Virus record (IMG/VR): IMGVR_UViG_2728369188_000005 | DNA length: 32,285 nt | Strand: one strand, 5' to 3' | DNA from: a virus | Taxonomy: Duplodnaviria > Heunggongvirae > Uroviricota > Caudoviricetes | Shown here: positions 1 to 32,285 of the stretch, one piece after another | Position numbering within the stretch: position 1 is the stretch's first letter | Layout of the letters: each line of letters opens with the position of its first letter | The notes under the pieces: generated by a model | Told to the model about the DNA's origin: nothing | What the model saw: the letters and a program-made list of their open reading frames with translations, nothing else | Databases searched by the model: none | Translations under genes and position numbers: made by a program

Positions 1-1857
1 ATGGCATTTAAACACTATGATGTTGTCAGGGCGGCGTCGCCGTCAGATCTTGCGGAAAAGCTGACACATAAACTGAAAGAGGGCTGGCAGCCGTTTGGTA
101 GTCCGGTGGCCATAACCCCTTATACCCTGATGCAGGCGATTGCAGCAGAAGGTGATGTGGTCGTCAGTGGTGCAACTGAGCCGGAGTGGTACTACGTCAT
201 CGTACTGGCCGGGCAATCCAATGCCATGGCTTACGGTGAAGGGCTTCCGCTTCCGGATTCTTACGATGCGCCCCACCCACGCATTAAGCAACTGGCCCGT
301 CGCAACACAGTGACTCCCGGTGGTAAAGCATGCGCATTTAACGACATCATTCCGGCAGACCACTGCCTGCATGATGTTCAGGATATGAGCGCACTGAATC
401 ATCCGAAGGCAGACCTGAGCAAAGGGCAGTACGGCTGTGTCGGCCAGGGCTTACATATTGCCAAAAAACTGCTTCCGTATATCCCGAATAACGCGGGGAT
501 CCTGCTGGTACCATGCTGTCGTGGTGGTTCGGCATTCACCCAGGGCGCGGAGGGGACATTCAGTGCGGACACGGGGGCCAGCCAGGATTCGGCACGCTGG
601 GGTGTGGGTAAACCGTTATATCAGGACCTGATCGCACGCACCAAAGCGGCATTACAGAGGAACCCGAAAAATGTGTTGCTGGCGGTGTGCTGGATGCAGG
701 GCGAATTTGACATGAGCGCTGCCACCTACGCACAGCAACCGGACCTGTTCACGGCCATGCTGAAGCAGTTCCGTACTGACCTTTCCGGATTTAACGCGCA
801 GTGCCATGGCGGCAGTGCTGCAGTTGTACCGTGGATTTGTGGCGACACGACGTATTACTGGAAAAACACATACGGCACACAGTATGACTCCGTCTACGGC
901 GCGTACAAAAACAGGGAGAGCGACAACGTTTTCTTTGTGCCGTTCATGACCGACGGTAACGGCAACAACACGCCCACCAACTTACCGGCAGAAGACCCGG
1001 ATATTGCTGATGCAGGTTATTACGGCGCGCAATCCCGTAGTAATGGTAATTGGGTATCATCAAATCGCCCGACGCATTTCAGCTCATGGGCGCGTCGTGG
1101 CATTATTCCCGATCGTATGGCAACTGCTATTCTGAACGTAGCCGGTCGCACCTTAGCCTTCATTAGTGGTAAGGCACCGGAAATCAAACCCTCGCCCGGC
1201 GGCGACACTCCATCGGGGCCGTCTGATGGTGACACATCCGTTCGTACAGTCTCCCTGCTGCCGACAGCCGGAGAGGCTGCTGCGCAGGGCTGGACCATCA
1301 CCGGCGGCAGTGTTGCGCTGGAAGATGGTGTGTTTAAGGTTACCAAGCAGAGCAATAAAACCTGGTCCCTGATGCATCCGGTGGATGACGCAGTCTCCCT
1401 GCTGACACGGGGTGGCAGACTGAGCTGTAAGTTTCGACTGTCAGGCGCACTGACCAACAACCAGTTCGGTCTGGGAATTTATCTGTATACCGATGTAGCG
1501 TTACCTGACGTCGTGGCGATGACCGGGACTGGTAACCCGTTCCTGATGTCGTTCTTCACCCAGACCACAGACGGCAAACTGAATCTGATGCATCACAGGA
1601 AAGCAGGAAACACAAAGTTGGGCGAGTTCGGGAATTACAGTAACGACTGGCAGACGCTGGAGCTGGTGTTCACCGCCGGCAGTGCCACGGTTACTCCGAA
1701 ACTGAATGGAGTGGCTGGCCCGGCATTCCAGGTCATAAAAGACAGTCTGACACTGGGGCTGAATGCGCTGACGCTGACGGATATTACCAAAAATGCAGCG
1801 TATGGCGTTGAGATAGAAAGTCTGGTGCTGGAGATAAATGCACCGGCATCATCATAA
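1..1857 (+). CDS. nanS-p: NanS-p-like 9-O-acetyl-N-acetylneuraminate esterase (SGNH/SASA-type sialate O-acetylesterase), 618 aa
   Basis: 618-aa ORF whose N-terminus (MAFKHYDVVRAASPSDLAEKL...) and GQSN esterase motif (VIVLAGQSNAMAYGEG) match, from memory, the prophage esterase found downstream of stx in Stx phages. Its position immediately upstream of the lysis cassette fits that layout. The ATG is at window position 1, so the start cannot be checked against upstream sequence. Confidence 0.75.
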   Translation: MAFKHYDVVRAASPSDLAEKLTHKLKEGWQPFGSPVAITPYTLMQAIAAEGDVVVSGATEPEWYYVIVLAGQSNAMAYGEGLPLPDSYDAPHPRIKQLARRNTVTPGGKACAFNDIIPADHCLHDVQDMSALNHPKADLSKGQYGCVGQGLHIAKKLLPYIPNNAGILLVPCCRGGSAFTQGAEGTFSADTGASQDSARWGVGKPLYQDLIARTKAALQRNPKNVLLAVCWMQGEFDMSAATYAQQPDLFTAMLKQFRTDLSGFNAQCHGGSAAVVPWICGDTTYYWKNTYGTQYDSVYGAYKNRESDNVFFVPFMTDGNGNNTPTNLPAEDPDIADAGYYGAQSRSNGNWVSSNRPTHFSSWARRGIIPDRMATAILNVAGRTLAFISGKAPEIKPSPGGDTPSGPSDGDTSVRTVSLLPTAGEAAAQGWTITGGSVALEDGVFKVTKQSNKTWSLMHPVDDAVSLLTRGGRLSCKFRLSGALTNNQFGLGIYLYTDVALPDVVAMTGTGNPFLMSFFTQTTDGKLNLMHHRKAGNTKLGEFGNYSNDWQTLELVFTAGSATVTPKLNGVAGPAFQVIKDSLTLGLNALTLTDITKNAAYGVEIESLVLEINAPASS

Positions 1858-2007
1858 AAAGTGAGCCAGTCAAATGGAAGGTATCGTTAAACTCACCGGT
1901 AGTGTCAGTGGGTCGTCTGAGATGCCTGCATGAGTTATCAGAGCCATCAGTACTTAACTGGTGGCTTTTTTTATTGTTGTCAGCTTCCGGATAACGGGAG
2001 ACGGGGT

Positions 2008-2223
2008 ATGTACCAGATGGAAAAAATCACAACAGGTGTGTCATACACCACGTCAGCGGTGGGAACGGGCTACTGGTTCCTGCAGTTGCTGGACAGGGTT
2101 TCCCCGTCTCAGTGGGCGGCAATAGGCGTGCTGGGGAGTCTGCTGTTTGGGTTGCTGACATATCTGACTAACCTGTATTTCAAAATCAGAGAGGACCGTC
2201 GTAAGGCGGCGCGGGGAGAGTAA
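2008..2223 (+). CDS. S: Class II holin (pinholin, phage 21 S-like), 71 aa
   Basis: [71 protein letters not shown] closely matches the S21/933W pinholin as I recall it, with two TM segments and a charged C-terminus. The six-frame ORF begins at 1930, but the upstream extension overlaps a hairpin and has no homology; ATG 2008 gives the canonical dual-start MYQM. Confidence 0.85.
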
Positions 2224-2227
2224 AGCG

Positions 2228-2572
2228 ATGAAGAAAAAATACGAACTGGTTGTTAAAGGGATAAATAATTACCCGAATAAGATTACTGTTACTGTGGCAC
2301 TGGAAATTGGTGGGTATCCGTCACTGTTGTTGCCAGATGTGGCGATTAGTCTTGACCGTACTGAAGATGCCACGCTGGAGTTTTACGAAGCTGAGGCGAA
2401 AAAGCAGGCGAAGCAGTTTTTCATGGATGTTGCTGCCGGGTTATGTGAAGGGGATGGTCCGTTGCCGGAAAAGCGCCCCGTAATTTTAGAGGCGCAGGAT
2501 GTGTTGATAACCTACAGAGGAAAACTACCGGGAATAATTACTGGTTCTCTGAAGACTCCACCGCTGGCCTGA
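2228..2572 (+). CDS. Hypothetical soluble protein, 114 aa, inserted between holin and endolysin
   Basis: Intact ORF with a GGGGAGAG Shine-Dalgarno 8 nt upstream, starting 4 nt after the holin stop. No TM segment or signal peptide; I do not recognise the fold. Some lambdoid prophages carry an uncharacterised gene at this position (ydfR in the K-12 Qin prophage, recalled from memory). Confidence 0.6.
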   Translation: MKKKYELVVKGINNYPNKITVTVALEIGGYPSLLLPDVAISLDRTEDATLEFYEAEAKKQAKQFFMDVAAGLCEGDGPLPEKRPVILEAQDVLITYRGKLPGIITGSLKTPPLA

Positions 2573-2622
2573 AGACTTAACATATCCAGGGATTTGAAAT
2601 CGATAAACCCTGATAAATATCC

Positions 2623-3156
2623 ATGAACACCAAAATCAAATACGGCCTGTCGGCTGCCGTTCTGGCGCTGATTGCCGCAGGTGCGCCTGCGCCTGAAATC
2701 CTCGACCAGTTTCTGGATGAAAAGGAAGGTAACCACACCACGGCATACCGTGATGGCGCGGGTATCTGGACCATCTGCCGCGGTGCCATCCTGGTGGATG
2801 GCAAACCTGTCGTTCCGGGCATGAAGTTGTCGAAGGAAAAATGCGACCGGGTTAACGCCATTGAGCGTGATAAGGCGCTGGCATGGGTGGAGAAAAACAT
2901 CAGAGTGCCATTGAGTGAACCCCAGAAAGCGGGGATCGCGTCATTCTGTCCGTACAACATTGGCCCCGGTAAGTGTTTTCCGTCGACGTTTTATAAACGA
3001 ATTAATGCAGGTGATCGCAGGGGAGCGTGTGAGGCGATTCGCTGGTGGATTAAGGACGGTGGCAGAGACTGCCGTATTCGCTCAAATAACTGTTACGGTC
3101 AGGTATCCCGTCGTGACCAGGAGAGCGCGCTGGCGTGCTGGGGAATCGACAGATAA
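2623..3156 (+). CDS. R: SAR endolysin (signal-arrest-release lysozyme, GH24, phage 21 R-like), 177 aa
   Basis: N-terminal weakly hydrophobic Gly/Ala-rich segment (YGLSAAVLALIAAGAPAPEIL) typical of a SAR domain, followed by a T4-lysozyme-like catalytic region (EGNHTTAYRDGAGIWTICRG). Paired with a pinholin as in phage 21. Confidence 0.9.
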   Translation: MNTKIKYGLSAAVLALIAAGAPAPEILDQFLDEKEGNHTTAYRDGAGIWTICRGAILVDGKPVVPGMKLSKEKCDRVNAIERDKALAWVEKNIRVPLSEPQKAGIASFCPYNIGPGKCFPSTFYKRINAGDRRGACEAIRWWIKDGGRDCRIRSNNCYGQVSRRDQESALACWGIDR

Positions 3157-3246
3157 GCAGAATATTTTGCTAATCAATGACGTTGGCCAAGGCGGACGGA
3201 TAACACGAAATCCTGCGAACTGGCAAAATGTAAGTGAATAAAAGTA

Positions 3247-3285
3247 AAAACCCCGTTTGTTGGCTGCAAGCGGGGTTTTGTGTTT
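3247..3285. terminator. Hairpin with flanking A/T runs after R (intrinsic-terminator-like, either strand)
   Basis: AAAACCCCG(3247-3255) pairs with CGGGGTTTT(3271-3279) across a partly pairable 15-nt loop, followed by GTGTTTCC. An A run precedes it, so it could terminate on either strand. Confidence 0.45.
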
Positions 3286-3354
3286 CCTGACTCTGGAAAA
3301 GTCAAAGGAGAAAGTGTGTTTGATTTTAGCAAACTGATTCGGGAGATTCGAGTG

Positions 3355-3453
3355 ATGGCTGAAAAATTATCCACCTGGAAGTTCATTCTTATCTGGCTGG
3401 TGTTTGTGATTATGGCCTCCGGTTATTTCATCGGTCAGATACGCTGGTGGTGA
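3355..3453 (+). CDS. Candidate 32-aa hydrophobic peptide (MAEKLSTWKFILIWLVFVIMASGYFIGQIRWW)
   Basis: ATG 3355 is preceded by GGGAG (3341-3345). It encodes one predicted TM helix and stops at TGA 3451-3453, one nt before the Rz ATG (3455). Below the 60-aa ORF-track cutoff; found by manual reading. Confidence 0.3.
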   Translation: MAEKLSTWKFILIWLVFVIMASGYFIGQIRWW

Positions 3454-3454
3454 A

Positions 3455-3922
3455 ATGAACCGCGTACTGTGCGTGGTCATCATTGCCCTGCTGGTGGCCT
3501 GTGGTGCGCTTAGTCTGGGGCTGAATCATTACCGTGATAACGCCATAACCTACAAAGAGCAGCGCGATAAAAAAGTCAGTGAGCTGGAGCAGGCAAATGC
3601 AACCATTACTGATATGCAGCAGCGCCAGCGTGATGTTGCTGCACTTGATGCCAGATACTCGAGGGAATTAGCCGATGCGAGAGCTGAAAATGAAACTCTG
3701 CGCGCTGACGTTGCCGCTGGTCGTAAGCGCCTGCGGATCAACGCCACCTGCCCCGGTACCGTGCGTGAAGCCCCCACCACCTCCGGCGTGGATAATGCAA
3801 CCGGCCCCCGACTGGCAGACACCGCTGAACGGGATTATTTCACTCTCAGAGAGCGGTTGATGCTGATGCAGAAGCAGCTGGAAGTGGCGCAGGAATATAT
3901 CCGCACTCAGTGCCTGAAATAA
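3455..3922 (+). CDS. Rz: Rz i-spanin (inner-membrane spanin subunit), 155 aa
   Basis: N-terminal TM segment (VLCVVIIALLVACGAL), then a coiled-coil periplasmic domain; collinear with lambda Rz and contains the embedded Rz1 frame. Confidence 0.9.
   Translation: MNRVLCVVIIALLVACGALSLGLNHYRDNAITYKEQRDKKVSELEQANATITDMQQRQRDVAALDARYSRELADARAENETLRADVAAGRKRLRINATCPGTVREAPTTSGVDNATGPRLADTAERDYFTLRERLMLMQKQLEVAQEYIRTQCLK
3675..3860 (+). CDS. Rz1: Rz1 o-spanin (outer-membrane lipoprotein) embedded in the +1 frame of Rz, about 56-61 aa
   Basis: MRELKMKLCALTLPLVVSACGS has a lipobox (VVSAC) and is followed by the proline-rich PPPPPAWIMQPAPDWQTPLNGI motif typical of lambda Rz1. GAGGGA 8 nt upstream of ATG 3675; alternative start at ATG 3690. 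Confidence 0.85.
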   Translation: MRELKMKLCALTLPLVVSACGSTPPAPVPCVKPPPPPAWIMQPAPDWQTPLNGIISLSESG

Positions 3923-4175
3923 GTTTTGCTGATGCGCGGTATTGTCGCCGTATCCCCGCATTAACAGAGACCGCAGCCCGACCGGGAGACTCCTCTGCGC
4001 GAGTGTGCGGGGATAATCAAAAACGATACACACCGGGGTTTACCGCGTTAACGGAGCGCGGCGTTGTCCCCTCATAGTCGCCTGTCCGGTGCGATGGTGG
4101 AAGAAACCGGACTACATTGAAAATGATAACCATTATCATTTTTGCGGGTCCTTTCCGGCGATCCGGGCCGTTACG

Positions 4176-4187
4176 GGGCGGCGACCT
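4176..4187 (+). other. cos: cosN (12-nt cohesive-end site, GGGCGGCGACCT)
   Basis: An exact GGGCGGCGACCT lies within ...CGTTACGGGGCGGCGACCTCGCGGTTTTTCACTATTTATGAAAATTTTTCAGG, which matches the lambda cos junction as I recall it, about 180 bp upstream of Nu1 as in lambda. Confidence 0.8.
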
Positions 4188-4199
4188 CGCGGTTTTTCA

Positions 4200-4345
4200 C
4201 TATTTATGAAAATTTTTCAGGGAAAATCGTGTCGGTACTTCTCGAATATAACTTTTTGTTTTTCTTTAATATTGCATCCGTAAAGGTCCGACATGAAAGT
4301 GTCCGAAAATGCCTTTTTCTGGCGTTTTCATGTCGGGCCTTGTAT
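4200..4345 (+). promoter_or_regulatory. cosB region (terminase small-subunit binding elements)
   Basis: Between cosN and Nu1. Contains the inverted pair CCGACATGAAA (4288-4298) and TTTCATGTCGG (4326-4336), consistent with oppositely oriented Nu1 R-elements, in an A/T-rich bendable context. Confidence 0.5.
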
Positions 4346-4364
4346 TTGATAATGGGTTGTTTTC

Positions 4365-4913
4365 ATGAAGGTTAATAAAAAGAGGCTTGCCGAAATTTTC
4401 AACGTGGACCCGCGGACGATTGAACGCTGGCAGTCTCAGGGACTCCCTTGCGCCTCCAAAGGTAGTAAGGGCATTGAATCTGTATTTGATACTGCCATGG
4501 CAATTCAGTGGTATGCGCAGAGGGAAACTGATATCGAAAACGAAAAGCTCCGCAAAGAACTGGACGATTTGCGTGCGGCAGCGGAGTCAGATTTACAACC
4601 CGGCACCATTGACTATGAACGCTACCGGCTCACAAAAGCGCAGGCAGATGCGCAGGAACTGAAAAATGCCCGTGAAGACGGAGTAGTGCTGGAAACTGAA
4701 CTGTTTACCTTCATTCTACAACGTGTGGCACAGGAGATTTCGGGGATACTTGTGCGTGTGCCGTTGACATTACAGCGTAAATATCCGGACATTTCACCAT
4801 CACACCTTGATGTGGTGAAAACTGAAATCGCGAAAGCCTCCAATGTTTCAGCTAAGGCCGGTGAAAACGTGGGCGGGTGGATCGATGATTTCAGACGCGC
4901 AGAAGGCAGCTAA
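4365..4913 (+). CDS. Nu1: Terminase small subunit gpNu1, 182 aa
   Basis: [28 protein letters not shown]... is collinear with lambda Nu1 (N-terminal winged-HTH DNA-binding domain); located right after cos. Confidence 0.95.
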
Positions 4914-6813
4914 TGCAGCCGGTGCGATAGCTACAGGGCTTTTATCTCTCATTATTCCTGTTCCACTGACGACAGTTCAGTGGGCCAATAAACATTATTA
5001 CCTTCCTAAAGAGTCGTCTTATACCCCGGGGCGGTGGGAAACACTGCCGTTTCAGGTTGGCATCATGAACTGTATGGGCAACGATCTGATTCGCACGGTT
5101 AACCTGATTAAATCTGCCCGTGTTGGTTATACAAAGATGTTGCTGGGAGTGGAGGCTTATTTTATTGAGCATAAATCACGCAACAGCCTTCTTTTTCAGC
5201 CCACGGACTCAGCTGCTGAAGATTTTATGAAATCTCATGTTGAGCCAACGATAAGGGATGTTCCTGCATTGCTGGAGCTGGCTCCATGGTTCGGAAGAAA
5301 ACACCGCGATAATACGCTCACCCTGAAGCGTTTTTCCTCCGGTGTGGGCTTCTGGTGCCTGGGTGGTGCGGCAGCAAAAAACTACCGTGAAAAATCCGTG
5401 GACGTGGTCTGCTATGACGAACTTTCCTCGTTCGAGCCGGATGTCGAAAAAGAGGGCTCGCCAACCCTGCTGGGGGATAAGCGTATTGAGGGCTCGGTAT
5501 GGCCAAAATCCATTCGCGGCTCGACGCCTAAAATAAAAGGCTCCTGCCAGATCGAAAAAGCGGCCAACGAGTCGGCGCATTTCATGCGTTTTTATGTGCC
5601 CTGCCCGCACTGTGGGGAGGCGCAGTATCTGAAATTTGGCGATGAGTCCACGCCTTTTGGCCTTAAATGGGAGAAGGACAGCCCCGAAAGCGTTTTCTAC
5701 CTTTGTGAACATCATGGCTGCGTGATCCATCAGTCTGAGCTTGACCAGAGCAACGGGCGGTGGATCTGCGAAAACACGGGGATGTGGACCCGCGACGGTC
5801 TGACGTTTTTCAGCGCCGCGGATAATGAAATTCCGCCGCCGCGCTCCATCACGTTCCATATCTGGACGGCGTACAGTCCGTTCACCACCTGGGTACAGAT
5901 AGTCTATGACTGGCTGGATGCACTGAAAGATCCCAACGGCCTGAAAACCTTTGTGAACACCACGCTGGGCGAGACCTGGGAAGAGGCCGTGGGCGAAAAA
6001 CTCGATCACCAGGTACTGATGGATAAGGTCGTGCATTACACGGCGGCGGTGCCAGCCCGGGTGGTTTATCTGACGGCGGGCATTGACTCGCAGCGAAACC
6101 GTTTTGAGATGTATGTCTGGGGATGGGCACCGGGAGAGGAAGCTTTTCTGGTGGATAAAATCATCATTATGGGCCGTCCCGATGAGGAAGAGACGCTGTT
6201 ACGTGTGGATGCGGCGATCAACAAAAAATACTGCCATGCAGACGGAACCGAAATGACCATTTCCCGTGTCTGCTGGGACACCGGGGGGATCGATGGTGAA
6301 ATTGTCTATCAGAGGTCAAAAAAACACGGTGTTTTCCGGGTGCTGCCGGTAAAAGGCGCATCTGTCTATGGCAAGCCGGTGATCACCATGCCGAAAACCC
6401 GCAATCAGCGGGGCGTGTATCTGTGTGAAGTGGGGACGGACACCGCAAAAGAAATTCTCTATGCCCGTATGAAAGCCGATCCCACGCCTGCGGATGAAGC
6501 CACGTCGTATGCCATCCGTTTTCCTGATGATCCGGAGATTTTTTCGCAGACAGAGGCGCAGCAACTGGTCGCGGAAGAGCTTGTGGAGAAGTGGGAAAAA
6601 GGAAAGATGCGTCTGCTGTGGGATAACAAAAAGCGGCGTAACGAAGCGCTGGACTGCCTGGTGTATGCCTATGCGGCATTACGTGTGTCCGTGCAACGCT
6701 GGCAGCTTGATCTGGCTGTACTGGCAAAATCCCGGGAAGAAGAGACGACCCGGCCAACCCTTAAAGAACTGGCAGCGAAGCTGTCCGGAGGAGTGAATGG
6801 TTACAGTCGCTGA
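4885..6813 (+). CDS. A: Terminase large subunit gpA, about 642 aa
   Basis: Collinear with lambda gpA throughout (WETLPFQ..., KSARVGY..., ATPase and nuclease regions). Start chosen at ATG 4885 (MISDAQ...), which overlaps the Nu1 3-prime end as in lambda; the ORF track's upstream ATG at 4843 would add 14 aa. Confidence 0.9.
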
Positions 6814-7003
6814 ACTACAGGCGCTGCGTCAGGCGCGCCTTGATTTATTAACCGGTAAACGGGTGGTGTCTGTCCAGAAAGATGGTCGCAGAATTGAATA
6901 TACGGCGGCTTCTCTGGATGAGCTTAACCGGGCGATCAATGATGCGGAGTCGGTACTGGGGACAACCCGACGTCGCCGTCGTCCGCTGGGAGTGAGGTTA
7001 TGA
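6797..7003 (+). CDS. W: Head-tail joining protein gpW, 68 aa
   Basis: Same 68-aa length and the motif LTGKRVVSVQKDGRRIEYTAAS as lambda gpW; start overlaps the A 3-prime end. Confidence 0.9.
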   Translation: MVTVAELQALRQARLDLLTGKRVVSVQKDGRRIEYTAASLDELNRAINDAESVLGTTRRRRRPLGVRL

Positions 7004-8592
7004 AACGAACGCCTGTCCTGATTGATGTGAACGGCGTTCCGCTTCGTGAGAGTCTCAGCTACAACGGGGGCGGCGCAGGATTTGGCGGGCAAATGGCGGA
7101 GTGGTTGCCACCGGCGCAGAGTGCCGATGCGGCCCTGCTACCCGCGTTGCGTCTGGGGAATGCCCGGGCAGATGATCTGGTGCGCAATAACGGAATAGCG
7201 GCTAATGCGGTGGCTCTGCATAAGGATCACATTGTCGGGCATATGTTTCTGATCAGCTACCGTCCGAACTGGCGCTGGCTGGGGATGCGGGAGACCGCAG
7301 CAAAAAGCTTTGTCGATGAGGTGGAGGCGGCCTGGTCGGAATACGCCGAAGGGATGTTTGGTGAGATCGACGTGGAAGGAAAACGCACGTTCACGGAATT
7401 TATCCGTGAAGGTGTGGGCGTTCATGCGTTTAACGGCGAAATCTTTGTGCAGCCGGTCTGGGATACGGAAACCACGCAGTTATTCCGTACGCGTTTTAAA
7501 GCCGTGAGTCCGAAACGGGTGGACACGCCTGGACACGGTATGGGGAACCGTTTTCTGCGGGCCGGTGTGGAGGTCGATCGATATGGCCGTGCCGTCGCGT
7601 ACCATATTTGTGAGGACGATTTTCCGTTCTCTGGTAGTGGACGATGGGAACGGATCCCGCGTGAACTTCCCACCGGGCGTCCGGCCATGCTGCATATTTT
7701 CGAGCCGGTGGAGGACGGGCAGACCCGTGGGGCTAATCAGTTTTACAGCGTCATGGAACGGCTGAAGATGCTCGATTCCCTGCAGGCAACACAGCTTCAG
7801 TCGGCCATAGTGAAGGCGATGTATGCAGCGACGATTGAAAGTGAACTTGATACCGAAAAGGCCTTTGAATATATCGCCGGTGCGCCGCAGGGGCAGAAGG
7901 ATAATCCGCTTATTAATATTCTGGATAAGTTCTCCACCTGGTATGACACGAATCACGTGACGCTGGGCGGTGTCAAAATTCCGCACCTTTTCCCCGGTGA
8001 TGATCTGAAACTTCAGACCGCGCAGGATTCAGACAATGGATTTTCGGCGCTTGAACAGGCGCTGCTGCGGTATATCGCCGCCGGTCTTGGCGTTTCCTAC
8101 GAACAGTTGTCCCGTGATTACTCGAAGGTCAGTTATTCAAGTGCCCGCGCCTCCGCCAATGAGTCGTGGCGCTATTTTATGGGGCGGCGAAAATTTATTG
8201 CGTCCCGGCTGGCCACGCAGATGTTTTCCTGCTGGCTGGAAGAGGCACTTCTTCGGGGGATTATTCGTCCGCCACGGGCACGTTTTGATTTTTATCAGGC
8301 GCGATCAGCCTGGTCACGGGCTGAGTGGATTGGAGCCGGAAGAATGGCCATTGACGGGCTCAAGGAGGTTCAGGAATCAGTGATGCGCATTGAGGCCGGA
8401 CTGAGCACGTATGAGAAAGAGCTGGCGCTGATGGGCGAGGATTATCAGGACATTTTCCGCCAGCAGGTCAGGGAATCTGCAGAGCGGGAAAAAGCCGGAC
8501 TCTCACGTCCGGTGTGGATAGCGCAGGCGTATCAGCAGCAGATAGCGGAGAGTCGCAGGCCGGAAGAGGAGACAACACCACGTGAGACGTAA
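7000..8592 (+). CDS. B: Portal protein gpB, 530 aa
   Basis: Size and position (after W, before C) as lambda gpB (533 aa); ATGA start/stop overlap with W. Confidence 0.95.
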   Translation: MKRTPVLIDVNGVPLRESLSYNGGGAGFGGQMAEWLPPAQSADAALLPALRLGNARADDLVRNNGIAANAVALHKDHIVGHMFLISYRPNWRWLGMRETAAKSFVDEVEAAWSEYAEGMFGEIDVEGKRTFTEFIREGVGVHAFNGEIFVQPVWDTETTQLFRTRFKAVSPKRVDTPGHGMGNRFLRAGVEVDRYGRAVAYHICEDDFPFSGSGRWERIPRELPTGRPAMLHIFEPVEDGQTRGANQFYSVMERLKMLDSLQATQLQSAIVKAMYAATIESELDTEKAFEYIAGAPQGQKDNPLINILDKFSTWYDTNHVTLGGVKIPHLFPGDDLKLQTAQDSDNGFSALEQALLRYIAAGLGVSYEQLSRDYSKVSYSSARASANESWRYFMGRRKFIASRLATQMFSCWLEEALLRGIIRPPRARFDFYQARSAWSRAEWIGAGRMAIDGLKEVQESVMRIEAGLSTYEKELALMGEDYQDIFRQQVRESAEREKAGLSRPVWIAQAYQQQIAESRRPEEETTPRET

Positions 8593-10087
8593 TCTTTCAC
8601 ACATTATTGCCGCAGCATTCAATGAACCGCTGCTTCTGGAGCCCGCCTATGCGCGGGTTTTCTTTTGCGCGCTCGGGCGCGAGATGGGGGCAGCAAGTCT
8701 TTCGGTACCACAACAGCAGGTACAGCTTGATGCTCCCGGAATGCTGGCTGAAACGGACGAGTACATGGCCGGAGGTAAACGACCGGCCCGTGTTTACCGG
8801 GTGGTGAACGGTATTGCGGTACTGCCGGTGAGCGGCACGCTGGTGCACCGGCTGGGGGGGATGCGGCCATTTTCCGGAATGACAGGCTATGACGGTATTG
8901 TCGCCTGTCTTCAGCTGGCAATGGCGGATAGCCAGGTGCGGGGCGTACTGCTGGACATTGACAGTCCGGGAGGGCAGGCCGCCGGCGCGTTTGACTGCGC
9001 TGACATGATTTACCGCCTCCGTCAGCAGAAGCCGGTCTGGGCACTGTGCAATGACACGGCCTGTTCTGCAGCCATGCTGCTGGCGTCGGCCTGCTCCCGA
9101 CGGCTGGTTACCCAGACATCCCGTATCGGCTCCATTGGCGTGATGATGAGCCATGTCAGCTATGCCGGTCATCTGGCGCAGGCCGGTGTGGATATCACGC
9201 TGATTTATGCCGGGGCGCACAAGGTGGATGGCAATCAGTTTGAAGCGTTGCCGGCAGAGGTTCGCCAGGATATGCAGCAGCGGATTGATGCGGCGCACCG
9301 GATGTTTGCCGAAAAAGTGGCGATGTATACCGGTTTGTCTGTGGATGCGGTCACGGGAACAGAGGCCGCTGTTTTTGAAGGTCAGTCCGGCATTGAGGCC
9401 GGGCTGGCGGATGAATTAATCAATGCGTCGGATGCCATCAGTGTGATGGCCACGGCGCTGAACAGTAATGTCAGAGGAGGCACTATGCCGCAATTAACTG
9501 CAACGGAAGCCGCCGTGCAGGAGAACCAGCGAGTGATGGGGATCCTGACATGCCAGGAAGCGAAAGGACGTGAACAGCTTGCCACGATGCTGGCAGGGCA
9601 ACAGGGCATGAGCGTTGAACAGGCCCGGGCGATTCTGGCCGCGGCGGCACCGCAGCAGCCGGTGGCATCCGCGCAGAGTGAAGCCGATCGCATTATGGCG
9701 TGTGAAGAAGCGAACGGTCGTGAACAACTGGCGGCAACGCTGGCGGCGATGCCGGAGATGACGGTGGAAAAAGCCCGCCCGATCCTGGCGGCTGCACCAC
9801 TGGCGGATGCCGGGCCCTCACTTCGTGATCAGATCATGGCCCTGGATGAGGCAAAAGGGGCAGAAGCGCAGGCTGAAAAACTGGCGGCCTGCCCGGGAAT
9901 GACCGTGGAGAACGCCCGGGCTGTGCTGGCTGCGGGATCAGGTAAGGCCGAACCGGTCTCTGCATCCACAACCGCCCTGTTTGAACATTTCATGGCGAAC
10001 CATTCACCGGCAGCGGTGCGGGGTGGCGTGTCACAGACGTCAGCAGACGGTGATGCGGACGTGAAAATGCTCATGGCCATGCCATGA
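8582..10087 (+). CDS. C: Head maturation protease gpC (S49/ClpP-like) with C-terminal scaffold region, 501 aa
   Basis: N-terminal AFNEPLLLEPAYARVFFCAL and the peptidase core are collinear with lambda gpC. Start is GTG 8582 (no in-frame ATG after the upstream stop at 8543-8545). The C-terminal part holds three imperfect repeats of about 45 aa. Confidence 0.9.
   Translation: MRRNLSHIIAAAFNEPLLLEPAYARVFFCALGREMGAASLSVPQQQVQLDAPGMLAETDEYMAGGKRPARVYRVVNGIAVLPVSGTLVHRLGGMRPFSGMTGYDGIVACLQLAMADSQVRGVLLDIDSPGGQAAGAFDCADMIYRLRQQKPVWALCNDTACSAAMLLASACSRRLVTQTSRIGSIGVMMSHVSYAGHLAQAGVDITLIYAGAHKVDGNQFEALPAEVRQDMQQRIDAAHRMFAEKVAMYTGLSVDAVTGTEAAVFEGQSGIEAGLADELINASDAISVMATALNSNVRGGTMPQLTATEAAVQENQRVMGILTCQEAKGREQLATMLAGQQGMSVEQARAILAAAAPQQPVASAQSEADRIMACEEANGREQLAATLAAMPEMTVEKARPILAAAPLADAGPSLRDQIMALDEAKGAEAQAEKLAACPGMTVENARAVLAAGSGKAEPVSASTTALFEHFMANHSPAAVRGGVSQTSADGDADVKMLMAMP
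9485..10087 (+). CDS. Nu3: Scaffold protein gpNu3, nested in-frame in the 3-prime part of C, 200 aa
   Basis: In-frame ATG 9485 is preceded by a perfect AGGAGG (9475-9480) with 4-nt spacing. Lambda Nu3 is likewise an in-frame internal start within C, of about 201 aa by my recollection. Confidence 0.65.
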   Translation: MPQLTATEAAVQENQRVMGILTCQEAKGREQLATMLAGQQGMSVEQARAILAAAAPQQPVASAQSEADRIMACEEANGREQLAATLAAMPEMTVEKARPILAAAPLADAGPSLRDQIMALDEAKGAEAQAEKLAACPGMTVENARAVLAAGSGKAEPVSASTTALFEHFMANHSPAAVRGGVSQTSADGDADVKMLMAMP

Positions 10088-10123
10088 AGTCAGTGCTGAC
10101 CATCAATATGAGGTTTTAACAAA

Positions 10124-10471
10124 ATGGTGACGAAAACCATCACTGAACAGCGTGCGGAAGTACGTATTTTTGCTGGTAATGATCCGGCTCATACCGCCAC
10201 AGGCAGCAGCGGGATTTCTTCTGCAACACCGGCTCTGACGCCCCTGATGCTGGATGAAGCCACCGGGAAACTGGTGGTCTGGGATGGACAGAAAGCCGGT
10301 AGTGCGGTTGGCATACTGGTACTGCCGCTTGAAGGCACAGAGACGGTGCTGACCTATTACAAGTCGGGGACCTTTGCGACGGAGGCAATCCGCTGGCCTG
10401 ACAGTGTGGATGAACACAAAAAGGCAAATGCCTTTGCCGGCACAGCCCTGAGTCACGCGGCTCTGCCATAA
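10124..10471 (+). CDS. D: Head decoration protein gpD, 115 aa
   Basis: NDPAHTATGSSG...TPLMLDEATGKLVVWDG...YYKSGTF...AFAGTA matches lambda gpD. Confidence 0.95.
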   Translation: MVTKTITEQRAEVRIFAGNDPAHTATGSSGISSATPALTPLMLDEATGKLVVWDGQKAGSAVGILVLPLEGTETVLTYYKSGTFATEAIRWPDSVDEHKKANAFAGTALSHAALP

Positions 10472-10528
10472 CACGTTATCAGGCCACCATGGTGGCCTGA
10501 CTGATTTCTGAATGAAAGGAACTGATTT

Positions 10529-11557
10529 ATGGGATTGTTTACGACCCGCCAGTTACTCGGTTATACCGAACAAAAAGTGAAATTCCGTGCGCTGTTTCTG
10601 GAGCTGTTTTTCCGCCGGACGGTGAATTTCCATACCGAAGAAGTGATGCTGGACAAAATTACCGGAAAAACGCCGGTGGCGGCCTATGTCTCCCCGATCG
10701 TTGAAGGAAAAGTGCTGCGCCATCGTGGTGGTGAAACCCGCGTGTTGCGTCCGGGCTACGTCAAGCCGAAACACGAATTTAATTACCAGCAGGCGGTTGA
10801 GCGCCTTCCCGGTGAAGATCCGGCTCAGCTGAACGACCCGGCCTACCGTCGTCTGCGTATCATCACTGATAACCTCAAACAGGAAGAGCACGCTATTGTG
10901 CAGGTGGAAGAAATGCAGGCGGTGAATGCCGTGCTGTATGGCAAATATACGATGGAAGGAGACCAGTTCGAGAAAATTGAAGTCGATTTTGGCCGATCGA
11001 CGAAGAATAACATCATACAAGGTAGCGGTAAGGAGTGGTCAAAACAGGATCGTGACACGTTCGACCCGACATATGATATCGACCTTTTCTGTGATCAGGC
11101 CAGTGGTCTTGTGAATATTGCCATTATGGACGGTACCGTCTGGCGTCTGCTGAATGGCTTTAAGCTTTTCCGCGAAAAAATGGATACCCGTCGCGGTTCA
11201 AATTCACAACTCGAAACGGCAGTGAAAGATCTGGGCGCAGTGGTATCCTTCAAGGGGTATTACGGCGATCTGGCCATTGTGGTGGCGAAAACGTCTTATG
11301 TGGCAGAGGACGGTACCGAAAAACGTTATCTGCCGGAGGGCACGCTGGTGCTGGGGAATACGGCAGCAGAGGGGATTCGTTGCTATGGAGCCATTAAGGA
11401 TGCACAGGCGTTGTCTGAAGGAGTGGTGGCTTCTTCCCGTTACCCGAAACACTGGCTGACCGTGGGCGATCCGTCCTGTGAATTCACCATGACGCAGTCC
11501 GCGCCGCTGATGGTGCTGCCGGATCCGGATGAGTTTGTGGTGGTACAGGTGAAATAA
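10529..11557 (+). CDS. E: Major capsid protein gpE, 342 aa
   Basis: Collinear with lambda gpE (YVSPIVEGKVLRHRGGE..., GYVKPKHEFN..., EEMQAVNAVLYGKYTM..., C-terminal SAPLMVLPDPDEFVVVQV). Confidence 0.95.
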   Translation: MGLFTTRQLLGYTEQKVKFRALFLELFFRRTVNFHTEEVMLDKITGKTPVAAYVSPIVEGKVLRHRGGETRVLRPGYVKPKHEFNYQQAVERLPGEDPAQLNDPAYRRLRIITDNLKQEEHAIVQVEEMQAVNAVLYGKYTMEGDQFEKIEVDFGRSTKNNIIQGSGKEWSKQDRDTFDPTYDIDLFCDQASGLVNIAIMDGTVWRLLNGFKLFREKMDTRRGSNSQLETAVKDLGAVVSFKGYYGDLAIVVAKTSYVAEDGTEKRYLPEGTLVLGNTAAEGIRCYGAIKDAQALSEGVVASSRYPKHWLTVGDPSCEFTMTQSAPLMVLPDPDEFVVVQVK

Positions 11558-11565
11558 TCCGTGAG

Positions 11566-11593
11566 CGGGGGCGAAATGCCCCCGTGTTTTTTT
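11566..11593 (+). terminator. Intrinsic terminator-like hairpin between E and FI
   Basis: CGGGGGC(11566-11572), loop GAAAT, GCCCCCG(11578-11584), then TGTTTTTTT(11585-11593), immediately after the E stop. Confidence 0.6.
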
Positions 11594-11608
11594 CACAGGG
11601 AGCTGGAT

Positions 11609-11977
11609 ATGGCAACAAAAGAAGAAAATCAGAAACGTCTTCGTGAACTGGCTGGTCTGCTGGGGCGCGAGGCGGATATGTCGGGGAGTGCTGCGGATAT
11701 CGCACAGCGTGTGGCAGAGTGGGAAGAGGAGGTTTGCGCCTCGGAAAATGAAATCGCAGATGTTGATGATACCGTTCATGAGCAGGCATGCAGGCACACC
11801 GGTGAGGATGACGTTGGTATTCTGGAACGTATCAGGCTTCTGAAGTGTTTTTACCTGTGCGGTGTTGACGATGAAACAGGTGGGCCTGTTGAGCATGTTG
11901 ATGCTGGCAGAGTAATTCTGATGCCCCCCTCAGTGGCAAAAGACATGGTCAGGAGCGGAGTGGCCGTTTATGCGTGA
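11609..11977 (+). CDS. FI: DNA packaging protein gpFI, about 122 aa
   Basis: MATKEENQKRLRELAGLLGREADMSG... is lambda FI-like. ATG 11609 is preceded by AGGGAG (11597-11602); the ORF track's upstream extension from 11561 overlaps the terminator hairpin. Confidence 0.85.
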   Translation: MATKEENQKRLRELAGLLGREADMSGSAADIAQRVAEWEEEVCASENEIADVDDTVHEQACRHTGEDDVGILERIRLLKCFYLCGVDDETGGPVEHVDAGRVILMPPSVAKDMVRSGVAVYA

Positions 11978-12323
11978 TTTTGAGAATTCCTTTGATGCTG
12001 CCCTCGCCGGGGTAGACAGTACGATCGTTGAAGTGATGGGACTCTGTGCGCAGTTCACCTCGGGGGCACAGTGTGGCAGCGAAGTTCAGGGGGTTTTTGA
12101 CGATCCGGAGTCGCTGGGGGTTGCCGGTGGCGGGGTCCGTATTGAAGGAAGCTGCCCGTCATTATTTGTGCGGACGGATACGGTTCGTGCCGTGCGGCGT
12201 GGTGACACGCTGACCATTAATGGTGAGACATTCTGGGTGGATCGTGTTTCTCCGGATGACGGGGGCAGCTGTTATCTCTGGCTCAACCGTGGGCAACCAC
12301 CCGCAGTTAACCGGCGACGATAA
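11970..12323 (+). CDS. FII: Head-tail connector protein gpFII, 117 aa
   Basis: Same length as lambda FII, with conserved GVFDDPE...SLFVRTD...RRGDTLTI...FWVDRVSPDDGGSC and C-terminal PPAVNRRR. Confidence 0.95.
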   Translation: MRDFENSFDAALAGVDSTIVEVMGLCAQFTSGAQCGSEVQGVFDDPESLGVAGGGVRIEGSCPSLFVRTDTVRAVRRGDTLTINGETFWVDRVSPDDGGSCYLWLNRGQPPAVNRRR

Positions 12324-12337
12324 ACGCAGGGTGAATT

Positions 12338-12913
12338 ATGGCGATAAAAGGGCTTGATCAGGCGATTGACAATCTGAGCCGGGTTCGTAAAAACGCCATT
12401 CCGGCTGCTTCTGCAATGACCATTAACCGCGTGGCCATAACGGCGATTAATCAGTCTTCGTCACAGGTTGCCCGGGAAACCAGGGTGAGACGGAAACTGG
12501 TAAAGGAACGGTCCAGACTGAAACGGGCGACGGTCAGAAATCCGAATGCCAGAATTATCGTTAACCGCGGTGATCTCCCTGTGATTAAGCTGGGGATCAG
12601 AATGCTGGGGCGTCGTCCGGACAGCATACTCAAAGCCGGTCAGCATCGTTATCAGCGGGCATTTATCCAGCGATTAAATAATGGGCGCTGGCATGTTATG
12701 CAACGTCTTCCCCAGGCCAGATATGAGGAGGGCAATGACGACAAGGGAAGGAAAAAGCGTAATCGCCTTCCCATTCAGGTGGTGAAAATCCCGATGGCGG
12801 CCCCACTGAAACAGGCATTTGATGAGAATGTTGACCGTATCCGGCGTGAACGCCTGCCTAAAGAACTGGCATACGCGCTGAAACAACAACTGAGGATTGC
12901 GATAAAACGATGA
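12338..12913 (+). CDS. Z: Tail completion protein gpZ, 191 aa
   Basis: Lambda Z-like in size and sequence (MAIKGLDQAIDNL...); next in lambda order. Confidence 0.95.
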   Translation: MAIKGLDQAIDNLSRVRKNAIPAASAMTINRVAITAINQSSSQVARETRVRRKLVKERSRLKRATVRNPNARIIVNRGDLPVIKLGIRMLGRRPDSILKAGQHRYQRAFIQRLNNGRWHVMQRLPQARYEEGNDDKGRKKRNRLPIQVVKIPMAAPLKQAFDENVDRIRRERLPKELAYALKQQLRIAIKR

Positions 12914-13305
12914 AACACACTGATATTCGTGCCGCAGTGCTGGATGCACTCGAGCAGCATGAACACGGGGCGACGCTGTTTGATGGTCGCCCCGTTGTTT
13001 TTGACGAAGAGGATTTTCCTGCGATCGCGGTTTATCTGACGGATGCAGAGTATACCGGTGAAGAGCTGGATGCAGATACCTGGCGGGCCACGCTGCATAT
13101 TGAGGTGTTTTTACCGGCACAGGTACCGGATTCAGAGCTTGATCAGTGGATGGAAAGCCGGATTTACCCGGCGATGACCGCGATCCCGGCACTGGCAGGA
13201 CTGATTACCACGATGGTTACGCAGGGCTATGAGTATCGTCGTGATGACGATATGGCGTTATGGAGTTCTGCAGATCTGACTTATTCCATTACATACGAGA
13301 TGTGA
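12910..13305 (+). CDS. U: Tail terminator protein gpU, 131 aa
   Basis: Same 131-aa length as lambda U; ATGA overlap with Z. Confidence 0.95.
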
Positions 13306-13312
13306 GGACGAT

Positions 13313-14065
13313 ATGGCAACACCAAATCCCCTTGAGCCGGTAAAAGGTGCCGGTACCACTCTGTGGGTTTACAACGGCAAGGCTGATGCTTACGCAAACC
13401 CGTTGTCAGACGATGACTGGCAGCGACTGGCTAAGGTGAAGGATCTGACGCCGGGCGAGATGACGGCAGAATCCTACGATGATAACTACCTGGATGATGA
13501 AGACGCGGACTGGACCGCGACCGGGCAGGGGCAGAAATCTGCAGGTGATACCAGTTTTACACTGGCCTGGAAACCGGGAGAGGAAGGCCAGAAAGGGCTT
13601 ATAGGCTGGTTTGAAAGCGGCGATGTCCGGGCCTATAAAATCCGTTTTCCGAATGGCACGGTGGATGTGTTTCGTGGCTGGGTCAGCAGTATCGGTAAGG
13701 CCGTGACGGCGAAAGAAGTGATCACCCGCACGGTGAAAGTCACTAACGTGGGTAAACCTTCTGTAGCGGAAGAACGCAGCAAAATTACGCCGGTCAGTGC
13801 GATTAAGGTGACGCCGACATCCGGTACGGTAGCAAAAGGGAAAACAACCACCCTGACGGTTTCTTTTGAGCCGGAAAGTGCAACCGACAAGACGTTCAGA
13901 GCGGTTTCCGCCGATCCGTCGAAAGCCACCATTAGTGTGAAAGATATGACAATTACGGTAAACGGCGTGGCGACAGGTAAGGTGCAGATCCCTGTGGTGA
14001 GCGGAAATGGTCAGTTCGCCGCAGTGGCTGAAGTCACCGTTACTGAAGCGGGCGCTGCAGGGTAA
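13313..14065 (+). CDS. V: Major tail tube protein gpV with C-terminal Ig-like domain, 250 aa
   Basis: Lambda V-like N-terminal tube domain; the C-terminal region ([30 protein letters not shown]...) looks like a bacterial Ig-like (Big_2) domain. Confidence 0.95.
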
Positions 14066-14078
14066 ACGGAGGTAATAC

Positions 14079-14510
14079 ATGTTTCTGAAAACAGAACAAT
14101 TTGAATATAACGGTGTGTCTGTCACGCTTTCCGAATTGTCTGCGCTGCAGCGTATCGAGCATCTTGCCCTCCTGAAACGGCGTGCAGAACAGGAAGAATC
14201 CTGCGGCAACCTGCAGGTAAGCGTGGAAGATCTCGTCAGAACCGGCGCGTTTCTGGTGGCGATGTCCCTGTGGCATAACCATCCACAGAAAACGCAGTCA
14301 CCGTCAATGAATGAGGCCGTGATGAAGATAGAGCAGGAAGTGCTCACCACCTGGCCTGCCGATGCCATTGCCCGGGCGGAAGACGTGGTGTTGTGCCTGT
14401 CCGGGATGATCGAAGCTGTTCGTCCGGATACTGATATTACTGAAGTGGCGAAAAATAACACGCTGACTGATGATGATTTTTCTGCGGGAAAGTCTTCGAC
14501 GGCGAGCTGA
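14079..14510 (+). CDS. G: Tail assembly chaperone gpG, 143 aa
   Basis: Lambda G-like; contains the slippery heptamer G GGA AAG at 14486-14492 near its 3-prime end. Confidence 0.9.
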   Translation: MFLKTEQFEYNGVSVTLSELSALQRIEHLALLKRRAEQEESCGNLQVSVEDLVRTGAFLVAMSLWHNHPQKTQSPSMNEAVMKIEQEVLTTWPADAIARAEDVVLCLSGMIEAVRPDTDITEVAKNNTLTDDDFSAGKSSTAS

Positions 14511-14950
14511 ACTTTGCCCTCAGACTGGCGCGTGAGATGGGGAGACCCGACTGGCGCGCCATGCTTGCCGGGATGACATCCACCGAATATGCCGACTGGC
14601 ACCGTTTTTACCGCACGCATTATTTTCAGGATACCCAGCTGGATATGCATTTTTCCGGGCTGACGTACGCTGTACTCAGCCTGTTTTTTTGCGATCCGGA
14701 TATGCATCCCTCTGATTTCAGTCTGCTTGTCCCCCGGCATGAGGAAGAGCAGGTGGAGAGGCCGGATGAGGACAAAATGCTGATGCAGAAAGCGGCAGGA
14801 CTTGCCGGAGGCGTCCGGTTCGGTGGGGACGGAGGGCGCGATATTTTATCGTCTGCGGATGTGGCGGATGTCATGGTGGATGATGCCGCATTAATGATGG
14901 CTTCAGCGGGGATTCCGGGAGGTGTGAGATATGTCCCAGCCGGTTGGTGA
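14079..14950 (+). CDS. T: gpGT fusion made by -1 programmed ribosomal frameshift at GGGAAAG (14486-14492)
   Basis: After a -1 shift at 14486-14492 the frame reads GKVFDGELNFALRLAREMGRPDWRAMLAGMTSTEYADW... with no stop until 14950, collinear with the lambda gpT portion. Frame arithmetic: G codons start at positions with remainder 0 mod 3, T codons at remainder 2. Confidence 0.8.
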
Positions 14951-17477
14951 TCTTGTTATTGACCTGAGTCTGGATGCTGTCCGTTTCGATGAGCAGATGA
15001 GCCGGGTAAGGCGTCATTTTTCAGGTCTGGATACCGACGCCAGAAAAACCGCCAGTGCTGTTGAACAGGGCCTGAGCCGCCAGGCGCTGGCTGCACAAAA
15101 AGCCGGGATTTCCGTCGGGCAGTATAAAGCGGCCATGCGAACCCTGCCCGCACAGTTTACGGATATCGCCACGCAGCTTGCAGGTGGTCAGAATCCCTGG
15201 CTGATCCTGCTGCAACAGGGCGGTCAGGTGAAGGACTCCTTCGGCGGGATGATCCCCATGTTCAGGGGGCTCGCCGGTGCGATCACCCTGCCGATGGTCG
15301 GGGTCACCTCGCTGGCGGTGGCGACAGGTGCGCTGGTGTACGCCTGGTACCAGGGAGATTCCACGCTTTCAGCGTTTAATAAAACCCTGGTTCTTTCCGG
15401 TAATCAGTCCGGACTGACTGCCGATCGTATGCTGACTCTCTCAAGAGCCGGGCAGGCAGCAGGACTGACGTTTAACCAGGCGAGAGAGTCACTGGCAGCC
15501 CTGGTGAATGCCGGTGTGCGTGGTGGTGAACAGTTTGATGCCATCAACCAGAGTGTCGCGCGTTTTGCGTCTGCATCCGGTGTGGAGGTGGATAAAGTCG
15601 CTGAAGCCTTCGGGAAGCTGACCACTGACCCGACGTCGGGACTGATGGCGATGGCGCGCCAGTTCCGTAACGTGACGGCAGAGCAGATTGCGTATGTTGC
15701 ACAGCTGCAGCGTTCCGGAGACGAGGCCGGGGCATTGCAGGCGGCGAACGATATCGCCACGAAAGGCTTTGATGAGCAGACCCGTCGCCTGAAAGAAAAC
15801 ATGGGAACACTGGAGACCTGGGCGGATAAAACAGGGAAGGCATTCAAATCGATGTGGGATGCCATTCTGGATATCGGTCGTCCGGAATCCTCAGCGGATA
15901 TGCTCGCCAGTGCGCAGAAGGCATTTGATGAGGCGGATAAAAAATGGCAGTGGTACCAGAGCCGGAGCCAGCGCCGGGGAAAGACCTCCTCTTTTCGTGC
16001 GAACCTTCAGGGGGCATGGGATGACCGGGAAAATGCCCGTCTGGGTCTGGCAGCGGCCACGCTGCAGTCGGATATGGAAAAAGCCGGTGAACTGGCGGCA
16101 AGGGACCGGGCTGAGCGTGAGGCGTCACAGCTGAAGTATACCGGAGAGGCGCAGAAGGCGTATGAGCGCCTGCAGACGCCGCTGGATAAATATACCGCCC
16201 GTCAGAAAGAGCTGAATAAGGCCCTGAAAGACGGAAAAATCCTGCAGGCGGATTACAACACGCTGATGGCGTCGGCAAAAAAGGATTATGAATCGACGCT
16301 GAAAAAGCCGTCAGGTGTGAAGGTGTCTGCCGGTGAGCGCCAGGAAGACCGGGCGCATGCAGCCATGCTGGCGCTTGAAACCGAGCTCAGGACGCTGGAA
16401 AAACACAGCGGTGTGAATGAGAAAATCAGCCGGCAGCGCCGGGATTTATGGGAAGCGGAAAATCAGTATGTGGTCCTGAAAGAGGCCGCCACGAAACGGC
16501 AGTTATCTGAGCAGGAAAAATCCCTGCTGGCCCATGAGAAAGAAACGCTGGAGTACAAACGCCAGCTGGCTGAGCTGGGCGACAAGATTGAACACCAGAA
16601 ACGGCTGAATGAGCTGGCACAGCAGGCGGCGCGGTTTGAACAGCAGCAGAGCGCGAAGCAGGCGGCAATCAGCGCAAAAGCCCGCGGACTCACCGACCGT
16701 CAGGCGCAGCGGGAGTCGGAAGAGCAGCGCCTTCGTGAGGTGTACGGTGATAATCCGGCTGCGCTGGCGAAGGCCACATCTGCACTGAAGAACACCTGGT
16801 CTGCGGAGGAGCAGCTTCGTGGAAGCTGGATGGCCGGGATGAAGTCCGGCTGGGGCGAGTGGGCGGAAAGTGCGACGGACAGTTTTTCGCAGGTTAAAAA
16901 CGCGGCCACGCAGACCTTTGACGGTATTGCACAGAATATGGCAGCGATGCTGACCGGCAGCGAACAGAACTGGCGTGGTTTCACCCGTTCTGTGCTGTCC
17001 ATGCTGACAGAGATTTTTCTGAAGCAGGCGATGGTGGGGATAGTCGGGAGTATCGGCAGCGCATCCGCGTCAGGCGGTACAGCCATTCAGGCTGCGGCGG
17101 CGAACTTCCATTTCGCGACCGGGGGATTTACGGGGACGGGGGGTAAATATGAACCTGCGGGGATTGTTCATCGCGGGGAGTTTGTCTTCACGAAGGAGGC
17201 GACCAGCCGGATTGGTGTCGGCAATCTGTACCGCCTGATGCGGGGCTATGCGGAAGGTGGTTATGTCGGCGGTGCCGGAAGTCCGGCGCAGATGCGGCGG
17301 GCGGAAGGCATTAATTTTAATCAGAACAATCACGTGGTGATTCAGAACGACAGCATCAACGGACAGGCCGGGCCGCAGCTGATGAAAGCGGTGTATGAGA
17401 TGGCCCGTAAAGGTGCGCAGGATGAGCTCCGGCTGCAGTTGCGTGATGGCGGTCTGTTATCGGGGAGCGGGCGATGA
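14931..17477 (+). CDS. H: Tail tape measure protein gpH, 848 aa
   Basis: Length close to lambda H (853 aa); long alpha-helical, Ala/Gln-rich central region; starts within the T 3-prime end. Confidence 0.95.
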   Translation: MSQPVGDLVIDLSLDAVRFDEQMSRVRRHFSGLDTDARKTASAVEQGLSRQALAAQKAGISVGQYKAAMRTLPAQFTDIATQLAGGQNPWLILLQQGGQVKDSFGGMIPMFRGLAGAITLPMVGVTSLAVATGALVYAWYQGDSTLSAFNKTLVLSGNQSGLTADRMLTLSRAGQAAGLTFNQARESLAALVNAGVRGGEQFDAINQSVARFASASGVEVDKVAEAFGKLTTDPTSGLMAMARQFRNVTAEQIAYVAQLQRSGDEAGALQAANDIATKGFDEQTRRLKENMGTLETWADKTGKAFKSMWDAILDIGRPESSADMLASAQKAFDEADKKWQWYQSRSQRRGKTSSFRANLQGAWDDRENARLGLAAATLQSDMEKAGELAARDRAEREASQLKYTGEAQKAYERLQTPLDKYTARQKELNKALKDGKILQADYNTLMASAKKDYESTLKKPSGVKVSAGERQEDRAHAAMLALETELRTLEKHSGVNEKISRQRRDLWEAENQYVVLKEAATKRQLSEQEKSLLAHEKETLEYKRQLAELGDKIEHQKRLNELAQQAARFEQQQSAKQAAISAKARGLTDRQAQRESEEQRLREVYGDNPAALAKATSALKNTWSAEEQLRGSWMAGMKSGWGEWAESATDSFSQVKNAATQTFDGIAQNMAAMLTGSEQNWRGFTRSVLSMLTEIFLKQAMVGIVGSIGSASASGGTAIQAAAANFHFATGGFTGTGGKYEPAGIVHRGEFVFTKEATSRIGVGNLYRLMRGYAEGGYVGGAGSPAQMRRAEGINFNQNNHVVIQNDSINGQAGPQLMKAVYEMARKGAQDELRLQLRDGGLLSGSGR

Positions 17478-17803
17478 AAACATTTCGCTGGAAAGTGAAG
17501 CCTGATATGGAGGTGAACTCGCAGCCATCGGTGCGTGAAGTGCGTTTTGGTGACGGGTACTCACAGCGTATGGCGGCAGGGCTGAATGCTGACCTGAAAA
17601 CATACCGGGTGATGCTTTCCGTGACCCGGGAGGAGGCCCGGCATCTGGAAGCGTTTCTGGCAGAGCACGGTGGCTGGAAGGCATTTTTGTGGAAGCCACC
17701 CTATGCATACCGGCAGATAAAGGTGACCTGTGCCGGGTGGTCTGCGCGGGTCGGGATGTTGCGCGTTAAGTTCAGCGCGGAGTTTAAGCAGGTGGTGAAC
17801 TGA
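17474..17803 (+). CDS. M: Minor tail protein gpM, 109 aa
   Basis: Same 109-aa length as lambda M; ATGA overlap with H. Confidence 0.95.
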   Translation: MKTFRWKVKPDMEVNSQPSVREVRFGDGYSQRMAAGLNADLKTYRVMLSVTREEARHLEAFLAEHGGWKAFLWKPPYAYRQIKVTCAGWSARVGMLRVKFSAEFKQVVN

Positions 17804-18501
17804 TGCAGGATATTCACGAAGAAAGTCTGAACGAGTCGGTTAAATCAGAGCAGTCACCGCGGGTGGTACTCTGGGAAATCGACCTGACGGTACAGGGTGG
17901 TGAGCGGTATTTTTTCTGTAATGAGCTGAATGAAAAAGGGGAGCCGGTCATCTGGCAGGGGCGTAAGTATGAGGCATACCCGATTGACGGCAGCGGCTTT
18001 GAGATGAACGGCCGGGGCAGCAGTGCCAGACCGTCGCTGACGGTGTCCAATCTGTTCGGTCTGGTCACCGGGATGGCGGAAGACCTGCAGAGTCTGGTGG
18101 GGGCCACGGTGGTCCGCCGCCGGGTGTATGCCCGTTTTCTGGATGCGGTGAATTTCGTTGCGGGCAATCCGGAGGCGGACCCGGAGCAGGAGCTGAGTGA
18201 CCGCTGGGTGGTGGAGCAGATGTCGCAGCTGACAGCCATGACGGCCTCGTTTGTGCTGGCCACACCGACCGAGACGGACGGGGCGCTGTTTCCCGGTCGC
18301 ATCATGCTGGCGAACACCTGTATGTGGGATTACCGGGGAGATGAATGCGGGTATAACGGTCCTGCGGTGGCGGATGAGTTCGATAAACCCACCACGGATA
18401 TCCGTAAGGACAGATGCAGCAAGTGCATGCGCGGGTGTGAACTGCGCAGGAATGTCGGCAATTTTGGCGGTTTCCTTTCCATTAATAAACTTTCGCAGTA
18501 A
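17803..18501 (+). CDS. L: Minor tail protein gpL, 232 aa
   Basis: Same 232-aa length as lambda L, with the cysteine cluster near the C-terminus (CSKCMRGCELRR). Confidence 0.95.
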   Translation: MQDIHEESLNESVKSEQSPRVVLWEIDLTVQGGERYFFCNELNEKGEPVIWQGRKYEAYPIDGSGFEMNGRGSSARPSLTVSNLFGLVTGMAEDLQSLVGATVVRRRVYARFLDAVNFVAGNPEADPEQELSDRWVVEQMSQLTAMTASFVLATPTETDGALFPGRIMLANTCMWDYRGDECGYNGPAVADEFDKPTTDIRKDRCSKCMRGCELRRNVGNFGGFLSINKLSQ

Positions 18502-18511
18502 ATCCCGGTTT

Positions 18512-19255
18512 ATGACACAGACTGAATCAGCGATTCTGGCGCATGCCCGGCGGTGTGCGCCTGCGGAGTCGTGCGGCTTCGTGATAAGCACGCCGGAGGG
18601 GGAGCGGTATATCCCTTGTGTGAATATTTCCGCAGAGCCGGAGGCGTATTTTCGTATCGCACCGGAAGACTGGCTGCGGGCAGAGATGCAGGGGGAGATT
18701 GTGGCACTGGTCCACAGTCATCCCGGTGGGCTGCCCTGGCTGAGCGAGGCTGACCGGCGGCTGCAGATAAAAAGCGCACTGCCCTGGTGGCTGGTCTGCC
18801 GGGGTGACATTCACAAATTCCGCTGTGTGCCACATCTGACAGGACGGCGCTTTGAGCACGGGGTGACGGACTGTTACACGCTGTTCCGGGATGCTTATCA
18901 TCTGGCGGGGACTGAAATGCCGGATTTTCATCGCGAGGATGACTGGTGGCGCAACGGCCAGAACCTGTACCTGGACAATATGGAGGAAACGGGCTTTTAC
19001 CGGGTGCCCCTGTCCTCTGCACAGGCGGGCGATATTCTGCTGTGCTGCTTTGGTGCTTCGGTACCGAACCATGCCGCCATTTACTGCGGCAACGGTGAGC
19101 TGCTTCACCATCTGCCTGAACAACTGAGTAAACGGGAGAGGTATTCCGAAAAATGGCAACGACGAACGCATTCTGTCTGGCGTCACCGCCACTGGCACGC
19201 ATCTGCCTTCACGGGGATTTACAACGATTTGGCCGCCGCCTCAGCCTGTATGTGA
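18512..19255 (+). CDS. K: Tail assembly protein gpK (JAMM/MPN-like N-terminal part plus NlpC/P60-like C-terminal part), about 247 aa
   Basis: MTQTESAILAHARRCAPAESCGF...VHSHPGG...SEADR contains a JAMM-type HSHP motif; the C-terminal part has an NlpC/P60-like Cys/His arrangement (VTDCYTLFRDAYH). ATG 18512 is 11 nt after the L stop. The 103-nt overlap with I matches the K/I overlap I recall for lambda. Confidence 0.85.
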   Translation: MTQTESAILAHARRCAPAESCGFVISTPEGERYIPCVNISAEPEAYFRIAPEDWLRAEMQGEIVALVHSHPGGLPWLSEADRRLQIKSALPWWLVCRGDIHKFRCVPHLTGRRFEHGVTDCYTLFRDAYHLAGTEMPDFHREDDWWRNGQNLYLDNMEETGFYRVPLSSAQAGDILLCCFGASVPNHAAIYCGNGELLHHLPEQLSKRERYSEKWQRRTHSVWRHRHWHASAFTGIYNDLAAASACM

Positions 19256-19833
19256 ACACGGCAGCGGAAGCCATCCGGGCGCTGTCGTTACAGGTGCCCG
19301 GATTCCGCCGTCAGATGAACGAAGGCTGGTACCAGATACGTATTGCCGGTGAGGACACGGCACCGGAGGCGGTGTATGCCCGCCTTCACGAACAGCTGGG
19401 TGAGGGAACGGTCATCCACATTGTGCCGCGACTGGCCGGTGCCGGAAAGGGCGGACTGCAGATTGTGCTGGGGGCGGCAGCCATCGTGGGCTCTTTCTTC
19501 ACGGCCGGAGGCTCGATGGCGTTATGGGGTACAGCCCTGAGTGCCGGTGGTTTTTCTGCCACCACGATGCTGTTTTCACTGGGTGCCAGTATGATTCTGG
19601 GCGGTGTGGCCCAGATGCTGGCCCCGAAGGCAAAAACACCGGATTACCGCGCAACGGATAACGGTAAACAGAACACGTACTTTTCCTCACTGGACAACAT
19701 GATTGCCCAGGGCAACCCGATGCCGGTGCCCTACGGTGAAATGCTGGTTGGTTCACGACGTATCTCTCAGGACATCAGCACCCGTGATGAAGGCGGGGGC
19801 GGAAAGGTGGTGGTTATTGGTCGACAGGGATAA
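19153..19833 (+). CDS. I: Tail assembly protein gpI, 226 aa
   Basis: ARICLHGDLQRFGRR..., IHIVPRLAGAG..., KQNTYFSSLDNMIAQGNPMPVPYGEM is lambda I-like. Confidence 0.9.
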   Translation: MATTNAFCLASPPLARICLHGDLQRFGRRLSLYVNTAAEAIRALSLQVPGFRRQMNEGWYQIRIAGEDTAPEAVYARLHEQLGEGTVIHIVPRLAGAGKGGLQIVLGAAAIVGSFFTAGGSMALWGTALSAGGFSATTMLFSLGASMILGGVAQMLAPKAKTPDYRATDNGKQNTYFSSLDNMIAQGNPMPVPYGEMLVGSRRISQDISTRDEGGGGKVVVIGRQG

Positions 19834-19846
19834 AACATAAAAAAAT

Positions 19847-19871
19847 CCCGCAGTGATCGCGGAGCTGCGGG
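19847..19871 (-). terminator. Hairpin with U run on the minus strand (minus-strand terminator-like)
   Basis: CCCGCAG(19847-19853), 11-nt loop, CTGCGGG(19865-19871). On the minus strand the hairpin is followed by ATTTTTTTATGTTTT (complement of 19833-19846). Confidence 0.4.
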
Positions 19872-20037
19872 GACAGACAAATGAAGATTAATGTTAAGGA
19901 GTTGTTTTGGTTACTCGGGCAAAAAAACACTAACGCAGCGAAATTATAAGCGCCACAGTCAGTGTGTGAAAATGTGAAGATATTCAGAATTTTTATGCCA
20001 TTACCGGTTTTAACCAACAGGATTATCGGTGGGCATG

Positions 20038-20107
20038 AAAGAAAACCCCGGTATCTGCTGATACCGGGGTTTCTCTTTAGCATGGCAGAAATGTGTTTCA
20101 TGCTTTT
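20038..20107 (-). ncRNA. Candidate small RNA of about 70 nt (hypothetical)
   Basis: Minus-strand reading gives a sigma70-like promoter (-35 TTGCCA, complement of 20139-20144; 18-nt spacer; -10 TATCCT, complement of 20115-20120), then a 6-bp stem with 14-nt loop (20079-20104) and the 13-bp terminator hairpin with U tract. No plausible ORF. The strand and the existence of a transcript are inferred, not shown. Confidence 0.2.
20043..20078. terminator. Perfect 13-bp palindromic hairpin with U-rich tracts on both sides (bidirectional terminator-like)
   Basis: AAACCCCGGTATC(20043-20055), loop TGCT, GATACCGGGGTTT(20060-20072), followed by CTCTTT on plus; the minus-strand reading is followed by TTTTCTTTC. 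Confidence 0.5.
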
Positions 20108-20175
20108 CGGGCGAAGGATATCCGACTTCTGTACGGAATGGCAAGTGGCGGTTAATTTATTCAGGGGAAGGCTGT

Positions 20176-23100
20176 ATGGGAAAAGGTGGCGGTAAGGCAC
20201 ACACGCCTCGTGAGGCGAAGGATAATCTCAAATCCACGCAGATGATGAGTGTGATTGATGCGATTGGTGAGGGACCGATAGAAGGTCCGGTGAAGGGACT
20301 GCAGAGTATTCTGGTGAACAAAACCCCACTGACGGACACGGACGGCAATCCCGTGATACACGGTGTGACGGCGGTCTGGCGCGCCGGGGAGCAGGAGCAG
20401 ACACCACCGGAAGGCTTTGAGTCCTCCGGAGCTGAAACCGGACTGGGCGTGGAAGTGACGAAGGCAAAACCGGTGACGCGCACCATTACGTCCGCGAACA
20501 TTGACCGCCTGCGGATTACCTTCGGGGTGCAGTCACTGGTGGAGACCACCTCAAAGGGTGACCGTAACCCGGCATCCGTCCGCCTGCTGATTCAGTTACA
20601 GCGTAACGGTAACTGGGTGACAGAAAAGGACGTCACCATTAACGGCAAGACCACCTCACAGTTCCTGGCCTCGGTGATTCTGGATAATCTGCCTCCCCGG
20701 CCCTTTAACATCCGGATGGTCAGGGAGACGGCGGACAGCACCACGGACCAGCTGCAGAATAAGACGCTGTGGTCGTCATACACCGAAATCATCGATGTGA
20801 AACAGTGCTACCCGAACACGGCCATTGTGGGGCTGCAGGTGGATGCGGAGCAGTTCGGCGGCCAGCAGATGACGGTGAACTACCATATCCGCGGTCGCAT
20901 CATCCAGGTGCCGTCAAACTATGACCCGGAAAAACGCACGTACAGTGGTATCTGGGACGGCAGTCTGAAACCGGCATACAGCAACAACCCGGCCTGGTGC
21001 CTGTGGGACATGCTGACTCACCCGCGCTACGGCATGGGAAAACGTCTGGGGGCGGCGGATGTGGACAAGTGGGCGCTGTATGCCATCGGGCAGTACTGCG
21101 ACCAGACGGTCCCGGATGGTTTCGGGGGGACAGAGCCGCGGATGACCTTTAATGCGTACCTGGCACAACAGCGTAAGGCGTGGGACGTTCTCAGTGATTT
21201 CTGCTCTGCGATGCGCTGTATGCCGGTATGGAACGGTCAGACGCTGACGTTCGTTCAGGACCGCCCGTCGGATGTGGTGTGGCCGTACACCAACAGCGAT
21301 GTGGTGGTGGATGATAACGGCGTGGGATTCCGCTACAGCTTCAGTGCCCTGAAGGACCGGCACACGGCGGTGGAGGTGAATTACACCGACCCGCAGAACG
21401 GCTGGCAGACCTCCACGGAACTGGTGGAAGACCCGGAAGCCATACTGCGCTACGGACGCAACCTGCTGAAGATGGACGCGTTCGGCTGTACCAGCCGCGG
21501 TCAGGCCCACCGTGCCGGACTGTGGGTGATAAAGACCGAACTGCTGGAAACGCAGACGGTGGATTTCACGCTCGGGTCTCAGGGGCTGCGGCACACACCC
21601 GGTGACATTATTGAAATCTGTGATAATGACTATGCCGGGACCCTGACCGGCGGACGTGTCCTGTCCATTGATGCTGCCACCCGCACCCTGACGCTGGACC
21701 GTGAGGTTACCCTGCCGGAGACAGGTACATCGGCGGTGAACCTGATTAACGGCAGCGGTAAGCCGGTGAGTGTGGACATCACCGCACACCCCGCGCCGGA
21801 CCGGATACAGGTCAGTACCCTGCCTGATGGTGTGGAGACATACGGGGTGTGGGGACTCTCCCTGCCGTCACTGCGCCGTCGCCTGTTCCGCTGTGTCTCC
21901 ATCCGGGAAAACACGGACGGCACCTTTGCCATCACGGCGGTGCAGCACGTACCGGAAAAAGAAGCCATCGTGGATAACGGTGCCCGCTTTGAGCCGCAGT
22001 CAGGCTCCCTGAACAGCGTCATCCCACCGGCAGTGCAGCACCTGACGGTGGAGGTGAGCGCAGCTGACGGCCAGTATCTGGCACAGGCGAAATGGGACAC
22101 GCCGCGGGTGGTGAAGGGGGTGCGCTTCAGTCTGCGACTGACCAGCGGAAGCGGAGAAGACAGCCGTCTGGTGACCACCGCTATCACTGCGGATACAGAG
22201 CATCGTTTCAGTGGTCTGCCGCTCGGGGAATACACCCTGACAGTCAGGGCAATTAACAGTTATGGCCAGCAGGGCGAACCGGCCACCACCACCTTCCGGA
22301 TTAACGCGCCAGCAAAACCCGCCACCATTGAACTGACGCCGGGGTATTTTCAGATAACAGCGGTACCGGTGCTGGCGGTGTATGACCCGACGGTACAGTT
22401 TGAATTCTGGTTCTCAGAAAAACGCATCACGAACACGGCACAGGTGGAAAAATCTGCCCGTTATCTGGGGACTGGCAGTCAGTGGACTGTCTCCGGCCCG
22501 CACATTAAGCCCGGGAAGGATTTCTGGTTTTATGTACGCAGCGTTAACCTGGTGGGGAAATCTGCTTTTGTTGAAGCCAGTGGACGGGCCAGCAATGATG
22601 CAGAAGGGTATCTGGGGCTGTTTCGGGAAAAAATAGGAAAACTGCATCTGGCTCAGGGGCTGTGGGAGCTGATAGACAACAGCCAGCTTGCGGATGAGAT
22701 GGCGGAGATGAAGACCACCATCACCGAAACCCGCAATGAAATCACACAGACGGTCAGTAAAACGCTGGAGGACCAGAGCGCCACCATACAGCAGATACAG
22801 CGCGTGCAGAAGGACACAAATGATGACCTTGCTGCACTTTACATGCTGAAGGTACAGAAAACAAAAAATGGCATACCCTATGTTGCCGGTATTGGAGCGG
22901 GGATTGAGGATACTGATGGCCAGCCCCTGAGCAACATACTGCTGCTGGCTGACCGTATTGCGATGATTAACCCGGAGGACGGCAACACCACGCCGTTATT
23001 TGTGGCGCAGGGGAATCAGTTGTTCATGAACGATGTGTTCCTGAAGCGGCTGTTTGCGGTGAGTATCACCTCGTCCGGCAATCCCCCGACGTTTTCCCTG

Positions 23101-23649
23101 ACGCCGGAGGGCAGGCTGACCGCAAGAAATGCTGATATCAGCGGTAACGTGAATGCGAACTCCGGGACGCTCAACAACGTCACGATTAACGAGAACTGTC
23201 GGGTTCTGGGAAAATTGTCCGCCAACCAGATTGAAGGCGATCTCGTTAAAACAGTGGGCAAAGCTTTCCCCCGGGACTCCCGTGCACCGGAGCGGTGGCC
23301 ATCAGGGACCATTACCGTCAGGGTTTATGACGATCAGCCGTTTGACCGGCAAATTGTTATTCCGGCGGTGGCATTCAGTGGCGCTAAGCATGAGAGAGAG
23401 CATACTGATATTTACTCCTCATGCCGTCTGATAGTGCGGAAAAACGGTGCTGAAATTTATAACCGTACCGCGCTGGATAATACGCTGATTTACAGTGGTG
23501 TTATTGATATGCCTGCCGGTCACGGTCACATGACGCTGGAGTTTTCGGTGTCAGCATGGCTGGTGAATAACTGGTATCCCACAGCAAGTATCAGCGATTT
23601 GCTGGTTGTTGTGATGAAGAAAGCCACTGCAGGCATCACGATTAGCTGA
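20176..23649 (+). CDS. J: Host specificity protein / central tail fibre gpJ, 1157 aa
   Basis: Collinear with lambda J (1132 aa) from [21 protein letters not shown]... through the fibronectin-like repeats to a C-terminal receptor-binding region ending ...[25 protein letters not shown]. Confidence 0.95.
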
Positions 23650-23668
23650 ATTTTATAACCCAGATACG

Positions 23669-23692
23669 GGCGCCAGAAATGGCGCCTTTTTT
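23669..23692 (+). terminator. Intrinsic terminator after J
   Basis: GGCGCCA(23669-23675), loop GAAA, TGGCGCC(23680-23686), then TTTTTT(23687-23692). The second copy at 26727-26750 keeps the structure through compensatory changes. Confidence 0.7.
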
Positions 23693-23716
23693 ATTGCAGA
23701 AAAGCGAGAGGTAATT

Positions 23717-24316
23717 ATGCGTAAATTATGTGCTGTTATTCTGTCCACAGTAGTCTGGCTGGTCGCCGCTGGTACGCCAGCGAGCGCAGCAGAGCATCAG
23801 TCCACACTAAGCGCGGGGTATCTTCATGCCCGTACGAACGCTCCCGGCAGCGATAATCTGAACGGGATTAACGTGAAATACCGTTATGAGTTTACGGACG
23901 CGCTGGGGCTGATTACGTCCTTCAGTTATGCCAATGCTGAGGATAAGCAAAAAACGCACTACAGCGATACCCGCTGGCATGAAGATTCCGTGCGTAACCG
24001 CTGGTTCAGCGTGATGGCGGGGCCGTCTGTGCGCGTGAATGAATGGTTCAGCGCGTATGTGATGGCGGGTATGGCTTACAGCCGTGTGTCGACTTTCTCC
24101 GGGGATTATCTCCGCGTAACTGACAACAAGGGGAAAAAGCACGATGTGCTGACCGGAAGTGATGACGGTCGCCACAGCAACACGTCTCTGGCGTGGGGGG
24201 CTGGCGTGCAGTTTAACCCGACCGAATCCGTGGCCATTGATATTGCTTATGAAGGCTCCGGCAGTGGCGACTGGCGCACTGACGGTTTCATCGTGGGTGT
24301 CGGTTATAAGTTCTGA
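23717..24316 (+). CDS. lom: Lom outer-membrane protein (Ail/Lom family beta-barrel), 199 aa
   Basis: Signal peptide (MRKLCAVILSTVVWLVAAGTPASA) followed by alternating beta-strand sequence ending in the C-terminal aromatic GYKF; lambda lom position directly after J. GAGAGG Shine-Dalgarno. Confidence 0.9.
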   Translation: MRKLCAVILSTVVWLVAAGTPASAAEHQSTLSAGYLHARTNAPGSDNLNGINVKYRYEFTDALGLITSFSYANAEDKQKTHYSDTRWHEDSVRNRWFSVMAGPSVRVNEWFSAYVMAGMAYSRVSTFSGDYLRVTDNKGKKHDVLTGSDDGRHSNTSLAWGAGVQFNPTESVAIDIAYEGSGSGDWRTDGFIVGVGYKF

Positions 24317-24342
24317 TTAGCCAGGTAACACAGTGTTATGAC

Positions 24343-24369
24343 AGCCCGCCGGTTCAGGCGGGCTTTTTT
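24343..24369 (+). terminator. Intrinsic terminator after lom
   Basis: AGCCCGCC(24343-24350), loop GGTTCA, GGCGGGCT(24357-24364), then TTTTT(24365-24369). Confidence 0.65.
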
Positions 24370-24380
24370 GTGGAGTGGAT

Positions 24381-24390
24381 NNNNNNNNNN
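24381..24390. other. Assembly gap (10 N)
   Basis: Run of n. Sequence before the gap ends at the stf 5-prime leader (GTGGAGTGGAT); sequence after it resumes in the middle of a J homologue. Confidence 0.95.
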
Positions 24391-26707
24391 CTTCAGCGCC
24401 CTGAAGGACCGCCATAATGCCGTTGAGGTGAACTGGATTGACCCGAACAACGGCTGGGAGACGGCGACAGAGCTTGTTGAAGATACGCAGGCCATTGCCC
24501 GTTACGGTCGTAATGTCACGAAGATGGATGCCTTTGGCTGTACCAGCCGGGGGCAGGCACACCGCGCCGGGCTGTGGCTGATTAAAACGGAACTGCTGGA
24601 AACGCAGACCGTGGATTTCAGCGTGGGCGCAGAAGGGCTTCGCCATGTGCCGGGCGATGTTATTGAAATCTGCGATGATGACTATGCCGGTATCAGCACC
24701 GGTGGTCGCGTGCTGGCGGTGAACAGCCAGACCCGGACGCTGACTCTCGACCGTGAAATCACGCTGCCATCCTCCGGTACCACGCTGATAAGCCTGGTTG
24801 ACGGAAGTGGCAATCCGGTCAGCGTGGAGGTTCAGTCCGTCACCGACGGCGTGAAGGTAAAAGTGAGCCGTGTTCCTGACGGTGTTGCTGAATACAGCGT
24901 ATGGGGGCTGAAGCTGCCGACGCTGCGCCAGCGACTGTTCCGCTGCGTGAGTATCCGTGAGAACGACGACGGCACGTATGCCATCACCGCCGTGCAGCAT
25001 GTGCCGGAAAAAGAGGCCATCGTGGATAACGGGGCGCACTTTGACGGCGAACAGAGTGGCACGGTGAATGGTGTCACGCCGCCAGCGGTGCAGCACCTGA
25101 CCGCAGAAGTCACTGCAGACAGCGGGGAATATCAGGTGCTGGCGCGATGGGACACACCGAAGGTGGTGAAGGGCGTGAGCTTCCTGCTTCGCCTGACCGT
25201 GGCAGCGGATGACGGCAGTGAGCGGCTGGTCAGCACGGCCCGGACGACGGAAACCACATACCGCTTCACGCAACTGGCGCTGGGAAACTACAGGCTGACA
25301 GTCCGGGCGGCAAATGCCTGGGGGCAGCAGGGCGATCCGGCATCGGTATCGTTCCGTATTGCCGCACCGGCAGCGCCGTCGCGGATTGAGCTGACGCCGG
25401 GCTATTTTCAGATAACCGCCACGCCCCATCTTGCCGTTTATGATCCGACGGTACAGTTTGAGTTCTGGTTCTCGGAAAAGCGGATTGCGGATATCAGGCA
25501 GGTTGAAACCACAGCCCGCTATCTTGGCACGGCGCTGTACTGGATAGCTGCCAGTATCAATATCAAACCGGGCCATGATTATTATTTTTACATCCGCAGT
25601 GTGAACACCGTTGGCAAATCGGCATTTGTGGAGGCTGTTGGCCAGCCGAGTGATGATGCATCCGGCTATCTGGATTTTTTCAAAGGCGAGATAGGGAAAA
25701 GCCATCTGGCTCAGGAGCTGTGGACGCAGATTGATAACGGTCAGCTTGCGCCTGACCTGGCTGAAATCAGGACGTCCATTACGGATGTCAGCAATGAAAT
25801 CACGCAGACCGTCAATAAGAAACTGGAAGACCAGAGTGCGGCAATTCAGCAGATACAGAAGGTTCAGGTTGATACAAATAATAACCTGAACAGCATGTGG
25901 GCTGTGAAGCTGCAGCAGATGCAGGACGGACGCCTTTATATCGCGGGTATTGGTGCCGGTATTGAGAATACCCCTGACGGTATGCAGAGTCAGGTGCTGC
26001 TGGCGGCGGACAGGATTGCGATGATTAATCCTGCGAATGGCAATACAAAGCCGATGTTTGTTGGTCAGGGCGATCAGATATTCATGAACGAAGTGTTCCT
26101 GAAATATCTGACGGCTCCCACCATTACCAGCGGCGGTAATCCTCCGGCATTTTCCCTGACACCGGACGGGCGGCTGACGGCGAAAAATGCCGATATCAGC
26201 GGTAGCGTGAATGCGAACTCCGGGACGCTCAACAACGTCACGATTAACGAGAACTGTCGGGTTCTGGGAAAACTGTCCGCGAACCAGATTGAAGGCGATC
26301 TCGTTAAAACAGTGGGCAAAGCTTTCCCCCGGGACTCCCGTGCACCGGAGCGGTGGCCATCAGGGACCATTACCGTCAGGGTTTATGACGATCAGCCGTT
26401 TGACCGGCAAATTGTTATTCCGGCGGTGGCATTCAGTGGCGCTAAGCATGAGAGAGAGCATACTGATATTTACTCCTCATGCCGTCTGATAGTGCGGAAA
26501 AACGGTGCTGAAATTTATAACCGTACCGCGCTGGATAATACGCTGATTTACAGTGGCGTTATTGATATGCCTGCCGGTCACGGTCACATGACGCTGGAGT
26601 TTTCGGTGTCAGCATGGCTGGTAAATGACTGGTATCCCACAGCAAGTATCAGCGATTTGCTGGTTGTGGTGATGAAGAAAGCCACCGCAGGCATCAGTAT
26701 CAGCTGA
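24391..26707 (+). CDS. J: Second gpJ copy, 5-prime truncated by the gap (C-terminal ~770 aa present), diverged from copy 1
   Basis: Begins [31 protein letters not shown]..., which aligns with J copy 1 from about residue 385. Roughly 70-80% identical by eye through most of its length, but nearly identical over the last ~500 nt (26206-26620 versus 23148-23560). Confidence 0.85.
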
Positions 26708-26726
26708 ATTTTATAACCCCAATACG

Positions 26727-26750
26727 GGCGTCAGAAATGACGCCTTTTTT
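26727..26750 (+). terminator. Intrinsic terminator after J copy 2
   Basis: GGCGTCA(26727-26733), loop GAAA, TGACGCC(26738-26744), then TTTTTT. Differs from copy 1 by a compensatory pair (C to T in the left arm, G to A in the right arm). Confidence 0.7.
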
Positions 26751-26774
26751 ATTGCAGAAAAGCGAGAGGTAATT

Positions 26775-27374
26775 ATGCGTAAATTATGTGCTGTTATTCT
26801 GTCCACAGTAGTCTGGCTGGTCGCCGCTGGTACGCCAGCGAGCGCAGCAGAGCATCAGTCCACACTAAGCGCCGGGTATCTTCAGACCCATACTGATATG
26901 CCCGGCAACGATGACCTGAAGGGCATTAACGTGAAATACCGTTATGAATTTACGGACACGCTGGGGCTGGTGACGTCATTCAGTTATGCCAATGCCAAAG
27001 ATGAGCAAAAAACGCATTACAGCGATACCCGCTGGCATGAAGATTCAGTGCGTAACCGCTGGTTCAGCATGATGGCGGGGCCGTCTGTACGCGTGAATGA
27101 ATGGTTCAGTGCTTATGCGATGGCAGGTGTGGCTTACAGCCGTGTTTCGACTTTTTCCGGGGATTATCTCCGCGTAACTGACAGCAAGGGGAAAACGCAC
27201 GATGTGCTGACCGGAAGTGATGACGGTCGCCACAGCAACACGTCTCTGGCGTGGGGGGCTGGCGTGCAGTTTAACCCGACCGAATCCGTGGCCATTGATA
27301 TTGCTTATGAAGGCTCCGGCAGTGGTGACTGGCGCACTGACGGTTTCATCGTGGGTGTCGGTTATAAATTCTGA
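26775..27374 (+). CDS. lom: Lom outer-membrane protein, second copy, 199 aa
   Basis: About 90% identical by eye to lom copy 1 (differences include HARTNAPGSDNLNG versus QTHTDMPGNDDLKG); same signal peptide and C-terminus. Confidence 0.9.
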   Translation: MRKLCAVILSTVVWLVAAGTPASAAEHQSTLSAGYLQTHTDMPGNDDLKGINVKYRYEFTDTLGLVTSFSYANAKDEQKTHYSDTRWHEDSVRNRWFSMMAGPSVRVNEWFSAYAMAGVAYSRVSTFSGDYLRVTDSKGKTHDVLTGSDDGRHSNTSLAWGAGVQFNPTESVAIDIAYEGSGSGDWRTDGFIVGVGYKF

Positions 27375-27400
27375 TTAGCCAGGTAACACAGTGTTATGAC

Positions 27401-27427
27401 AGCCCGCCGGTTCAGGCGGGCTTTTTT
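27401..27427 (+). terminator. Intrinsic terminator after lom copy 2
   Basis: Same AGCCCGCC / GGCGGGCT hairpin and T run as after lom copy 1. Confidence 0.65.
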
Positions 27428-27438
27428 GTGGAGTGGAT

Positions 27439-29846
27439 ATGGCAGCAGTAAAAATCTCAGGTGTGCTGAAAGATGGTGCGGGAAAACCAATACAGAACTG
27501 CACTATTCAACTGAAGGCAAAGCGTAACAGCACCACGGTACTGGTGAACACGGTGGCCTCTGAAAATCCTGATGAAGCCGGGCGTTACAGCATGGATGTT
27601 GAGTATGGCCAGTACAGCGTCACCCTGCTGGTTGAAGGTTNNNNNNNNNNNNNNNNNNNNNNNNNNNNNNNNNNNNNNNNNNNNNNNNNNNNNNNNNNNN
27701 NNNNNNNNNTTCCAGACCAGGTACGCTGAATGATTTTCTCGGTGCCATGACGGAGGATGATGTCCGACCGGAGGCACTGCGCCGCTTTGAGCAGATGGTG
27801 GAAGAAGCGGCACGCAACGCTGAAGCCGCCTCTCAGAGCGCAGCGGCGGCAAAGAAATCCGAAACTGCAGCGGCATCATCGAAGAACGCGGCGAAAACCT
27901 CAGAAACGAATGCAGCTAATAGTGCACAGGCGGCAGCGACCTCAAAGACTGCATCGGCAAACTCCGCGACAGCAGCCAAAAAATCAGAAACCAACGCGAA
28001 AAATAGCGAGACAGCCGCAAAGACGAGCGAAACCAACGCAAAGTCCAGCCAGACGGCAGCGAAAACCAGCGAAACGAATGCCAAAGCCAGTGAAACTGCG
28101 GCAAAAAACAGCCAGGTTGCAGCAGCCCAAAGCGAGAGCGCGGCAGCCGGTTCTGCGACTTCAGCAGCTGGATCAGCAACTGCTGCAGCTAACAGCCAGA
28201 AAGCAGCGAAGACGAGCGAAACTAACGCAAAGTCCAGCCAGACGGCAGCGAAGACCAGCGAAACGAATGCCAAAGCCAGCGAAACTGCGGCGAAAAACAG
28301 CCAGGTTGCAGCAGCCCAAAGCGAGAGCGCGGCAGTTGGTTCTGCAAGCGCGGCGGCTGCTTCTGCCACTGCATCAGCCAACAGTCAAAAAGCGGCAAAA
28401 ACCAGTGAAACCAATGCAAAGACAAGCGAGACTGCAGCGGCCAACTCGGCGAAAGCATCCGCTGCAAACCAGACCGCTGCAAAAGCAAGTGAAGACGCAG
28501 CCAGAGAGTATGCAAGCCAGGCAGCAGATCCGTATAAATATGTCTTACAGCCGCTGCCTGATGTGTGGATACCGTTTAACGATTCACTGGATATGATTAC
28601 GGGCTTTTCGCCATCATATAAAAAGATTGTTATTGGTGACGACGAAATAACGATGCCTGGCGACAAGATTGTTAAGTTTAAACGTGCATCGAAAGCAACC
28701 TATATTAACAAATCTGGTGTGCTGACAGAGGCTGCCATTGATGAGCCACGATTTGAACGTGATGGCCTGCTTATTGAGGGGCAAAGAACTAATCTTCTGC
28801 TTAATTCAACAAATCCATCTAAATGGAATAAGTCAGGCAATCTGGAACTCACAGAAATATCCACGGATTCTTTTAATTTTACTTATGGGAGATTTACTGT
28901 AAAAGATACTCTTATTGGTCAGACAAGTGCTATTAATATCGTAACGGTTTCTGGCAGTAAAGGGTTTGATGTCACAGGTGATGAAAAATATGTGACCATT
29001 TCATGCCGTGTAAGAAGTGATGTTGAAAATGTAAGGTGTCGTTTAAGATTTGAACACCATGATGGTTATACTTACACTTTTTTGGGAGATGCTTACCTCA
29101 ATTTATCAACACTTGTAATTGATAAAGCTGGTACTGCTGCAGACCGTATTATTGCAAAGGCTGTAAAAGATGAGGTTACTGGTTGGATTTTCTATCAGGC
29201 TACAATTAATGCACTAGATACAGAGAGCATGATTGGTGCGATGGTTCAATACGCTCCTGTAAAAGGTTCAGGCACAGCATCTGGAGACTATCTGGATATC
29301 GCAACTCCACAAGTGGAAGGTGGATCAAGTGCTTCGTCATTTATTGTAACTGATATAACTGCAAGCACTCGCGCAAGCGATATGGTGACAGTCCCAATCA
29401 AGAATAACCTTTATAATCTTCCTTTTACGGTTCTTTGTGAGGTACATAAGAACTGGTATAAAACGCCAAATGCAGCACCGCGTGTTTTTGATACCGGCGG
29501 TCATCAAACCGGAGCGGCTATTATTCTTGGCTTCGGTCGTTCAACAGATTACGACGGATTTCCTTATTGTGATATAGGTTTGGCTAACAGACGGGTAAAC
29601 GAAAACGCATCGCTTGAAAAAATGGTTATGGGGATGCGTGTAAAGTCAGATCAGTCTACGTGCTCAGTAAGTAACGGGCGTATATCCAGCGAAAAGAAAG
29701 CCACATGGTCCTATATTCAGAACTCCGCAATTATCCGTATTGGAGGCCAGACTACAGCCGGGTTACGTCATTTATTTGGTCATGTCAGGAATTTCAGAAT
29801 ATGGCACAAGGCATTGACTGATGCTCAGATGGGGGAGTCAATCTAA
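27439..29846 (+). CDS. stf: Side tail fibre protein Stf, interrupted by the N gap at 27641-27709
   Basis: N-terminus MAAVKISGVLKDGAGKPIQNCTIQLKAKRNSTTVLVNTVASENPDEAGRYSMDVEYGQYSVTLLVEG matches lambda Stf. After the gap the frame continues ...PGTLNDFLGAMTEDDVRPEALRRFEQMVEE..., then an Ala/Ser/Thr-rich repeat shaft and a ~430-aa C-terminal domain. True length and frame continuity across the gap are unknown. Confidence 0.85.
27641..27709. other. Assembly gap (69 N) inside stf
   Basis: Run of n. Confidence 0.95.
28018..28395 (+). repeat. Tandem duplication of a 189-bp (63-aa) unit within the stf shaft
   Basis: GACGAGCGAAAC...AGCCAGACGGCAGCG recurs with period 189 nt (28022 and 28211); protein unit AKTSETNAKSSQTAAKTSETNAKASETAAKNSQVAAAQSESAA... 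occurs twice. Confidence 0.7.
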
Positions 29847-30074
29847 TGAAAGATTTAACACTCAAATTTGCAGACAGGGCCGACTTTTCGGCCTTTATGG
29901 ATAGCATTGGCTATTATGATGACGAGTCGATGCAGGATGATATTCTTATTGACGTGATAGGTAATGTGTACAAAGAAACCGGAGAACTGACTGAAGATGG
30001 CGAACCGGTATGTGTTAAGGAAGACGGATATTTTGTAAACGTGCGCATCATTAATGATTCGCAAATATCGTCAT
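29846..30074 (+). CDS. Hypothetical protein, 3-prime end lost in the N gap (N-terminal 76 aa visible)
   Basis: ATG 29846 overlaps the stf stop (TAATG), with GGGGGAG 8 nt upstream. MKDLTLKFADRADFSAFMDSIGYYDDESMQDDILIDVIGNVYKETGELTEDGEPVCVKEDGYFVNVRIINDSQISS; acidic and soluble; not recognised. Confidence 0.5.
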
Positions 30075-30172
30075 NNNNNNNNNNNNNNNNNNNNNNNNNN
30101 NNNNNNNNNNNNNNNNNNNNNNNNNNNNNNNNNNNNNNNNNNNNNNNNNNNNNNNNNNNNNNNNNNNNNNNN
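30075..30172. other. Assembly gap (98 N)
   Basis: Run of n. Confidence 0.95.
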
Positions 30173-30833
30173 GGGAGATGTCAGTAAGGCAAAGGAAGAT
30201 ATTTCCTCAATTAACGTAAAAGTATCAACGCTTCAGACTGATATGGACAGTGCAAAGCAGGATATCAGTACCAGATACACAAAAACAGAAGTGGATAATA
30301 AGCTGAAAAACAAAGTGGAAGTGAACGATCTGGAAAGTGGTCGTTATGGCGGAGATTTTTACCCGCTGACTGGCCGTGAAGCGTTTTATTTATGGGGATT
30401 GGGCACAACTACAGCGGCGGCAAATCTTTATCTTAATCCTGACCCCGCAATTTCGTCTGTGCTGCGGTCAACATCGTCTATCCGCTATAAACATTCAGTA
30501 GAGACGATAGATTCAGAGCACGCCGATCTCATTTTCAGGATGCGCCCTGTGTGGTACAGGTCGCAATGCGAAAATGACAGGCGTGACTGGGGATTCTATG
30601 GATTGATTGCCGAGGAAGTAGGAGAAATTGCCCCTCAGTTTGTTCACTGGCGACCAGCTAACGAGAATGATGCTCCTGAAGCTATTTCCAGCAATGGCCT
30701 TGTTGCCGAAGGTGTAATGTACGAACGTCTGGTTGTTCCACTGATTCACCATATCCAGAAACTGACTGAAAGAGTTGATGAACTTGAGTCAGAATTAAAG
30801 TTGTTATCAACTTCCCGAAGCGATATCGGATAA
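30173..30833 (+). CDS. C-terminal part of a tail fibre/tailspike with a peptidase-S74-type intramolecular chaperone domain (5-prime end in gap)
   Basis: Coiled-coil stretch (DISSINVKVSTLQTDMDSAKQDISTRYTKTEVDNKLKNKVEVNDLE), then SSIRYKHSVETIDSEHADLIF...DWGFYGLIAEEVGEIAPQFV...NGLVAEGVMYERLVVPLIHHIQKLTERVDELESELKLL. From memory this is the hallmark of the self-cleaving C-terminal chaperone of phage fibres (endosialidase, T5 L-fibre type). Confidence 0.6.
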
Positions 30834-30843
30834 AGGAGGAGTA

Positions 30844-31137
30844 ATGGATATAACACCTTTCCTTCATGCACTTTGTGCTGTGGCTGCGCAGGTACTGGTT
30901 GGTCTTTTTACCGGAAACTGGGCTTACGGGGCGATAGCCGGTTGTACGTTCTTCATTGCTCGTGAACATACCCAGGCAGAATATCGCTGGATTGAAATGT
31001 TCGGGCATGGCAAGCGAATGAATATGCCGTGGTGGGGCGGTTTTGATCCGCGCGCGTGGGATGTAGCAAGTCTGATGGATTTTGCTGTGCCGGTGGTGGC
31101 GTGTCTGCTGGTCTGGCTGTTGGTTAATCGTGGGTGA
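30844..31137 (+). CDS. Small predicted membrane protein, 97 aa, function unknown
   Basis: Perfect AGGAGG Shine-Dalgarno 4 nt upstream of ATG 30844. Two or three hydrophobic segments (FLHALCAVAAQVLVGLF, AYGAIAGCTFFIA, FAVPVVACLLVWLLV). Confidence 0.6.
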   Translation: MDITPFLHALCAVAAQVLVGLFTGNWAYGAIAGCTFFIAREHTQAEYRWIEMFGHGKRMNMPWWGGFDPRAWDVASLMDFAVPVVACLLVWLLVNRG

Positions 31138-31147
31138 AAAAAGGTGA

Positions 31148-31276
31148 GCTGTATATGCAACGGAGGAAGAAACCTCGTTGCTGGAAGCCTGGAAGAAGTA
31201 TCGGGTGTTGCTGAACCGTGTTGATACATCAACTGCACCTGATATTGAGTGGCCTACGAACCCTGTCAGGGAGTAA
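31148..31276 (+). pseudogene. tfa: Remnant 3-prime end of a tail fibre assembly gene (tfa), no start codon
   Basis: Reads ...[39 protein letters not shown] stop, the conserved Tfa C-terminus. It is preceded in frame by a stop at 31145-31147 and has no upstream Tfa N-terminal domain. Confidence 0.6.
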
Positions 31277-31416
31277 TCATTGGGATTATGCCGCAGCACG
31301 TCTTAAGCAAGAACGTGCTGCGGTTGGATGCTATTTTTTCCCTGAAGCGGAAAACATTACTACAGTACCTTGAACCTTGGTTTTAACATTCTCGAAATGC
31401 TCTGAGAGTATATGTG

Positions 31417-31950
31417 TTAAGCCTTCTTCGGAATCTTTTGTGNNNNNNNNNNNNNNNNNNNNNNNNNNNNNNNNNNNNNNNNNNNNNNNNNNNNNNNNNN
31501 NNNNNNNNNNNNNNNNNNNNNNNNNNNNNNNNNNNNNNNNNNNNNNNNNNNNNNNNNNNNNNNNNNNNNNNNNNNNNNNNNNNNNNNNNNNNNNNNNNNN
31601 NNNNNNNNNNNNNNNNNNNNNNNNNNNNNNNNNNNTTCAAAAACATCATGGCTAATTTTATGTTTAATTTTTGATTCCCCAGCCCTTGTAGATGCCGCGT
31701 TCAGGCTAGCTTCGTTCAAATCCATTAAAGATATCAGACTACTCTCAGGTACGTGAGTAAGATAAAACCCAGTTCCAACACCAATATCCAGATGGTTGTT
31801 ACCTAAATGTTCCAGAAAGTGTGGAAGAAGGTGTTCCTTTGTAGGACATCCCCATGCAAGCCGATTTGATACTCCCAAAACCCACCAGTCATAAAGCTTT
31901 AGGGTAAGTGGTGTGTAAATTTTAGCCCCATCATCTGTGTTTTTTTTCAT
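31417..31950 (-). CDS. Class I SAM-dependent methyltransferase-like protein (minus strand), interrupted by the N gap at 31443-31635
   Basis: Minus-strand ORF whose N-terminal 105 aa (MKKNTDDGAKIYTPLTLKLYDWWVLGVSNRLAWGCPTKEHLLPHFLEHLGNNHLDIGVGTGFYLTHVPESS...) contains a Rossmann motif-I-like LDIGVGTGF. GGTGA Shine-Dalgarno precedes ATG 31950 (alternative ATG 31962). The C-terminal 8 codons after the gap end at the stop at 31417-31419; frame across the gap is unverifiable. Confidence 0.45.
   Translation of the reverse strand: MKKNTDDGAKIYTPLTLKLYDWWVLGVSNRLAWGCPTKEHLLPHFLEHLGNNHLDIGVGTGFYLTHVPESSLISLMDLNEASLNAASTRAGESKIKHKISHDVFEXXXXXXXXXXXXXXXXXXXXXXXXXXXXXXXXXXXXXXXXXXXXXXXXXXXXXXXXXXXXXXXXXQKIPKKA
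31443..31635. other. Assembly gap (193 N)
   Basis: Run of n. Confidence 0.95.
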
Positions 31951-32018
31951 TGATTTCACCATGTTATAGTTTTATTTGTGAATTAAATCAATTATGGCGA
32001 TGAATTACAAGGGGTTAA

Positions 32019-32285
32019 ATGCTGCCGCAGCATAGCGATATTGAAATAGCCTGGTATGCTTCGATACAGCAGGAGCCGAATGGCTGGAAGACCGTCACCA
32101 CACAGTTCTACATCCAGGAATTCAGTGAGTATATTGCGCCACTGCAGGATGCTGTAGATCTGGAAATCGCAACGGAGGAAGAAAGATCGTTGCTGGAGGC
32201 ATGGAATAAATATCGGGTGTTGTTGAATCGTGTTGATACATCAACTGCACCTGATATTGAGTGGCCGACTTCACCTGCAGAGTAA
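32019..32285 (+). CDS. tfa: Tail fibre assembly protein Tfa-like, short form (C-terminal domain only), 88 aa
   Basis: ...[50 protein letters not shown] matches the conserved lambda/e14 Tfa C-terminus. AAGGGG Shine-Dalgarno before ATG 32019; stop coincides with the window end. Confidence 0.7.

Follow-up and report, generated by a model that had tools for sequence, protein, structure and literature searches.

Stx-phage-like esterase and lysis genes joined to a phage-21-type packaging module in a probably stx-negative lambdoid prophage

A prophage esterase gene followed by a pinholin and SAR-endolysin cassette is an arrangement reminiscent of Stx-converting phages, and its presence at the start of the window (the whole 32,285-nucleotide stretch of Caudoviricetes DNA analysed here, IMG/VR record IMGVR_UViG_2728369188_000005) raises the question of whether the toxin genes lie just before position 1, as a preliminary description had proposed. 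Here we report a comparative analysis of positions 1–4364. We assign them, with a probability of about 0.9, to the late operon (its promoter-distal part) of a stx-negative lambdoid prophage, a member of a potC/potB-integrated lineage of extraintestinal Escherichia coli. This prophage is akin to Stx phages in its architecture and in modules at about 90% identity, yet is not, judging from its sequence, an Stx phage. The region itself is ordinary and had been annotated before: it is the late part of a prophage that is common in E. coli, with a sialic-acid esterase gene, a lysis cassette and a packaging site.

Layout of the late region

The elements that had been listed for this region (nanS-p, an S21-family holin, a SAR endolysin, Rz/Rz1, no bor, and cosN) all occur at the places given for them, with matches far beyond chance (Table 1). 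Two genes were overlooked in that first reading, the ydfR/DUF1327 gene and an ORF of 45 amino acids.

Table 1 Features of the late region and adjoining packaging genes
Feature	Position	Strand	Basis
nanS-p, prophage sialate O-acetylesterase, 618 aa	1..1857	+	Pfam, PDB matches, GQSN motif
Terminator-like hairpin with T-run, ~40 nt before S	1940..1968	+	Hairpin scan
S, class II (S21-family) holin, 71 aa, two transmembrane domains	2008..2223	+	PF04971
ydfR-like gene (DUF1327), between S and R	2228..2572	+	PF07041, E = 2e-45
R, lysozyme-family endolysin, 177 aa, SAR-like N terminus	2623..3156	+	PF00959
GC-rich hairpin and T-run, intrinsic-terminator-like, R–Rz spacer	3247..3279	+	Hairpin scan
45-aa ORF, one transmembrane segment, without annotation	3316..3453	+	phrog_6632, E = 1.4e-29
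Rz, inner-membrane spanin subunit	3455..3922	+	PF03245, E = 8e-49
Rz1, outer-membrane lipoprotein spanin subunit, inside Rz, +1 frame	3675..3860	+	PF06085, E = 8e-21
Short linker, homologous to post-bor sequence of 933W and phage 21	3933..4111		79% to 933W, 77% to phage 21
cosQ, GGGTCCT	4146..4152	+	Identical to annotated phage 21 cosQ and lambda
cosN, 12-nt cohesive end GGGCGGCGACCT	4176..4187	+	Identical to lambda and phage 21
cosB, phage 21 specificity	4225..4342	+	R3 4225–4240, I1 (IHF) 4249–4261, R2 4283–4298, R1 4326–4342
Terminase small subunit (phage 21 gp1/lambda Nu1 homologue)	4365..4913	+	PF07471, E = 3e-81
Terminase large subunit (phage 21 gp2/lambda A homologue)	4885..6813	+	97.8% aa to gp2, 67% to A

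Sequence upstream of the esterase

Five complete E. coli genomes (FDAARGOS_536, Nord58, 21AR0173, B19695 and AREA_492) carry positions 1–4364 at 100% identity, and the upstream content was read in these genomes and is inferred from them for the window itself. All five chromosomes are from clinical, non-STEC-type E. coli. FDAARGOS_536 differs from the window by one mismatch in 24,364 bases, and the arrangement of the window beyond position 24380 was not found in any complete E. coli genome. The upstream order is the same in all five: a lambda-family Q (PF03589), a DNA methylase gene, a tRNA Ile/Arg/Arg trio (ileZ–argN–argO), iraL on the minus strand, and the esterase gene. A lambda-like pR′ −10/pause element is present, with a terminator ~85 nt beyond the stop codon of Q (17273–17288 of L001, one of the identical genomes); pR′ was identified by alignment to lambda only, and a simple promoter scan did not call it. 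The expectation that Q, a late promoter and tRNAs would lie upstream is thus borne out in the identical genomes (lambda-family Q, pR′/tR′ and ileZ–argN–argO).

The corresponding expectation for the toxin genes is not supported. With Stx1A/B and Stx2A/B as tblastn queries, the 20 kb upstream in L001 and the whole window, a span running from int to the tail fibres, gave no stxAB match (best E = 0.57), and no Stx turned up among 24 related IMG/VR contigs or four further identical-copy genomes (L009–L012). The place just upstream of nanS-p is instead held by iraL in all five identical genomes.

The Stx-phage late architecture (Q, pR′, ileZ–argN–argO, cargo slot, nanS-p, S, R and Rz) is present, and the best phage-database matches of the region are Stx1a phages and H-19B, at ~91% nucleotide identity over 84–90% of the query, so that the layout had been correctly recognized as Stx-phage-like. 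The same succession of Q, tRNAs, slot, nanS-p, S, R and Rz has also been recorded in non-Stx prophages (PMC10462455), and it is therefore non-diagnostic. If the window came from a true Stx-converting prophage, with stxAB directly before position 1, this would agree with this layout and identity and with the position of nanS-p ~490 bp downstream of stxB in H-19B and 933W, and the upstream sequence is that of identical genomes rather than the window's own. However, those genomes carry iraL without stx in five of five cases, the four IMG/VR contigs whose sequence extends beyond nanS-p on its upstream side (57–99% amino acid identity to the NanS-p of the window) all carry iraL and no Stx, and Stx phages are just 89–92% identical to the region, compared with 99–100% for non-Stx prophages. 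We consider a toxin-converting prophage most improbable. The esterase and lysis genes match non-Stx lambdoid prophages throughout, at 100% in five chromosomes, an outcome that the preliminary description had itself named as refuting its reading.

A stx-negative prophage could still descend from a toxigenic one by precise deletion of stxAB, rather than from a never-toxigenic lineage, and conservation on both sides of the stx site would fit this. The tRNA and terminator block is 90% identical to that of 933W. Only 2 bp separate it from a 183-nt stretch with 72% identity to what follows stxB2 in 933W, so that the slot junction is empty relative to 933W; iraL fills the space between this stxB2-downstream-like sequence and the esterase gene, and a 29-nt exact match to the post-stx1B region of H-19B also occurs. 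These flanks have diverged (72–90%), however, so any stx loss would be old, and the junction gives no direction as to gain or loss. Moreover, Q belongs to the lambda-Q family, without similarity to the Q of 933W or H-19B, and the immunity/replication region and integration site are unlike those of either phage. Descent by stx loss is, in our judgement, unlikely. A lesser reading is that the tRNAs and nanS-p flank a common cargo site, occupied by stx in Stx phages and by the RpoS-stabilising iraL here.

For the stx-negative prophage, homology with characterised proteins and sites suggests how the region would be expressed. After induction, the lambda-family Q would modify RNA polymerase at the lambda-like pR′, ~2.8 kb before position 1, and the modified polymerase would pass tR′, the tRNA block and both hairpins of Table 1, producing a late transcript that covers nanS-p, S, ydfR, R, the 45-aa ORF and Rz/Rz1 and, beyond cos, the genes for terminase, head and tail.

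Esterase and lysis genes

NanS-p has the domain composition of a prophage sialate O-acetylesterase, with DUF1737 (E = 5e-16), SASA (E = 1e-12) and DUF6645 (E = 4e-19) matches in Pfam. Its central part is similar to NanS of E. coli (PDB 3PT5, E = 1e-123), with GQSNAMAYGEG conserved and the GQSN serine motif at residue 71, in the SASA catalytic domain, and the lectin-like C-terminal DUF6645 part matches the NanS-p C-terminal domain (PDB 6YP6, E = 1e-30). The protein is 81% identical to that of H-19B over residues 20–513 and 53% identical to that of 933W. By homology, it would strip the 9-O-acetyl group from sialic acids; Neu5,9Ac2 esterase activity has been demonstrated for the EDL933 and O104:H4 NanS-p alleles only (PMC8065619, review). 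Outside Stx phages, nanS-p has been recorded in non-Stx prophages (PMC10462455).

S matches the phage P21 holin S family (E = 9e-33), and its two transmembrane domains, Met1/Met4 dual start and length of about 70 residues are those of a class II S21-family holin. It is collinear with S21 at 79% amino acid identity, with an identical C-terminal tail. The long form begins with an M-Y-Q extension that does not contain the Lys of S21-71, and the antiholin behaviour of S is therefore uncertain. R matches the R21 structures (PDB 3HDE/3HDF, E ~1e-15). Its residues ~7–24 (YGLSAAVLALIAAGAPAP) form an Ala/Gly-rich, SAR-like segment that is the hydropathy maximum, and its E35–D44–T50 triad (E-8aa-D-5aa-T) aligns with that of R21. 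This N-terminal composition and conserved triad predict SAR behaviour for R, at 32% identity to R21. Homology with these proteins suggests that the holin would depolarise the inner membrane, whereupon the membrane-tethered R would be released and activated, and that the Rz/Rz1 spanin would disrupt the outer membrane after R activation.

The lysis genes are closest to those of the Stx phages 933W and H-19B and, as their alignments indicate, distant kin of those of phage 21. Amino acid identities to 933W are 98.6% for S, 93% for R and 84% for Rz, versus 79%, 32% and 69% for phage 21. S and R are 92–94% identical to H-19B and 93–99% to 933W (R, 93–94% for the two phages), whereas Rz is 84–90% identical to the Stx-phage proteins and 69% to those of both lambda and phage 21; a nucleotide-level match of R was not found in the phage 21 alignment. 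A phage 21 origin of the cassette, earlier described as phage-21-type, is thus not supported, 933W and H-19B being far closer. The ydfR homologue of H-19B is 97% identical to the product of the window gene, and ydfR is absent from 933W and phage 21.

Homology to 933W restarts near the hairpin before S (alignment 1938–2231, 92%) and is interrupted at 3251, within the hairpin of the R–Rz spacer, which marks where 933W-type phages hold ant and is kept in six of six aligned spacers (the window and five relatives). Ant was not found by tblastn in the 20 kb upstream in L001 or the whole window. Behind this conserved terminator hairpin lies the 45-aa ORF, for which RefSeq has no annotation. It has a GTG start, a Shine–Dalgarno sequence (AAGGAG, 3305–3310) and a stop codon 1 nt before the Rz ATG; its product is 100% identical in H-19B, and a diverged homologue remains open in other contigs. 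The ORF might encode a fifth, uncharacterised component of a very common lysis cassette, for example one modulating SAR-endolysin release, for which the Mu gp25 'releasin' offers a loose analogy (PMC9239132), or one modulating spanin function; we regard this as a fairly slim prospect.

Packaging module and the joint

The reported lack of bor was confirmed: tblastn with the lambda and phage 21 Bor proteins yielded no Bor (best E = 2.9), and the gap between the Rz stop codon and cosN is only 253 bp. From cosN onward, the region had been described as lambda-like. Although cosN and cosQ are indeed those of lambda, they are the same in phage 21, and the remaining features point to the latter. All four cosB subsites (R3, I1, R2 and R1) are base-for-base the annotated phage 21 subsites, whereas the lambda R sites differ at many positions. 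The small terminase shares 181 of 182 residues (99.5%) with gp1 of phage 21, the sole difference, S162A, lying outside the N-terminal domain, so that the DNA-binding domain is that of phage 21; by contrast, it is 52% identical to lambda Nu1, and residues 20/24 in the recognition helix are E/S rather than the Q/E of Nu1. Positions 4118–12594 have 94% nucleotide identity to phage 21, compared with 65–69% to lambda, and the cos/terminase/head block is 94–97% identical to phage 21. These alignments place the cos/terminase/head module with phage 21 rather than lambda.

Although lambda and phage 21 have cosQ and cosN in common, TerS–cosB recognition gives each phage a more than 1,000-fold preference for packaging its own DNA (PMC4669245). 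By homology, the gp1-type small subunit, together with IHF at I1, would bind R3, R2 and R1 of the phage-21-specificity cosB, the large subunit would nick cosN to give the 12-nt GGGCGGCGACCT ends, and cosQ would serve termination of packaging. In sequence comparison, the Stx-phage-like late region meets the phage-21-like packaging module at a real joint at ~4112–4118. The mosaic of phage 21 lysis genes and a lambda cos proposed in the preliminary description is mislabelled, its two labels being effectively swapped.

The prophage may be defective, its lysis and packaging functions having fallen out of use and nanS-p and iraL alone being of consequence to the host: in CFT073, nanS-p has an internal deletion and an IS200 follows Q, the large terminase gene is interrupted in the AREA_492 copy, and the early region contains several pseudogene fragments. 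In the window, however, no late ORF from nanS-p to J is broken, the cos subsites reproduce those of phage 21 perfectly, and int and xis are present in the identical genomes; we find a defective prophage conceivable but doubtful.

Comparison with known phages and prophages

Lambda has the same gene order as the window from Nu1 to J, lom and stf, the same cosN and cosQ and, compared with the window lineage, the same Q family and pR′ −10/pause element. It differs in its cosB R sites, in Nu1 (52% identical) and A (67%), in the presence of bor, and in its lysis proteins: its holin is of class I and its R is a cytoplasmic transglycosylase, as opposed to the pinholin and SAR lysozyme of the window. 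Phage 21 (OL657228.1) has identical cosQ, cosN and cosB, closely similar gp1 (99.5%) and gp2 (97.8%), head genes at 94% nucleotide identity, and the same functional lysis type (class II holin, SAR endolysin and Rz/Rz1). However, it lacks nanS-p, ydfR and the 45-aa ORF, it has bor, and cargo of ~1.9 kb separates its Rz from cos; its tail genes are ~77% identical, and its Q, tRNAs (Asn and Thr) and attP (icd) differ from those of the window lineage.

Like the window lineage, the Stx2a phage 933W has the ileZ–argN–argO block (90%), and past the cargo slot its late genes likewise begin with a nanS-p; amino acid identity to the window falls from 98.6% for S, through R (93%) and Rz (84%), to just 53% for NanS-p. 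Its differences from the window are stx2AB, an additional ORF ahead of S, the ant gene in the R–Rz spacer, bor, a non-lambda terminase and a short-tailed morphogenesis module. H-19B and related Stx1a prophages are collinear over nanS-p, S, ydfR, R, the 45-aa ORF and Rz/Rz1, with ant absent, and nucleotide identity of H-19B to the window is 89% (1–1869) and 94.5% (2014–3912). In H-19B, stx1AB lies ~490 bp before nanS-p, with a different Q, whereas in the window lineage iraL takes that place and Q is of the lambda family.

Besides the five identical prophages, a close known relative is the potB-island prophage of uropathogenic E. coli CFT073, with 95–98% identity to the window lineage in shared segments. 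Its nanS-p lacks an equivalent of window positions 228–1714, an IS200 follows Q, and its Rz-to-terminase segment has extra Rha, ydfO and ynfO genes and a different small terminase. The CFT073 prophage and the five identical prophages nevertheless occupy the same site (potC, int to tail fibres, potB), and CFT073 has the same order of Q, tRNA Ile/Arg/Arg, iraL, nanS-p, S, ydfR and R. The iraL gene of CFT073 lies in this potC/potB prophage (PMC4045071), and the IraL of the identical genomes is the CFT073 IraL protein (WP_000871291.1).

Gene content of the left end

ORF listing combined with Pfam and PHROG scans revealed a single string of plus-strand genes in window positions 1 to 4364, and the cos region was aligned with lambda and with the phage 21 genome (OL657228.1), which is annotated in full (table below). 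The preliminary description, a NanS-p esterase and a lysis cassette running into cos with no bor gene, is correct as an inventory, although it overlooked ydfR and a 45-residue ORF; in tblastn, Bor and the 933W Ant protein gave only chance-level matches, and both are considered absent. The esterase core aligns with Escherichia coli NanS (3PT5, E = 1e-123) and keeps the GQSN serine motif, and its C-terminal domain aligns with the lectin-like domain of phi24B NanS-p (6YP6, E = 1e-30). The endolysin matches the phage 21 SAR-endolysin structures 3HDE and 3HDF (E about 1e-15), with an Ala/Gly-rich, hydrophobic N-terminus (residues 7 to 24) and an E35-D44-T50 triad aligned with that of R21. At the gathering threshold, Rfam gave no matches in the whole window.

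Features of window positions 1 to 4364 and the adjoining terminase gene
Feature	Position	Strand	Evidence or remark
Esterase, 618 aa	1-1857	+	DUF1737, SASA and DUF6645 domains
Holin (S), 71 aa	2008-2223	+	PF04971 'P21 holin S', E = 9e-33
DUF1327/YdfR protein	2228-2572	+	PF07041, E = 2e-45
Lysozyme (R), 177 aa	2623-3156	+	PF00959
45-aa single-transmembrane ORF	3316-3453	+	phrog_6632, E = 1.4e-29; without annotation in RefSeq
Rz	3455-3922	+	PF03245, E = 8e-49
Rz1, embedded in Rz	3675-3860	+	PF06085, E = 8e-21
Non-coding stretch, 253 bp	3923-4175		No ORF matching any family
cosQ	4146-4152		Base-for-base as phage 21
cosN, GGGCGGCGACCT	4176-4187		Same as lambda and phage 21
cosB R3	4225-4240		Base-for-base as phage 21
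cosB I1	4249-4261		Base-for-base as phage 21
cosB R2	4283-4298		Base-for-base as phage 21
cosB R1	4326-4342		Base-for-base as phage 21
Nu1-family small terminase	from 4365	+	PF07471, E = 3e-81

The spacer between R and Rz contains a conserved, terminator-like hairpin (3247 to 3279) followed by the 45-residue ORF, which begins with GTG behind a strong AAGGAG Shine–Dalgarno sequence, and whose stop codon lies 1 nt ahead of the Rz ATG. Its matching family is of unknown function, and its frame is kept open in a diverged version from other contigs. In 933W, by contrast, this position is occupied by the ant gene.

Origins of the packaging and lysis modules

The 12-nt cohesive end does not tell lambda and phage 21 apart. 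Although they have cosQ and cosN in common, each of these phages packages its own DNA more than 1,000-fold better through recognition of cosB by the small terminase subunit TerS (PMC4669245), and the cohesive end therefore cannot assign a cos to lambda. The window small terminase shares 181 of 182 residues with phage 21 gp1 (the sole change being S162A), against 52% identity to lambda Nu1. Identities of the large terminase are 97.8% to phage 21 gp2 and 67% to lambda A, and the lambda cosB R sites differ from those of the window. Judged by these sequences, both determinants of specificity, cosB and the small terminase, and with them the window cos, are of the phage 21 type, and the proposed lambda-type cos and morphogenetic module does not hold. 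The affinity extends through the head genes: window 4118 to 12594 has 94% nucleotide identity to phage 21 (from 42876 across cos to 8421), compared with only 65–69% to lambda. From 12770 onward, in the tail genes (Z to I), the identity is about 77% to phage 21 and lambda alike, and the drop between 12594 and 12770 places a second mosaic boundary at the head–tail junction.

The lysis proteins differ in affinity. Identities to S, R and Rz of the window are 79, 32 and 69% for phage 21, 98.6, 93 and 84% for the Stx2a phage 933W, and 92, 94 and 90% for the Stx1 phage H-19B. The term 'phage-21-type' thus describes the functional class of the lysis genes and not their sequence affinity, and in terms of sequence the two module labels of the preliminary description are the wrong way round. 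The real module joint is at about 4112 to 4118, roughly 60 bp to the left of cosN.

An identical 56-nt sequence preceding cos (window 4095 to 4150, including cosQ) occurs in 24 related IMG/VR contigs. Across these contigs it precedes at least five types of small terminase (100, 98, 82, 66 and 40% identity), and it has the appearance of a joint at which lysis and packaging modules recombine repeatedly. The variety of terminases behind one pre-cos sequence is textbook lambdoid mosaicism.

Relatives and the region upstream

In the phage database, positions 1 to 4364 match Stx1a phages and H-19B best, with an identity of only about 91%. Copies of this region with 100% identity are present in five complete E. 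coli chromosomes of blood, urine and stool isolates, and a further nine chromosomes are at least 99% identical. FDAARGOS_536, one of the five, differs from the window by 1 base in 24,364, and the right end of the window matches its sequence ending about 230 bp before potB. In another of the five, AREA_492 (NZ_CP123335.1, locus 11877-16364), the large terminase gene of the same prophage is truncated, and behind it lie genes for a tyrosine integrase, an HTH regulator, a Bro-N protein and Icd-like proteins, an element that may represent a satellite or island integrated in that gene.

The sequence upstream of position 1 was read from these five genomes, all of which share the order Q, pR′ and terminator, DNA methylase, tRNAs, a short pseudogene fragment, an IraM-annotated gene and the esterase. 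Q (273 residues, PF03589) is 31% identical to lambda Q (E = 7e-35), the only type to match upstream in tblastn, those of 933W, H-19B and phage 21 showing no similarity. A lambda-like pR′ −10/pause element is present, and a terminator (17273-17288 in L001, a locus from an E. coli genome identical over 1 to 4364) lies about 85 nt beyond the stop codon of Q; a simple sigma-70 promoter scan of 1 to 4500 and the upstream sequence missed pR′ and gave no hits above those in shuffled sequence. The tRNA anticodons are CAT (annotated Ile), TCG and TCT.

The gene annotated 'anti-adapter protein IraM' (L001 19405-19740, minus strand) lies 260–595 bp upstream of position 1. Pfam gave no family match for its product, which was named through the literature and the identical RefSeq protein (WP_000871291.1) of uropathogenic E. 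coli CFT073, IraL, encoded in a potC/potB prophage. IraL, whose role as an RssB anti-adaptor has been characterized by experiment, stabilizes RpoS, and its gene has been reported on a 'potB genomic island' (PMC4045071). The CFT073 nanS-p is cut to a DUF1737 fragment (L038, the CFT073 locus, 34061-34407) by deletion of the equivalent of window 228 to 1714, and Q is separated from the tRNAs by an IS200. Compared with the window copy, then, the archetypal iraL prophage is degraded.

The preliminary description took the phage as likely Stx-related and, for an Stx-type phage, expected Q, the late promoter and stx just upstream. Q, pR′ and the tRNAs are indeed there in the five genomes, but Stx1A/B and Stx2A/B queries in tblastn found no toxin gene anywhere between int and the tail fibres (20 kb of upstream sequence in L001 plus the whole window; best E = 0.57), and iraL lies upstream in all five genomes. 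The esterase and lysis genes match these non-Stx prophages throughout at 100%, and nanS-p has been documented in non-Stx prophages (PMC10462455). Judged by the identical copies, the prophage resembles Stx phages in the layout of its late region and has modules about 90% identical to theirs, but it is not an Stx phage.

Assembly of the right end

Four runs of N, at 24381-24390 (10 bases), 27641-27709 (69), 30075-30172 (98) and 31443-31635 (193), mean that the window is a scaffolded or masked draft with a fragmentary tail-fibre end. Positions 24391-27640 hold a second copy of the C-terminal two-thirds of J and of lom, about 80% identical to the first (21339-24380), within which the stretch 24391-25724 shares 95.6% identity with lambda J. 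A scaffolding artefact was preferred to a real tandem duplication: N runs bound the block on both sides, the FDAARGOS_536 prophage, identical in other respects, lacks it, and it is probably a mis-scaffolded contig of another prophage. Among complete E. coli genomes, none is collinear with window 21000-32285 or has this second J/lom arrangement.

Proposed late-region function and comparison with Stx phages

By homology, Q-modified polymerase would start at pR′ and pass tR′, the tRNA terminator and the window hairpins (1940-1968 and 3247-3279), and the transcript would carry nanS-p, the lysis genes and then the morphogenetic genes across cos. The holin, of the S21 family, has a dual start (Met1/Met4) and two transmembrane domains, and would be expected to make small membrane-depolarizing holes; depolarization would free the tethered endolysin, and Rz/Rz1 would complete lysis. 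The N-terminal extension of the long holin form lacks the lysine of S21-71, making an antiholin role for this form uncertain. Assisted by IHF, terminase would bind the phage-21-type cosB and nick cosN, with cosQ serving termination.

RefSeq genomes contain annotated copies of positions 1 to 4364 at 100% identity, the modules all come from well-studied families, and overall the region holds no new biology. Nor is nanS-p followed by an S21-type lysis cassette, as a layout alone, a marker of Stx phages: 1233 of 5426 complete E. coli genomes, about a quarter, carry a locus that spans at least 80% of the query. The tRNA-plus-terminator block of the window lineage is 90% identical to that of 933W; 2 bp after it, 183 nt are 72% identical to sequence just downstream of 933W stxB2, and about 670 bp with the iraM-like gene replace about 260 bp of 933W. 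A recent deletion of stx is less favoured because these flanks are diverged (72–90%). Here iraL takes up the interval from the tRNA block to nanS-p, beside the stx position of Stx phages, and its presence there illustrates a slot that exchanges lysogenic-conversion cargo.

Follow-up and report, generated by a model that had tools for sequence, protein, structure and literature searches.

What lies between the endolysin gene R and the i-spanin gene Rz of this lambdoid prophage, and how is it controlled? The window (the whole stretch of 32,285 nucleotides that was analysed; IMG/VR record IMGVR_UViG_2728369188_000005, Caudoviricetes) opens in the late region of the prophage, with terminase and structural genes downstream of Rz/Rz1 (Table 1). 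The stop codon of R (3154-3156) and the ATG of Rz (3455) are separated by 298 bp, and the matches of the flanking genes to PF00959, PF03245 and PF06085 bear out the gap of about 300 bp that an initial annotation, made from the sequence alone, had reported. By eye, the hydrophobic stretch at the N-terminus of R looks SAR-like.

In the Qin prophage of E. coli K-12 the equivalents of R and Rz, rrrQ and rzpQ, overlap, and the gap is therefore extra DNA. The initial annotation had called it an insertion between genes that follow each other directly in lambda and phage 21. The direct succession was verified in K-12 Qin alone. The spacer is composite, in that its first ~90 nt (3157-3250) are also present in 933W-type phages, where different cargo follows; records of these phages match positions 1-86/95 of the query only. 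The segment next to R is the joining point for alternative cargo, such as ant or small transmembrane genes. The remainder (3238-3453) is a cassette consisting of an A-tract, GC-rich hairpin and T-tract, a leader of ~30 nt with a small stem and a Shine-Dalgarno sequence, and a mini-ORF.

Table 1. Genes and predicted elements in and around the R-Rz spacer, in window coordinates
Feature	Position	Strand	Remarks
SASA-type esterase	1-1857		
True holin, phage-21-type class II	1930-2223		PF04971 match
DUF1327/YdfR gene	2228-2572		
Endolysin R, 177 aa, phage-21-type lysozyme	2623..3156	+	PF00959, E=1e-23; phrog_7 (endolysin)
R-distal spacer segment, GC 0.44	3157..3237	+	common to 933W-type and other Stx phages
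Predicted cis-antisense RNA, ~80 nt	3237..3317	-	from positions of predicted promoter and terminator
Terminator-like hairpin, features on both strands	3238..3289	.	A-tract 3238-3250; stem-loop 3247-3279, 14 pairs; T-tract 3276-3289; terminator scan, homology boundary, compensatory changes
Leader, second small stem pairing into the Shine-Dalgarno	3290..3315	+	single-sequence folds, pairing counts
Shine-Dalgarno AAGGAG	3305-3310	+	5-nt spacing to GTG 3316
45-codon gene, GTG start, MFDFSKLIREIRVMAEKLSTWKFILIWLVFVIMASGYFIGQIRWW	3316..3453	+	WP_000459345.1; phrog_6632; homologues; stop TGA 3451-3453, 1 nt ahead of Rz ATG
Candidate extended -10 element TGCTAAAAT	3323..3331	-	inside codons 3-6; conserved; pattern match
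-35-like hexamer TCGAAT (TCGCAA in most alleles)	3346..3351	-	codons 11-12; 17 nt from the -10
32-codon reading from internal ATG	3355..3453	+	Met14 invariant; GGGAG 9 nt upstream
Rz i-spanin	3455..3922	+	PF03245, E=8e-49
Rz1 o-spanin, embedded in Rz	3675-3860	+	PF06085, E=8e-21

A 45-codon gene under purifying selection

The initial annotation had proposed a 32-codon gene beginning at ATG 3355. That ATG, the GGGAG nine nucleotides upstream and the stop codon 1 nt before Rz are all present; the gene itself is longer. Thirteen residues N-terminal of ATG 3355 are kept in homologues while their codons differ, as compared in the Salmonella phages FSL SP-016 and SPN3UB, in SEN34 and in Pseudomonas phages. 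The start is therefore GTG 3316 and the product has 45 residues. The start codon is GTG or TTG in all alleles seen except that of a distant homologue (L381), which has ATG. Upstream of the invariant Met14, codon 9 always ends in G and precedes GAG or GAA, which places a Shine-Dalgarno-like motif at ATG14 as well as at GTG1; judged by these motifs, a shorter second product from ATG 3355 is possible. Translation of Rz is likely coupled to that of the 45-codon gene upstream.

The protein matches PHROG 6632 from end to end (E=1.2e-29, residues 1-45 against profile positions 1-45 of 45). The initial annotation had expected automated gene calling to miss the ORF, which in general it does not: of the 30 best RefSeq matches, 19 have a PGAP gene call for a hypothetical protein of 45 aa at 3316-3453, as do most of the identical copies, and CP-1639 carries the same 45-aa gene call. 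The protein is already catalogued as hypothetical (PHROG 6632, WP_000459345.1) and is inconsistently annotated. Searches of Pfam, NCBIfam and PADLOC gave no match for it or for the sister tiny ORFs described below, the holin families of Pfam and PHROGs gave none for the 45-aa protein, K-12 Qin holds no named homologue, and a full-text search with the peptide, the accession, the PHROG identifier and a DNA word found no paper. Homologues are 47-98% identical and come from at least 12 genera. Among 1.84 billion representatives the family is small, with 41 clusters and short proteins only (32-86 aa). Database versions of 64-86 aa are over-extended gene calls.

Two other readings of the DNA were discarded. 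A 57-codon frame from GTG 3280 would start inside the terminator tail, has no Shine-Dalgarno sequence and is not conserved. A minus-strand ORF of 70 aa (3174-3386), annotated in CP-1639, crosses the terminator, and the pattern of substitutions fits the plus-strand frame.

AF2 models the protein as a single continuous helix (residues 4-44, pLDDT 86.7). The N-terminal third (~20 residues) is amphipathic and carries a net positive charge, and the N-terminus is therefore probably cytoplasmic. A transmembrane segment, read from the sequence, spans approximately residues 22-41, and the C-terminus is RWW. The product is predicted to be a single-helix inner-membrane protein.

Purifying selection on the gene is evident from dN/dS values of 0.05-0.25 in the hydrophobic, transmembrane part, where synonymous changes far outnumber non-synonymous ones (for example 11 against 5, 14 against 4 and 11.5 against 3.5). 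The ORF is intact in 248 of the 250 copies examined. Anchoring on the hairpin sequence only gave a sample of 110 usable IMG/VR loci, of which 64 carry the gene as family A, defined below (36 and 27, plus the locus L374), and none of these copies is broken. The view that a real ORF encodes a single-helix membrane peptide, conserved with synonymous changes among homologues, is upheld by these counts, and since no family-A copy is broken, frameshifts or stops in homologous insertions do not speak against it.

A terminator-like hairpin and a structured leader

The terminator-like hairpin noticed initially was confirmed as a stem-loop at 3247-3279 with a T-rich tail to ~3289 and with compensatory changes. 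Across 19 distinct alleles, 97% of the cells of this helix (helix 1) are paired, and 7 of its 11 pairs have changed on both sides. G-U wobbles at its apex give the sense strand the advantage in folding (~16 cells against 3). The hairpin has T-tracts on both strands, and the conserved unit includes the A-tract that precedes it. In single-sequence folds the small stem-loop of the leader, which occludes the strong Shine-Dalgarno sequence, recurs in most alleles despite their differing sequences; in this stem (helix 2), 85% of the cells are paired and 3 of 5 pairs have changed on both sides. For both helices, none of 500 shuffles reached the observed values.

At the gathering score, Rfam gave no family match for this region of the window, for six related loci or for the whole window; the sole signals were weak, terminator-driven matches to the rimP leader, which scored 28-30 bits where the gathering score is 47. 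A promoter scan found no sigma-70-like promoter on the sense strand between the hairpin and the ORF, and because the homology begins at the A-tract of the hairpin, there is no room for one. No terminator was found downstream of the 45-codon gene; the only one lies upstream.

Synonymous constraint coincides with promoter-like elements on the opposite strand

A few codons in the 5' part of the gene depart from the free synonymous change of the transmembrane part. Synonymous variation is zero at Asp3 (GAT, 20/20), Phe4 (TTT, 18/18) and Ser5 (AGC, 20/20), Leu11 is TTG in 12/12 and Arg12 is the rare codon CGA in 20/20. Codons 7-9, which form the spacer between the two blocks, codon 13 and every transmembrane codon vary freely, for example Phe23 (9 TTC, 12 TTT) and Arg43 (5 CGC, 3 CGT, 3 CGA). 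The Pseudomonas copies retain GAT TTT AGC..CGA, while the genes that flank them use TTT in 3/35, GAT in 11/43 and CGA in 4/50 cases.

On the opposite strand the two invariant blocks spell TGnTAAAAT, an extended -10 element (pattern TGnTAnnnT), and TCGCAA, a -35-like hexamer, with a spacing of 17 nt. TGn is present in 24/24 alleles, and T1, A2 and T6 of the -10 hexamer in 23/24; variation of the hexamer is confined to the least critical positions. The residue at codon 3 varies (D/N/Y/H), and each replacement preserves the A from which T6 of the -10 derives. CGA is the sole arginine codon that yields T1 and G3 of the -35. What is new here is this mapping of synonymous-site constraint onto promoter elements of the opposite strand.

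From such a sigma-70 promoter, transcription would start at roughly the complement of the start codon and run through the Shine-Dalgarno sequence and the leader to the hairpin, and the locus probably produces an antisense RNA of ~80 nt that covers the start codon, the Shine-Dalgarno sequence and the leader and ends at the hairpin. Two hairpins are predicted in its fold (-21.9 kcal/mol, z=-3.8). A weak -35 (3/6) accompanies the candidate -10, and a generic promoter scan called no minus-strand promoter at the site. The extended -10 pattern is found 6 times in the window against 5.3 expected by chance; the case for the antisense RNA rests entirely on conservation across species. A GC-rich distant homologue (L383) has neither a good -10 nor a T-tract hairpin. 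Over codons 1-16 no conserved mRNA structure was found (consensus energy 0 on both strands). AU-rich 5' ends with rare codons are also favoured for translation initiation, and the internal Shine-Dalgarno motif and ATG14 could contribute to the synonymous constraint.

The cassette is found at unrelated junctions of late genes

The cassette is found in Escherichia, Salmonella, Citrobacter, Trabulsiella, Edwardsiella, Yersinia, Sodalis, Brenneria, Pantoea, Providencia and Pseudomonas, and in an Azoarcus MAG. Its three parts, hairpin, leader and ORF, appear together wherever it is found, and between unrelated contexts the homology runs exactly from the A-tract to the stop codon. The cassette has a lower GC content than its flanks, 0.43 here, where they have 0.55; in Pseudomonas the values are 0.54 and 0.62-0.66. 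In lysis regions its neighbours are an endolysin gene, from one of five PHROG families, and an Rz-like spanin gene, from one of four. Elsewhere it is embedded among structural genes: in the baseplate cluster of SEN34, Pantoea and Yersinia-type phages, after the tail fibre gene in Sodalis, beside the tail assembly genes K and I in Pseudomonas, and between internal virion proteins of a T7-like phage in Azoarcus. Because it also resides in structural clusters, we regard it as moron-like cargo and not as a lysis-specific gene. The repeated placement directly before the i-spanin gene deserves mention in its own right.

Of 5426 complete E. coli genomes, 2068 carry at least a part of the spacer DNA and 871 carry its full length; H-19B and many Stx1a, Stx2a and Stx2c phages have it too. 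Between R and Rz of E. coli prophages, variable and translationally coupled sets of tiny ORFs with a single transmembrane segment come after this hairpin, and related E. coli prophages have arrays of up to four tiny membrane-protein genes there. These ORFs fall into four families: A, a second allele of the 45-aa family; B (MSDKLIT...); C (...DDISRALAFAIKWVAVG...); and D (...LIRAMAFAIRIVAIAVLVWAIRWW). Both 933W and Sakai Sp15, which is of the 933W type, carry ant and a family-B ORF (ECs_5741) at this junction, and PhiR5_2 likewise has other genes at the same place. With the overlap of the Qin genes, the other cargo at this junction and the other junctions occupied elsewhere, the cassette behaves as DNA inserted between genes that are adjacent in related phages. 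Judging by this distribution, it is a horizontally mobile, self-contained late-operon cassette of the moron type.

A tentative model for the cassette

We tentatively favour, at close to an even chance, a composite reading in which a late-expressed membrane protein is gated by a cis-antisense RNA, in a layout like that of SymR and symE. In the lysogen, the hairpin would stop stray read-through from upstream, and the antisense RNA, made constitutively, would pair with leaked sense transcripts and keep the membrane protein off. Upon induction, late transcription antiterminated by Q would pass the hairpin and swamp or occlude the antisense promoter, and the membrane protein would be produced along with R and Rz; ribosomes that end the mini-ORF could re-initiate on Rz. 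The protein would act at the inner membrane late in infection. Our best guess, and the weakest part of the reading, is a membrane-active accessory factor of the late phase that tunes envelope disruption or membrane energisation. Since the cassette is also found in tail and baseplate clusters, such a factor would not be bound to one lysis system. Against this reading, a terminator of sufficient strength would be polar inside the baseplate and tail operons of phages without Q-type antitermination.

The initial annotation, which had suggested a membrane-active lysis modulator (antiholin or spanin-associated) or a type-I-toxin-like element, is partly supported. The former suggestion is weakened, since homologues preceded by this hairpin also occur in baseplate, tail and internal-virion clusters, and no holin family matches. 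The latter gains indirect backing from the conserved antisense promoter elements and the terminator on the opposite strand; because no autonomous sense-strand promoter was found, the locus is not a classical stand-alone toxin-antitoxin locus. A 'releasin'-type role specific to SAR endolysins was also considered and set aside: the endolysins that accompany the cassette in Edwardsiella and Citrobacter have, as judged by eye, no hydrophobic N-terminus and therefore look soluble.

A broader reading, which we consider unlikely, is that the cassettes represent an unrecognised class of portable, antisense-gated micro-membrane-protein units, with families A-D stacking combinatorially, and form an additional, overlooked layer of control over lysis or the late membrane in phages of Gram-negative bacteria. 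Their junctions would be those between endolysin and spanin genes and those among tail genes of temperate phages, and their action could lie, for example, in timing the spanins or the holin or in collapsing the membrane potential.

Alternative explanations

The features described above could be accounted for without an antisense RNA, if this is a plain cassette for a small late membrane protein and the hairpin is a sense-strand terminator or a stabiliser of mRNA ends. The frozen sites would then reflect the needs of initiation, namely an unstructured, AU-rich start, a weak GTG and possibly the internal Shine-Dalgarno motif with ATG14. The hairpin is indeed a good terminator on the sense strand, which its apical wobbles favour; the leader stem occludes the Shine-Dalgarno sequence on that strand; the start is not ATG in any allele but L381 and the 5' part is rich in rare codons; and the scan called no promoter on the minus strand. 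We nevertheless hold this explanation to be doubtful. It leaves unexplained that the two invariant blocks enclose variable codons at a spacing of exactly 17 nt, that Arg12 is constantly CGA and the substitutions at codon 3 keep NAY, and that the upstream A-tract, a T-tail on the minus strand, is conserved, while codons 1-16 show no conserved structure on the sense strand. Emphasis on the lysis genes leads to a different proposal, a dedicated lysis component that is antiholin-like or spanin-associated, possibly has forms of 45 aa and 32 aa, and sets the timing of lysis jointly with the pinholin, the SAR-type endolysin and Rz/Rz1. Five enterobacterial cassette types, whose endolysins and spanins are not homologous, always have the gene directly upstream of the i-spanin gene; its stop codon lies 1 nt from the Rz ATG, Met14 is invariant with a conserved GGAG-like motif ahead of it, and sister tiny transmembrane genes are stacked at the same junction. 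We think this proposal unlikely, as the copies in SEN34, Pantoea, Yersinia, Sodalis, Pseudomonas and Azoarcus are far from lysis genes, no holin or antiholin family matches, and lambda-type cassettes such as that of Qin work without the 45-codon gene.

Small prophage membrane proteins often exclude other phages, as HK97 gp15 reportedly does, and a moron expressed in the lysogen for the benefit of the host, encoding either a membrane protein for superinfection exclusion or defence or a type I toxin for abortive infection, would agree with the moron-like distribution, the low GC content, the small hydrophobic peptide and an antisense layout resembling type I toxin-antitoxin loci. We judge it very improbable, given that there is no sense promoter between hairpin and ORF and that the left boundary leaves no room for one, that PADLOC gives no match, and that an upstream terminator argues for silence in the lysogen. 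The RNA could also be the main product, as a trans-acting prophage sRNA or an anti-sRNA whose gene overlaps a small ORF's leader, in the manner of the short sRNAs that lie in antisense orientation in lambdoid late regions. In PhiR5_2 and at many IMG/VR loci the hairpin and leader precede a different ORF family, and these loci have TATACT at the same minus-strand offset; the leader is highly conserved beyond the Shine-Dalgarno sequence, and EHEC prophages encode sRNAs of 51-60 nt antisense to the late operon (PMC4104026). The clear purifying selection on the protein itself and the lack of an Rfam family match make this reading improbable.

If the antisense RNA of the composite reading is real, the 45-codon gene carries a compact and very widespread promoter written into its synonymous sites, and the locus would show how phages silence a membrane-active late protein in lysogens. 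The tiny membrane-protein genes stacked before Rz suggest that the textbook lysis cassette of four genes is incomplete in many lambdoid prophages, including Shiga-toxin phages, in which lysis timing governs toxin release. The cassette gene is widespread in E. coli, yet unnamed and inconsistently annotated.

Relation to known systems

At the level of the protein, the cassette gene belongs to the PHROG 6632/WP_000459345.1 family, which matches over the full length; this is a catalogue entry that records neither a function nor an RNA partner or a cassette structure. Like the holin/antiholin pairs with dual starts (lambda S105/S107, phage 21 S68/S71), the gene encodes a small membrane protein of a lysis cassette with two in-frame candidate starts. 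In contrast to those pairs, its starts are 13 codons apart and not 1-3, the product has one transmembrane helix, and the gene also occurs outside lysis cassettes.

Lambdoid morons, reportedly described by Juhala and co-workers and by Hendrix and co-workers, both in 2000, share with the cassette that they are extra DNA between genes adjacent in relatives, with lower GC content and several alternative junctions. In a classical moron the gene is preceded by a sense promoter of its own and followed by a terminator. Neither was found here; the terminator is upstream, and the sole promoter-like element points backwards.

Regulation of a moron gene by antisense RNA has a precedent in phage P22, where sar and ant were reportedly characterised by Liao and co-workers and by Wu and co-workers in 1987. 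The likeness lies in a moron of a phage late operon whose gene is controlled by a small antisense RNA, which here is predicted. The target in P22 is an antirepressor, however, the repressors Arc and Mnt are also present, and the sequences are unrelated. The sar RNA belongs to the ant moron of immI (cited in PMC2629481). Prophage sRNAs have been described at other positions, in the esterase-holin interval and 3' of stx (Pas sRNA preprint; Tree et al., 2014).

The type I loci Hok/Sok, Ldr/Rdl, Ibs/Sib, TisB/IstR and ZorO/OrzO encode proteins of fewer than 60 aa with a single transmembrane helix, as the cassette does, and their antisense RNAs overlap the translation start region, as is predicted from the sequence for the RNA described here. 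These loci differ from the cassette, which shows no sequence similarity to them, has no independent promoter for a toxin mRNA and is not autonomous, being located inside a late operon behind a terminator.

A close parallel in layout is the cis-antisense, type-I-like toxin-antitoxin pair SymR/symE of E. coli (Kawano, Aravind & Storz, 2007). SymR is an RNA of 77 nt, and its promoter lies within the coding sequence of symE, opposite the 5' end (PMC1891008). Both systems would have the antisense promoter inside the coding sequence of the target, the RNA being a prediction in our case. SymE, however, is larger, soluble and related to MazE/AbrB, and its gene is chromosomal and has its own LexA-controlled promoter, whereas the target here is a membrane helix of 45 aa, encoded in phage late operons and lacking a promoter of its own. 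Taken with these comparisons, the cassette may best be described as a variant that combines a moron with cis-antisense, type-I-like control of a small membrane peptide.

Arrays of small membrane ORFs between R and Rz

In many E. coli prophages, up to four tiny single-transmembrane (TM) ORFs are tightly packed downstream of the cassette hairpin at the junction of the endolysin (R) and i-spanin (Rz) genes, with stops and starts that overlap or abut. Among the 110 hairpin-anchored loci from IMG/VR, 36 have the arrangement represented by L184. We sorted the array ORFs into families A to D (our own labels), of which C and D look paralogous. Family D and the window gene, a member of family A, both end in IRWW and both adjoin Rz. 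In PhiR5_2, the family C ORF is preceded by the same hairpin and leader as in the window cassette, and the minus strand carries a TATACT hexamer whose offset from the start codon is also the same. A comparable arrangement, resembling the E. coli R-Rz arrays, is found in the tail-gene (K-I) context of Pseudomonas phage YMC11/02/R656, where a second tiny TM ORF of 38 residues (MNAKDAGIVGKRLANAALILATGVAIASIIAAIGVVLG) follows the family A gene.

Features at the cassette and related junctions
Feature	Locus	Coordinates	Context
Array of tiny single-TM ORFs	L184	1802-2349	IMG/VR locus
Array of tiny single-TM ORFs	L004	2570-2985	
Array of tiny single-TM ORFs	L356-type loci		
Second tiny TM ORF	L007	3171-3287	3' of family A gene
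Family B ORF	L003	3335-3484	Phage 933W; without annotation in the 933W record
Family B ORF (ECs_5741)	L261	14749-14895	Sakai Sp15; annotated as hypothetical
Antirepressor gene adjoining cassette or hairpin	L003	2769-3338	933W, R-Rz junction
Antirepressor gene adjoining cassette or hairpin	L134	2889-3443	Baseplate-cluster context
N-terminally replaced variant	L103	2680-3111	Dryocola
N-terminally replaced variant	L384	2501-2644	Human metagenome
Region with spacer and 45-aa gene	L002	2015-2800	Phage CP-1639
Hairpin and T run	Window	1943-1972	Esterase-holin interval

Neighbouring cargo and a possible deletion

In 933W-type Stx phages the R-Rz junction is occupied by an ant gene and a family B ORF, which encodes an unrelated TM protein of 48-49 residues and lies directly 5' of Rz. 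Antirepressor genes of the Rha or Ant type have inserted directly beside the cassette or hairpin in two contexts, a baseplate cluster (L134) and the R-Rz junction (933W); both junctions seem to be common hot spots where moron cargo inserts. In phage CP-1639, the spacer and 45-aa gene lie only ~500 bp 3' of stx1B, with no annotated esterase, holin or endolysin in between, which suggests that a deletion removed most of the lysis cassette while sparing the mini-gene, Rz and Rz1.

Variants of the window gene

The L103 and L384 variants are natural chimeras: both retain the hairpin together with the TM/C-terminal half of the protein, but have unrelated sequence in place of the N-terminal 13-20 residues and so lack the TGCTAAAAT element. 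They could distinguish protein function from RNA function. Frameshifts occur in the rare E. coli alleles P0025 and P0027, either a compensated double one within the TM segment or one at the C terminus; as each cluster has a single member, decay of the copy or sequencing error is the likely cause.

A hairpin between esterase and holin

The window contains a GC hairpin, with seven consecutive T residues after it, in the interval from the sialate esterase gene to the holin start; the hairpin has no match in Rfam. The Zhu/Shabalina/Storz 2026 preprint puts the prophage sRNAs PasA/PasC in such an interval (esterase-PasA-holin-lysozyme), which is where the window hairpin lies.

Follow-up and report, generated by a model that had tools for sequence, protein, structure and literature searches.

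The question raised by this locus is why two neighbouring tail genes of a lambdoid prophage, I and J, are separated by an unusually long spacer, and what that spacer encodes. The window, i.e. the whole stretch of 32,285 nucleotides that was analysed, contains an I-J spacer of 342 bp (19834-20175) that extends from the TAA stop codon of an I-like ORF (19831-19833) to the ATG of J at 20176. A reading made from the letters of the DNA without database searches (the sequence-only reading) had contrasted this size with that of lambda, and the contrast holds, the lambda spacer being exactly 60 bp long (I ends at 15444 and J starts at 15505). On the left the spacer is flanked by the tail assembly gene I (19153-19833, plus strand), an ORF that matches the Pfam family PF06805 (Lambda_tail_I, E = 4.7e-16), possibly starts later than 19153 and is annotated as 'tail assembly protein' at homologous loci. 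On the right lies the tail tip gene J (20176-23649, plus strand), which matches the Pfam entry GpJ FNIII-A (E = 6.9e-42), encodes a product with 82% identity to lambda J by tblastn and is preceded by a ribosome-binding site, GGGGAAGG, at 20164-20171 on the plus strand. The spacer itself is built of two modules, module 1 from 19834 to approximately 20002 and module 2 from approximately 20003 to 20175, and every sequence feature that the earlier reading had listed is present where it was placed. The spacer is very probably a moron-like insertion between I and J in a PPompW-type lambdoid prophage, comprising the gene for the small RNA (sRNA) PasB and a J-proximal hairpin that probably acts in cis.

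Judged by alignment and synteny, module 1 encodes PasB, an sRNA described in enteropathogenic E. coli (EPEC) E2348/69, and the locus is already known. The Northern probe for PasB, AATCCCGCAGTGATCGCGGAGCT (Table S6, PMC8550237), finds an exact match over 23 of 23 nt at 19844-19866, where the number of chance matches expected is 0. When the 83-nt PasB of E2348/69 (1466343 to 1466261, Table S6) is transferred to the window by alignment it occupies 19921 to 19839 on the minus strand and is identical at 80 of 83 nt, the three mismatches being SNPs in the RNA body. From gene I as far as about 20002 the two loci align position by position, and they share the gene, its strand, its position between I and J, the terminator with its U7 tract and the promoter region; both synteny and strand agree with what was published for the interval from E2348C_1436 (I) to E2348C_1437 (J), '(> <) >'. 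Where the window carries the 173-bp module 2, E2348/69 differs in having approximately 77 bp with another hairpin. PasA, PasC and PasD were rejected as identities, their genomic context being different (close to Q, the lysis genes and a gene for a sialate esterase). The earlier reading had proposed a prophage sRNA locus and a comparison with published EHEC prophage sRNA sets; once made, the comparison retrieves PasB as well as the related EcOnc22-24. What survives of the proposal is a minus-strand, Hfq-dependent sRNA ending at the flagged terminator, whereas the accompanying transcript model (promoter, length and seed) does not. The locus is one more copy of a published prophage sRNA and little changes overall, but it offers testable hypotheses about the regulation of PasB and about a hairpin element of the lambda late operon.

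The pasB gene is predicted to span 19839-19936 on the minus strand, with transcription starting at about 19936 and a 3' end at about 19839. Its candidate promoter (19970-19943) consists of the -35 hexamer TTCACA (19970-19965), a 16-nt spacer and a consensus -10 element, TATAAT (19948-19943), and with 11 of 12 positions matching it is the top sigma-70 match on both strands of the surrounding 20 kb. The -10 element is TATAAT, AATAAT, TATCAT or GATAAT at the same offset in 55 of 62 unique homologues, while the -35 hexamer and the spacer vary. The predicted promoter thus differs from the one favoured by the earlier reading, which had missed 19970-19943 and started the transcript from 20144-20115. 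PasB would accordingly have a sigma-70 promoter to itself and be read in the direction opposite to the tail operon. The transcription start site (TSS) is placed solely from the position of the -10 element, and the resulting 98-nt RNA is longer than the 83-85 nt that coverage and Northern blots indicate, which points to processing of the 5' end or to an error in one of the two estimates; by sequence, the RNA encoded here would be about 83-98 nt long (from 19921 or 19936 to 19839). At the other end, PasB would stop at an intrinsic terminator (19839-19871, minus strand) that abuts the stop codon of I at a distance of 5 nt. This terminator, which the earlier reading had correctly recognised as a terminator-like hairpin with a U run, has a 7-bp stem pairing CCCGCAG (19871-19865) with CUGCGGG (19853-19847) and is followed by U7 (19845-19839), in agreement with the U tract of 7 given for PasB in Table S5 (PMC8550237). 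An RNAalifold analysis of 24 diverse homologues returned the terminator as the sole consensus helix, with one G-C to A-U compensatory change; covariation beyond it is minimal, and the 5' helix predicted from the single sequence gains no support. One class of PasB uses a CUCCCG/CGGGAG stem in place of the usual terminator stem.

The stability of the PasB fold as a whole is unremarkable (z = -1.5), and the RNA is predicted to be mostly unstructured. The most conserved part of the RNA body in the homologue alignment is a core at 19903-19883 on the minus strand, 5'-AACUCCUUAACAUUAAUCUUC-3' (AACUCCUUAAC-UUAAUCUUC), which stays unpaired in the folds and contains the anti-Shine-Dalgarno sequence CUCCUU. 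This core is the probable seed, a placement made on conservation and predicted structure, and it lies immediately 5' of the terminator hairpin and U7 tail, which together would make up a typical Hfq-binding module with the seed beside it. PasB is known as an Hfq-dependent sRNA that base-pairs in trans, and its CUCCUU motif suggests pairing at the ribosome-binding sites of target mRNAs. A position of the seed just upstream of the terminator has also been put forward by others (Zhu, Shabalina & Storz 2026, bioRxiv 10.64898/2026.05.13.724894), and the PasB literature reports no experimentally defined seed, validated target or common target motif. Competition of the 5' end with an arm of the terminator (CUGCG) was dropped as a further feature, as the motif lies mostly upstream of the predicted TSS.

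PasB of E2348/69 is approximately 83 nt in length, was validated by Northern blotting and depends on Hfq (Pearl Mizrahi et al. 2021, Sci Adv, PMC8550237). Its level is higher in overnight LB cultures than in DMEM, and the RNA-seq comparison of wild-type with delta-hfq cells lists log2 fold changes of -6.8 under activating and -2.4 under non-activating conditions (Table S2, PMC8550237). RIL-seq identified 37 partners of PasB (the partners are listed in Table S3), 30 of them in the CDS/5'UTR column, and PasB was almost always the second RNA in the chimeras (PMC8550237). Its relatives include EcOnc22, EcOnc23 and EcOnc24 of O157 Sakai, which were found crosslinked to Hfq, are approximately 85 nt long and are destabilised in delta-hfq cells (Tree et al. 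2014, Mol Cell, PMC4104026, Table S2). By sequence homology these RNAs, encoded by the Sakai prophages Sp15, Sp14 and Sp11, respectively, are diverged PasB homologues: their probe maps to the I-J spacer of Sp15 on the equivalent strand, and this spacer is 74.7% identical to module 1. They resemble the locus in the window in lying in an I-J spacer antisense to the tail operon and in having the terminator, the core and a block upstream of the promoter in common, and they differ in the 5' region, in a degenerate -35 hexamer (TCCGGC) and in a spacer of the short type (240 bp). The PasB literature examined does not state this relationship, and among the EcOnc peaks of Sakai none except 22, 23 and 24 falls in an I-J spacer. 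In NC_002695.2 the printed EcOnc22-24 peaks lie approximately 130-160 bp to the J side of the probe site. An earlier version of the Sakai record was presumably 128 bp shorter, which would place the peaks inside the RNA.

A search of 5426 E. coli genomes placed the PasB family at 5545 sites in 1814 of them, with identities down to approximately 71%. It reaches a third of complete E. coli genomes, and a high-stringency BLAST survey understates both its size and its diversity; the distribution of PasB has been treated by Zhu, Shabalina & Storz (2026). All variants have in common the seed-like core with its anti-Shine-Dalgarno sequence and, ahead of the promoter, an invariant block similar to a CRP site. 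All full-length loci inspected lie between I and J, the sole exception being Sakai Sp9, in which the L-K-I region is deleted, and 11 E. coli loci as well as three Sakai prophages show the identical antisense arrangement at the I-J junction. The insertion point of the PasB cassette is always between the stop codon of I and a hairpin retained upstream of J in lambdoid phages.

In the window this hairpin belongs to module 2 (20003-20175), a long form of the J-proximal spacer that was delimited by spacer alignments and a genome search. Module 2 occurs in 1446 of the 5426 E. coli genomes, with 1442 of 1451 records at 99% identity or more and the other nine at 95-99%, and is joined to PasB types that are mutually only 81% identical. 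Strains with the long spacer include CFT073, ST131 and O145/O26 PPompW lysogens. In place of module 2, E2348/69 and Sakai prophages carry approximately 76-100 bp and another hairpin. Among the Sakai regions compared, Sp9, Sp11, Sp14 and Sp15 have I-J spacers of the short type, and the stretches of Sp4 and Sp6 around EcOnc peaks contain no I-J spacer. The most prominent element of module 2 is a strong hairpin (20038-20078) with perfect 13-bp arms (20043-20055 and 20060-20072) and a 4-nt loop, which confirms the palindrome flanked by T runs on both strands that the earlier reading had described. The hairpin resembles a terminator on either strand, is extended by pairing between A-rich and U-rich flanks, folds with -27 to -32 kcal/mol (z about -7) and is matched in stability by none of 200 shuffles. 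Its U runs are interrupted (UUUCUCUUU on the plus strand and UUUUCUUUC on the minus strand) and mostly paired with the A-rich flank, and the terminator scanner made no call here despite the very strong stem. Next to it the predicted second stem-loop (20079-20104) exists as well, but it is weak, with only 6 bp (AGCATG/CATGCT) and a 14-nt loop.

A hairpin at this position is conserved even where its sequence is not. In lambda (NC_001416, 15445-15504) the I-J spacer contains a hairpin at about 15464-15483, AAACCGCC-UGCG-GGCGGUUU, followed by UGUCAUUU, and GC-rich hairpins of unrelated sequence with a T run are found upstream of J in lambda, in Edwardsiella and Pantoea prophages, in an Enterobacterales MAG and in the short-type PasB spacers. 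The lambda hairpin is like that of the window in being a GC-rich stem-loop with a T run on the late-operon strand, located upstream of the J ribosome-binding site. It is unrelated in sequence and has a stem of approximately 8 bp as opposed to 13 perfect bp (about 18 when extended), and it lies approximately 20 nt from the J start compared with 97 nt in the window, where in addition the T runs flank the hairpin on both strands. These comparisons lend support to an alternative raised by the earlier reading, namely that the hairpin acts in cis before J, and module 2 would most likely provide an intercistronic RNA element of the late operon, be it an attenuator, an insulator or a stabiliser of mRNA ends, which Q-modified polymerase would read through. 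The search for compensatory changes in aligned I-J spacers, which had also been proposed, yielded one in the PasB terminator and one (T-A to C-G) in the hairpin of the short-type spacers; module 2 itself shows no variation. In one natural variant, L152, the palindrome is deleted, and it is therefore dispensable at least in a prophage. A literature search on the lambda I-J hairpin found nothing relevant.

The same features of module 2 could be read as a second minus-strand sRNA of approximately 70 nt, running from about 20108 to the palindrome and UUUUCUUUC at about 20036, which would turn the spacer into an island of two sRNAs. The layout is indeed that of an sRNA (a stem-loop at the 5' end, an A-rich linker, then a terminator hairpin that is very strong and has a U-rich tail), and module 2 is kept at an identity of at least 95% in 1446 genomes and has been recombined onto different PasB types. 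This conservation is uninformative, because a module without sequence variation carries no information about what is being conserved, and the hairpin is already accounted for by its positional equivalence to that of lambda. The promoter pair from which the earlier reading would start such an RNA, TTGCCA/18/TATCCT (20115-20144, minus strand), does exist, but its match of 9 of 12 with a weak -10 (TATCCT) is at chance level, six matches of this quality being found in the surrounding 20 kb compared with 11.5 expected from shuffling, and PasB is expressed in E2348/69 without it; the pair is probably fortuitous. Furthermore, most of the U tract is paired with the A-rich flank, the palindrome is missing from the natural variant, no Rfam match rises above noise, the published sRNA lists checked place no RNA here, and module 2 is absent from E2348/69 and from the six Sakai prophage regions compared. 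A second sRNA is for these reasons quite improbable. The longer RNA of approximately 270 nt that had been envisaged from the same start is unlikely too, since it would need to read through a hairpin of -27 to -32 kcal/mol and then UUUUCUUUC.

The remaining alternatives concern what the spacer encodes and how PasB acts. The earlier reading had hinted at the anti-sRNAs, and a CA-rich run, UUCACACACUG, on the minus strand (19968-19958) recalls the CACAACA through which AgvB sponges GcvB. The run overlaps the -35 hexamer of pasB and precedes the transcript, which rules it out as a seed. AgvB and AsxR (RF02702 and RF02703) resemble PasB as short Hfq-binding prophage RNAs of pathogenic E. coli with a variable 5' and a conserved 3' part; they are only 51-60 nt long, share a conserved 3' region of about 42 nt and sit in a convergent sRNA pair at the moron site that follows PR', in contrast to the present locus, which belongs to the tail operon and comes some 17 kb after the lysis genes, and they show neither sequence nor covariance-model similarity to the window. 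The covariance-model search that had been suggested gave 0 Rfam matches for the whole window at the gathering score, and between 19700 and 20300 at E <= 10 it returned just terminator-driven noise (E >= 0.026, far below gathering scores) from which RF02702 and RF02703 are absent. On locus, size and lack of homology AgvB/AsxR were rejected as identities, and membership in their family is extremely improbable. A small protein encoded by the spacer is just as hard to credit. The minus-strand ORF of 128 aa at 19814-20200 is real, and it is not the only ORF across the spacer as had been thought, two more (19962-20195, plus strand; 20010-20144, minus strand) crossing parts of it. These ORFs traverse the terminator and the palindrome without a Shine-Dalgarno sequence at a suitable distance, homologous spacers show many indels that are not multiples of three as well as replacement of whole modules, and among the matches listed there is no RefSeq gene save flanking tail-gene annotations that reach into the match. 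Coding potential was rejected on the ORF list and the spacer alignment, in line with the earlier judgement. A weightier possibility, although still an unlikely one, is that PasB acts mainly in cis on the tail operon. Between I and J the late mRNA contains a stretch of perfect complementarity to PasB, which would allow pairing or transcriptional collision during induction and thereby tuning of J or tail-tip expression instead of host mRNAs; pasB is convergent with I, its terminator lies 5 nt from the I stop codon, and all the full-length loci examined (variants of 71-100% identity) have the gene at the I-J junction and opposite in strand to the late operon. Common descent with the flanking tail genes can explain this positional conservation, lambda and many relatives assemble their tails without PasB, and the RIL-seq partners are trans partners, with PasB behaving as a typical second RNA in chimeras from uninduced cells. 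A trans-acting PasB beside a probably cis-acting hairpin is the preferred reading of the spacer.

Upstream of the -35 of pasB lies an invariant block, AAATGTGAAGAnnTTCAGAAnTTTTAT (19970-19996), containing a CRP-like sequence, TGTGA-N6-TCAGA, at 19973-19988, for which a regulatory role is hypothetical. The block is unchanged in 12 spacers collected by BLAST (71-100% identity), almost every variant keeps it at a constant distance from the RNA start, and about one third of the variants have a degenerate -35. The CRP-like site matches at 9 of 10 core positions, its central spacer bases vary among variants, and it is centred at about -44.5 from the predicted TSS; a class II-like site would be TGTGA-N6-TCACA near -41.5 with a weak -35. 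The number of CRP motifs in the window is not significant (three compared with 1.14 expected, and 11 of 100 shuffles reach three), and the case for CRP consequently stands on the invariance of the block and its fixed spacing. That the long spacer holds more than PasB and a hairpin, with pasB activated by CRP-cAMP through this block and module 2 providing either a second sRNA of about 70 nt (20108 to 20036, minus strand) or a J leader, is a tentative and rather doubtful extension of the preferred reading. If pasB were under CRP control, the output of a prophage sRNA would be tied to the carbon status of the host. The expression pattern of PasB, up in LB and down in DMEM and hence opposite to that of Spf, is compatible with such control and is confounded by growth phase.

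On sequence grounds, the spacer between tail genes I and J is an already known small RNA locus, a member of the published PasB/EcOnc22-24 family, with which it agrees in sequence, Northern probe, synteny, strand and terminator. PasB is one of five prophage sRNAs described in EPEC E2348/69; it is an 83 nt RNA encoded on the minus strand of prophage PP6 (1466343->1466261), flanked by E2348C_1436 and E2348C_1437 in the order '(> <) >', and was validated by Northern blotting with the probe AATCCCGCAGTGATCGCGGAGCT. RNA-seq of the wild type vs a delta-hfq strain gave log2 fold changes of -6.8 and -2.4 (Table S2), and PasB has 37 RIL-seq partners, is nearly always the second RNA in chimeras and reaches higher levels in overnight static LB than it does in DMEM (Pearl Mizrahi et al. 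2021, PMC8550237). A seed has been proposed just 5' of its terminator (Zhu, Shabalina and Storz 2026, bioRxiv 10.64898/2026.05.13.724894). RefSeq annotates the two neighbours of PasB as a tail assembly protein and gpJ, the E2348/69 locus aligns base for base with the window from gene I to about 20002, and the Northern probe matches 19844-19866 exactly. Transferred via this alignment, the published PasB coordinates correspond to minus-strand 19921->19839, where the 83 nt differ at 3 positions. The minus-strand prophage sRNA proposed in the sequence-only reading thus has a published counterpart. Its hint at anti-sRNAs is not borne out for the AgvB/AsxR group, to which the locus does not belong; the covariance-model comparison it had recommended gave no Rfam match at the gathering score anywhere in the window, and a permissive search returned nothing but noise from terminator-like structure.

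In the window, terminase, portal, capsid and tail genes make up a lambdoid late operon. ORF calls and Pfam place the end of the I-like ORF (Lambda_tail_I, plus strand) at 19833 and the start of J (GpJ, plus strand) at 20176, which gives the spacer of 342 bp originally described, with an Ail/Lom domain downstream of J (Pfam); the lambda spacer, originally given as about 60 bp, is exactly 60 bp. The minus-strand terminator hairpin reported at 19847-19871 is present and followed by U7, and so is the perfect 13-bp palindrome at 20043-20055 and 20060-20072, whose fold has a z-score of about -7 and was equalled by none of 200 shuffles. The second stem-loop at 20079-20104 exists too, but is weak. The whole spacer is 99.4% identical to those of the PPompW prophages (phage records LC567818-LC567841, ON416862, ON470597), which are integrated at ompW in STEC. 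Some PPompW records annotate a CDS across it, as tail fiber or hypothetical protein, probably an over-annotation of non-coding DNA.

EcOnc22, EcOnc23 and EcOnc24 are RNAs of about 85 nt encoded in Sakai Sp15, Sp14 and Sp11 that are destabilised in a delta-hfq strain and were detected with a common Northern probe starting GGGAGAGAACGATGAAGATTAAC (Tree et al. 2014, PMC4104026). The probe site lies in the Sp15 I-J spacer on the strand equivalent to the window plus strand, which makes the RNA antisense to the tail operon. Each of the three Sakai spacers measures 240 bp and shares 74.7% identity with the PasB-containing half of the one in the window; the probe location and this identity identify EcOnc22-24, at the level of sequence, as diverged PasB homologues. 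The link is added here: Table S6 of PMC8550237 gives no EHEC homologue of PasB, the preprint (bioRxiv 10.64898/2026.05.13.724894) nowhere mentions EcOnc, and a 2021 review enters the EcOnc22 targets as unknown.

The present analysis also widens the known extent of the PasB family. Alignments divide the spacer into module 1, from 19834 to about 20002, and module 2, at about 20003-20175. Of 5426 complete E. coli genomes, 1814 have module 1, at 5545 places in all, with up to 11 copies per genome and identities from 100% to about 71%, and every full-length copy inspected lies between I and J. In Sakai Sp9 (NC_002695.2 1794147-1794771) the L-K-I region is largely deleted, with a PasB-like gene (82% identical) and a short-type hairpin, the form lacking module 2, still upstream of J; ECs_1805, an annotated CDS there, extends into the PasB-like terminator. 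Sakai Sp6 (NC_002695.2 1576553-1578208) has a regulator/antirepressor moron between its tail genes. A Citrobacter meridianamericanus locus (L036, NZ_JAJJVQ010000003.1, 787-1500) has a 714-bp I-J spacer in which a Cu/Zn superoxide dismutase gene lies on the minus strand (SodC, PF00080, E = 9e-35) and is followed by the usual hairpin AAAACCGCCTCCGGGCGGTTTTGTCGTTT; morons oriented against the tail operon thus have a general insertion site in the I-J junction.

A further addition is a conserved promoter geometry. TTCACA-16-TATAAT on the minus strand (19970..19943), missed in the sequence-only reading, has 11 of 12 consensus positions and ranks first among the sigma-70 matches on both strands of a 20-kb scan. 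Across a set of 62 unique variants, drawn from viral contigs as well as E. coli genomes, the -10 at its fixed offset is TATAAT, AATAAT, TATCAT or GATAAT in 55 and the first transcribed bases at the predicted TSS are GCGUUA in 52, while the -35 drifts (TTCACA, TCCGGC, TTCTGT and others), as does the 16-nt promoter spacer, which takes 19 different forms. The TSS is predicted at 19936, which would give a 98-nt RNA vs the 83-85 nt reported. RNAalifold on 24 diverse RNAs finds the terminator as the only consensus helix, and a G-C pair in it is replaced once by A-U as a compensatory change; another variant class has CUCCCG/CGGGAG in its place. The stems of module 2 are without variation. The RNA body is otherwise unstructured, its most conserved part being AACUCCUUAAC-UUAAUCUUC (19903-19883), directly 5' of the terminator. 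This core fits an Hfq-type sRNA with a putative seed containing an anti-Shine-Dalgarno sequence.

Upstream of the -35 the alignment reveals an invariant block, AAATGTGAAGAnnTTCAGAAnTTTTAT (19970-19996), unchanged across 12 spacers gathered with BLAST, whose identity elsewhere falls to 71%. It includes TGTGA-N6-TCAGA, matching 9 of 10 core positions of the CRP consensus and variable only at the centre of N6. Control of pasB by CRP is a tentative hypothesis, possible but short of probable: it would suit a -35 that is degenerate in a third of variants and an RNA that is high in LB and low in glucose-containing DMEM, with Spf behaving oppositely, but the site is centred at about -44.5, not -41.5, the number of such motifs in the window falls short of significance and the expression data are confounded by growth phase. 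The TTGCCA/TATCCT pair is present at 20144..20115, but as a promoter it matches only 9 of 12 positions, a grade at chance level (6 such sites seen vs 11.5 expected in the 20-kb scan), and it is not the PasB promoter because E2348/69 expresses PasB without module 2. The RNA of about 270 nt proposed in the sequence-only reading would need to read through the palindrome, and the CA-rich stretch singled out in it overlaps the pasB -35. The shorter RNA of about 70 nt (20108->20036, minus strand), confined to module 2, is improbable: besides its chance-level promoter, its hairpin is already explained otherwise, module 2 shows no variation that could speak for its stems, and natural variants lack the palindrome in one case and carry an IS element in another.

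The explanation for the hairpin lies in its position upstream of J. Spacers of other types have about 76-100 bp in place of module 2, with the hairpin CAGGCAyCC-UCCG-GGrUGCCUG, in which a T-A to C-G compensatory change occurs, followed by UUGUUUUU. The 60-bp lambda spacer is largely AAACCGCC-UGCG-GGCGGUUU and then UGUCAUUU; at the same place, hairpins of different sequence with T runs occur in an Edwardsiella prophage, a Pantoea prophage and an Enterobacterales MAG. Together these cases make a plus-strand hairpin with T run upstream of J an element whose position is conserved in lambdoid late operons. The palindrome is the window's local version of it. Between this hairpin and the stop codon of I sits the PasB insertion. 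Q-modified polymerase should read through such a hairpin (lambda Q antitermination); the element might plausibly stabilise the intercistronic mRNA, act as an attenuator or insulate against unmodified polymerase. The 20-kb scan also picks out comparable hairpins behind the capsid gene and behind J, suggesting that intra-operon stem-loops at gene junctions form a set that includes the I-J hairpin. Strong terminator-like hairpins on the plus strand lie at 10479-10500 and 11565-11585, just before and after ORF 10529..11557 (capsid by position only), and at 23668-23687, between J and lom.

Module 2 itself, found in 1446 genomes, is near-clonal (1442 of 1451 records at >=99% identity, the other 9 at 95-99%), which, like the conservation of the J-upstream hairpin, is new here. 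It adjoins either the window-type PasB or the CFT073-type PasB (81% identical), and these two partners show, as judged from the alignments, recombination at the module boundary. Among related loci, L152 (~3963) has lost the palindrome through a 47-bp deletion between AGAAA direct repeats, L083 (~4697) has an IS element with a transposase ORF within module 2, and in L102 (~647) unrelated IS-like sequence replaces everything upstream of the pasB -35. In L077 (~4471) and other short-type spacers the 7-nt repeat CAGACAT, directly 5' of the J RBS, varies from 2 to 4 copies.

The window contains N runs at 24381-24390, 27641-27709, 30075-30172 and 31443-31635. Directly after the first, of 10 N, the 3' two thirds of J and lom are repeated (21339-24380 vs 24391-27438, 80% identity), with a second J fragment at 24338..26707 and a second lom-like ORF at 26775..27374; this looks like a scaffold join or mis-join of two different prophage tail regions, or a tandem J-lom duplication. 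Lambda or E. coli prophage tail DNA was also met on short low-coverage contigs (L017, L020-L026, L029, L034, L041-L054) of assemblies labelled Streptomyces, Paenibacillus, Pseudomonas, Shewanella, Bradyrhizobium and others, among them an 82% lambda J adjoining the 60-bp spacer and, in 'Streptomyces flavalbus', PasB together with a 100% J match. Contamination or spike-in lambda DNA almost certainly accounts for these contigs.

Follow-up and report, generated by a model that had tools for sequence, protein, structure and literature searches.

Does a single lambdoid phage carry two alleles of its host specificity gene J side by side, and what made those alleles, which differ over much of their length, nearly identical toward their 3' ends? 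Both questions are raised by a window of 32,285 nt (IMG/VR record IMGVR_UViG_2728369188_000005), a term used here for the whole stretch of DNA that was analyzed. Along it follow J, lom, what looks like another, partial J (ending at 26707), another lom, and the side-tail-fiber genes. An earlier note, made from the letters alone, had read the two J copies as neighboring alleles with a mosaic breakpoint inside the gene. Here, we argue for two statements that probably hold together (at a probability of roughly 0.9): a contig of a second, co-resident prophage (prophage B) was misplaced in the draft of a first one (prophage A), and the J genes of these two prophages are true mosaics.

The window covers the late region, head and tail, of a lambda-like prophage. 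The J gene of prophage A lies at 20176..23649 on the plus strand and encodes a tip attachment or host specificity protein of 1,157 amino acids. Its product matched the lambda gpJ structure 8IYK_J over residues 1 to 834 and 863 to 1156 (phmmer, E = 0). Six gpJ-specific Pfam domains were found above the curated cutoffs in both J(A) and the full-length J(B), namely, FNIII-A_GpJ, Phage-tail_3, Ig_J, Ig_J_second, Phage_Tail_Tip, and Ig_GpJ_C. The last of these, the C-terminal receptor-binding domain, occupies residues 1027 to 1157 of J(A) in the Pfam match. Full-length homology and the domain set thus place the protein in the lambda gpJ family, and the gene has the corresponding position in the lambdoid tail operon (…H-M-L-K-I-J-lom-stf), with the same I-J-lom-stf neighborhood as in lambda. 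In the 100%-identical loci of closed genomes, RefSeq annotates a tape measure protein, minor tail protein L, a C40 peptidase, a tail assembly protein, gpJ, Ail/Lom, and a tail fiber. The order of domains is also shared with lambda gpJ (PDB 8IYK and 8XCJ/8XCK): a hub, two FNIII/Ig domains, a helical shaft, a beta-prism fiber, and a C-terminal Ig-like receptor-binding domain. The domain map of gpJ was taken from PMC11101478.

A repeat finder and BLAST showed that 21339-24380 is repeated directly at 24391-27438, with about 80% identity overall. The first copy includes lom of prophage A, for an outer-membrane beta-barrel of the Ail/Lom type (23717..24316, plus strand; Pfam Ail_Lom, E = 4e-125), and the second includes lom of prophage B (26775..27374, plus strand; Ail_Lom, E = 3.5e-126). 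The copies meet at a run of 10 N (24381..24390), with prophage A sequence up to 24380 and prophage B sequence from 24391, a false junction according to the comparisons below. A second run, of 69 N, at 27641..27709 closes the inserted segment, and after it the window returns to prophage A within stf.

When the two diverged shafts were used as queries against complete Escherichia coli genomes, both were found at 100% identity in the closed genomes FDAARGOS_536, 21AR0173, and AREA_492. In all three genomes, the two matches lie about 820 to 840 kb apart on opposite strands. In FDAARGOS_536, window 9339-24380 is 100% identical over 15,042 nt to prophage A, near potAB/pepT. The segment 24391..27640 (plus strand) comprises lom(B), preceded by the last 2.3 kb of J(B), whose reading frame was confirmed, and followed by 202 nt from the start of stf. 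It is identical at 3,248 of 3,250 positions to prophage B (NZ_CP033762.1, around 1.479 Mb, minus strand); to prophage A it is 81.7% identical. Beyond the second gap, window 27710-30074 is collinear with prophage A (L001 15285-17649) at 99.7% identity, compared with 91% to prophage B, and windows 30173-31442 and 31636-32285 are each 100% identical to prophage A. Positions 15042 and 15285 of the prophage A locus L001 therefore flank the inserted segment, which leaves a true gap of only 242 nt.

The window holds two further N runs, at 30075-30172 (98 N) and 31443-31635 (193 N). A reading of the N runs as deliberate masks was rejected: the corresponding stretches of prophage A in the closed genome measure 106 and 230 nt, and the disagreement in length indicates estimated scaffold gaps rather than base-for-base masks. 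The gaps at 27641-27709, 30075-30172, and 31443-31635 all fall within tail-fiber genes that are repeated among prophages.

The N borders, the matches to two separate prophages, and the failure to find the junction elsewhere lead us to infer that the tandem J'-lom arrangement is a scaffolding artefact. A 300-nt query across the join from lom to mid-J found no place with at least 80% coverage in 5,426 complete E. coli genomes and 50,697 phage records, and a pattern scan for the junction itself, in which any base was allowed at the 10 N positions, gave no match in the contigs of species-representative genomes. The 3' part of the B contig is nearly identical to prophage A, so the scaffolder would have placed the contig in A's small gap. 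Repeat-induced scaffolding errors are known in just this form, with a contig that ends in a near-identical repeat being put between contigs of the other copy; N runs at the joins and estimated gap sizes that differ from the true lengths are shared here, and nothing about this window is unusual for such an error. The idea of two J alleles side by side must thus be given up, as the second copy is an N-flanked contig whose prophage lies about 820 kb away in the closed genomes. The earlier note had overlooked the 10 N at the junction of the copies, as well as the continuation of the near-identical block past the J stop codon.

It is highly improbable that the source strain truly carries a B-derived J'-lom between lom and stf of prophage A, which would make one phage with a full J plus a 5'-truncated second J and its own lom. 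The window as given does show that order, and an ATG at 24338 happens to share the reading frame of the J fragment on the other side of the 10 N. However, the sequence is interrupted by N exactly at both borders, the left junction would need an illegitimate join of the lom terminator to mid-J, and the junction is absent from the genomes, phage records, and contigs searched. In addition, where both J genes occur as 100%-identical copies in closed genomes, about 820 kb lie between them. From the gpJ domain map (PMC11101478), a J lacking its N-terminal 388 residues, the hub, would presumably be unable to form a tail tip. If the insertion were real after all, a hub-less J fragment could serve as a soluble decoy that blocks receptors or excludes superinfection. 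The open reading frame at 24338-26707 (789 amino acids) was rejected as a real truncated J; its first 18 codons consist of lom-terminator sequence and N. Its start is spurious: the frame opens in the lom terminator region, passes the 10-N gap, and meets that of the J fragment only by chance.

With the second copy assigned to prophage B, the comparison of the two J genes becomes one between two prophages of the same chromosome. In 60-nt sliding windows along a global alignment, identity was 43 to 85% up to about 23100 and 96 to 100% from 23130. The maximum chi-square breakpoint was located after 23126, with a chi-square of 192 compared with a maximum of 18 in 1,000 permutations. Identity was 67.7% to the left of this breakpoint (the diverged shaft segment of J(A), 21339..23126, plus strand, against 24391-26184) and 97.7% to the right. 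The receptor-binding cassette of J(A) at 23148..23649 differs from that of J(B) at 26206..26707 (both on the plus strand) at only 10 of 502 nt, and seven of these 10 differences are synonymous. At the protein level, the two J products are 66.8% identical over residues 389 to 985 and agree at 169 of 172 residues from 986 to 1157. The identity switch inside J is therefore real and far beyond chance.

These results bear out the earlier description of J copies that are diverged upstream and nearly identical over the last ~500 nt, and the profile is a sharp step at about 23100 to 23130 with no sign of uniform divergence. The slight renewed divergence described for the last ~90 nt was also recovered: three of the 10 differences fall in 23148-23564 and seven in the final 85 nt. 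The three amino acid changes in the tip are N991S, N1132D (NNWYP/NDWYP), and T1155S (ITIS/ISIS), the last two of them in this final part. The near-identical block does not stop with J. Beyond the stop codon, it takes in the spacer and lom as far as 24380, and one patch of lom is more diverged.

The same profile was obtained without the draft. In FDAARGOS_536, prophages A and B are about 55 to 90% identical through J and 91 to 100% identical from the same breakpoint onward. The shared block in the closed genome measures about 2.4 kb and comprises the J tip, lom, and about 1.1 kb of stf, after which identity drops. Could the near-identity itself be an artefact, the reads of two repeats having been collapsed and one consensus used twice? 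Two positions speak for this: the B contig has T at 26437 and G at 26446, as in prophage A, unlike prophage B of the closed genome (C and A), and these are the only two mismatches between contig and closed genome. They may be true differences between strains or products of conversion, or bases that bled through in the consensus from one collapsed repeat to the other, and bleed-through of this kind may account for a little of the draft's near-identity. As an account of the whole block, however, collapse is barely credible. The closed genome shows 12 differences in the receptor-binding block compared with 10 in the draft, and the independent genomes IAI39, O104:H4, and O157 also carry the cassette.

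Recombination was assessed by the maximum chi-square on one pair of sequences, as above, and by distance incongruence in a panel of six J-lom sequences: A, B, an O104:H4 prophage, IAI39, O157:H7 F8092B, and lambda. In the shaft (about 21339-23125), A and the O104:H4 prophage differ at 8 of 1,793 positions, and B and IAI39 at 6 of 1,793; J(A) is O104:H4-like over its whole length, and J(B) is IAI39-like. The corresponding counts in the receptor-binding block are 15/506 and 9/506. Between A and B, 583 of 1,793 shaft positions differ, compared with 12 of 506 in the receptor-binding block. B and lambda show the opposite pattern, with 263/1,793 differences in the shaft and 222/506 in the block. In the receptor-binding block, A and O157 differ at 9/506 positions. 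In general, the receptor-binding block is 96.4 to 98.2% identical in all four J genes of the panel other than lambda to which it was compared, on either shaft type; lambda, which has the second (B-type) shaft but a different cassette, is only about 55% identical there.

The relationships on the two sides of the breakpoint are thus incongruent, as judged from distance tables and sliding identities for the six sequences, and conservation alone does not explain them. The block also has the form by which lambdoid mosaics were defined (at least 100 bp at more than 90% identity, with weaker flanks above background; PMC3945230), being 97.7% identical next to a 67.7% flank. J(A) and J(B) accordingly appear to be genuine mosaics of each other, and the mosaic at the J tip is a case of the module swapping already known in lambdoid phages. 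The proposed exchange of a receptor-binding cassette held in part: the cassette is common to different shafts at 96.4 to 98.2% identity, but the exchanged block is larger than proposed and includes lom and the 5' part of stf.

It could be supposed that no exchange took place and that purifying selection, acting far more strongly on the C-terminal domain than on the shaft, kept that domain similar. The functional constraint on receptor-binding domains and the synonymous share of the differences (7 of 10) would suit this view. Against it, the switch is abrupt (about 20 nt) and includes synonymous sites, with nucleotide divergence of 32% on one side and 2% on the other, and the noncoding J-lom spacer and lom are nearly identical as well. 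Moreover, lambda has a B-type shaft and yet only ~55% identity in the receptor-binding domain, and A and O104 are more diverged in that domain than in the shaft. The incongruence of lambda and O104 means that constraint alone cannot be the cause, and we regard selection without exchange as very improbable.

Other joints were seen in the same panel. J(B) and lambda J are 93 to 100% identical over the first ~2.4 kb, and identity then falls to 42 to 65% in the region of the helical shaft and beta-prism fiber, equivalent to window 22570-23020, which lies before the linker described below. The fiber segment is therefore a separately exchangeable piece, distinct from the receptor-binding domain. The J of O157:H7 F8092B (L006 1530-5002), annotated in RefSeq as frameshifted, is itself a mosaic, A-like for about 2 kb and B-like after the equivalent of window 22120-22270. 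It marks a second recombination breakpoint inside J, in the Ig/FNIII region.

The breakpoint between A and B coincides with a conserved stretch. In the alignment of the six J genes, a linker of about 40 nt (23134..23173, plus strand; 13 residues, 987 to 999 of J) is nearly invariant in all six, and the 25-mer at 23149-23173 is identical in all six, lambda included. Together with N985-A986, the encoded motif comprises J residues 985 to 999, equivalent to lambda residues 959 to 973, and it lies about 30 residues upstream of the receptor-binding domain as delimited by Pfam. At the linker, A and B turn identical; lambda diverges from 23174. Natural gpJ variants match lambda up to about residue 964 and have been swapped experimentally at that point, and the same lambda residue 964 was the insertion point in engineered gpJ chimeras (PMC11338833). 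The module boundary of the A8 and 1A2 gpJ variants (residue 964) thus lies within the linker, at the same place as the natural breakpoint found here. The conserved linker is the module boundary, and crossover probably took place there.

When species-representative genomes were scanned for the linker 25-mer, 24 loci were returned, of which eight are genuine Escherichia/Shigella loci, a small cross-species panel left after 16 lambda matches were set aside. The genuine loci include Shigella flexneri, E. albertii, and E. ruysiae, in which B-type sequence upstream is joined to the common receptor-binding domain. In Escherichia sp. E1V33 (L027, about 5098-5122), the upstream sequence is lambda-like (91.6%), and the 476 nt downstream match neither the common nor the lambda domain; this is a third type of receptor-binding cassette at the same linker boundary. 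The other 16 genomes are nonenteric (Neobacillus, Pseudomonas, Shewanella, Bradyrhizobium, Chromatium, Paenibacillus, and others). Their contigs are 96.8 to 100% identical to lambda on both sides of the 25-mer, and several of these contigs are about 48.4 to 48.5 kb long or have about 1x coverage. These loci look like lambda DNA contamination in public assemblies.

Beyond the panel, of 5,426 complete E. coli genomes, 3,350 contain the cassette (at least 80% of 23148-23649 covered), often in several copies, and 2,253 records carry it at 95 to 99% identity. It occurs on at least two unrelated shaft lineages. In the block, A and B (12/506) are no closer to each other than either is to the prophages of unrelated strains (9 to 15/506). 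This distance and the wide occurrence together mean that the receptor-binding cassette circulates widely.

The same numbers bear on whether the shared block was produced by recent gene conversion between A and B in this lineage, rather than by separate inheritance of cassettes. Such conversion would be easy to picture, with A and B residing in one chromosome, several stretches of 90 to 275 nt being perfectly identical between the two copies, and recombination among resident prophages being generally documented (PMC3945230). However, the A-B distance of 12/506 is no smaller than that of A and O157 (9/506) or of B and IAI39 (9/506), the 95 to 99% cassette is found in all of the 2,253 records mentioned, and lom(B) is nearer to lom of IAI39 (28/767) than to lom(A) (43/767). 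There was no sign of a recent conversion between prophages A and B specifically. Recent in situ conversion was therefore downgraded as the main explanation; we consider it unlikely.

Under the preferred reading, a misplaced contig together with a true J(A)/J(B) mosaic, the events can be pictured as follows. The window would be a scaffolded draft of the lambdoid prophage A, into whose ~242-nt gap a 3.25-kb contig of the co-resident prophage B was put. In the hub and shaft parts, the two J genes belong to different lineages, J(A) being like that of the O104:H4 prophage and J(B) like that of lambda over the first ~2.4 kb. The two prophages share a block of about 2.4 kb that begins in the linker with the receptor-binding domain of J close by, contains lom, and reaches into the 5' part of stf. 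Homology in the linker would let relaxed homologous recombination, of the phage Red/Rad52 type or by RecA, cross between genes that are only 68% identical, and the other crossover would lie further right, in stf. The receptor-binding domain, lom, and the N terminus of stf may thus have moved as one block, and host range would be reassorted independently of the tail-tip hub.

De Paepe et al. (2014, PMC3945230) showed in experiments that recombination between short, diverged stretches of homology lets lambda acquire DNA from defective prophages. When genomes of temperate or defective E. coli phages were compared in pairs, 0.8 to 2.4 blocks of more than 90% identity with weaker flanks were counted for each pair; such blocks are common in lambdoid phages and prophages and arise through Red-beta or RecA (PMC3945230). 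The present case resembles those mosaics in having a block above 90% next to a weaker flank (~68%) in two E. coli lambdoid prophages, and it differs in size, as the block of ~2.4 kb in the closed genome exceeds their median mosaic of 400 to 500 bp (PMC3945230).

At the J tip, one substitution can be enough to change which receptor is used, as in the host-range mutants of lambda. With just three residues differing between the tips (169 of 172 identical), it is plausible that A and B use the same receptor. After the linker, the cassette is 43% identical to the LamB-binding domain of lambda in protein and about 55% in DNA, and this is the point at which J here departs from lambda gpJ. The cassette lacked the similarity to lambda J residues ~975 to 1132 (loops L1 to L4) by which a LamB-binding type is recognized, and at 43% identity the use of LamB is not to be assumed. 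The best PDB match of the cassette was A8 gpJ (9WCA, "A8 gpJ 713"), with only 60.5% identity after the linker, including indels. Lambda given the natural C terminus of A8 or 1A2, grafted at residue 964, uses OmpC instead of LamB (Brodel et al. 2024, PMC11338833). For the receptor of the cassette, a porin, for example OmpC, would be a reasonable guess, but only a guess.

Further observations concern the genes downstream of J. The two lom genes differ at 39 nt and 17 amino acids, and the differences are clustered at residues 37 to 49, where 8 of 13 residues differ (window 23825-23866 against 26883-26924). This patch may be a loop that is exposed at the surface and subject to diversifying selection, or else a micro-mosaic. 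In stf, a tandem direct repeat of 189 nt is present in two copies that are 85% identical (window 27963-28340). A 101-nt direct repeat (91%) at window 31157-31257 and 32169-32269 represents two fragments of the tail-fiber-assembly gene (tfa). According to the annotation of the closed genome, these fragments flank a minus-strand gene for a class I SAM-dependent methyltransferase (L001 18740-19905), which looks like cargo inserted in a duplicated tfa remnant at the prophage end.

Where tandem "alleles" appear in a draft prophage region, the N runs and closed relatives should be checked before the arrangement is interpreted, since scaffolding routinely goes wrong at prophage modules that are nearly identical. 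For the lambdoid phages themselves, the locus adds little new biology: swaps of the J receptor-binding domain, along with lom and the N terminus of stf, are how they reassort host range, and the swap point is a conserved linker that has already been exploited in phage engineering.

Follow-up and report, generated by a model that had tools for sequence, protein, structure and literature searches.

The 32,285-nucleotide stretch of DNA analysed here as a whole (the window) appears to carry two J-lom modules one after the other. Comparison with closed genomes that we regard as relatives of the window's strain makes it very probable that the second module is a contig of another prophage, misplaced in the scaffold, and thus an assembly artefact; the J-lom duplication is no real feature of the genome. 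The initial annotation had ranked first the reading that a scaffolder joined two lambdoid prophages with a common lom-stf junction, and this was borne out, as the two alleles lie at separate loci and the flanks in the first prophage (prophage A) are contiguous. The join is indeed the work of a scaffolder, but the two prophages are not set end to end: a contig of 3,250 bp from the second prophage (prophage B) sits where prophage A has a gap of 242 bp, and after position 27709 the scaffold is back in prophage A.

The window was scaffolded from five contigs, and four N-runs separate them: one of exactly 10 N at 24381–24390, followed by runs of 69 N (27641–27709), 98 N (30075–30172) and 193 N (31443–31635). 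The 10-N gap after the first lom, its terminator and the stf leader had been described earlier and is present as described. The three runs downstream of it were absent from that description; on their evidence, the entire right end of the window was scaffolded from short contigs.

The mapping of the contigs to a closed genome, proposed in the initial annotation, was run on closed relatives and places the two J alleles in two separate prophages. We searched 5,426 closed E. coli genomes with the allele-specific part of each J, 2,955 bp for the first copy (J_A) and 1,789 bp for the second (J_B). In FDAARGOS_536, 21AR0173 and AREA_492, both parts were found at 100% identity on one chromosome, with the two loci on opposite strands and 817–837 kb (~0.82 Mb) apart. 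All segments were mapped to FDAARGOS_536 (locus L001 for prophage A, L002 for prophage B) and to 21AR0173 (L005 and L006), and AREA_492 was assigned by its J alleles. Prophage A adjoins potB. The four loci retrieved are lambdoid late regions of the ordinary kind, in each of which J, lom and a 2,379-bp stf occur once.

Segment 1 (1–24380) contains the late region of prophage A, with an esterase, lysis genes, terminase, head and tail genes, J_A, lom_A, a terminator and the stf leader; its positions 176–24380 match L001 1–24205 with one mismatch and no gaps. Segment 2 (24391–27640) matches prophage B (L002 20000–23249) with two mismatches and no gaps, and is only 81.7% identical to prophage A. 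From there on, the window returns to L001: segment 3 (27710–30074), which holds the body of stf_A to its stop at 29846 and then the next gene, maps to 24448–26812 with seven mismatches, and segments 4 (30173–31442) and 5 (31636–32285) map without mismatches to 26919–28188 and 28419–29068. The identity of segment 3 to prophage B is 91% over 27711–28808. The same assignment was obtained with 21AR0173, in which positions 13200–24380 of the window are 100% identical. Segments 1, 3, 4 and 5 are thus collinear in prophage A, and segment 2 alone derives from prophage B. The lom_A gene runs directly into the 2,379-bp stf in both closed genomes that were mapped in full, and the end of segment 1 is separated from the start of segment 3 by 242 bp in prophage A (L001 24206–24447), the 5' end of stf. 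The inserted piece therefore lies at another locus, and its flanks are adjacent, in closed genomes of the same clone.

All features of the two modules are on the forward strand of the window. J_A (20176–23649) encodes a complete tail tip attachment protein J of 1157 aa with all six gpJ Pfam domains above their cut-offs (FNIII-A_GpJ, Phage-tail_3, Ig_J, Ig_J_second, Phage_Tail_Tip and Ig_GpJ_C). The queried stretch, 20176–23130, is 100% identical to the J of prophage A in the three closed genomes, and RefSeq annotates that gene as gpJ. It is followed by lom_A (23717–24316; 199 aa), an Ail/Lom outer-membrane beta-barrel protein matching Pfam PF06316 (Ail_Lom) over profile positions 1–199 of 199 (E = 4e-125) and annotated in L001 at 23542–24141. 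The terminator scan placed an intrinsic terminator hairpin at 24343–24364 (AGCCCGCC-GGTTCA-GGCGGGCT followed by TTTTTT), after which segment 1 terminates with GGGCTTTTTTGTGGAGTGGAT at 24380.

The second copy starts inside a second J and continues with a second lom, the same terminator and the start of stf, all as the initial annotation had reported. The entry into J had been put at about residue 385, and is in fact at residue 389, the first complete codon. The J_B fragment (24392–26707) is in frame from its first position and covers residues 389–1159 and the stop of a gene that is complete, with 1159 aa, in the closed genomes. It carries the five C-terminal gpJ domains, the first of which, Phage-tail_3, is truncated and begins at profile position 60 of 164. 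The lom_B gene (26775–27374; 199 aa) was assigned from Pfam and from comparison with lom_A; it matches PF06316 over profile positions 1–199 of 199 (E = 4e-126) and is followed by a terminator hairpin of 22 nt at 27401–27422, identical in sequence to that after lom_A. The stf leader GTGGAGTGGAT reaches 24380 in the first copy and 27438 in the second, and the stf ATG comes directly after the second leader, at 27439. The first 67 codons of stf_B (27439–27640) match the Pfam phage_tail_N family (E = 3e-32) and show no mismatches to prophage B and five to prophage A. The stf of the scaffold is a B/A chimera in which the 5' end of stf_B replaces the missing 5' end of stf_A.

Aligned over ~3.04 kb, the modules (21340–24380 and 24392–27438) are 80.6% identical. 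The J copies had been called clearly diverged over ~1.8 kb, which agrees with the identities of 52–81% per 100 bp that we computed there; from about 23127 in the first copy and 26185 in the second, the identity rises to 96–100%. The lom copies are 81–99% identical per 100 bp, and the final 54 bp of the modules are without difference. At the protein level, J_A and J_B are 76% identical overall and 60–84% across the N-terminal and central domains; residues 999–1026 are identical at 28 of 28 positions, and the receptor-binding domain Ig_GpJ_C at 129 of 131 (98.5%). Lom_A and Lom_B share 182 of 199 residues, with 8 of the 17 differences clustered at residues 37–49. This pattern of sharing between prophages A and B is ordinary lambdoid mosaicism. 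The two co-resident prophages are near-identical in the receptor-binding domain of J, in lom and in the 5' end of stf, and differ in the rest of J.

The ends of the contigs coincide with exact repeats between the prophages. A 189-bp exact match (A 24136–24324, B 22978–23166) extends from the 3' end of lom through the terminator and the leader to 119 bp into stf. Segment 1 stops within this match, at A 24205, so that the first 70 bp of the repeat are found at 24311–24380 of the window. A second exact match of 71 bp (A 24377–24447) is separated from the first by five SNPs only (stf positions 120, 132, 144, 166 and 171). The 3' end of segment 2 falls within this 71-bp repeat, and segment 3 begins with the first base past it that differs between A and B. 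Three contig ends, the end of segment 1, the 3' end of segment 2 and the start of segment 3, are thereby placed at exact repeats. At the 5' end of segment 2 (J_B codon 389) there is no exact A/B match of at least 25 bp, the nearest being one of 29 bp about 100 bp upstream. FDAARGOS_536 has four J-like places, and we suspect that a third J paralogue is behind the contig break at this codon.

The lengths of the N-runs tell the joins apart. Those of 69, 98 and 193 N approximate true distances of 40, 106 and 230 bp, and the 10 N match no real distance. The true content of the 69-N gap is the 40 bp at A 24408–24447, inside the 71-bp stretch identical between A and B. With segment 2 positioned from its 3' end, the implied distance between segments 1 and 2 is about −3,048 bp, that is, an overlap. 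Scaffolders commonly write a negative gap as a fixed minimal N-run.

The origins of the segments, the contiguity of prophage A in the closed genomes and the contig ends at exact repeats are direct observations, and together they argue for a scaffold misjoin and against a tandem duplication. The misjoin could have arisen as follows. The strain would carry two lambdoid prophages, A beside potB and B ~0.82 Mb away in inverted orientation, whose J C-termini, lom genes, terminators and stf 5' ends would be near-identical. Within the 189-bp repeat, a short-read assembler would have ended its contig of prophage A, and the 242-bp stf 5' end belonging to A would have stayed unassembled, leaving the 3,250-bp B contig, from J_B codon 389 to stf_B codon 67, as the sole contig with stf 5' sequence. 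Read pairs from prophage A spanning the repeat would have connected the B contig with lom_A on its upstream side and with stf_A on its downstream side, and the scaffolder would for that reason have set it between the two. As the implied distance was negative (about −3 kb), a minimal spacer would have been written; that the 10 N represent such a floor value is our reading of the run length.

Further support for the misjoin comes from the mismatches. At each of the nine positions where segments 2 and 3 differ from both closed genomes, the window has the other prophage's allele (2/2 and 7/7, respectively). Those in segment 2 form a single two-SNP site between exact repeats of 155 bp and 110 bp, and the B-type patches in segment 3 are two short islands, 27920–27923 and 28187–28223, in otherwise A-type sequence. 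The presence of paralogue alleles at the mismatches is the pattern expected of a collapsed short-read consensus of paralogous sequences. In E. coli O157:H7, false SNPs have been traced to Illumina reads mapped ambiguously to paralogous sequences, and the masking of homologous regions such as prophages has been recommended (PMC8190617). The window resembles known repeat-induced misjoins in short-read assemblies with paralogous lambdoid prophages in having an N-run at the join, an inserted contig that maps elsewhere, contig ends at exact inter-prophage repeats and paralogue alleles at the mismatches, and differs from them in nothing substantive. Our literature search on the misassembly of lambdoid prophages gave generic results or none, the relevant work on E. 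coli O157 being PMC8190617 and PMC8743559.

The initial annotation had also offered genuine tandem J-lom modules as a possibility, and this did not survive the comparison, the modules being separate prophages in the closed genomes. Such a tandem in this strain would mean that the B fragment, consisting of J from codon 389, lom and the 5' end of stf, was inserted between lom_A and stf_A. The scaffolder's order of the pieces agrees with this, and the right junction could form by homologous recombination in the exact repeats of 71–189 bp. The left junction, in contrast, is bridged by Ns alone: the sequence does not run uninterrupted from copy to copy, the sequences flanking the 10-N join have no homology with each other, and the folded Phage-tail_3 domain is interrupted by the join at profile position 60 of 164. 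When the 5,426 closed E. coli genomes were searched with an artificial junction, made of 400 bp from the end of lom_A and 400 bp from the start of J_B, none covered at least 80% of it, and the arrangement is absent from the three closed genomes that belong to essentially the same clone (0–7 mismatches per segment). Moreover, A and B lie in opposite orientations, and inverted prophage repeats recombine to give inversions rather than tandems (PMC8743559). We consider a genuine tandem very improbable. Should it nevertheless be true, which has the same very small probability, a real capture from B would leave prophage A with an additional lom and a spare J fragment that lacks a promoter, and the captured fragment could serve as a recombination reservoir for alleles of the central domains of the tail tip, in outline like the case of S42.

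S42 (NZ_CP010236.1), the single genome among the 5,426 with any adjacency of lom followed by J, is the other point in favour of a tandem. Its closed assembly has a gap-free, head-to-tail J'-lom' duplication with an in-register unit of 3,007 bp, the copies being 98% identical with 61 mismatches and no indels. The annotated order, J, truncated lom, N-terminally truncated J, lom and stf, is superficially like that of the window. However, the junction in S42 leads from the middle of lom to J at about residue 308, whereas in the window it lies after the stf leader; furthermore, S42 has no N-gap and copies 98% identical, as opposed to a 10-N gap, copies 80.6% identical and pieces at two loci in the window. 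The S42 junction was found in no other genome among the 5,426. We therefore rejected S42 as a precedent, as its junction is a different one and its structure a singleton; closed assemblies can contain structures of this kind, as S42 shows, but it gives no support for a tandem in the window. Similarly rejected was H5 (strain MS 196-1), the one top match that spanned >3.25 kb, in which J is split by an IS3 insertion and there is no tandem.

Another explanation is a hybrid prophage formed by inversion, in which recombination in the lom-stf repeat swapped the distal ends of A and B; the link between segments 2 and 3 would then be real and that between segments 1 and 2 false. Prophages A and B are inverted and ~0.82 Mb apart, and such pairs are documented substrates of large inversions in E. 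coli (PMC8743559). The gap between segments 2 and 3 is a sized one (69 N for an expected 40 bp), and segment 3 contains short B-type patches. On the other hand, segments 1 and 3 are adjacent in both mapped closed relatives, and the scaffold itself puts segment 1 upstream of segment 3. The two short B-type islands are better explained by a collapsed consensus or by gene conversion than by one crossover, and the shared repeats of 71–189 bp are far below the repeats of at least 5 kb analysed in PMC8743559. We regard this inversion as highly unlikely. It is less probable still, to a degree that we judge nearly negligible, that the alleles were assembled together from two different strains or phages present in a mixed or contaminated culture: two diverged alleles of one module in one scaffold would be consistent with that, but three independent closed single-isolate genomes hold both alleles at 100% on one chromosome, and a mixture is therefore needless.

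With the second module very probably a misplaced contig, the resident J of prophage A is the first copy, J_A. The join had been said to change which J allele, and thereby which host-range determinant, belongs to this prophage. The choice falls on J_A, but its effect on the host range is largely moot. The C-terminus of lambda J determines the receptor, and the name of the Pfam family agrees with this. Because the Ig_GpJ_C domains are identical at 129 of 131 positions, choosing one J or the other makes hardly any difference to the predicted host range, and the receptor specificity predicted from the C-terminal sequence would be the same for either allele.

The misjoin matters more for annotation. 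The scaffold contains a false 789-aa 'J' open reading frame (24338–26707) that runs from the lom terminator across the Ns, a surplus lom, and a chimeric stf with its first 67 codons from another prophage. Counts of tail-fibre or lom copies and inference of the host range for prophage A should use J_A at 20176–23649, and the sequence can be corrected by taking out 24381–27709 and putting in the 242 bp of L001 24206–24447. As the duplication is nonexistent, its biological weight is small, and the practical value lies in the corrected sequence.

The layout of each prophage is that of the J - lom - stf - tfa block of phage lambda, both keeping the canonical order of J, lom, terminator and stf, and the Pfam domains in the window are those of gpJ, Ail/Lom and the N-terminus of the prophage tail fibre. 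The window departs from that block in its seemingly two J-lom units, the second of which the closed relatives do not have. Among deposited phages, the closest over the C-terminus of J and the lom region were Escherichia phage JLK-2012 (96%) and Stx-converting phages (94%).

Segment 2, the prophage-B contig (window 24391–27640), and segment 3, which belongs to prophage A (27710–30074), differed from the closed genomes FDAARGOS_536 and 21AR0173 at nine positions in all (26437, 26446, 27920, 27923, 28187, 28198, 28205, 28217, and 28223), and at every one of them the segment carried the allele of the other prophage. Such a pattern could reflect a short-read consensus that has been collapsed, or else genuine gene conversion over short tracts between the co-resident prophages.

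The false join of the lom_A side to the middle of J_B at the 10-N run (24381–24390) is crossed by a 789-aa ORF in the mechanical ORF list (24338–26707), which starts at an ATG in the terminator region of lom_A, passes through the 10 N, and continues into J_B. This ORF is a spurious gene, and automatic annotation of the scaffold could call it. The prophage-B contig has its 5′ end at window 24391 (corresponding to position 20000 of L002, the prophage B locus of FDAARGOS_536, and to J_B codon 388/389), and there we found no exact repeat of at least 25 bp between prophages A and B. As FDAARGOS_536 contains four J-like places, a third J paralogue may lie behind this break.

Three more N-gaps, of 69, 98, and 193 N, fall in the stf/tfa region (27641–27709, 30075–30172, and 31443–31635), approximating true distances of 40, 106, and 230 bp, respectively, in the closed genome. 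Within stf_A, the stretch 28002–28439 holds internal direct repeats of ∼240–250 bp with ∼85% identity (28010–28250 vs. 28191–28439, an offset of ∼190 bp), which probably represent fibre-shaft modules in repeated copies and are a likely further cause of assembly breaks. The 193-N gap splits a minus-strand gene for a class I SAM-dependent methyltransferase (28077–28745 of L001, the prophage A locus, or approximately window 31331–31962). The gene is flanked by two tail-fibre-assembly pseudogene fragments, one on either side, which have in common a 98-bp repeat (31157–31254 vs. 32169–32266) with 92% identity.

A gapless head-to-tail tandem was seen in the closed genome of E. coli S42 (NZ_CP010236.1; 2091–8102 of locus L004), where a 3,007-bp unit reaching from J residue ∼308 to mid-lom occurs twice, the copies differing by 61 mismatches and no indels (98% identity). 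The annotated gene order is J, truncated lom, truncated J, lom, and stf. Among 5,426 closed genomes, the tandem junction was found in S42 alone, and the arrangement may be either a genuine product of recombination or a misassembly of early long reads.

The late region of prophage A opens (window 1–1857) with a SASA-family carbohydrate esterase gene, located upstream of the lysis genes for holin, lysozyme, and Rz. Its right end is adjoined by potB, with potA, pepT, and phoQP further out (window 32285 onward; L001 29301 onward). Beyond prophage B lie manganese catalase and ferritin-like genes and then a block with RepL, H-NS-like, and DotA/TraY genes.

What the first reader, a model, noticed from the sequence alone, without database searches (positions are those of the whole stretch)
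29846..30833. Additional fibre gene(s) downstream of stf with a C-terminal intramolecular-chaperone domain
Directly after stf, overlapping its stop, is a gene whose visible N-terminus is unrecognised. After a 98-N gap comes the C-terminal ~220 aa of a fibre-like protein, with a coiled-coil neck and an S74-type self-cleaving chaperone module (DWGFYGLIAEEVGEIAPQF...VMYERLVVPLIHHIQKLTERVDELESEL). Lambda-type Stf normally uses the separate Tfa chaperone, so a chaperone-domain fibre alongside stf and tfa remnants suggests a second receptor-binding protein or a replaced fibre tip. Whether the two visible parts are one gene cannot be told because of the gap.
Basis: partly seen in the sequence, partly recalled or inferred. 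Interest (0 to 1): 0.5.

Follow-up and report, generated by a model that had tools for sequence, protein, structure and literature searches.

The report
Small self-cleaving accessory tail fibre gene
Downstream of the side tail fibre gene of this E. coli lambda-like prophage lie two separate small genes, a 93-residue protein of unknown function and a 234-residue mini tail fibre with a self-cleaving chaperone domain; both are common and already annotated in E. coli and its phages, so the finding is real but ordinary.

Summary
An ORF starts at 29846, overlapping the stf stop (TAATG). After the N-run comes the 219-codon C-terminus of a protein with a heptad coiled coil and a Peptidase_S74 chaperone domain (Pfam 27.3 bits, cutoff 22; Thr115|Ser116...Lys121 matches the phage T5 pb1 cleavage site).

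E. coli genomes identical on both flanks show what the gap hides: 106 bases, a stop and a new start. There are therefore two genes, a 93-aa acidic protein of unknown function and a 234-aa S74 protein, of which only the first 15 residues are hidden.

The 234-aa gene sits in an exchangeable third slot of a three-gene fibre module (main fibre, 93-aa protein, S74 protein). This module occurs in lambdoid, T1-like, Nonagvirus and T5-like phages. The slot holds either this mini form or a ~345-aa form with a middle domain and a different S74 subtype, or it is empty. Both forms share the N-terminal peptide MATSTVIPxDIxxLK.

The mini form has no head domain, is under purifying selection and occurs in 746 of 5426 complete E. 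coli genomes. It is most likely a short accessory fibre that docks on the Stf complex and matures by self-cleavage. Docking, cleavage and receptor are all untested. Novelty is low.

The parts
27439..29846 (+). stf, the main side tail fibre (792 aa in identical genomes). It consists of a phage_tail_N domain, an Ala-rich KTSETNA-type repeat shaft and a distal half like the GTA head spike fibre with a LamG-like end. It is interrupted by the scaffold gap at 27641-27709.
   Evidence: NF048003, E 2e-15; 6tb9 Rcc01080, E 2.7e-4; phrog_1419.
29846..30074 (+). Visible 76 codons of the 93-aa gene (p93). It is an acidic protein (pI 4.05) of unknown function. Its start overlaps the stf stop, and its last 17 codons and stop lie in the gap.
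   Evidence: phrog_1361 unknown; no Pfam or NCBIfam hit; only 47 clusters in 1.84 billion proteins, nearly all stand-alone proteins or fragments of about 120 aa or less; AlphaFold pLDDT 80.6 with no informative fold match.
30075..30172 (.). Scaffold gap (98 N). In genomes that are 100% identical on both flanks it is 106 bases. These hold the end of p93, a 9-base spacer with the ribosome-binding site GAGGAAG, and the first 15 codons (MATSTVIPDDIKTLK) of the S74 gene.
   Evidence: The right edge of the gap coincides with the cassette breakpoint against phage 2G7b.
30174..30275 (+). Heptad coiled-coil shaft of the 234-aa protein (residues 16-49 are visible; the heptads start at residue 11).
   Evidence: a/d pattern; model helix 11-47; heptad-unit indels among homologues.
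30339..30473 (+). Conserved 'neck' (residues 71-115, G..F..L...TTT..AN.Y..P....V.RST). This would be the distal end of the mature product. The same segment precedes this S74 subtype at the C-terminus of long fibres.
   Evidence: Alignments. It is disordered in the monomer model, as expected for an intertwined trimer.
30474..30491 (+). Predicted autocleavage site and catalytic dyad: Thr115|Ser116 (TCG at 30474-30476) to Lys121 (AAA at 30489-30491).
   Evidence: Ser116 and Lys121 are invariant in 31 homologues. The Pfam S74 match starts at residue 116. The spacing matches T5 pb1 Thr1263|Ser1264...Lys1269 (PMC4690869).
30474..30833 (+). S74 intramolecular chaperone domain (residues 116-234, 13.8 kDa) with a C-terminal helix at 198-233, followed by the stop codon.
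30844..31137 (+). 97-aa predicted membrane protein. It follows the fibre module in lambdoid phages whether or not the S74 slot is filled. It is probably not part of the fibre.
   Evidence: phrog_1443; phage 21 annotation: 2 transmembrane domains.
31157..31276 (+). tfa remnant (C-terminal fragment, pseudogene).
   Evidence: RefSeq pseudogene; 92% repeat of 32169-32266.
32019..32285 (+). Second tfa C-terminal fragment (Caudo_TAP profile positions 75-131 only).

Best explanation
The interval holds two separate, intact, co-transcribed genes downstream of stf.

The first gene encodes a 93-aa acidic protein (p93). It always accompanies this type of main fibre, and its role is unknown.

The second gene encodes a 234-aa mini tail fibre with these parts:
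- a conserved 15-residue N-terminal peptide;
- a coiled coil of about six heptads;
- a conserved neck of about 45 residues;
- a C-terminal S74 intramolecular chaperone.

Inferred mechanism:
1. Three chains trimerise, nucleated by the chaperone domain.
2. The Ser116/Lys121 dyad then cuts the Thr115-Ser116 bond and releases the 13.8-kDa chaperone.
3. A 12.6-kDa-per-chain 'headless' trimeric stub remains.
4. The stub docks through its conserved N-terminal peptide on the Stf/p93 complex as an accessory branch. There it either contributes a small binding tip or stabilises the fibre.

Shown: the gene structure, the domain identity, the catalytic residues, the cassette behaviour and purifying selection.

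Inferred: trimerisation, cleavage, docking, presence in the virion and any receptor.
For: Two genes:
- Genomes 100% identical on both flanks carry a stop, a 9-base spacer with a ribosome-binding site and a new ATG inside the gap.

S74 domain:
- Pfam score above the gathering cutoff, starting at Ser116.
- Ser116 and Lys121 invariant in 31 homologues.
- PDB sequence and fold matches to solved chaperone domains.
- The site matches T5 Thr1263|Ser1264...Lys1269.

A functional gene:
- dN/dS is 0.15-0.31 before the cleavage site and 0.08-0.23 in the chaperone. One homologue lacks exactly one heptad.
- The gene is present and annotated in 746 of 5426 complete E. coli genomes.
- It is kept by virulent Drexlerviridae.

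A fibre slot rather than a helper of Stf:
- In phages 2G7b, HannyBb, Tritos, PhiR63_1, PhiR46_1, ESCO3 and the T5-like HMD-P4, the same position holds a 333-351-aa protein. It has the same N-terminal peptide, a coiled coil, a middle domain of about 170-190 aa and a different S74 subtype.
- DNA homology with 2G7b breaks 44 bases into the gene and resumes at its stop.
- Phages 21 and Lambda_ev203 lack the gene cleanly.
- The type of Stf C-terminus does not track the presence or the type of the slot gene.

Fibre-shaft features:
- The sequence ISTRYTKTEVDNKLK aligns to the repeat motif in the shaft of the 8hqz L-shaped fibre.

Precedent:
- In DT57C and DT571/2, LtfB attaches to LtfA through its N-terminal 45 residues, and both proteins carry S74 domains (PMC4728585).
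Against: - There is no head or receptor-binding domain between the coiled coil and the neck, so a receptor-binding role is not evident.
- No experiment was found showing that any member of this slot is in virions or is cleaved.
- The docking partner is unidentified. The N-terminal peptide stays conserved while p93 drops to 25-43% identity, so co-variation gives no answer.
- Residues 59-114 are at low confidence in the monomer model.
- BASEL annotators call the homologue a 'putative lateral tail fiber chaperone'.
Confidence: 0.6

Rival explanations
1. The 234-aa protein is an assembly factor that acts in trans. It would not be a virion component; its S74 domain or coiled coil would help the separate Stf (or Stf plus p93) to trimerise or fold. 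This is what the database name 'putative lateral tail fiber chaperone' implies.
For: - The BASEL annotation of the KarlJaspers and PeterMerian homologues and of HMD-P4.
- This Stf has neither an S74 domain of its own nor an intact Tfa.
- The mini form has no head domain.
- Loss of LtfB destabilises LtfA in DT571/2.
Against: - The name appears to derive from the Pfam title. No experiment was found.
- Near-identical Stf C-termini pair with two different S74 subtypes, and homologous C-termini occur with no slot gene at all, as in phages 21 and Lambda_ev203.
- The ~345-aa alleles carry a sizeable middle domain, typical of a passenger that stays in the virion.
- S74 domains characterised so far act in cis on their own upstream chain (own knowledge).
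Confidence: 0.2
2. It is a decaying relic: the C-terminal end of a longer S74-type fibre left behind when the fibre tip was replaced.
For: - The neck plus S74 segment (about residues 55-234) is 53-64% identical to the C-termini of longer fibre proteins (P0036, P0042, P0045).
- phrog_3299 aligns the whole protein to positions 1147-1384 of a 1385-position profile.
- tfa relics lie nearby.
Against: - It has its own ribosome-binding site and ATG, and an N-terminal peptide shared with other slot proteins.
- dN/dS is well below 1 in both halves, and indels come in heptad units.
- It is intact in 740+ E. coli genomes and in dozens of virulent phages at 55-60% identity.
Confidence: 0.05
3. The two visible parts are one gene spanning the gap: a single fibre of about 330 aa.
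For: Only that the gap hides the junction in this assembly, and that its nominal length (98 N) differs from the 106 bases of the reference genomes.
Against: - All identical or near-identical complete genomes and phages show a stop and a new start.
- The two visible parts are in different reading frames relative to the 106-base filling.
- p93 homologues are essentially all stand-alone proteins of about 90-120 aa or fragments. The only longer hits (150, 1797 and 2928 aa) are not fibre fusions; the last two are repeat matches over about 30 residues.
Confidence: 0.02

Closest known systems
Phage T5 L-shaped tail fibre pb1, C-terminal intramolecular chaperone (PDB 4UW7/4UW8; PMC4690869)
   Same: - An S74 domain at the extreme C-terminus.
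- The same scissile Thr|Ser bond, with Lys five residues after the Ser.
- A C-terminal helix.
- This Stf also shares Ala-rich KTSETNA-type shaft repeats.
   Different: pb1 is a 1396-aa single-gene fibre with a bullet-shaped receptor-binding domain of about 290 aa before the cleavage site. Here the passenger is only 115 aa with no head, and the gene is a separate add-on to another fibre.
Branched lateral fibres LtfA/LtfB of the T5-like phages DT57C and DT571/2 (PMC4728585)
   Same: - Two fibre genes in tandem.
- The second protein attaches to the first through a short conserved N-terminal segment.
- An S74 domain on the add-on protein.
- A modular locus prone to recombination.
   Different: - LtfA also has an S74 domain; this Stf does not.
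- There is no p93-like gene between ltfA and ltfB.
- No sequence similarity was found between the N-terminal peptide here and any other PDB chain (only the 1076-aa LtfA-like chain of 8hqz was hit).
- LtfB carries a real receptor-binding region.
The ~345-aa slot-3 proteins of phages 2G7b, Tritos, HannyBb, ESCO3 and HMD-P4 ('tail fiber protein' / 'endosialidase chaperone')
   Same: - The same genomic slot after stf and p93.
- The same N-terminal peptide MATSTVIPDDIKTLK followed by a coiled coil.
- A C-terminal S74 domain.
   Different: They have a middle domain of about 170-190 aa and the classical SDRDLKxNI S74 subtype (Pfam 52 bits). The window's protein goes straight from coiled coil to neck and has the RSTSSxRYK subtype.
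Drexlerviridae homologues (KarlJaspers bas06_0035, PeterMerian, SECphi27, swan01 and others)
   Same: The same mini architecture (221-231 aa), 55-60% identity, and the same three-gene context.
   Different: They are carried by virulent T1-like phages, have a different number of heptads, and are annotated as chaperones without experimental support.
Lambda Stf/Tfa
   Same: The N-terminal phage_tail_N attachment domain of Stf, the position downstream of J and lom, and remnants of tfa nearby.
   Different: The distal half of this Stf is like the GTA head spike fibre, not the lambda tip. There is no intact Tfa. Two other small genes follow stf instead.

Membership tests
Peptidase_S74 / intramolecular chaperone auto-processing domain (PF13884) | Match to the family HMM above the curated threshold | tested here: met
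   27.2-27.3 bits against a cutoff of 22, E 4.6e-6, profile positions 1-57 of 58, starting at residue 116.
Peptidase_S74 / intramolecular chaperone auto-processing domain (PF13884) | Catalytic Ser-Lys dyad (S-x4-K) at the start of the domain, preceded by the scissile bond | tested here: met
   T115|S116-S-I-R-Y-K121. Ser116 and Lys121 are invariant in 31 homologues. The spacing is the same as T5 Thr1263|Ser1264...Lys1269.
Peptidase_S74 / intramolecular chaperone auto-processing domain (PF13884) | Fold of solved chaperone domains, ending in a long helix that forms the trimeric coiled coil | tested here: met
   Model pLDDT of about 90 over residues 120-230 with a helix at 198-233. Foldseek hits: 7dc3 MyRF ICA E 3e-5 (probability 1.0), and 3gw6/3gud endoNF chaperone E 0.04-0.07. 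This is a monomer model only.
Peptidase_S74 / intramolecular chaperone auto-processing domain (PF13884) | Autoproteolytic release of the domain after trimer folding | not testable with these tools
   This needs expression of the wild type against S116A or K121A. The predicted products are 12.6 and 13.8 kDa.
Phage receptor-binding tail fibre | A distinct receptor-binding (head or tip) domain upstream of the chaperone | tested here: not met
   Only a coiled coil (residues 11-49) and a conserved neck of about 45 residues precede Ser116. No domain hit was found there. The 345-aa alleles do have a middle domain.
Phage receptor-binding tail fibre | Presence in the virion and an effect on adsorption or host range | not testable with these tools
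   No proteomic or genetic data were found for any member.
Branched lateral fibre (LtfA/LtfB-like) | The add-on fibre carries a conserved N-terminal adaptor that is independent of its variable distal part | tested here: met
   M[AV]T[SKV]T[VN]IPxDIxxLK is shared by the mini and ~345-aa alleles across four phage lineages, and the recombination breakpoint lies just after it.
Branched lateral fibre (LtfA/LtfB-like) | Physical attachment of the add-on fibre to the main fibre | not testable with these tools
   No multimer prediction was available, and co-variation was uninformative.
Lambda Stf/Tfa system | An intact Tfa (Caudo_TAP) chaperone gene next to stf | tested here: not met
   Only C-terminal fragments remain (profile positions 75-131 of 131), and RefSeq marks both as pseudogenes.
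GTA head spike fibre domain (NF048003), for the neighbouring Stf | HMM match above the cutoff in the distal half of Stf | tested here: met
   57.6 bits against a cutoff of 36, residues 435-636. 6tb9 Rcc01080 E 2.7e-4.

The most novel reading that the evidence does not exclude
The 'headless' mini S74 protein is not a receptor binder. It represents a new use of the self-cleaving chaperone module, in one of two ways:
- a cap or strut that docks on the end of the GTA-spike-like Stf through its N-terminal peptide, and whose chaperone domain acts in trans or is retained transiently to control when the fibre becomes active;
- a placeholder that occupies the docking site and is swapped for head-bearing alleles by recombination.
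Probability: 0.12. Interest if true: 0.55.

Novelty: new member of a known kind. Interest (0 to 1): 0.25.

Why it matters
The fibre locus of lambdoid prophages is the main determinant of which strains they adsorb to, and it is a target for engineering delivery particles. This analysis shows that a widespread three-gene module (main fibre, p93, exchangeable S74 protein) is shared by lambda-like, T1-like, Nonagvirus and T5-like phages. That gives a defined slot and a defined breakpoint, about codon 15 of the slot gene, for swapping accessory fibres. It also flags two common but uncharacterised proteins: p93 and the headless mini fibre. The specific gene in this window is already in RefSeq and is not surprising in itself.

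Tried and rejected
- **Literature.** I looked for experimental work on the slot-3 protein in the BASEL papers, RBPseg, T1-like phage papers and the swan01 proteomics. None addresses it.
- **JakobBernoulli Gp36.** I checked whether this protein, described as a coiled-coil plus chaperone-domain fibre, is a slot-3 gene. It is not; it is a single-gene lateral fibre.
- **N-terminal adaptor.** I looked for similarity to LtfB, phiEco32 gp15 or any solved structure and found none.
- **Docking partner.** I tried to infer it from co-variation of the N-terminal peptide with p93 or with the Stf C-terminus. The result was uninformative.
- **One-gene reading.** Rejected.
- **Relic reading.** Rejected on selection and distribution.
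Full report
**What is in the sequence**

The window is the late region of a lambda-like E. coli prophage: terminase through J, lom and stf. At 29846 an ATG shares its A with the stf stop (TAATG), and the ORF runs into a run of 98 N at 30075-30172. From 30174 a 219-codon frame runs to a TAA at 30831-30833.

Pfam Peptidase_S74 matches this frame at 27.2 bits, above the curated cutoff of 22.

**Closing the gap by comparison**

Megablast against complete E. coli genomes found records identical to the window on both sides of the gap. Positions 30173-31442 are 100% identical. Positions 27710-30074 are 99.7% identical, and all 7 mismatches fall in the Ala-rich stf repeat at 27920-28223.

In those genomes (for example NZ_CP033762, locus L001) the hidden stretch is 106 bases, not 98. 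The other N-runs also have untrue lengths: 69 N against 40 bases, and 193 N against 230 bases. These are scaffold gaps with estimated sizes.

The 106 bases contain:
- the last 17 codons and the stop of a 93-aa ORF;
- a 9-base spacer with the ribosome-binding site GAGGAAG;
- the ATG and first 15 codons of a 234-aa ORF.

RefSeq annotates the two ORFs as 'hypothetical protein' (WP_059319530) and 'tail fiber domain-containing protein' (WP_096837116). That the strain behind the window has the same 106 bases is an inference from the identical flanks.

**The 234-aa protein**

Its layout is as follows.
- **Residues 1-15:** MATSTVIPDDIKTLK.
- **Residues 11-49:** six heptads, with a = I,V,I,V,M,I and d = L,A,I,L,A,R. 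The model has a helix at 11-47.
- **A TKTEVDNKLK element:** it aligns to the shaft repeat of the 1076-aa L-shaped fibre in 8hqz.
- **Residues 71-115:** a conserved neck (G..F..L...TTT..AN.Y..P....V.RST).
- **Residues 116-234:** the S74 domain.

The Pfam match begins exactly at Ser116. Ser116 and Lys121 are invariant in a 31-sequence alignment that reaches down to 26% identity.

The local sequence T115|S116-S-I-R-Y-K121 has the same geometry as T5 pb1 Thr1263|Ser1264...Lys1269. In pb1 the Ser-to-Ala mutant blocks cleavage, and the Ser leaves with the chaperone (PMC4690869).

The AlphaFold monomer model has pLDDT of about 90 over the domain. Foldseek places it with MyRF ICA (7dc3, E 3e-5) and with the endosialidase chaperone structures 3gw6 and 3gud. 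Residues 59-114 are at low confidence in the monomer, as expected for a segment that folds only in an intertwined trimer.

Predicted cleavage would give a 12.6-kDa mature chain and a 13.8-kDa released chaperone. No domain lies between the coiled coil and the neck, so the fibre is 'headless'.

**A three-gene module with an exchangeable third slot**

The order stf, p93, S74 protein recurs in four phage lineages:
- lambdoid phages (PhiR49_1, IdasGreatGrand, PhiR55_1);
- virulent T1-like Drexlerviridae (KarlJaspers, PeterMerian, SECphi27, swan01 and others);
- a Nonagvirus (ESCO3);
- a T5-like Tequintavirus (HMD-P4), where it sits at the L-shaped-fibre locus.

The third slot has three states.
- **Mini form (221-234 aa).** This is the form in the window.
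- **Long form (333-351 aa).** It has the same N-terminal peptide and a coiled coil, a middle domain of about 170-190 aa, and a different, classical S74 subtype (SDRDLKxNI; Pfam 52 bits). It occurs in 2G7b, HannyBb, Tritos, PhiR63_1, PhiR46_1, ESCO3 and HMD-P4.
- **Empty.** This is the case in phage 21, Lambda_ev203 and 4A7.

DNA comparison gives clean cassette edges. Homology between L001 and 2G7b runs through stf and p93 and ends 44 bases into the slot gene. It resumes at the start of the next gene, which encodes the 97-aa membrane protein. Against phage 21, homology resumes right after the slot gene's stop.

The right edge of the window's gap is exactly the first of these breakpoints. The window also carries a second, 2G7b-like copy of J C-terminus, lom and the stf N-terminus at 24391-27640 (97.6% to 2G7b, 86% to L001). 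The draft genome therefore very probably has a second lambdoid prophage that shares this module, which would explain why the assembly breaks here.

**Is it functional, and as what?**

Nei-Gojobori dN/dS between alleles is 0.15-0.31 for residues 1-115 and 0.08-0.23 for the chaperone domain. PhiR55_1 lacks exactly one heptad. The gene is intact and annotated in 746 of 5426 complete E. coli genomes, and it is retained by virulent phages. A relic is therefore unlikely.

Some databases call the homologues 'putative lateral tail fiber chaperone'. I found no experiment behind that name. Three observations argue against an obligate trans-chaperone for Stf:
- Near-identical Stf C-termini (this window, 2G7b, ESCO3, HMD-P4) pair with either slot allele.
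- The KarlJaspers-type C-terminus also occurs in phage 21 with no slot gene.
- The long alleles carry a passenger domain typical of a virion component.

The best-supported reading is an accessory fibre protein. Its conserved N-terminal peptide would be the docking adaptor and its distal part the exchangeable element. This is analogous to LtfB on LtfA in DT57C and DT571/2 (PMC4728585).

What the headless mini allele contributes is not resolved. It could be a small tip exposed when the chaperone is released, as proposed for T5 pb1, or it could give structural support. I give the accessory-fibre mechanism about 0.6, the trans-assembly factor about 0.2, and the relic and one-gene readings 0.05 or less.

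**p93**

This 10.7-kDa, pI 4.05 protein follows this type of main fibre in every lineage, with or without the slot gene. Its function is therefore tied to Stf rather than to the S74 protein.

The family is narrow: 47 clusters among 1.84 billion representatives, nearly all about 90-120 aa or fragments. The longer hits (150, 1797 and 2928 aa) are not fibre fusions; the last two match only a short acidic repeat over about 30 residues.

The AlphaFold model (pLDDT 80.6) consists of a beta strand, two helices and a long beta hairpin. It matches nothing informative. Its function remains unknown. A fibre-specific chaperone or a distal adaptor are guesses.

**The neighbouring Stf and the tfa pieces**

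This Stf (792 aa) has these parts:
- the lambda-type N-terminal attachment domain (PF08400);
- T5-like Ala-rich repeats;
- a distal half matching the Rhodobacter GTA head-spike-fibre domain (NF048003, 57.6 bits; 6tb9, E 2.7e-4);
- a LamG-like C-terminal motif.

It is not a lambda-type Tfa-dependent tip. The two tfa fragments (31157-31276 and 32019-32285) are C-terminal pseudogene pieces that flank a methyltransferase gene on the opposite strand.

**Verdict**

The gap hides a gene boundary. The fibre is a complete but headless 234-aa protein in an exchangeable slot of a widespread fibre module. It is a new member of a known kind, already present and annotated in public databases. Interest is low to moderate (0.25).

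Noticed in passing
window 24381-27640: After a 10-N gap right at the stf start, the window repeats a J C-terminus, lom and stf N-terminus. This copy is only 86% identical to the first copy (22313-24380) but 97.6% identical to phage 2G7b. It is most likely a contig from a second lambdoid prophage that was scaffolded in, not a real tandem duplication.
   Followed up: partly
window 24381-24390, 27641-27709, 30075-30172, 31443-31635: The four N-runs are scaffold gaps whose lengths differ from the true sequence in identical genomes (69 vs 40, 98 vs 106, 193 vs 230 bases). Reading frames cannot be carried across them.
   Followed up: yes
window 31157-31254 and 32169-32266; 31331-31962 (minus strand): Two tfa 3' fragments, 92% identical, form direct repeats around a class I SAM-dependent methyltransferase gene (YbcY-like) on the opposite strand. 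It looks like a moron inserted into a duplicated tfa.
   Followed up: partly
window 30844-31137: A 97-aa predicted membrane protein (phrog_1443, unknown function) follows the fibre module in lambdoid phages whether the S74 slot is filled or empty. In phage 21 it is annotated with a signal sequence and 2 transmembrane domains. It may be a lysogenic-conversion or exclusion gene.
   Followed up: no
window 28700-29846 (Stf residues ~430-792): The distal half of Stf matches the head spike fibre of the Rhodobacter capsulatus gene transfer agent (NF048003; PDB 6tb9) and ends in a LamG-like motif (RHLFGHVRNFRIWHKALTD). This links the distal part of a coliphage side fibre to a GTA head appendage.
   Followed up: partly
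window 27920-28440: The Ala-rich KTSETNA-type shaft of Stf contains internal repeats about 85% identical (28010-28250 vs 28191-28439). All 7 differences from the reference genome fall in this region, so repeat collapse in the short-read assembly is possible.
   Followed up: no
L014 (Salmonella phage HMD-P4) 2371-6002; L013 (ESCO3) 505-3947; L003 (KarlJaspers) 2765-5666: The same three-gene module (main fibre, ~92-aa protein, S74 protein) sits at the lateral-fibre locus of T5-like, Nonagvirus and T1-like phages. The module therefore moves between unrelated siphovirus lineages. [quoted passage not shown]
   Followed up: partly
L001 7164-10029: In the complete genomes the prophage end abuts potB, potA and pepT, the known potB-side lambdoid prophage site of extraintestinal E. 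coli strains.
   Followed up: no

What the first reader, a model, noticed from the sequence alone, without database searches (positions are those of the whole stretch)
30844..31137. Strongly translated small membrane protein immediately after the fibre gene: candidate superinfection-exclusion or receptor-masking factor
A 97-aa protein with two to three hydrophobic segments and a perfect AGGAGG ribosome-binding site sits directly downstream of a receptor-binding fibre gene. Several phages place small membrane proteins or lipoproteins that block their own receptor next to the receptor-binding gene (cor of phi80, llp of T5). The family is not recognisable by eye, so this is a functional guess from context.
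Basis: inference. Interest (0 to 1): 0.5.

Follow-up and report, generated by a model that had tools for sequence, protein, structure and literature searches.

The report
Widespread fibre-linked prophage membrane protein
The 97-residue gene is real and encodes a three-helix inner-membrane protein of a very common but uncharacterised family that sits just after the receptor-binding genes of temperate phages; it is not a cor/llp-type receptor blocker, and its function is still unknown.

Summary
The ORF at 30844-31137, its AGGAGG site and its position 10 nt after a tail-fibre gene are all confirmed. It is under strong purifying selection (median dN/dS 0.08). It occurs in 1887 of 5426 complete E. 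coli genomes and matches PHROG phrog_1443 ('unknown function') over its full length. It has no Pfam, NCBIfam, PADLOC, PDB or fold match. AlphaFold2 (pLDDT 93) gives three helices. Charge distribution suggests an N-in topology, with an almost invariant polar motif (H8, R40-E41-x-x-Q-A-E-Y-R-W, R58, W72, D79, P83) at the cytoplasmic face. In temperate phages of several proteobacterial classes the gene lies at the 3' flank of tail-fibre, tailspike or tail-tip genes. The same allele sits behind unrelated fibre genes, and there is no lipobox, so receptor-specific masking (Cor/Llp) is not supported. In two virulent phage groups it is a pseudogene behind intact tailspike genes. Aeromonas and Sphingomonas carry chromosomal homologues in non-phage contexts. 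Published LF82 RNA-seq shows background expression in LB; two of three copies are induced in macrophages, and the copy arranged like this window is silent. Best guess, at low confidence: an accessory inner-membrane factor that is independent of fibre type and alters the envelope or phage entry in the lysogen. No function was tested.

The parts
30844..31137 (+). 97-aa three-helix inner-membrane protein, family phrog_1443 (WP_000355609.1 in E. coli FDAARGOS_536)
30834..30839 (+). AGGAGG Shine-Dalgarno site, 4 nt before the ATG and abutting the stop codon of the upstream fibre gene
   Evidence: the junction AAGGAG(G/T)AGTAATGGATATAAC is also present in phage Gally
30121..30833 (+). Upstream neighbour: 234-aa short tail-fibre protein with a Peptidase_S74 intramolecular chaperone domain. 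Its start lies in the masked stretch 30075-30172, so the start coordinate is approximate.
29846..30119 (+). 93-aa acidic protein (phrog_1361 / phrog_18574). It is the usual partner gene of the fibre and lies directly next to the 97-aa gene in phage 21. Its stop is hidden in the mask, so the end coordinate is approximate.
27433..29846 (+). Side tail fibre (Stf): phage_tail_N N-terminus, Ala/Ser/Thr-rich repeats, and a C-terminal domain homologous to the fibre or tail proteins that precede the family gene in Comamonas and Chelativorans prophages
31157..31276 (+). 3' remnant of a tail-fibre assembly (tfa) gene directly downstream. It is a recombination scar marking the end of the fibre cassette.

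Best explanation
Shown: the gene encodes a stand-alone protein of about 100 aa with three predicted helices, from a large uncharacterised proteobacterial family. About a dozen polar and aromatic residues are almost invariant: H8, R40, E41, Q44, E46, Y47, R48, R58, W72, D79 and P83. In temperate phages the gene lies at the 3' edge of receptor-binding-protein cassettes. Inferred from charge distribution: N-terminus in the cytoplasm, the conserved 40-73 loop at the cytoplasmic face, and C-terminus outside. Inferred from comparative data: the gene is maintained by selection in prophages. It is dispensable for the fibre itself, because it decays in virulent phages that keep the tailspike. Its action does not depend on which receptor the neighbouring fibre binds. 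Proposed mechanism (inference only): the conserved pocket binds or processes a universal inner-membrane component, either a lipid or lipid-linked carrier or a conserved membrane machine. This would be the same activity that the chromosomal homologues perform in Aeromonas and Sphingomonas. Phages would use it as an accessory factor, made late in infection or conditionally in the lysogen, that changes envelope or entry properties in a receptor-independent way. That would be a generic lysogenic-conversion or exclusion function, not masking of one receptor.
For: The gene is real and under selection: dN/dS 0.08, and it is in 35% of complete E. coli genomes with a median of 2 copies. Structure and conserved motif. 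Lys+Arg count is 5.9 in loop 40-75 against 0.14 in turn 22-27. Linkage to receptor-binding genes in unrelated phages: phage 21, Gally, a Leclercia tailspike and a Chelativorans tail protein, Comamonas gpJ and fibre, and Desulfovibrio, where it lies between a tailspike and a tail protein. Independence from fibre type: identical or near-identical alleles sit behind three non-homologous upstream genes. Dispensable for the fibre: frameshifted remnants lie behind intact tailspike genes in the HC6 group and in a Kuttervirus. Cellular homologues in conserved non-phage neighbourhoods. Conditional transcription in lysogens: Gally copy log2FC +4.9 and Perceval copy +3.0 in macrophages (PMC9928086 tables S1 and S4).
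Against: No biochemical or phenotypic data exist. There is no fold or sequence link to any enzyme or exclusion protein. Topology rests on the positive-inside rule only; the phage 21 record cites TMHMM with 2 TMDs and a SignalP signal peptide. In LB-grown lysogens all three LF82 copies are at background, and the Tritos copy, which has this window's architecture, is silent in all five conditions. No promoter-like or terminator-like site flanks the gene in this window. Intact copies in Aeromonas phages, including a jumbo phage, show the gene is not confined to temperate phages. The position could simply be the usual cargo slot at the end of late operons.
Confidence: 0.3

Rival explanations
1. Host-physiology cargo unrelated to phage infection. 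The protein would perform the same housekeeping membrane function as its chromosomal homologues (for example stress, redox, metal or lipid homeostasis) and benefit the lysogen in the host environment. Its position after the fibre gene would only reflect the usual cargo slot at the end of the late operon.
For: Homologues with the same invariant residues sit in housekeeping neighbourhoods in Aeromonas and Sphingomonadales. Two LF82 copies are induced in macrophages and in cell-culture conditions. The gene lies next to the sitABCD cargo in phage 21 and Perceval. Its GC content (51%) is higher than that of the neighbouring fibre genes.
Against: It is linked specifically to receptor-binding genes, not merely to operon ends. 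In a Desulfovibrio prophage and an Aeromonas jumbo phage it lies between tail genes. The fibre / 93-aa / 97-aa trio is conserved from alpha- to gammaproteobacterial prophages. It is at background expression in LB lysogens.
Confidence: 0.25
2. Inner-membrane superinfection exclusion by protein-protein block of genome entry, working like HK97 gp15, T4 Imm or P22 SieA. The protein would interfere with the channel or ejection proteins that incoming phages use.
For: It is a small polytopic inner-membrane protein, carried by prophages in multiple copies per genome. In Gally it is an independent unit at the conversion locus and is transcribed in the lysogen under some conditions.
Against: It has no homology to any known exclusion or defence family. 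The conserved surface is predicted to face the cytoplasm. Strongly conserved housekeeping-context homologues in non-phage settings are unusual for exclusion proteins. It is silent in LB lysogens and in one copy throughout.
Confidence: 0.2
3. Helper for the lytic cycle, linked to the fibre: a membrane factor needed for fibre or tailspike maturation, or for timing of release.
For: In this window it is translationally adjacent to the fibre gene, with no promoter-like or terminator-like site between or after them, so it should be made with the late proteins. It is embedded among tail genes in some phages. The trio with the fibre and the 93-aa protein is conserved.
Against: It is a pseudogene behind intact S74 tailspike genes in virulent phages. 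Chromosomal homologues have no phage genes nearby. The same protein sits behind unrelated fibres. Gally separates it from the tailspike gene by a terminator.
Confidence: 0.08
4. Receptor-specific masking like Cor (phi80, N15) or Llp (T5): the protein blocks the receptor used by the adjacent fibre.
For: Only its position next to a receptor-binding gene.
Against: There is no cleavable signal peptide with lipobox; C11 is not conserved and its context H-A-L-C does not fit a lipobox. It has no homology to such families. Alleles with 0-3 differences lie behind three non-homologous upstream genes, and an 81%-identical copy lies behind a P22-type tailspike. The predicted location is the inner membrane.
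Confidence: 0.03

Closest known systems
PHROG phrog_1443 (and the fragment family phrog_34165); phage 21 CPT_21_24 'putative membrane protein'; RefSeq WP_000355609.1 'hypothetical protein'
   Same: Full-length HMM match at E=3.5e-59. 94-98% identical copies occur in about 50 lambdoid phage records and in 1887 E. coli genomes.
   Different: Nothing differs: this is the family itself. It has no assigned function.
HK97 gp15, T4 Imm, P22 SieA (inner-membrane superinfection-exclusion proteins)
   Same: Small phage-encoded inner-membrane proteins. HK97 gp15 is likewise a cargo gene inside the late or tail region (my own knowledge, with the reference list seen).
   Different: No sequence similarity. 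This family has enzyme-like invariant residues and chromosomal homologues. Exclusion was not tested.
Cor (phi80/N15/HK022) and Llp (T5) receptor-blocking lipoproteins
   Same: They are encoded next to receptor-binding genes.
   Different: Those are outer-membrane lipoproteins specific for FhuA (my own knowledge). This protein has no lipobox, is predicted in the inner membrane, and does not co-vary with the fibre.
Lysogenic-conversion genes between the tailspike gene and attP in P22-like phages (gtrABC, oac), and the small hydrophobic O-antigen polymerase inhibitors of epsilon15 and D3
   Same: Same locus in phage Gally: after the tailspike terminator and before int. All are membrane proteins.
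   Different: No match to GtrA or any Pfam family. Homologues in Sphingomonadales, which lack classical LPS (my own knowledge), argue against an O-antigen-specific activity.
DgkA (121-aa, three-helix membrane kinase), as a precedent for very small membrane enzymes
   Same: Similar size, three helices, and a conserved acidic/basic cluster predicted at the cytoplasmic membrane interface.
   Different: No sequence or fold match. This is an analogy only.

Membership tests
phrog_1443 (uncharacterised phage protein family) | Full-length match to the family HMM | tested here: met
   E=3.5e-59, residues 1-96 against profile positions 1-96 of 97
Cor / Llp receptor-blocking lipoproteins | N-terminal signal peptide ending in a lipobox cysteine | tested here: not met
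   C11 has the context H-A-L-C and is only 44% conserved; helix 1 carries the invariant H8 and Q16 and is part of the fold
Cor / Llp receptor-blocking lipoproteins | Sequence homology to the family | tested here: not met
   The PHROG scan returns only phrog_1443, phrog_34165 and one weak unknown family; PADLOC returns none
Cor / Llp receptor-blocking lipoproteins | Specific pairing with the receptor-binding protein whose receptor it blocks | tested here: not met
   The same alleles (0-3 aa differences) lie behind the 234-aa S74 fibre, the 346-aa S74 fibre and the 92-aa protein
Cor / Llp receptor-blocking lipoproteins | Blocks adsorption through the cognate outer-membrane receptor | not testable with these tools
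   Needs plating and adsorption assays
Inner-membrane superinfection-exclusion proteins (HK97 gp15, T4 Imm, P22 SieA) | Integral inner-membrane protein | tested here: met
   Three predicted helices at pLDDT 93, with hydrophobic stretches 4-24, 25-39 and 74-96; this is a prediction only
Inner-membrane superinfection-exclusion proteins (HK97 gp15, T4 Imm, P22 SieA) | Sequence or fold homology to a characterised member | tested here: not met
Inner-membrane superinfection-exclusion proteins (HK97 gp15, T4 Imm, P22 SieA) | Expressed from the prophage in the lysogen | tested here: inconclusive
   LF82 RNA-seq: all copies are at background in LB. Gally and Perceval copies are induced in macrophages (log2FC 4.9 and 3.0). 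The Tritos copy is silent. No promoter-like site was found in this window.
Inner-membrane superinfection-exclusion proteins (HK97 gp15, T4 Imm, P22 SieA) | Blocks genome entry of superinfecting phage | not testable with these tools
   Needs infection assays
Class I holins | Three TMDs N-out/C-in, a charged C-terminal tail, and a gene adjacent to an endolysin gene | tested here: not met
   The C-tail is only N-R-G. The charge pattern favours N-in/C-out. No lysis gene is adjacent in the window, phage 21 or Gally. Non-phage chromosomal homologues exist.
GtrA-type / O-antigen conversion proteins | Match to GtrA (PF04138) or another glycan-modification family | tested here: not met
   No Pfam or NCBIfam hit above noise; only the position in Gally resembles a conversion locus
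Tail-fibre assembly chaperones (Tfa) | Homology to Tfa, and requirement for the neighbouring fibre | tested here: not met
   No homology. It is a membrane protein, and it is pseudogenised behind intact tailspike genes in HC6 and KFSST3.

The most novel reading that the evidence does not exclude
The family is a previously unrecognised miniature membrane enzyme or ligand-binding protein of about 100 aa and three helices, with a conserved H/R/E/Q/E/R/D pocket at the cytoplasmic leaflet. It acts on a universal lipid or lipid-linked carrier. Temperate phages of several proteobacterial classes have co-opted it as a generic envelope-conversion or exclusion factor that travels with receptor-binding-protein cassettes.
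Probability: 0.2. Interest if true: 0.65.

Novelty: new member of a known kind. Interest (0 to 1): 0.4.

Why it matters
This is one of the commonest unannotated prophage genes in E. coli: about a third of complete genomes carry it, often in several copies. Its conservation pattern looks like a binding or catalytic site rather than a mere membrane anchor. It is linked to receptor-binding gene cassettes across very distant phages. Finding its activity would explain a recurrent piece of phage tail-fibre modules, which matters for host-range engineering and for reading prophage cargo. It might also add a new very small membrane protein function. As it stands it is an uncharacterised 'hypothetical protein', not a demonstrated exclusion factor.

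Tried and rejected
- Pfam, NCBIfam and PADLOC scans gave nothing, apart from a noise-level PhoR N-terminal hit at E=0.05, below the cut-off.
- A PDB sequence profile search gave nothing.
- The profile search of 1.8 billion representatives found only stand-alone proteins of 63-146 aa, so no domain fusion gives a clue.
- No conserved operon partner was found. Upstream and downstream neighbours of distant homologues are heterogeneous: ligA, pirin, NadB-like, RmuC, DsbA-like, cyclopropane-fatty-acid synthase, aspartyl protease.
- Literature searches by accession, by PHROG id and by context terms found no paper on this protein. The Tai tail-assembly-interference systems are unrelated, with no transmembrane proteins. 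The LF82 CRISPRi preprint does not mention the gene.
- Holin idea: rejected (see membership test).
- The idea that the gene is conserved only as a DNA recombination anchor: rejected, because dS reaches 0.24 while dN stays at or below 0.016.
- A genome-collection scan with the divergent alignment A2 failed because it had no conserved 7-mer; alignment A1 was used instead.

Full report
**1. Observation**

The ORF at 30844-31137 (+) is present as described: ATG start, 97 codons, TGA stop. AGGAGG lies at 30834-30839. It follows the TAA stop (30831-30833) of the upstream gene and sits 4 nt before the ATG.

Part of the upstream region is masked in the window (N run 30075-30172). The window is otherwise identical to E. 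coli FDAARGOS_536 (locus L001). In that record the upstream gene is a 234-aa 'tail fiber domain-containing protein' and the ORF is WP_000355609.1 'hypothetical protein'. The fibre protein carries a Peptidase_S74 intramolecular chaperone domain and matches the C-termini of tail-fibre PHROGs.

The window is the late region of a lambdoid prophage. The gene order is J, lom, a second partial J, a second lom, stf, a 93-aa gene, the S74 fibre gene, the 97-aa gene, a tfa remnant, a minus-strand methyltransferase, and a second tfa remnant. In L001 the prophage ends next to potB.

**2. The gene is real and common**

- It matches PHROG phrog_1443 ('unknown function') over its whole length at E=3.5e-59.
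- It has no Pfam, NCBIfam or PADLOC match.
- 53 phage records, all Escherichia, carry it at 80-98% nucleotide identity. These include phage 21, where it is annotated only as 'putative membrane protein'.
- 1887 of 5426 complete E. coli genomes carry it, with a median of 2 copies and up to 7.
- Among E. coli copies differing from the window by 8-15 nt, median dN/dS is 0.08. Selection therefore acts on the protein, not just the DNA.

**3. Protein anatomy**

A search of 5.8 billion proteins gave 583 homologues, all named 'hypothetical' or unnamed. An exhaustive profile search of 1.8 billion representatives gave 458 clusters, essentially all stand-alone proteins of about 90-120 aa.

Some positions are invariant or nearly so even among members only 30-45% identical. 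These are H8, R40, E41, Q44, A45, E46, Y47, R48, R58, W72, D79 and P83. Glycines at 24 and 29 and the MPWWGGFD stretch are also frequent.

AlphaFold2 with a 65-sequence alignment gives pLDDT 93 and three helices: 4-23, 26-53 and 74-96. No solved or predicted viral structure gives more than a generic helical match.

Across about 100 diverse members, the 40-75 loop carries on average 5.9 Lys+Arg and the 22-27 turn carries 0.14. By the positive-inside rule this favours N-in, a cytoplasmic loop and C-out. H8, R40/E41 and D79 would then lie together at the cytoplasmic leaflet. This topology is an inference. The phage 21 record quotes a different TMHMM/SignalP reading.

The density of invariant polar and aromatic residues resembles a binding or catalytic site. 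That reading is my interpretation.

**4. Genomic context**

In about 90 Escherichia loci, three non-homologous genes account for most immediate upstream neighbours:
- the 234-aa S74 fibre gene (37 loci, as in this window);
- a 92-93-aa acidic protein of phrog_1361 (24 loci, as in phage 21);
- a 346-aa S74 fibre gene (22 loci).

Identical or nearly identical alleles of the small protein (0-3 substitutions) occur behind all three.

In the P22-like phage Gally an 81%-identical copy follows the tailspike gene and precedes int. It is separated from the tailspike gene by a clear intrinsic terminator and 190 bp of AT-rich DNA. P22 itself carries gtrABC at this locus (my own knowledge).

The same position after a receptor-binding or tail-tip gene occurs in several other places:
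- a Leclercia prophage, after a tailspike gene;
- Comamonas prophages, after gpJ or fibre genes;
- a Chelativorans prophage;
- a Desulfovibrio prophage, between an S74 tailspike gene and a tail protein gene;
- an Aeromonas jumbo phage, before a tailspike gene.

The C-terminal 430 aa of the window's Stf is homologous to the Chelativorans protein (E=1e-8, aligned to the last residue) and to the Comamonas fibre (E=1e-7). The 93-aa protein has a remote counterpart in Comamonas. A trio of fibre, 93-aa gene and 97-aa gene is therefore old. Within it the fibre has diverged to about 25% identity while the membrane protein stays at 54-60%.

**5. Two observations that limit the interpretation**

First, the gene is a decayed remnant in some virulent phages. 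In the HC6 group of virulent E. coli siphoviruses and in Kuttervirus KFSST3, the sequence behind an intact tailspike gene is a frameshifted, truncated remnant of this gene; the HC6 tailspike carries an S74 domain. So the gene travels with tailspike cassettes but is not needed for the tailspike to work.

Second, the family also exists outside phages. In Aeromonas it lies between a pirin gene and a RIO1-type kinase gene, an arrangement shared by several species. In Sphingomonadales it lies in housekeeping neighbourhoods, several times just after ligA. No conserved partner gene emerged. The underlying activity is therefore probably not phage-specific.

**6. Expression**

In this window no promoter-like or terminator-like site flanks the gene. 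It should be transcribed with the late operon. Terminator-like hairpins bracket lom just upstream of stf.

Strain LF82 carries three copies, in prophages Gally, Perceval and Tritos. Published RNA-seq (PMC9928086, Table 1 and tables S1 and S4) shows the following:
- None is listed as a gene expressed from the prophage in LB; all three are at prophage background there.
- Within macrophages the Gally copy (LF82_765) rises with log2FC 4.9.
- The Perceval copy (LF82_183) rises with log2FC 3.0, together with its fibre and 92-aa genes. J stays low and lom is unchanged.
- The Tritos copy (LF82_259) has the same architecture as this window. It stays at 1-17 raw reads in all five conditions, although the fibre genes just upstream are induced.

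Expression in lysogens is thus conditional and copy-dependent, not constitutive.

**7. Interpretation**

The specific analogy to Cor or Llp fails on every testable feature: there is no lipobox, no homology, the predicted location is the inner membrane, and the protein does not co-vary with the fibre.

A fibre-assembly role is unlikely, given the pseudogenes behind intact tailspike genes and the non-phage homologues. A holin role is unlikely: there is no charged tail, no adjacent lysis gene, and the predicted topology is opposite.

What remains is an accessory inner-membrane protein that is kept by selection in temperate phages and acts independently of fibre type. I rank the possibilities as follows.
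- A generic envelope- or entry-modifying factor, working through its conserved cytoplasmic-face pocket on a universal membrane component (0.3). This reconciles the cellular homologues with the linkage to receptor-binding genes.
- A host-physiology cargo gene unrelated to phage infection (0.25).
- A protein-protein block of genome entry like HK97 gp15, T4 Imm or P22 SieA (0.2).
- A lytic-cycle helper (0.08).
- Receptor-specific masking (0.03).

None of these was tested functionally, and nothing here identifies the substrate or partner.

**8. Novelty and score**

The family is already catalogued (phrog_1443, RefSeq 'hypothetical protein') but uncharacterised. I found no paper on it. I file it as a new member of a known kind: a prophage accessory membrane protein.

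Its abundance, its enzyme-like conservation and its deep linkage to fibre cassettes make it a reasonable experimental target. Nothing found here is very surprising, and the exclusion idea remains a guess. Interest: 0.4.

Noticed in passing
window 20176-27374: After J (20176-23649) and lom (23717-24316) there is a 789-aa ORF (24338-26707). It is a diverged second copy of the C-terminal two-thirds of J (71-95% nt identity, repeat spacing about 3055 nt). A second lom follows it (26775-27374, 91% aa identity to the first). This is a tandem J'-lom duplication carrying different alleles.
   Followed up: partly
window 31157-31257 and 32169-32269: Two 3' remnants of tail-fibre assembly (tfa) genes, 91% identical direct repeats, flank a minus-strand class I SAM-dependent methyltransferase gene. 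They look like scars of repeated cassette exchange at the prophage end.
   Followed up: partly
window 27963-28340: A 189-nt tandem duplication (85% identity) inside stf encodes the Ala/Ser/Thr-rich 'KTSETNAK' repeat region of the fibre shaft.
   Followed up: no
window 26726-26745 and 27401-27422: Terminator-like hairpins with T runs bracket the second lom gene, so stf and the genes after it start just after a terminator.
   Followed up: no
window 29846-30119; L109 6432-6995; L098 6714-7001: The 93-aa acidic protein (phrog_1361/phrog_18574) is in nearly all E. coli loci that carry the 97-aa gene. It has remote counterparts directly upstream of the family gene in Comamonas prophages. It occupies the place of a fibre chaperone, but its function is unknown.
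   Followed up: partly
L007 3960-4220 (phage HC6); L008 3990-4160 (Salmonella phage KFSST3): Unannotated, frameshifted remnants of the family gene lie directly behind intact tailspike genes in virulent phages. This indicates that tailspike cassettes were acquired from temperate phages.
   Followed up: yes
LF82 prophages Perceval and Tritos (PMC9928086, tables S1 and S4): The side-fibre genes and the 92-93-aa gene are induced 13- to 230-fold in macrophages, while J, lom and the rest of the late operon stay near background. This suggests an unrecognised internal promoter or relief of silencing upstream of stf.
   Followed up: no
window 30075-30172 and other N runs (about 27640-27710 and 31440-31640): Masked stretches hide the stop of the 93-aa gene and the start of the S74 fibre gene. 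The mask at 30075-30172 is 8 nt shorter than the real sequence in L001, so ORFs that read through it in the window are artefacts.
   Followed up: yes

Follow-up and report, generated by a model that had tools for sequence, protein, structure and literature searches.

A YbcY-family methyltransferase gene between two direct tfa 3' ends of an E. coli lambda-like prophage

Genes and features at the locus

The window (the whole 32,285-nt stretch of DNA that was analysed) closes with the tfa–ybcY–tfaX end of an E. coli lambda-like prophage, in which a small methyltransferase gene lies between two direct tfa 3' ends (Table 1); its last position is the end of the tfaX stop codon. The closest complete genome was that of E. 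coli FDAARGOS_536 (NZ_CP033762.1), which carries potB approximately 230 nt past the point that matches the window end. The region would represent the right-hand "moron" end of a lambdoid prophage integrated beside potB. The int gene and the methyltransferase gene are on the same strand, and the prophage holds a separate DNA methyltransferase after Q. The window contains four runs of N, two of which enclose a suspicious second J-lom piece of 3.3 kb.

Table 1. Features of the tfa–ybcY–tfaX region, in positions of the whole window.
Feature	Position	Strand	Remarks
orf97 (97 aa, phrog_1443)	30844..31137	+	last gene of the replacement fibre module
Start-less tfa 3' remnant	31157..31276	+	39 codons and stop (31274-31276); direct-repeat copy 1 = 31157-31257
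Direct repeat, conserved tfa 3' end	31157-31257 vs 32169-32269	same orientation	101 nt, 91% identical
Post-tfa spacer with strong hairpin	31277..31324	.	stem at about 31291-31323, between convergent tfa and methyltransferase frames
Cargo proper	31319..32105	-	gene, 12 nt past its stop and 143 nt upstream of its start; GC 41%
ybcY-family class I SAM-dependent methyltransferase gene	31331..31962	-	222 aa when complete; phrog_2132; interrupted by an N run
Methyltransferase upstream region	31963..32111	-	moves with the gene; conserved in Citrobacter
TfaX-like chimeric ORF	32019..32285	+	88 aa; phrog_2341, full length; direct-repeat copy 2 = 32169-32269

The first-pass annotation had placed a 193-N gap within the gene. 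The gap was confirmed at 31443-31635, where NZ_CP033762.1 has 230 nt. As the run keeps neither the length nor the frame of the gene, the true gene span is 31331-31962 and not the mechanically listed ORF at 31417-31962. The flanks of the run are 100% identical to NZ_CP033762.1, in which the gene is an intact 222-codon ORF (protein WP_023148666.1); a frameshifted gene was therefore rejected. The gene content of the 193 masked positions was read from FDAARGOS_536 and not from the window itself, and the domain tests likewise used the complete gene of this identical genome, the window copy being masked over 31443-31635. Outside the N run, closed complete genomes matched the arrangement of the window base for base (30173-32285).

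The methyltransferase and its family

An antisense class I SAM-dependent methyltransferase with the motif I LDIGVGTGF had been noted from the letters alone, and classification of the complete protein with profile models had been suggested. The protein, encoded on the minus strand, exceeded the Pfam cutoffs for Methyltransf_12 (37.6 bits; cutoff 30), Methyltransf_23 (28.8; 27), Methyltransf_25 (27.7; 27) and Methyltransf_11 (24.6; 21.2), in agreement with that assignment, and matched phrog_2132 over profile positions 1-218 of 218 (E 8e-157). The DIGVGTG motif was invariant in 33 homologues. A predicted structure (pLDDT 90), built from the cluster representative P0002 (identical at 220 of 222 positions), showed a Rossmann-like alpha/beta fold. 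The best structural matches were small-molecule or lipid enzymes, namely the PmtA-type phosphatidylethanolamine N-MT 8ys9, DhpI, BelI, Coq5/UbiG and JHAMT; however, these were only 12-21% identical, with a flat ranking and no standout family. The PDB sequence-profile search gave weak matches only (JHAMT, 3e-5; UbiG, 2e-3), and NCBIfam gave no equivalog, the matches to CpaM and RquA (17 bits each) being below the cutoffs of 175-180. Compared with known small-molecule methyltransferases, the YbcY family has invariant motifs of its own, i.e., YDWWVL, HD, HCLPG, HN and YN.KGIF.N; in P0002, the invariant pairs His-Asp, His-Cys and His-Asn occupy residues 105-106, 129-130 and 167-168. PADLOC returned no family at E <= 0.01 for the methyltransferase, the 88-aa ORF or orf97.

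Homologues at 50-75% identity were stand-alone chromosomal genes with no tfa nearby, found in Salmonella, Enterobacter, Yersinia, Pseudomonas and other Gammaproteobacteria. Among the neighbours of 73 chromosomal homologue loci, no partner gene was conserved across genera; the best neighbour cluster was present at 17 of the 73 and looks like lineage-specific synteny. The ORF was intact in all 78 complete IMG/VR copies, with a dN/dS of 0.1-0.2, and the gene is, as judged from these sequences, under purifying selection. The predicted fold and the selection support a functional enzyme, with small molecules or lipids as its putative substrate class. Our literature search found no work on the function, substrate or phenotype of YbcY; ybcY was named only in lists. 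In a single reported test, the Keio ybcY mutant was without effect on Hha toxicity. Likewise, nothing relevant was found on exchangeable effector loci at the tail fiber or on lambdoid moron methyltransferases.

Two tfa 3' ends and the fibre module upstream

Two near-identical tfa 3' segments of about 100 nt had been described in the same orientation. They were recovered on alignment as the direct repeat of Table 1, which is well above the chance expectation for a 32-kb window and extends weakly to about 31148 when a 9-nt gap is permitted. The left copy is start-less, as had been stated; it is 98% identical to the 3' end of the full-length K-12 tfaD and 100% identical over tfaD residues 149-187. 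RefSeq labels an identical sequence "tail fiber assembly protein, incomplete, missing N-terminus", and both tfa copies are pseudogenes in its annotation. No full-length tfa was found in the window, in which only tfaD residues 125-184 and 149-187 were matched. Neither copy falls within Caudo_TAP as a family member, as neither covers the whole profile and the left copy has no start.

The right copy, which the first-pass annotation had taken for a short tfa-like gene, proved to be a chimera. Codons 1-31 of its 88-aa ORF (32019-32111) lie inside the cargo upstream region, and 32112-32285 is the tfa 3' part; residues 31-87 match Caudo_TAP positions 75-131 of 131 (Pfam, E 4e-25). RefSeq annotates only the 174-nt tfa part here, as an N-terminally truncated pseudogene, and K-12 tfaX has an earlier stop. 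Most likely, the TfaX ORF and the start-less remnant are scars of recombination and not working chaperones.

Upstream of the left copy, the replacement fibre module has the order stf, orf93, a 234-aa fibre protein with a Peptidase_S74 chaperone domain, and orf97. The junction between orf97 and tfa falls within 31138-31156, and homology to K-12 tfaD begins exactly at 31157; the same orf97-remnant junction was present in 8 of the 80 IMG/VR loci. This comparison shows that the left copy was truncated at 31157 by fibre-module replacement, and that the spacer following the right copy gave way to other sequence past 32269. The stf-tfa genes were swapped for the module of the Peptidase_S74 chaperone-domain protein and orf97. 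Thus, the left remnant was made later than the insertion and is not a product of gene capture.

The same region was judged not to be invertible in the first-pass annotation, and our searches agree. No inverted repeats bound the segment, the sole inverted repeat in 26000-32285 being an unrelated 21-nt pair at 26062-26123, and a tblastn search of the whole window with Pin from phage Kati found no serine invertase. An invertible tail-fibre segment was rejected, as the tfa ends are direct and the invertase is absent from the window. In some relatives (Kati, L082), tfa and the methyltransferase gene are separated by a pin invertase gene.

Cargo, spacer and upstream region

The true length of the cargo is approximately 824 nt, which is longer than its span in the window because the 193-N run stands for 230 nt. 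Over 825 nt, the cargo was 92% identical to a locus of Citrobacter freundii without tfa sequence, and this shared segment matches the approximately 824-nt insert left between the 227-nt repeats in 34 of 80 IMG/VR loci. The Citrobacter locus, which delimits the cargo, adjoins a dinI-like gene and could itself be what is left of a prophage; it is no proof of a native chromosomal source. The boundaries of the repeat and of the Citrobacter homology are offset by 6 nt, at which no microhomology was seen on reading the sequence by eye. The GC content of the cargo is 41%, against 54% for the window. This AT-rich composition, together with the stand-alone chromosomal homologues in other genera, supports the view that the cargo is foreign.

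The hairpin of the post-tfa spacer stands just 3' of the methyltransferase stop codon. The fold of 31268-31345 reached -35.5 kcal/mol, with z values of -5.2 on the plus strand and -5.9 on the minus strand, and a terminator consensus scan at the cassette called no canonical terminator. In the commonest relatives, the hairpin spacer belongs to the duplicated unit. On the other side of the gene, a sigma-70-like TTAACC-16-CATAAT element is located at about 31991-32018 (minus strand), 29-56 nt upstream of the start, in a site count that is not above shuffle expectation. By genomic SELEX, the K-12 ybcY/tfaX spacer has been reported to bind both RpoD holoenzyme and H-NS (PMC3946193). The methyltransferase is probably expressed in the lysogen from its own H-NS-silenced, putative sigma-70 promoter. 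After excision, the gene would lie approximately 0.5 kb downstream of int across attP, and pL read-through may also reach it, by analogy with the lambda b region.

Distribution and cassette-less alleles

The gene was found at >=95% nucleotide identity in 3832 of 5426 complete E. coli genomes (~70%; 71%), at up to four places per genome, and also in isolated lambdoid phages (ev243, 2G7b, Kati and the PhiR series). A survey of homologous prophages had been proposed as the way to tell an insertion from a standard component. The gene turned out to be standard, an outcome that the first-pass annotation had itself named as counting against its reading. We therefore kept one half of the earlier claim that a foreign gene was captured here: the gene is foreign by composition and by its chromosomal homologues, whereas local capture is contradicted by K-12 DLP12 and by the 3832 genomes.

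Cassette anatomy was assessed in a sample of 80 IMG/VR loci. The spacing from tfaX to the methyltransferase gene was 207 nt in 76 of 78 loci, and the tail-side tfa repeat followed the gene after 74-76 nt in 71 of 80. A repeat of approximately 227 nt, beginning 6 nt after the stop codon and ending 149 nt before the start codon, was present in 34 of 80. These comparisons show that methyltransferase and tfaX have spread through the lambdoid phages together, as a single unit. In relatives, other cargo occupies the slot next to it: an ipaH-type effector, yciE/yciF/Mn-catalase-like genes, an alpha/beta hydrolase, ompT and appY.

Cassette-less alleles were present in one genome at the potB-site prophage and in nine genomes at the DLP12 site, with flanks otherwise collinear. 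Their single tfa ends are hybrids, with left-copy sequence 5' and right-copy sequence 3', and the five alleles examined have five different switch points inside the repeat; these points were mapped against the K-12 or window repeats and not against each strain's true parent, and the CFIA allele is a D-X-D-X mosaic. The differing switch points of the hybrids indicate that the repeats do recombine, in line with the earlier statement that the tfa 3' end is recombinationally active. In experiments, lambda is known to recover markers that had been set into the stf/tfa homology of a prophage, by Red/RecA recombination (PMC3945230). Homologous recombination between the direct flanking copies would delete the cassette, and the rare genomes carry exactly such a product. 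The cassette is thus unstable; the direction, which we infer to be loss, is read from a presence/absence polymorphism without phylogenetic polarity.

Discussion

We consider it likely that the region is a lambdoid "moron" end in which an approximately 824-nt ybcY cargo, coding for a putative small-molecule or lipid enzyme, arrived by an old insertion and spread as a block, after which the left copy was truncated and the repeats remained unstable. One old insertion would have duplicated about 227 nt of target, i.e., the last 158 nt of tfa and the 68-nt hairpin spacer. Such a duplication is the expected product of single-crossover (Campbell-type) integration of a molecule with this homology, or of unequal crossing-over between two phage genomes. 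This origin is reconstructed from the repeat geometry alone, with no intermediate seen.

Since the same trio is present in K-12 DLP12, and the gene is widespread in E. coli and in plaque-forming lambdoid phages, the locus is best regarded as the intact form of the DLP12 trio tfaD-ybcY-tfaX and not as a fresh capture. Direct repeats bound the gene and the cargo is AT-rich and foreign, as would be expected if recombination at the tfa 3' end had recently trapped a foreign gene in one particular phage; however, DLP12, 71% of complete E. coli genomes and several isolated phages share the unit and its invariant spacing, and the left boundary at 31157 is explained by the later fibre-module swap, which makes a recent local capture highly improbable. 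An artefact of assembly or scaffolding, in which the repeats and the N run came from a mis-joined draft, would be suggested by the four N runs and the J-lom piece, but closed genomes identical outside the N run contradict it for 30173-32285, and it can be practically dismissed. A reading with somewhat more in its favour, though still unlikely, takes the single-copy alleles as ancestral empty sites that received the cassette on repeated occasions through homologous recombination. Gain and loss by way of one homology leave identical junctions, and lambda picks up cassettes embedded in stf/tfa homology (PMC3945230). However, no more than 10 of the 5426 genomes have single-copy alleles, whereas thousands have the cassette, and five switch points in five alleles of scattered strains fit sporadic loss better.

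We also weighed selection on the tfa 3' ends themselves, with TfaX as a working mini-chaperone or the repeats as a designed excision on/off switch. The recurrence of the 88-aa ORF as a PHROG (phrog_2341, full length) and the invariant spacing between tfaX and the methyltransferase gene would fit; however, only the last 57 of 131 Caudo_TAP positions are present, the first 31 codons lie in sequence without a called gene in Citrobacter, K-12 tfaX stops earlier, RefSeq calls both copies pseudogenes, and block inheritance of the unit suffices for the spacing. We hold this to be quite unlikely. A role of the enzyme in nucleic acid modification, whether anti-restriction or epigenetic, like that of Mom, encoded downstream of the Mu fibre genes, is very unlikely: no (D/N/S)PP(Y/F/W) or PCQ motif was seen by eye in the sequence, the top structural matches are small-molecule or lipid enzymes, PADLOC was empty, the prophage has its separate DNA methyltransferase, and the homologues are lone chromosomal genes.

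Beyond the reading of an old insertion with block spread, a bolder proposal, which we regard as unlikely, is that the approximately 1.05-kb unit (227-nt tfa-end repeat and 824-nt cargo) would be a homology-borne mobile cassette with YbcY as a lysogenic-conversion factor. If the proposal holds, the unit would loop out via its direct repeats and re-enter any lambdoid phage with a tfa 3' end by a single crossover, and YbcY would methylate an envelope lipid or a toxic small molecule; this role would account for the retention of intact copies in ~70% of E. coli genomes. YbcY is among the most widespread uncharacterised prophage-borne enzymes of E. coli, and identification of its substrate would annotate thousands of genes together. 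The locus is also a clean natural case in which lambdoid phages have portable homology in the conserved tfa 3' end, which serves as the right boundary of fibre-module swaps and also brackets cargo that is sometimes lost by repeat recombination.

Comparison with known systems

The tfa–ybcY–tfaX arrangement is well known, an ordinary sequence feature annotated in thousands of genomes. K-12 DLP12 has the same three elements in equal order and orientation, with 99% nucleotide identity at ybcY (gene and locus alike) and 96% on the tfaX side. However, K-12 ybcY is shorter by 2 nt and carries a pseudogene annotation, whereas the gene is intact in the complete genome matching the window flanks. K-12 keeps the long tfaD and the window only its last 120 nt; beyond tfaX, K-12 continues with appY-ompT-envY, and the window's counterpart genome has its potB flank approximately 230 nt on. 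The K-12 repeats are 84% identical, compared with 91% in the window.

The cargo resembles morons and the lambda b region (ea47-ea31-ea59) in being a non-essential AT-rich gene with its own upstream region between tfa and att; as in the b region, it is antisense to the late operon and co-oriented with int. As in morons, it is present or absent among collinear relatives, deviates in composition and has homologues outside phages. Unlike morons generally, it is bracketed by a long direct duplication of the 3' end of the adjoining structural gene, and with this duplication at both sides, homologous recombination can delete the cassette. Duplicated tfa and fibre 3' sequences beside fibre genes are shared with Mu G/Gin, P1 C/Cin and e14 P/Pin; in contrast to these systems, the repeats are direct, and the window has neither an invertase nor an alternative fibre C-terminus.

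Structure of the locus

The first-pass annotation had described two direct tfa 3′ repeats flanking an antisense methyltransferase-like gene, and all of these elements were recovered, with the LDIGVGTGF motif on the minus strand (see table). Pairwise alignment returned the same repeat block as the repeat search, with a weak extension to ~31148 when a 9-nt gap was allowed. The repeats are direct, so the segment is not invertible, as had been stated.

The N run within the gene stands for 230 nt in Escherichia coli FDAARGOS_536 (NZ_CP033762.1), the closest complete genome, to which 30173-32285 is 100% identical outside the run. Read across the run with this sequence, the methyltransferase gene is intact and not frameshifted, and the feature is real. 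Pfam assigned the complete protein to class I methyltransferase domains above threshold, in agreement with the earlier motif-based reading.

In FDAARGOS_536, J, lom and stf are followed by a 93-aa ORF, a 234-aa fibre protein with a Peptidase_S74 chaperone domain and a 97-aa ORF; then come a 'tail fiber assembly protein, incomplete', a 'class I SAM-dependent methyltransferase' (222 aa, minus strand), a second 'tail fiber assembly protein, incomplete' and, ~230 nt further, potB. With this order up to potB, the region is the right end of a lambdoid prophage. The integrase gene, encoded on the methyltransferase strand, is found ~50 kb further left. The fibre module of the window (~29846-30833, and orf97 at 30844-31137) is without a full tfa and consists of stf, the 93-aa ORF, the 234-aa Peptidase_S74 intramolecular-chaperone protein and orf97, a hydrophobic-looking 97-aa protein. 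Upstream in the same prophage (L101, 18016-19065), a separate annotated DNA methyltransferase, three tRNA genes and iraM are found downstream of the Q antiterminator, and the first gene of the window (1-1857) has the annotation SASA-family carbohydrate esterase.

Features of the window and of the cargo slot in related prophage loci (window positions unless a locus is named)
Feature	Position	Strand	Remarks
Direct repeat, two copies	31157-31257 and 32169-32269	same orientation	Repeat search: 101 nt, 91% identical, 1012 nt apart
Left tfa copy	TAA stop at 31274-31276	+	Reading frame without start
Right tfa copy	32019-32285	+	End of 88-aa ORF; residues 31-87 match Pfam Caudo_TAP positions 75-131 of 131, E 4e-25
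Methyltransferase gene	stop 31331-31333, start 31962	-	LDIGVGTGF motif; between the tfa copies
Hairpin in spacer	31291-31323		Between convergent tfa remnant and methyltransferase frames; -35.5 kcal/mol for 78-nt context, z = -5.2; 11-bp perfect core stem
N runs	24381-24390, 27641-27709, 30075-30172, 31443-31635
Slot cargo, L068	4985-6628 (locus)		547-aa LRR protein with IpaH-like C-terminal region; likeness by eye from sequence
Slot cargo, L080	5422-7380 (locus)		Two 168-aa ORFs and a 296-aa ORF, resembling YciE, YciF and manganese catalase; by eye
Slot cargo, L082	2131-2721 (locus)		pin invertase
Slot cargo, phage Kati (L005)	6767-7357 (locus)		pin invertase

Boundaries of the cassette

We compared 80 IMG/VR loci carrying the methyltransferase gene. 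The distance from the gene start to the tfaX-side repeat was 207 nt in 76 of 78 loci, and the tail-side repeat lay 74-76 nt past the gene end in 71 of 80. The tail-side repeat was joined to a long tfa in ~50 of the 80 loci and to orf97, as in the window, in 8; a second count gives 9 of 80 loci with orf97, in which it directly adjoins the tfa remnant. In the commonest class (34/80), self-comparison of the two flanks gave a direct repeat of ~227 nt (88-90% identity), which starts 6 nt past the stop codon and ends 149 nt before the start codon of the methyltransferase; it comprises the last 158 nt of tfa and ~68 nt of post-stop spacer, leaving ~824 nt between the copies. These comparisons show that a duplication of the tfa end bounds the cassette.

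A Citrobacter freundii locus with a 92%-identical gene contains no tfa sequence at all and shares exactly 31319-32105 (825 nt in real length) with the window. From this match, the cargo comprises the methyltransferase gene, 12 nt past its stop and 143 nt of upstream DNA. Codons 1-31 of the 88-aa 'TfaX' ORF are thus the upstream region of the cargo read on the opposite strand; no gene is called there in Citrobacter. We propose that one ancient insertion made the 227-nt duplication, by a Campbell-type single crossover or by unequal crossing-over. The TfaX ORF and the start-less remnant are most likely recombination scars.

In the window, the tfaD homology starts abruptly at 31157, directly adjoining orf97, and on the right side the sequence departs from the spacer after 32269. 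These two breaks mark the window arrangement as a derived form, in which a fibre-module swap truncated the left copy. The spacer hairpin at the left copy belongs to the duplicated spacer in relatives and received no call from a consensus terminator scan. A second GC-rich hairpin (CCTCCCCGAC...GTCGGGGAGG) is found just past the window end (L001, 10520-10555), between the tfaX stop and potB; it is followed by the decamer TTGGGATTAT, which also stands directly after the stop of the left remnant (31280-31289). The second hairpin and decamer may be left over from the duplicated spacer or may lie near the att core.

The slot that separates the tfa spacer from the 3′ end of the methyltransferase gene (~31285-31291) is a general cargo site, in which relatives hold extra genes co-oriented with the methyltransferase. 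Six other loci of the same class as L068 probably hold the same IpaH-like cargo.

Recombination between the repeats

Cassette-less alleles were sought with two chimeric 601-nt queries, in which the left flank and repeat were joined to the sequence after the right repeat; the queries were short enough that cassette-bearing loci cannot join into one match. In one genome (T309.Ta3), the prophage at the potB site ran from orf97 over a single tfa remnant to potB, and nine genomes had the DLP12-site order stf, tfa, appY without ybcY and tfaX. In all five alleles examined, the single tfa end was composed of left-copy sequence 5′ and right-copy sequence 3′. The switch lay between 'GAACCG' and 'GGCCG' in T309 and at four other positions in EM18-18-42, O169:H41, CFIAFB20190172 and SFE8. 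Such hybrid ends are what homologous recombination between direct repeats is expected to yield. The alleles show that recombinant single-copy forms exist, and the junctions bear out the earlier statement that tfa 3′ ends are recombinogenic.

We favour sporadic losses as the origin of the single-copy alleles because these are rare (10/5426) and their junctions differ; gain of the cassette through the same tfa homology is the less likely reading. The 3′ half of the right copy in the window is closer to tfaD-type sequence than K-12 tfaX is, which suggests conversion between the tfa copies. In experiments, phage lambda picks up markers from the Rac and Qin prophages when these are set in stf/tfa homology, at ~2e-6 and mainly via Red-beta (PMC3945230).

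The enzyme

The AlphaFold2 model of the methyltransferase was confident (pLDDT 90.4). DNA-methyltransferase motif IV was not seen by eye in the sequence, and PADLOC gave no match. The family has 2296 detectable homologues; those with 50-75% identity are single chromosomal genes of Salmonella, Enterobacter, Klebsiella, Yersinia, Erwinia, Proteus, Pasteurellaceae, Pseudomonas and Xanthomonadales, in varied contexts with no tfa nearby and no shared neighbour. The tfa flanks occur only around copies at least 98% identical, from Escherichia, Shigella and two short MAG contigs labelled Bacillus sp. and Planococcaceae (L104 and L113; 99% identity), which are almost certainly binning contamination. 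The GC content of the cargo is 41%, compared with 54% for the window; together with the tfa-free chromosomal homologues, this upholds the description of the cargo as foreign. The ORF is intact in 78/78 complete IMG/VR copies, and its dN/dS against relatives is 0.10-0.20.

We infer a small molecule or lipid as the substrate of the enzyme. In the lysogen, the gene presumably has its own promoter for expression; once the prophage is excised, read-through from int may also reach it. The K-12 ybcY/tfaX spacer is among listed binding sites of RpoD holoenzyme, with H-NS (PMC3946193), and one test of Hha toxicity showed no effect of the Keio ybcY mutant (PMC2408971). Our literature search found no paper on the function of YbcY, a very widespread prophage enzyme.

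Assembly of the window

The N runs keep neither length nor frame (69 vs 40 nt, 98 vs 106 nt and 193 vs 230 nt in the window and the identical complete genome, respectively); any ORF called through a run is therefore in the wrong frame and misleading. After the 10-N run, 24391-27640 is a second copy, 82% identical, of the C-terminal part of J, lom and the first ~200 nt of stf, and the window thus shows two lom genes (23717-24316 and 26775-27374). The 69-N run ends this piece; the flanks are 100% and 99.7% identical to FDAARGOS_536, which is without the 3.3-kb piece. Two readings fit the duplicate (24381-27709): a contig of another lambdoid prophage was mis-joined in the scaffold, or the tandem duplication is real.

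Comparison with known arrangements

At 95% nucleotide identity or above, 3832 of the 5426 complete E. coli genomes carry the methyltransferase gene, in 1-4 places each. It is thus a standard component in the survey of relatives and not, as the first-pass annotation had proposed in speaking of a capture here, an insertion particular to this prophage. Fourteen phage records, including ev243, 2G7b, Kati, Turner and the PhiR series, carry the full-length protein at 98.6-99.5% identity. Phages ev243 and 2G7b share the local order of the window; next to it they have an alpha/beta hydrolase gene, ompT and int, each in the orientation of the methyltransferase. Full-length PHROG matches were obtained for the methyltransferase (phrog_2132), the 88-aa ORF (phrog_2341) and orf97 (phrog_1443). 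These comparisons show the feature to be the ybcY cassette common to lambdoid prophages.

The same order is found in the cryptic prophage DLP12 of K-12 MG1655, as tfaD (+), ybcY (-, a pseudogene) and tfaX (+). Window 31157-31442 matches the K-12 tfaD end and ybcY start at 98% identity, and 31636-32265 matches tfaX and the remainder of ybcY at 96%; K-12 ybcY and the methyltransferase gene share 99.0% identity, the K-12 copy being 2 nt shorter. The arrangement, previously regarded as unusual, is of low novelty because it is already annotated and named in K-12.
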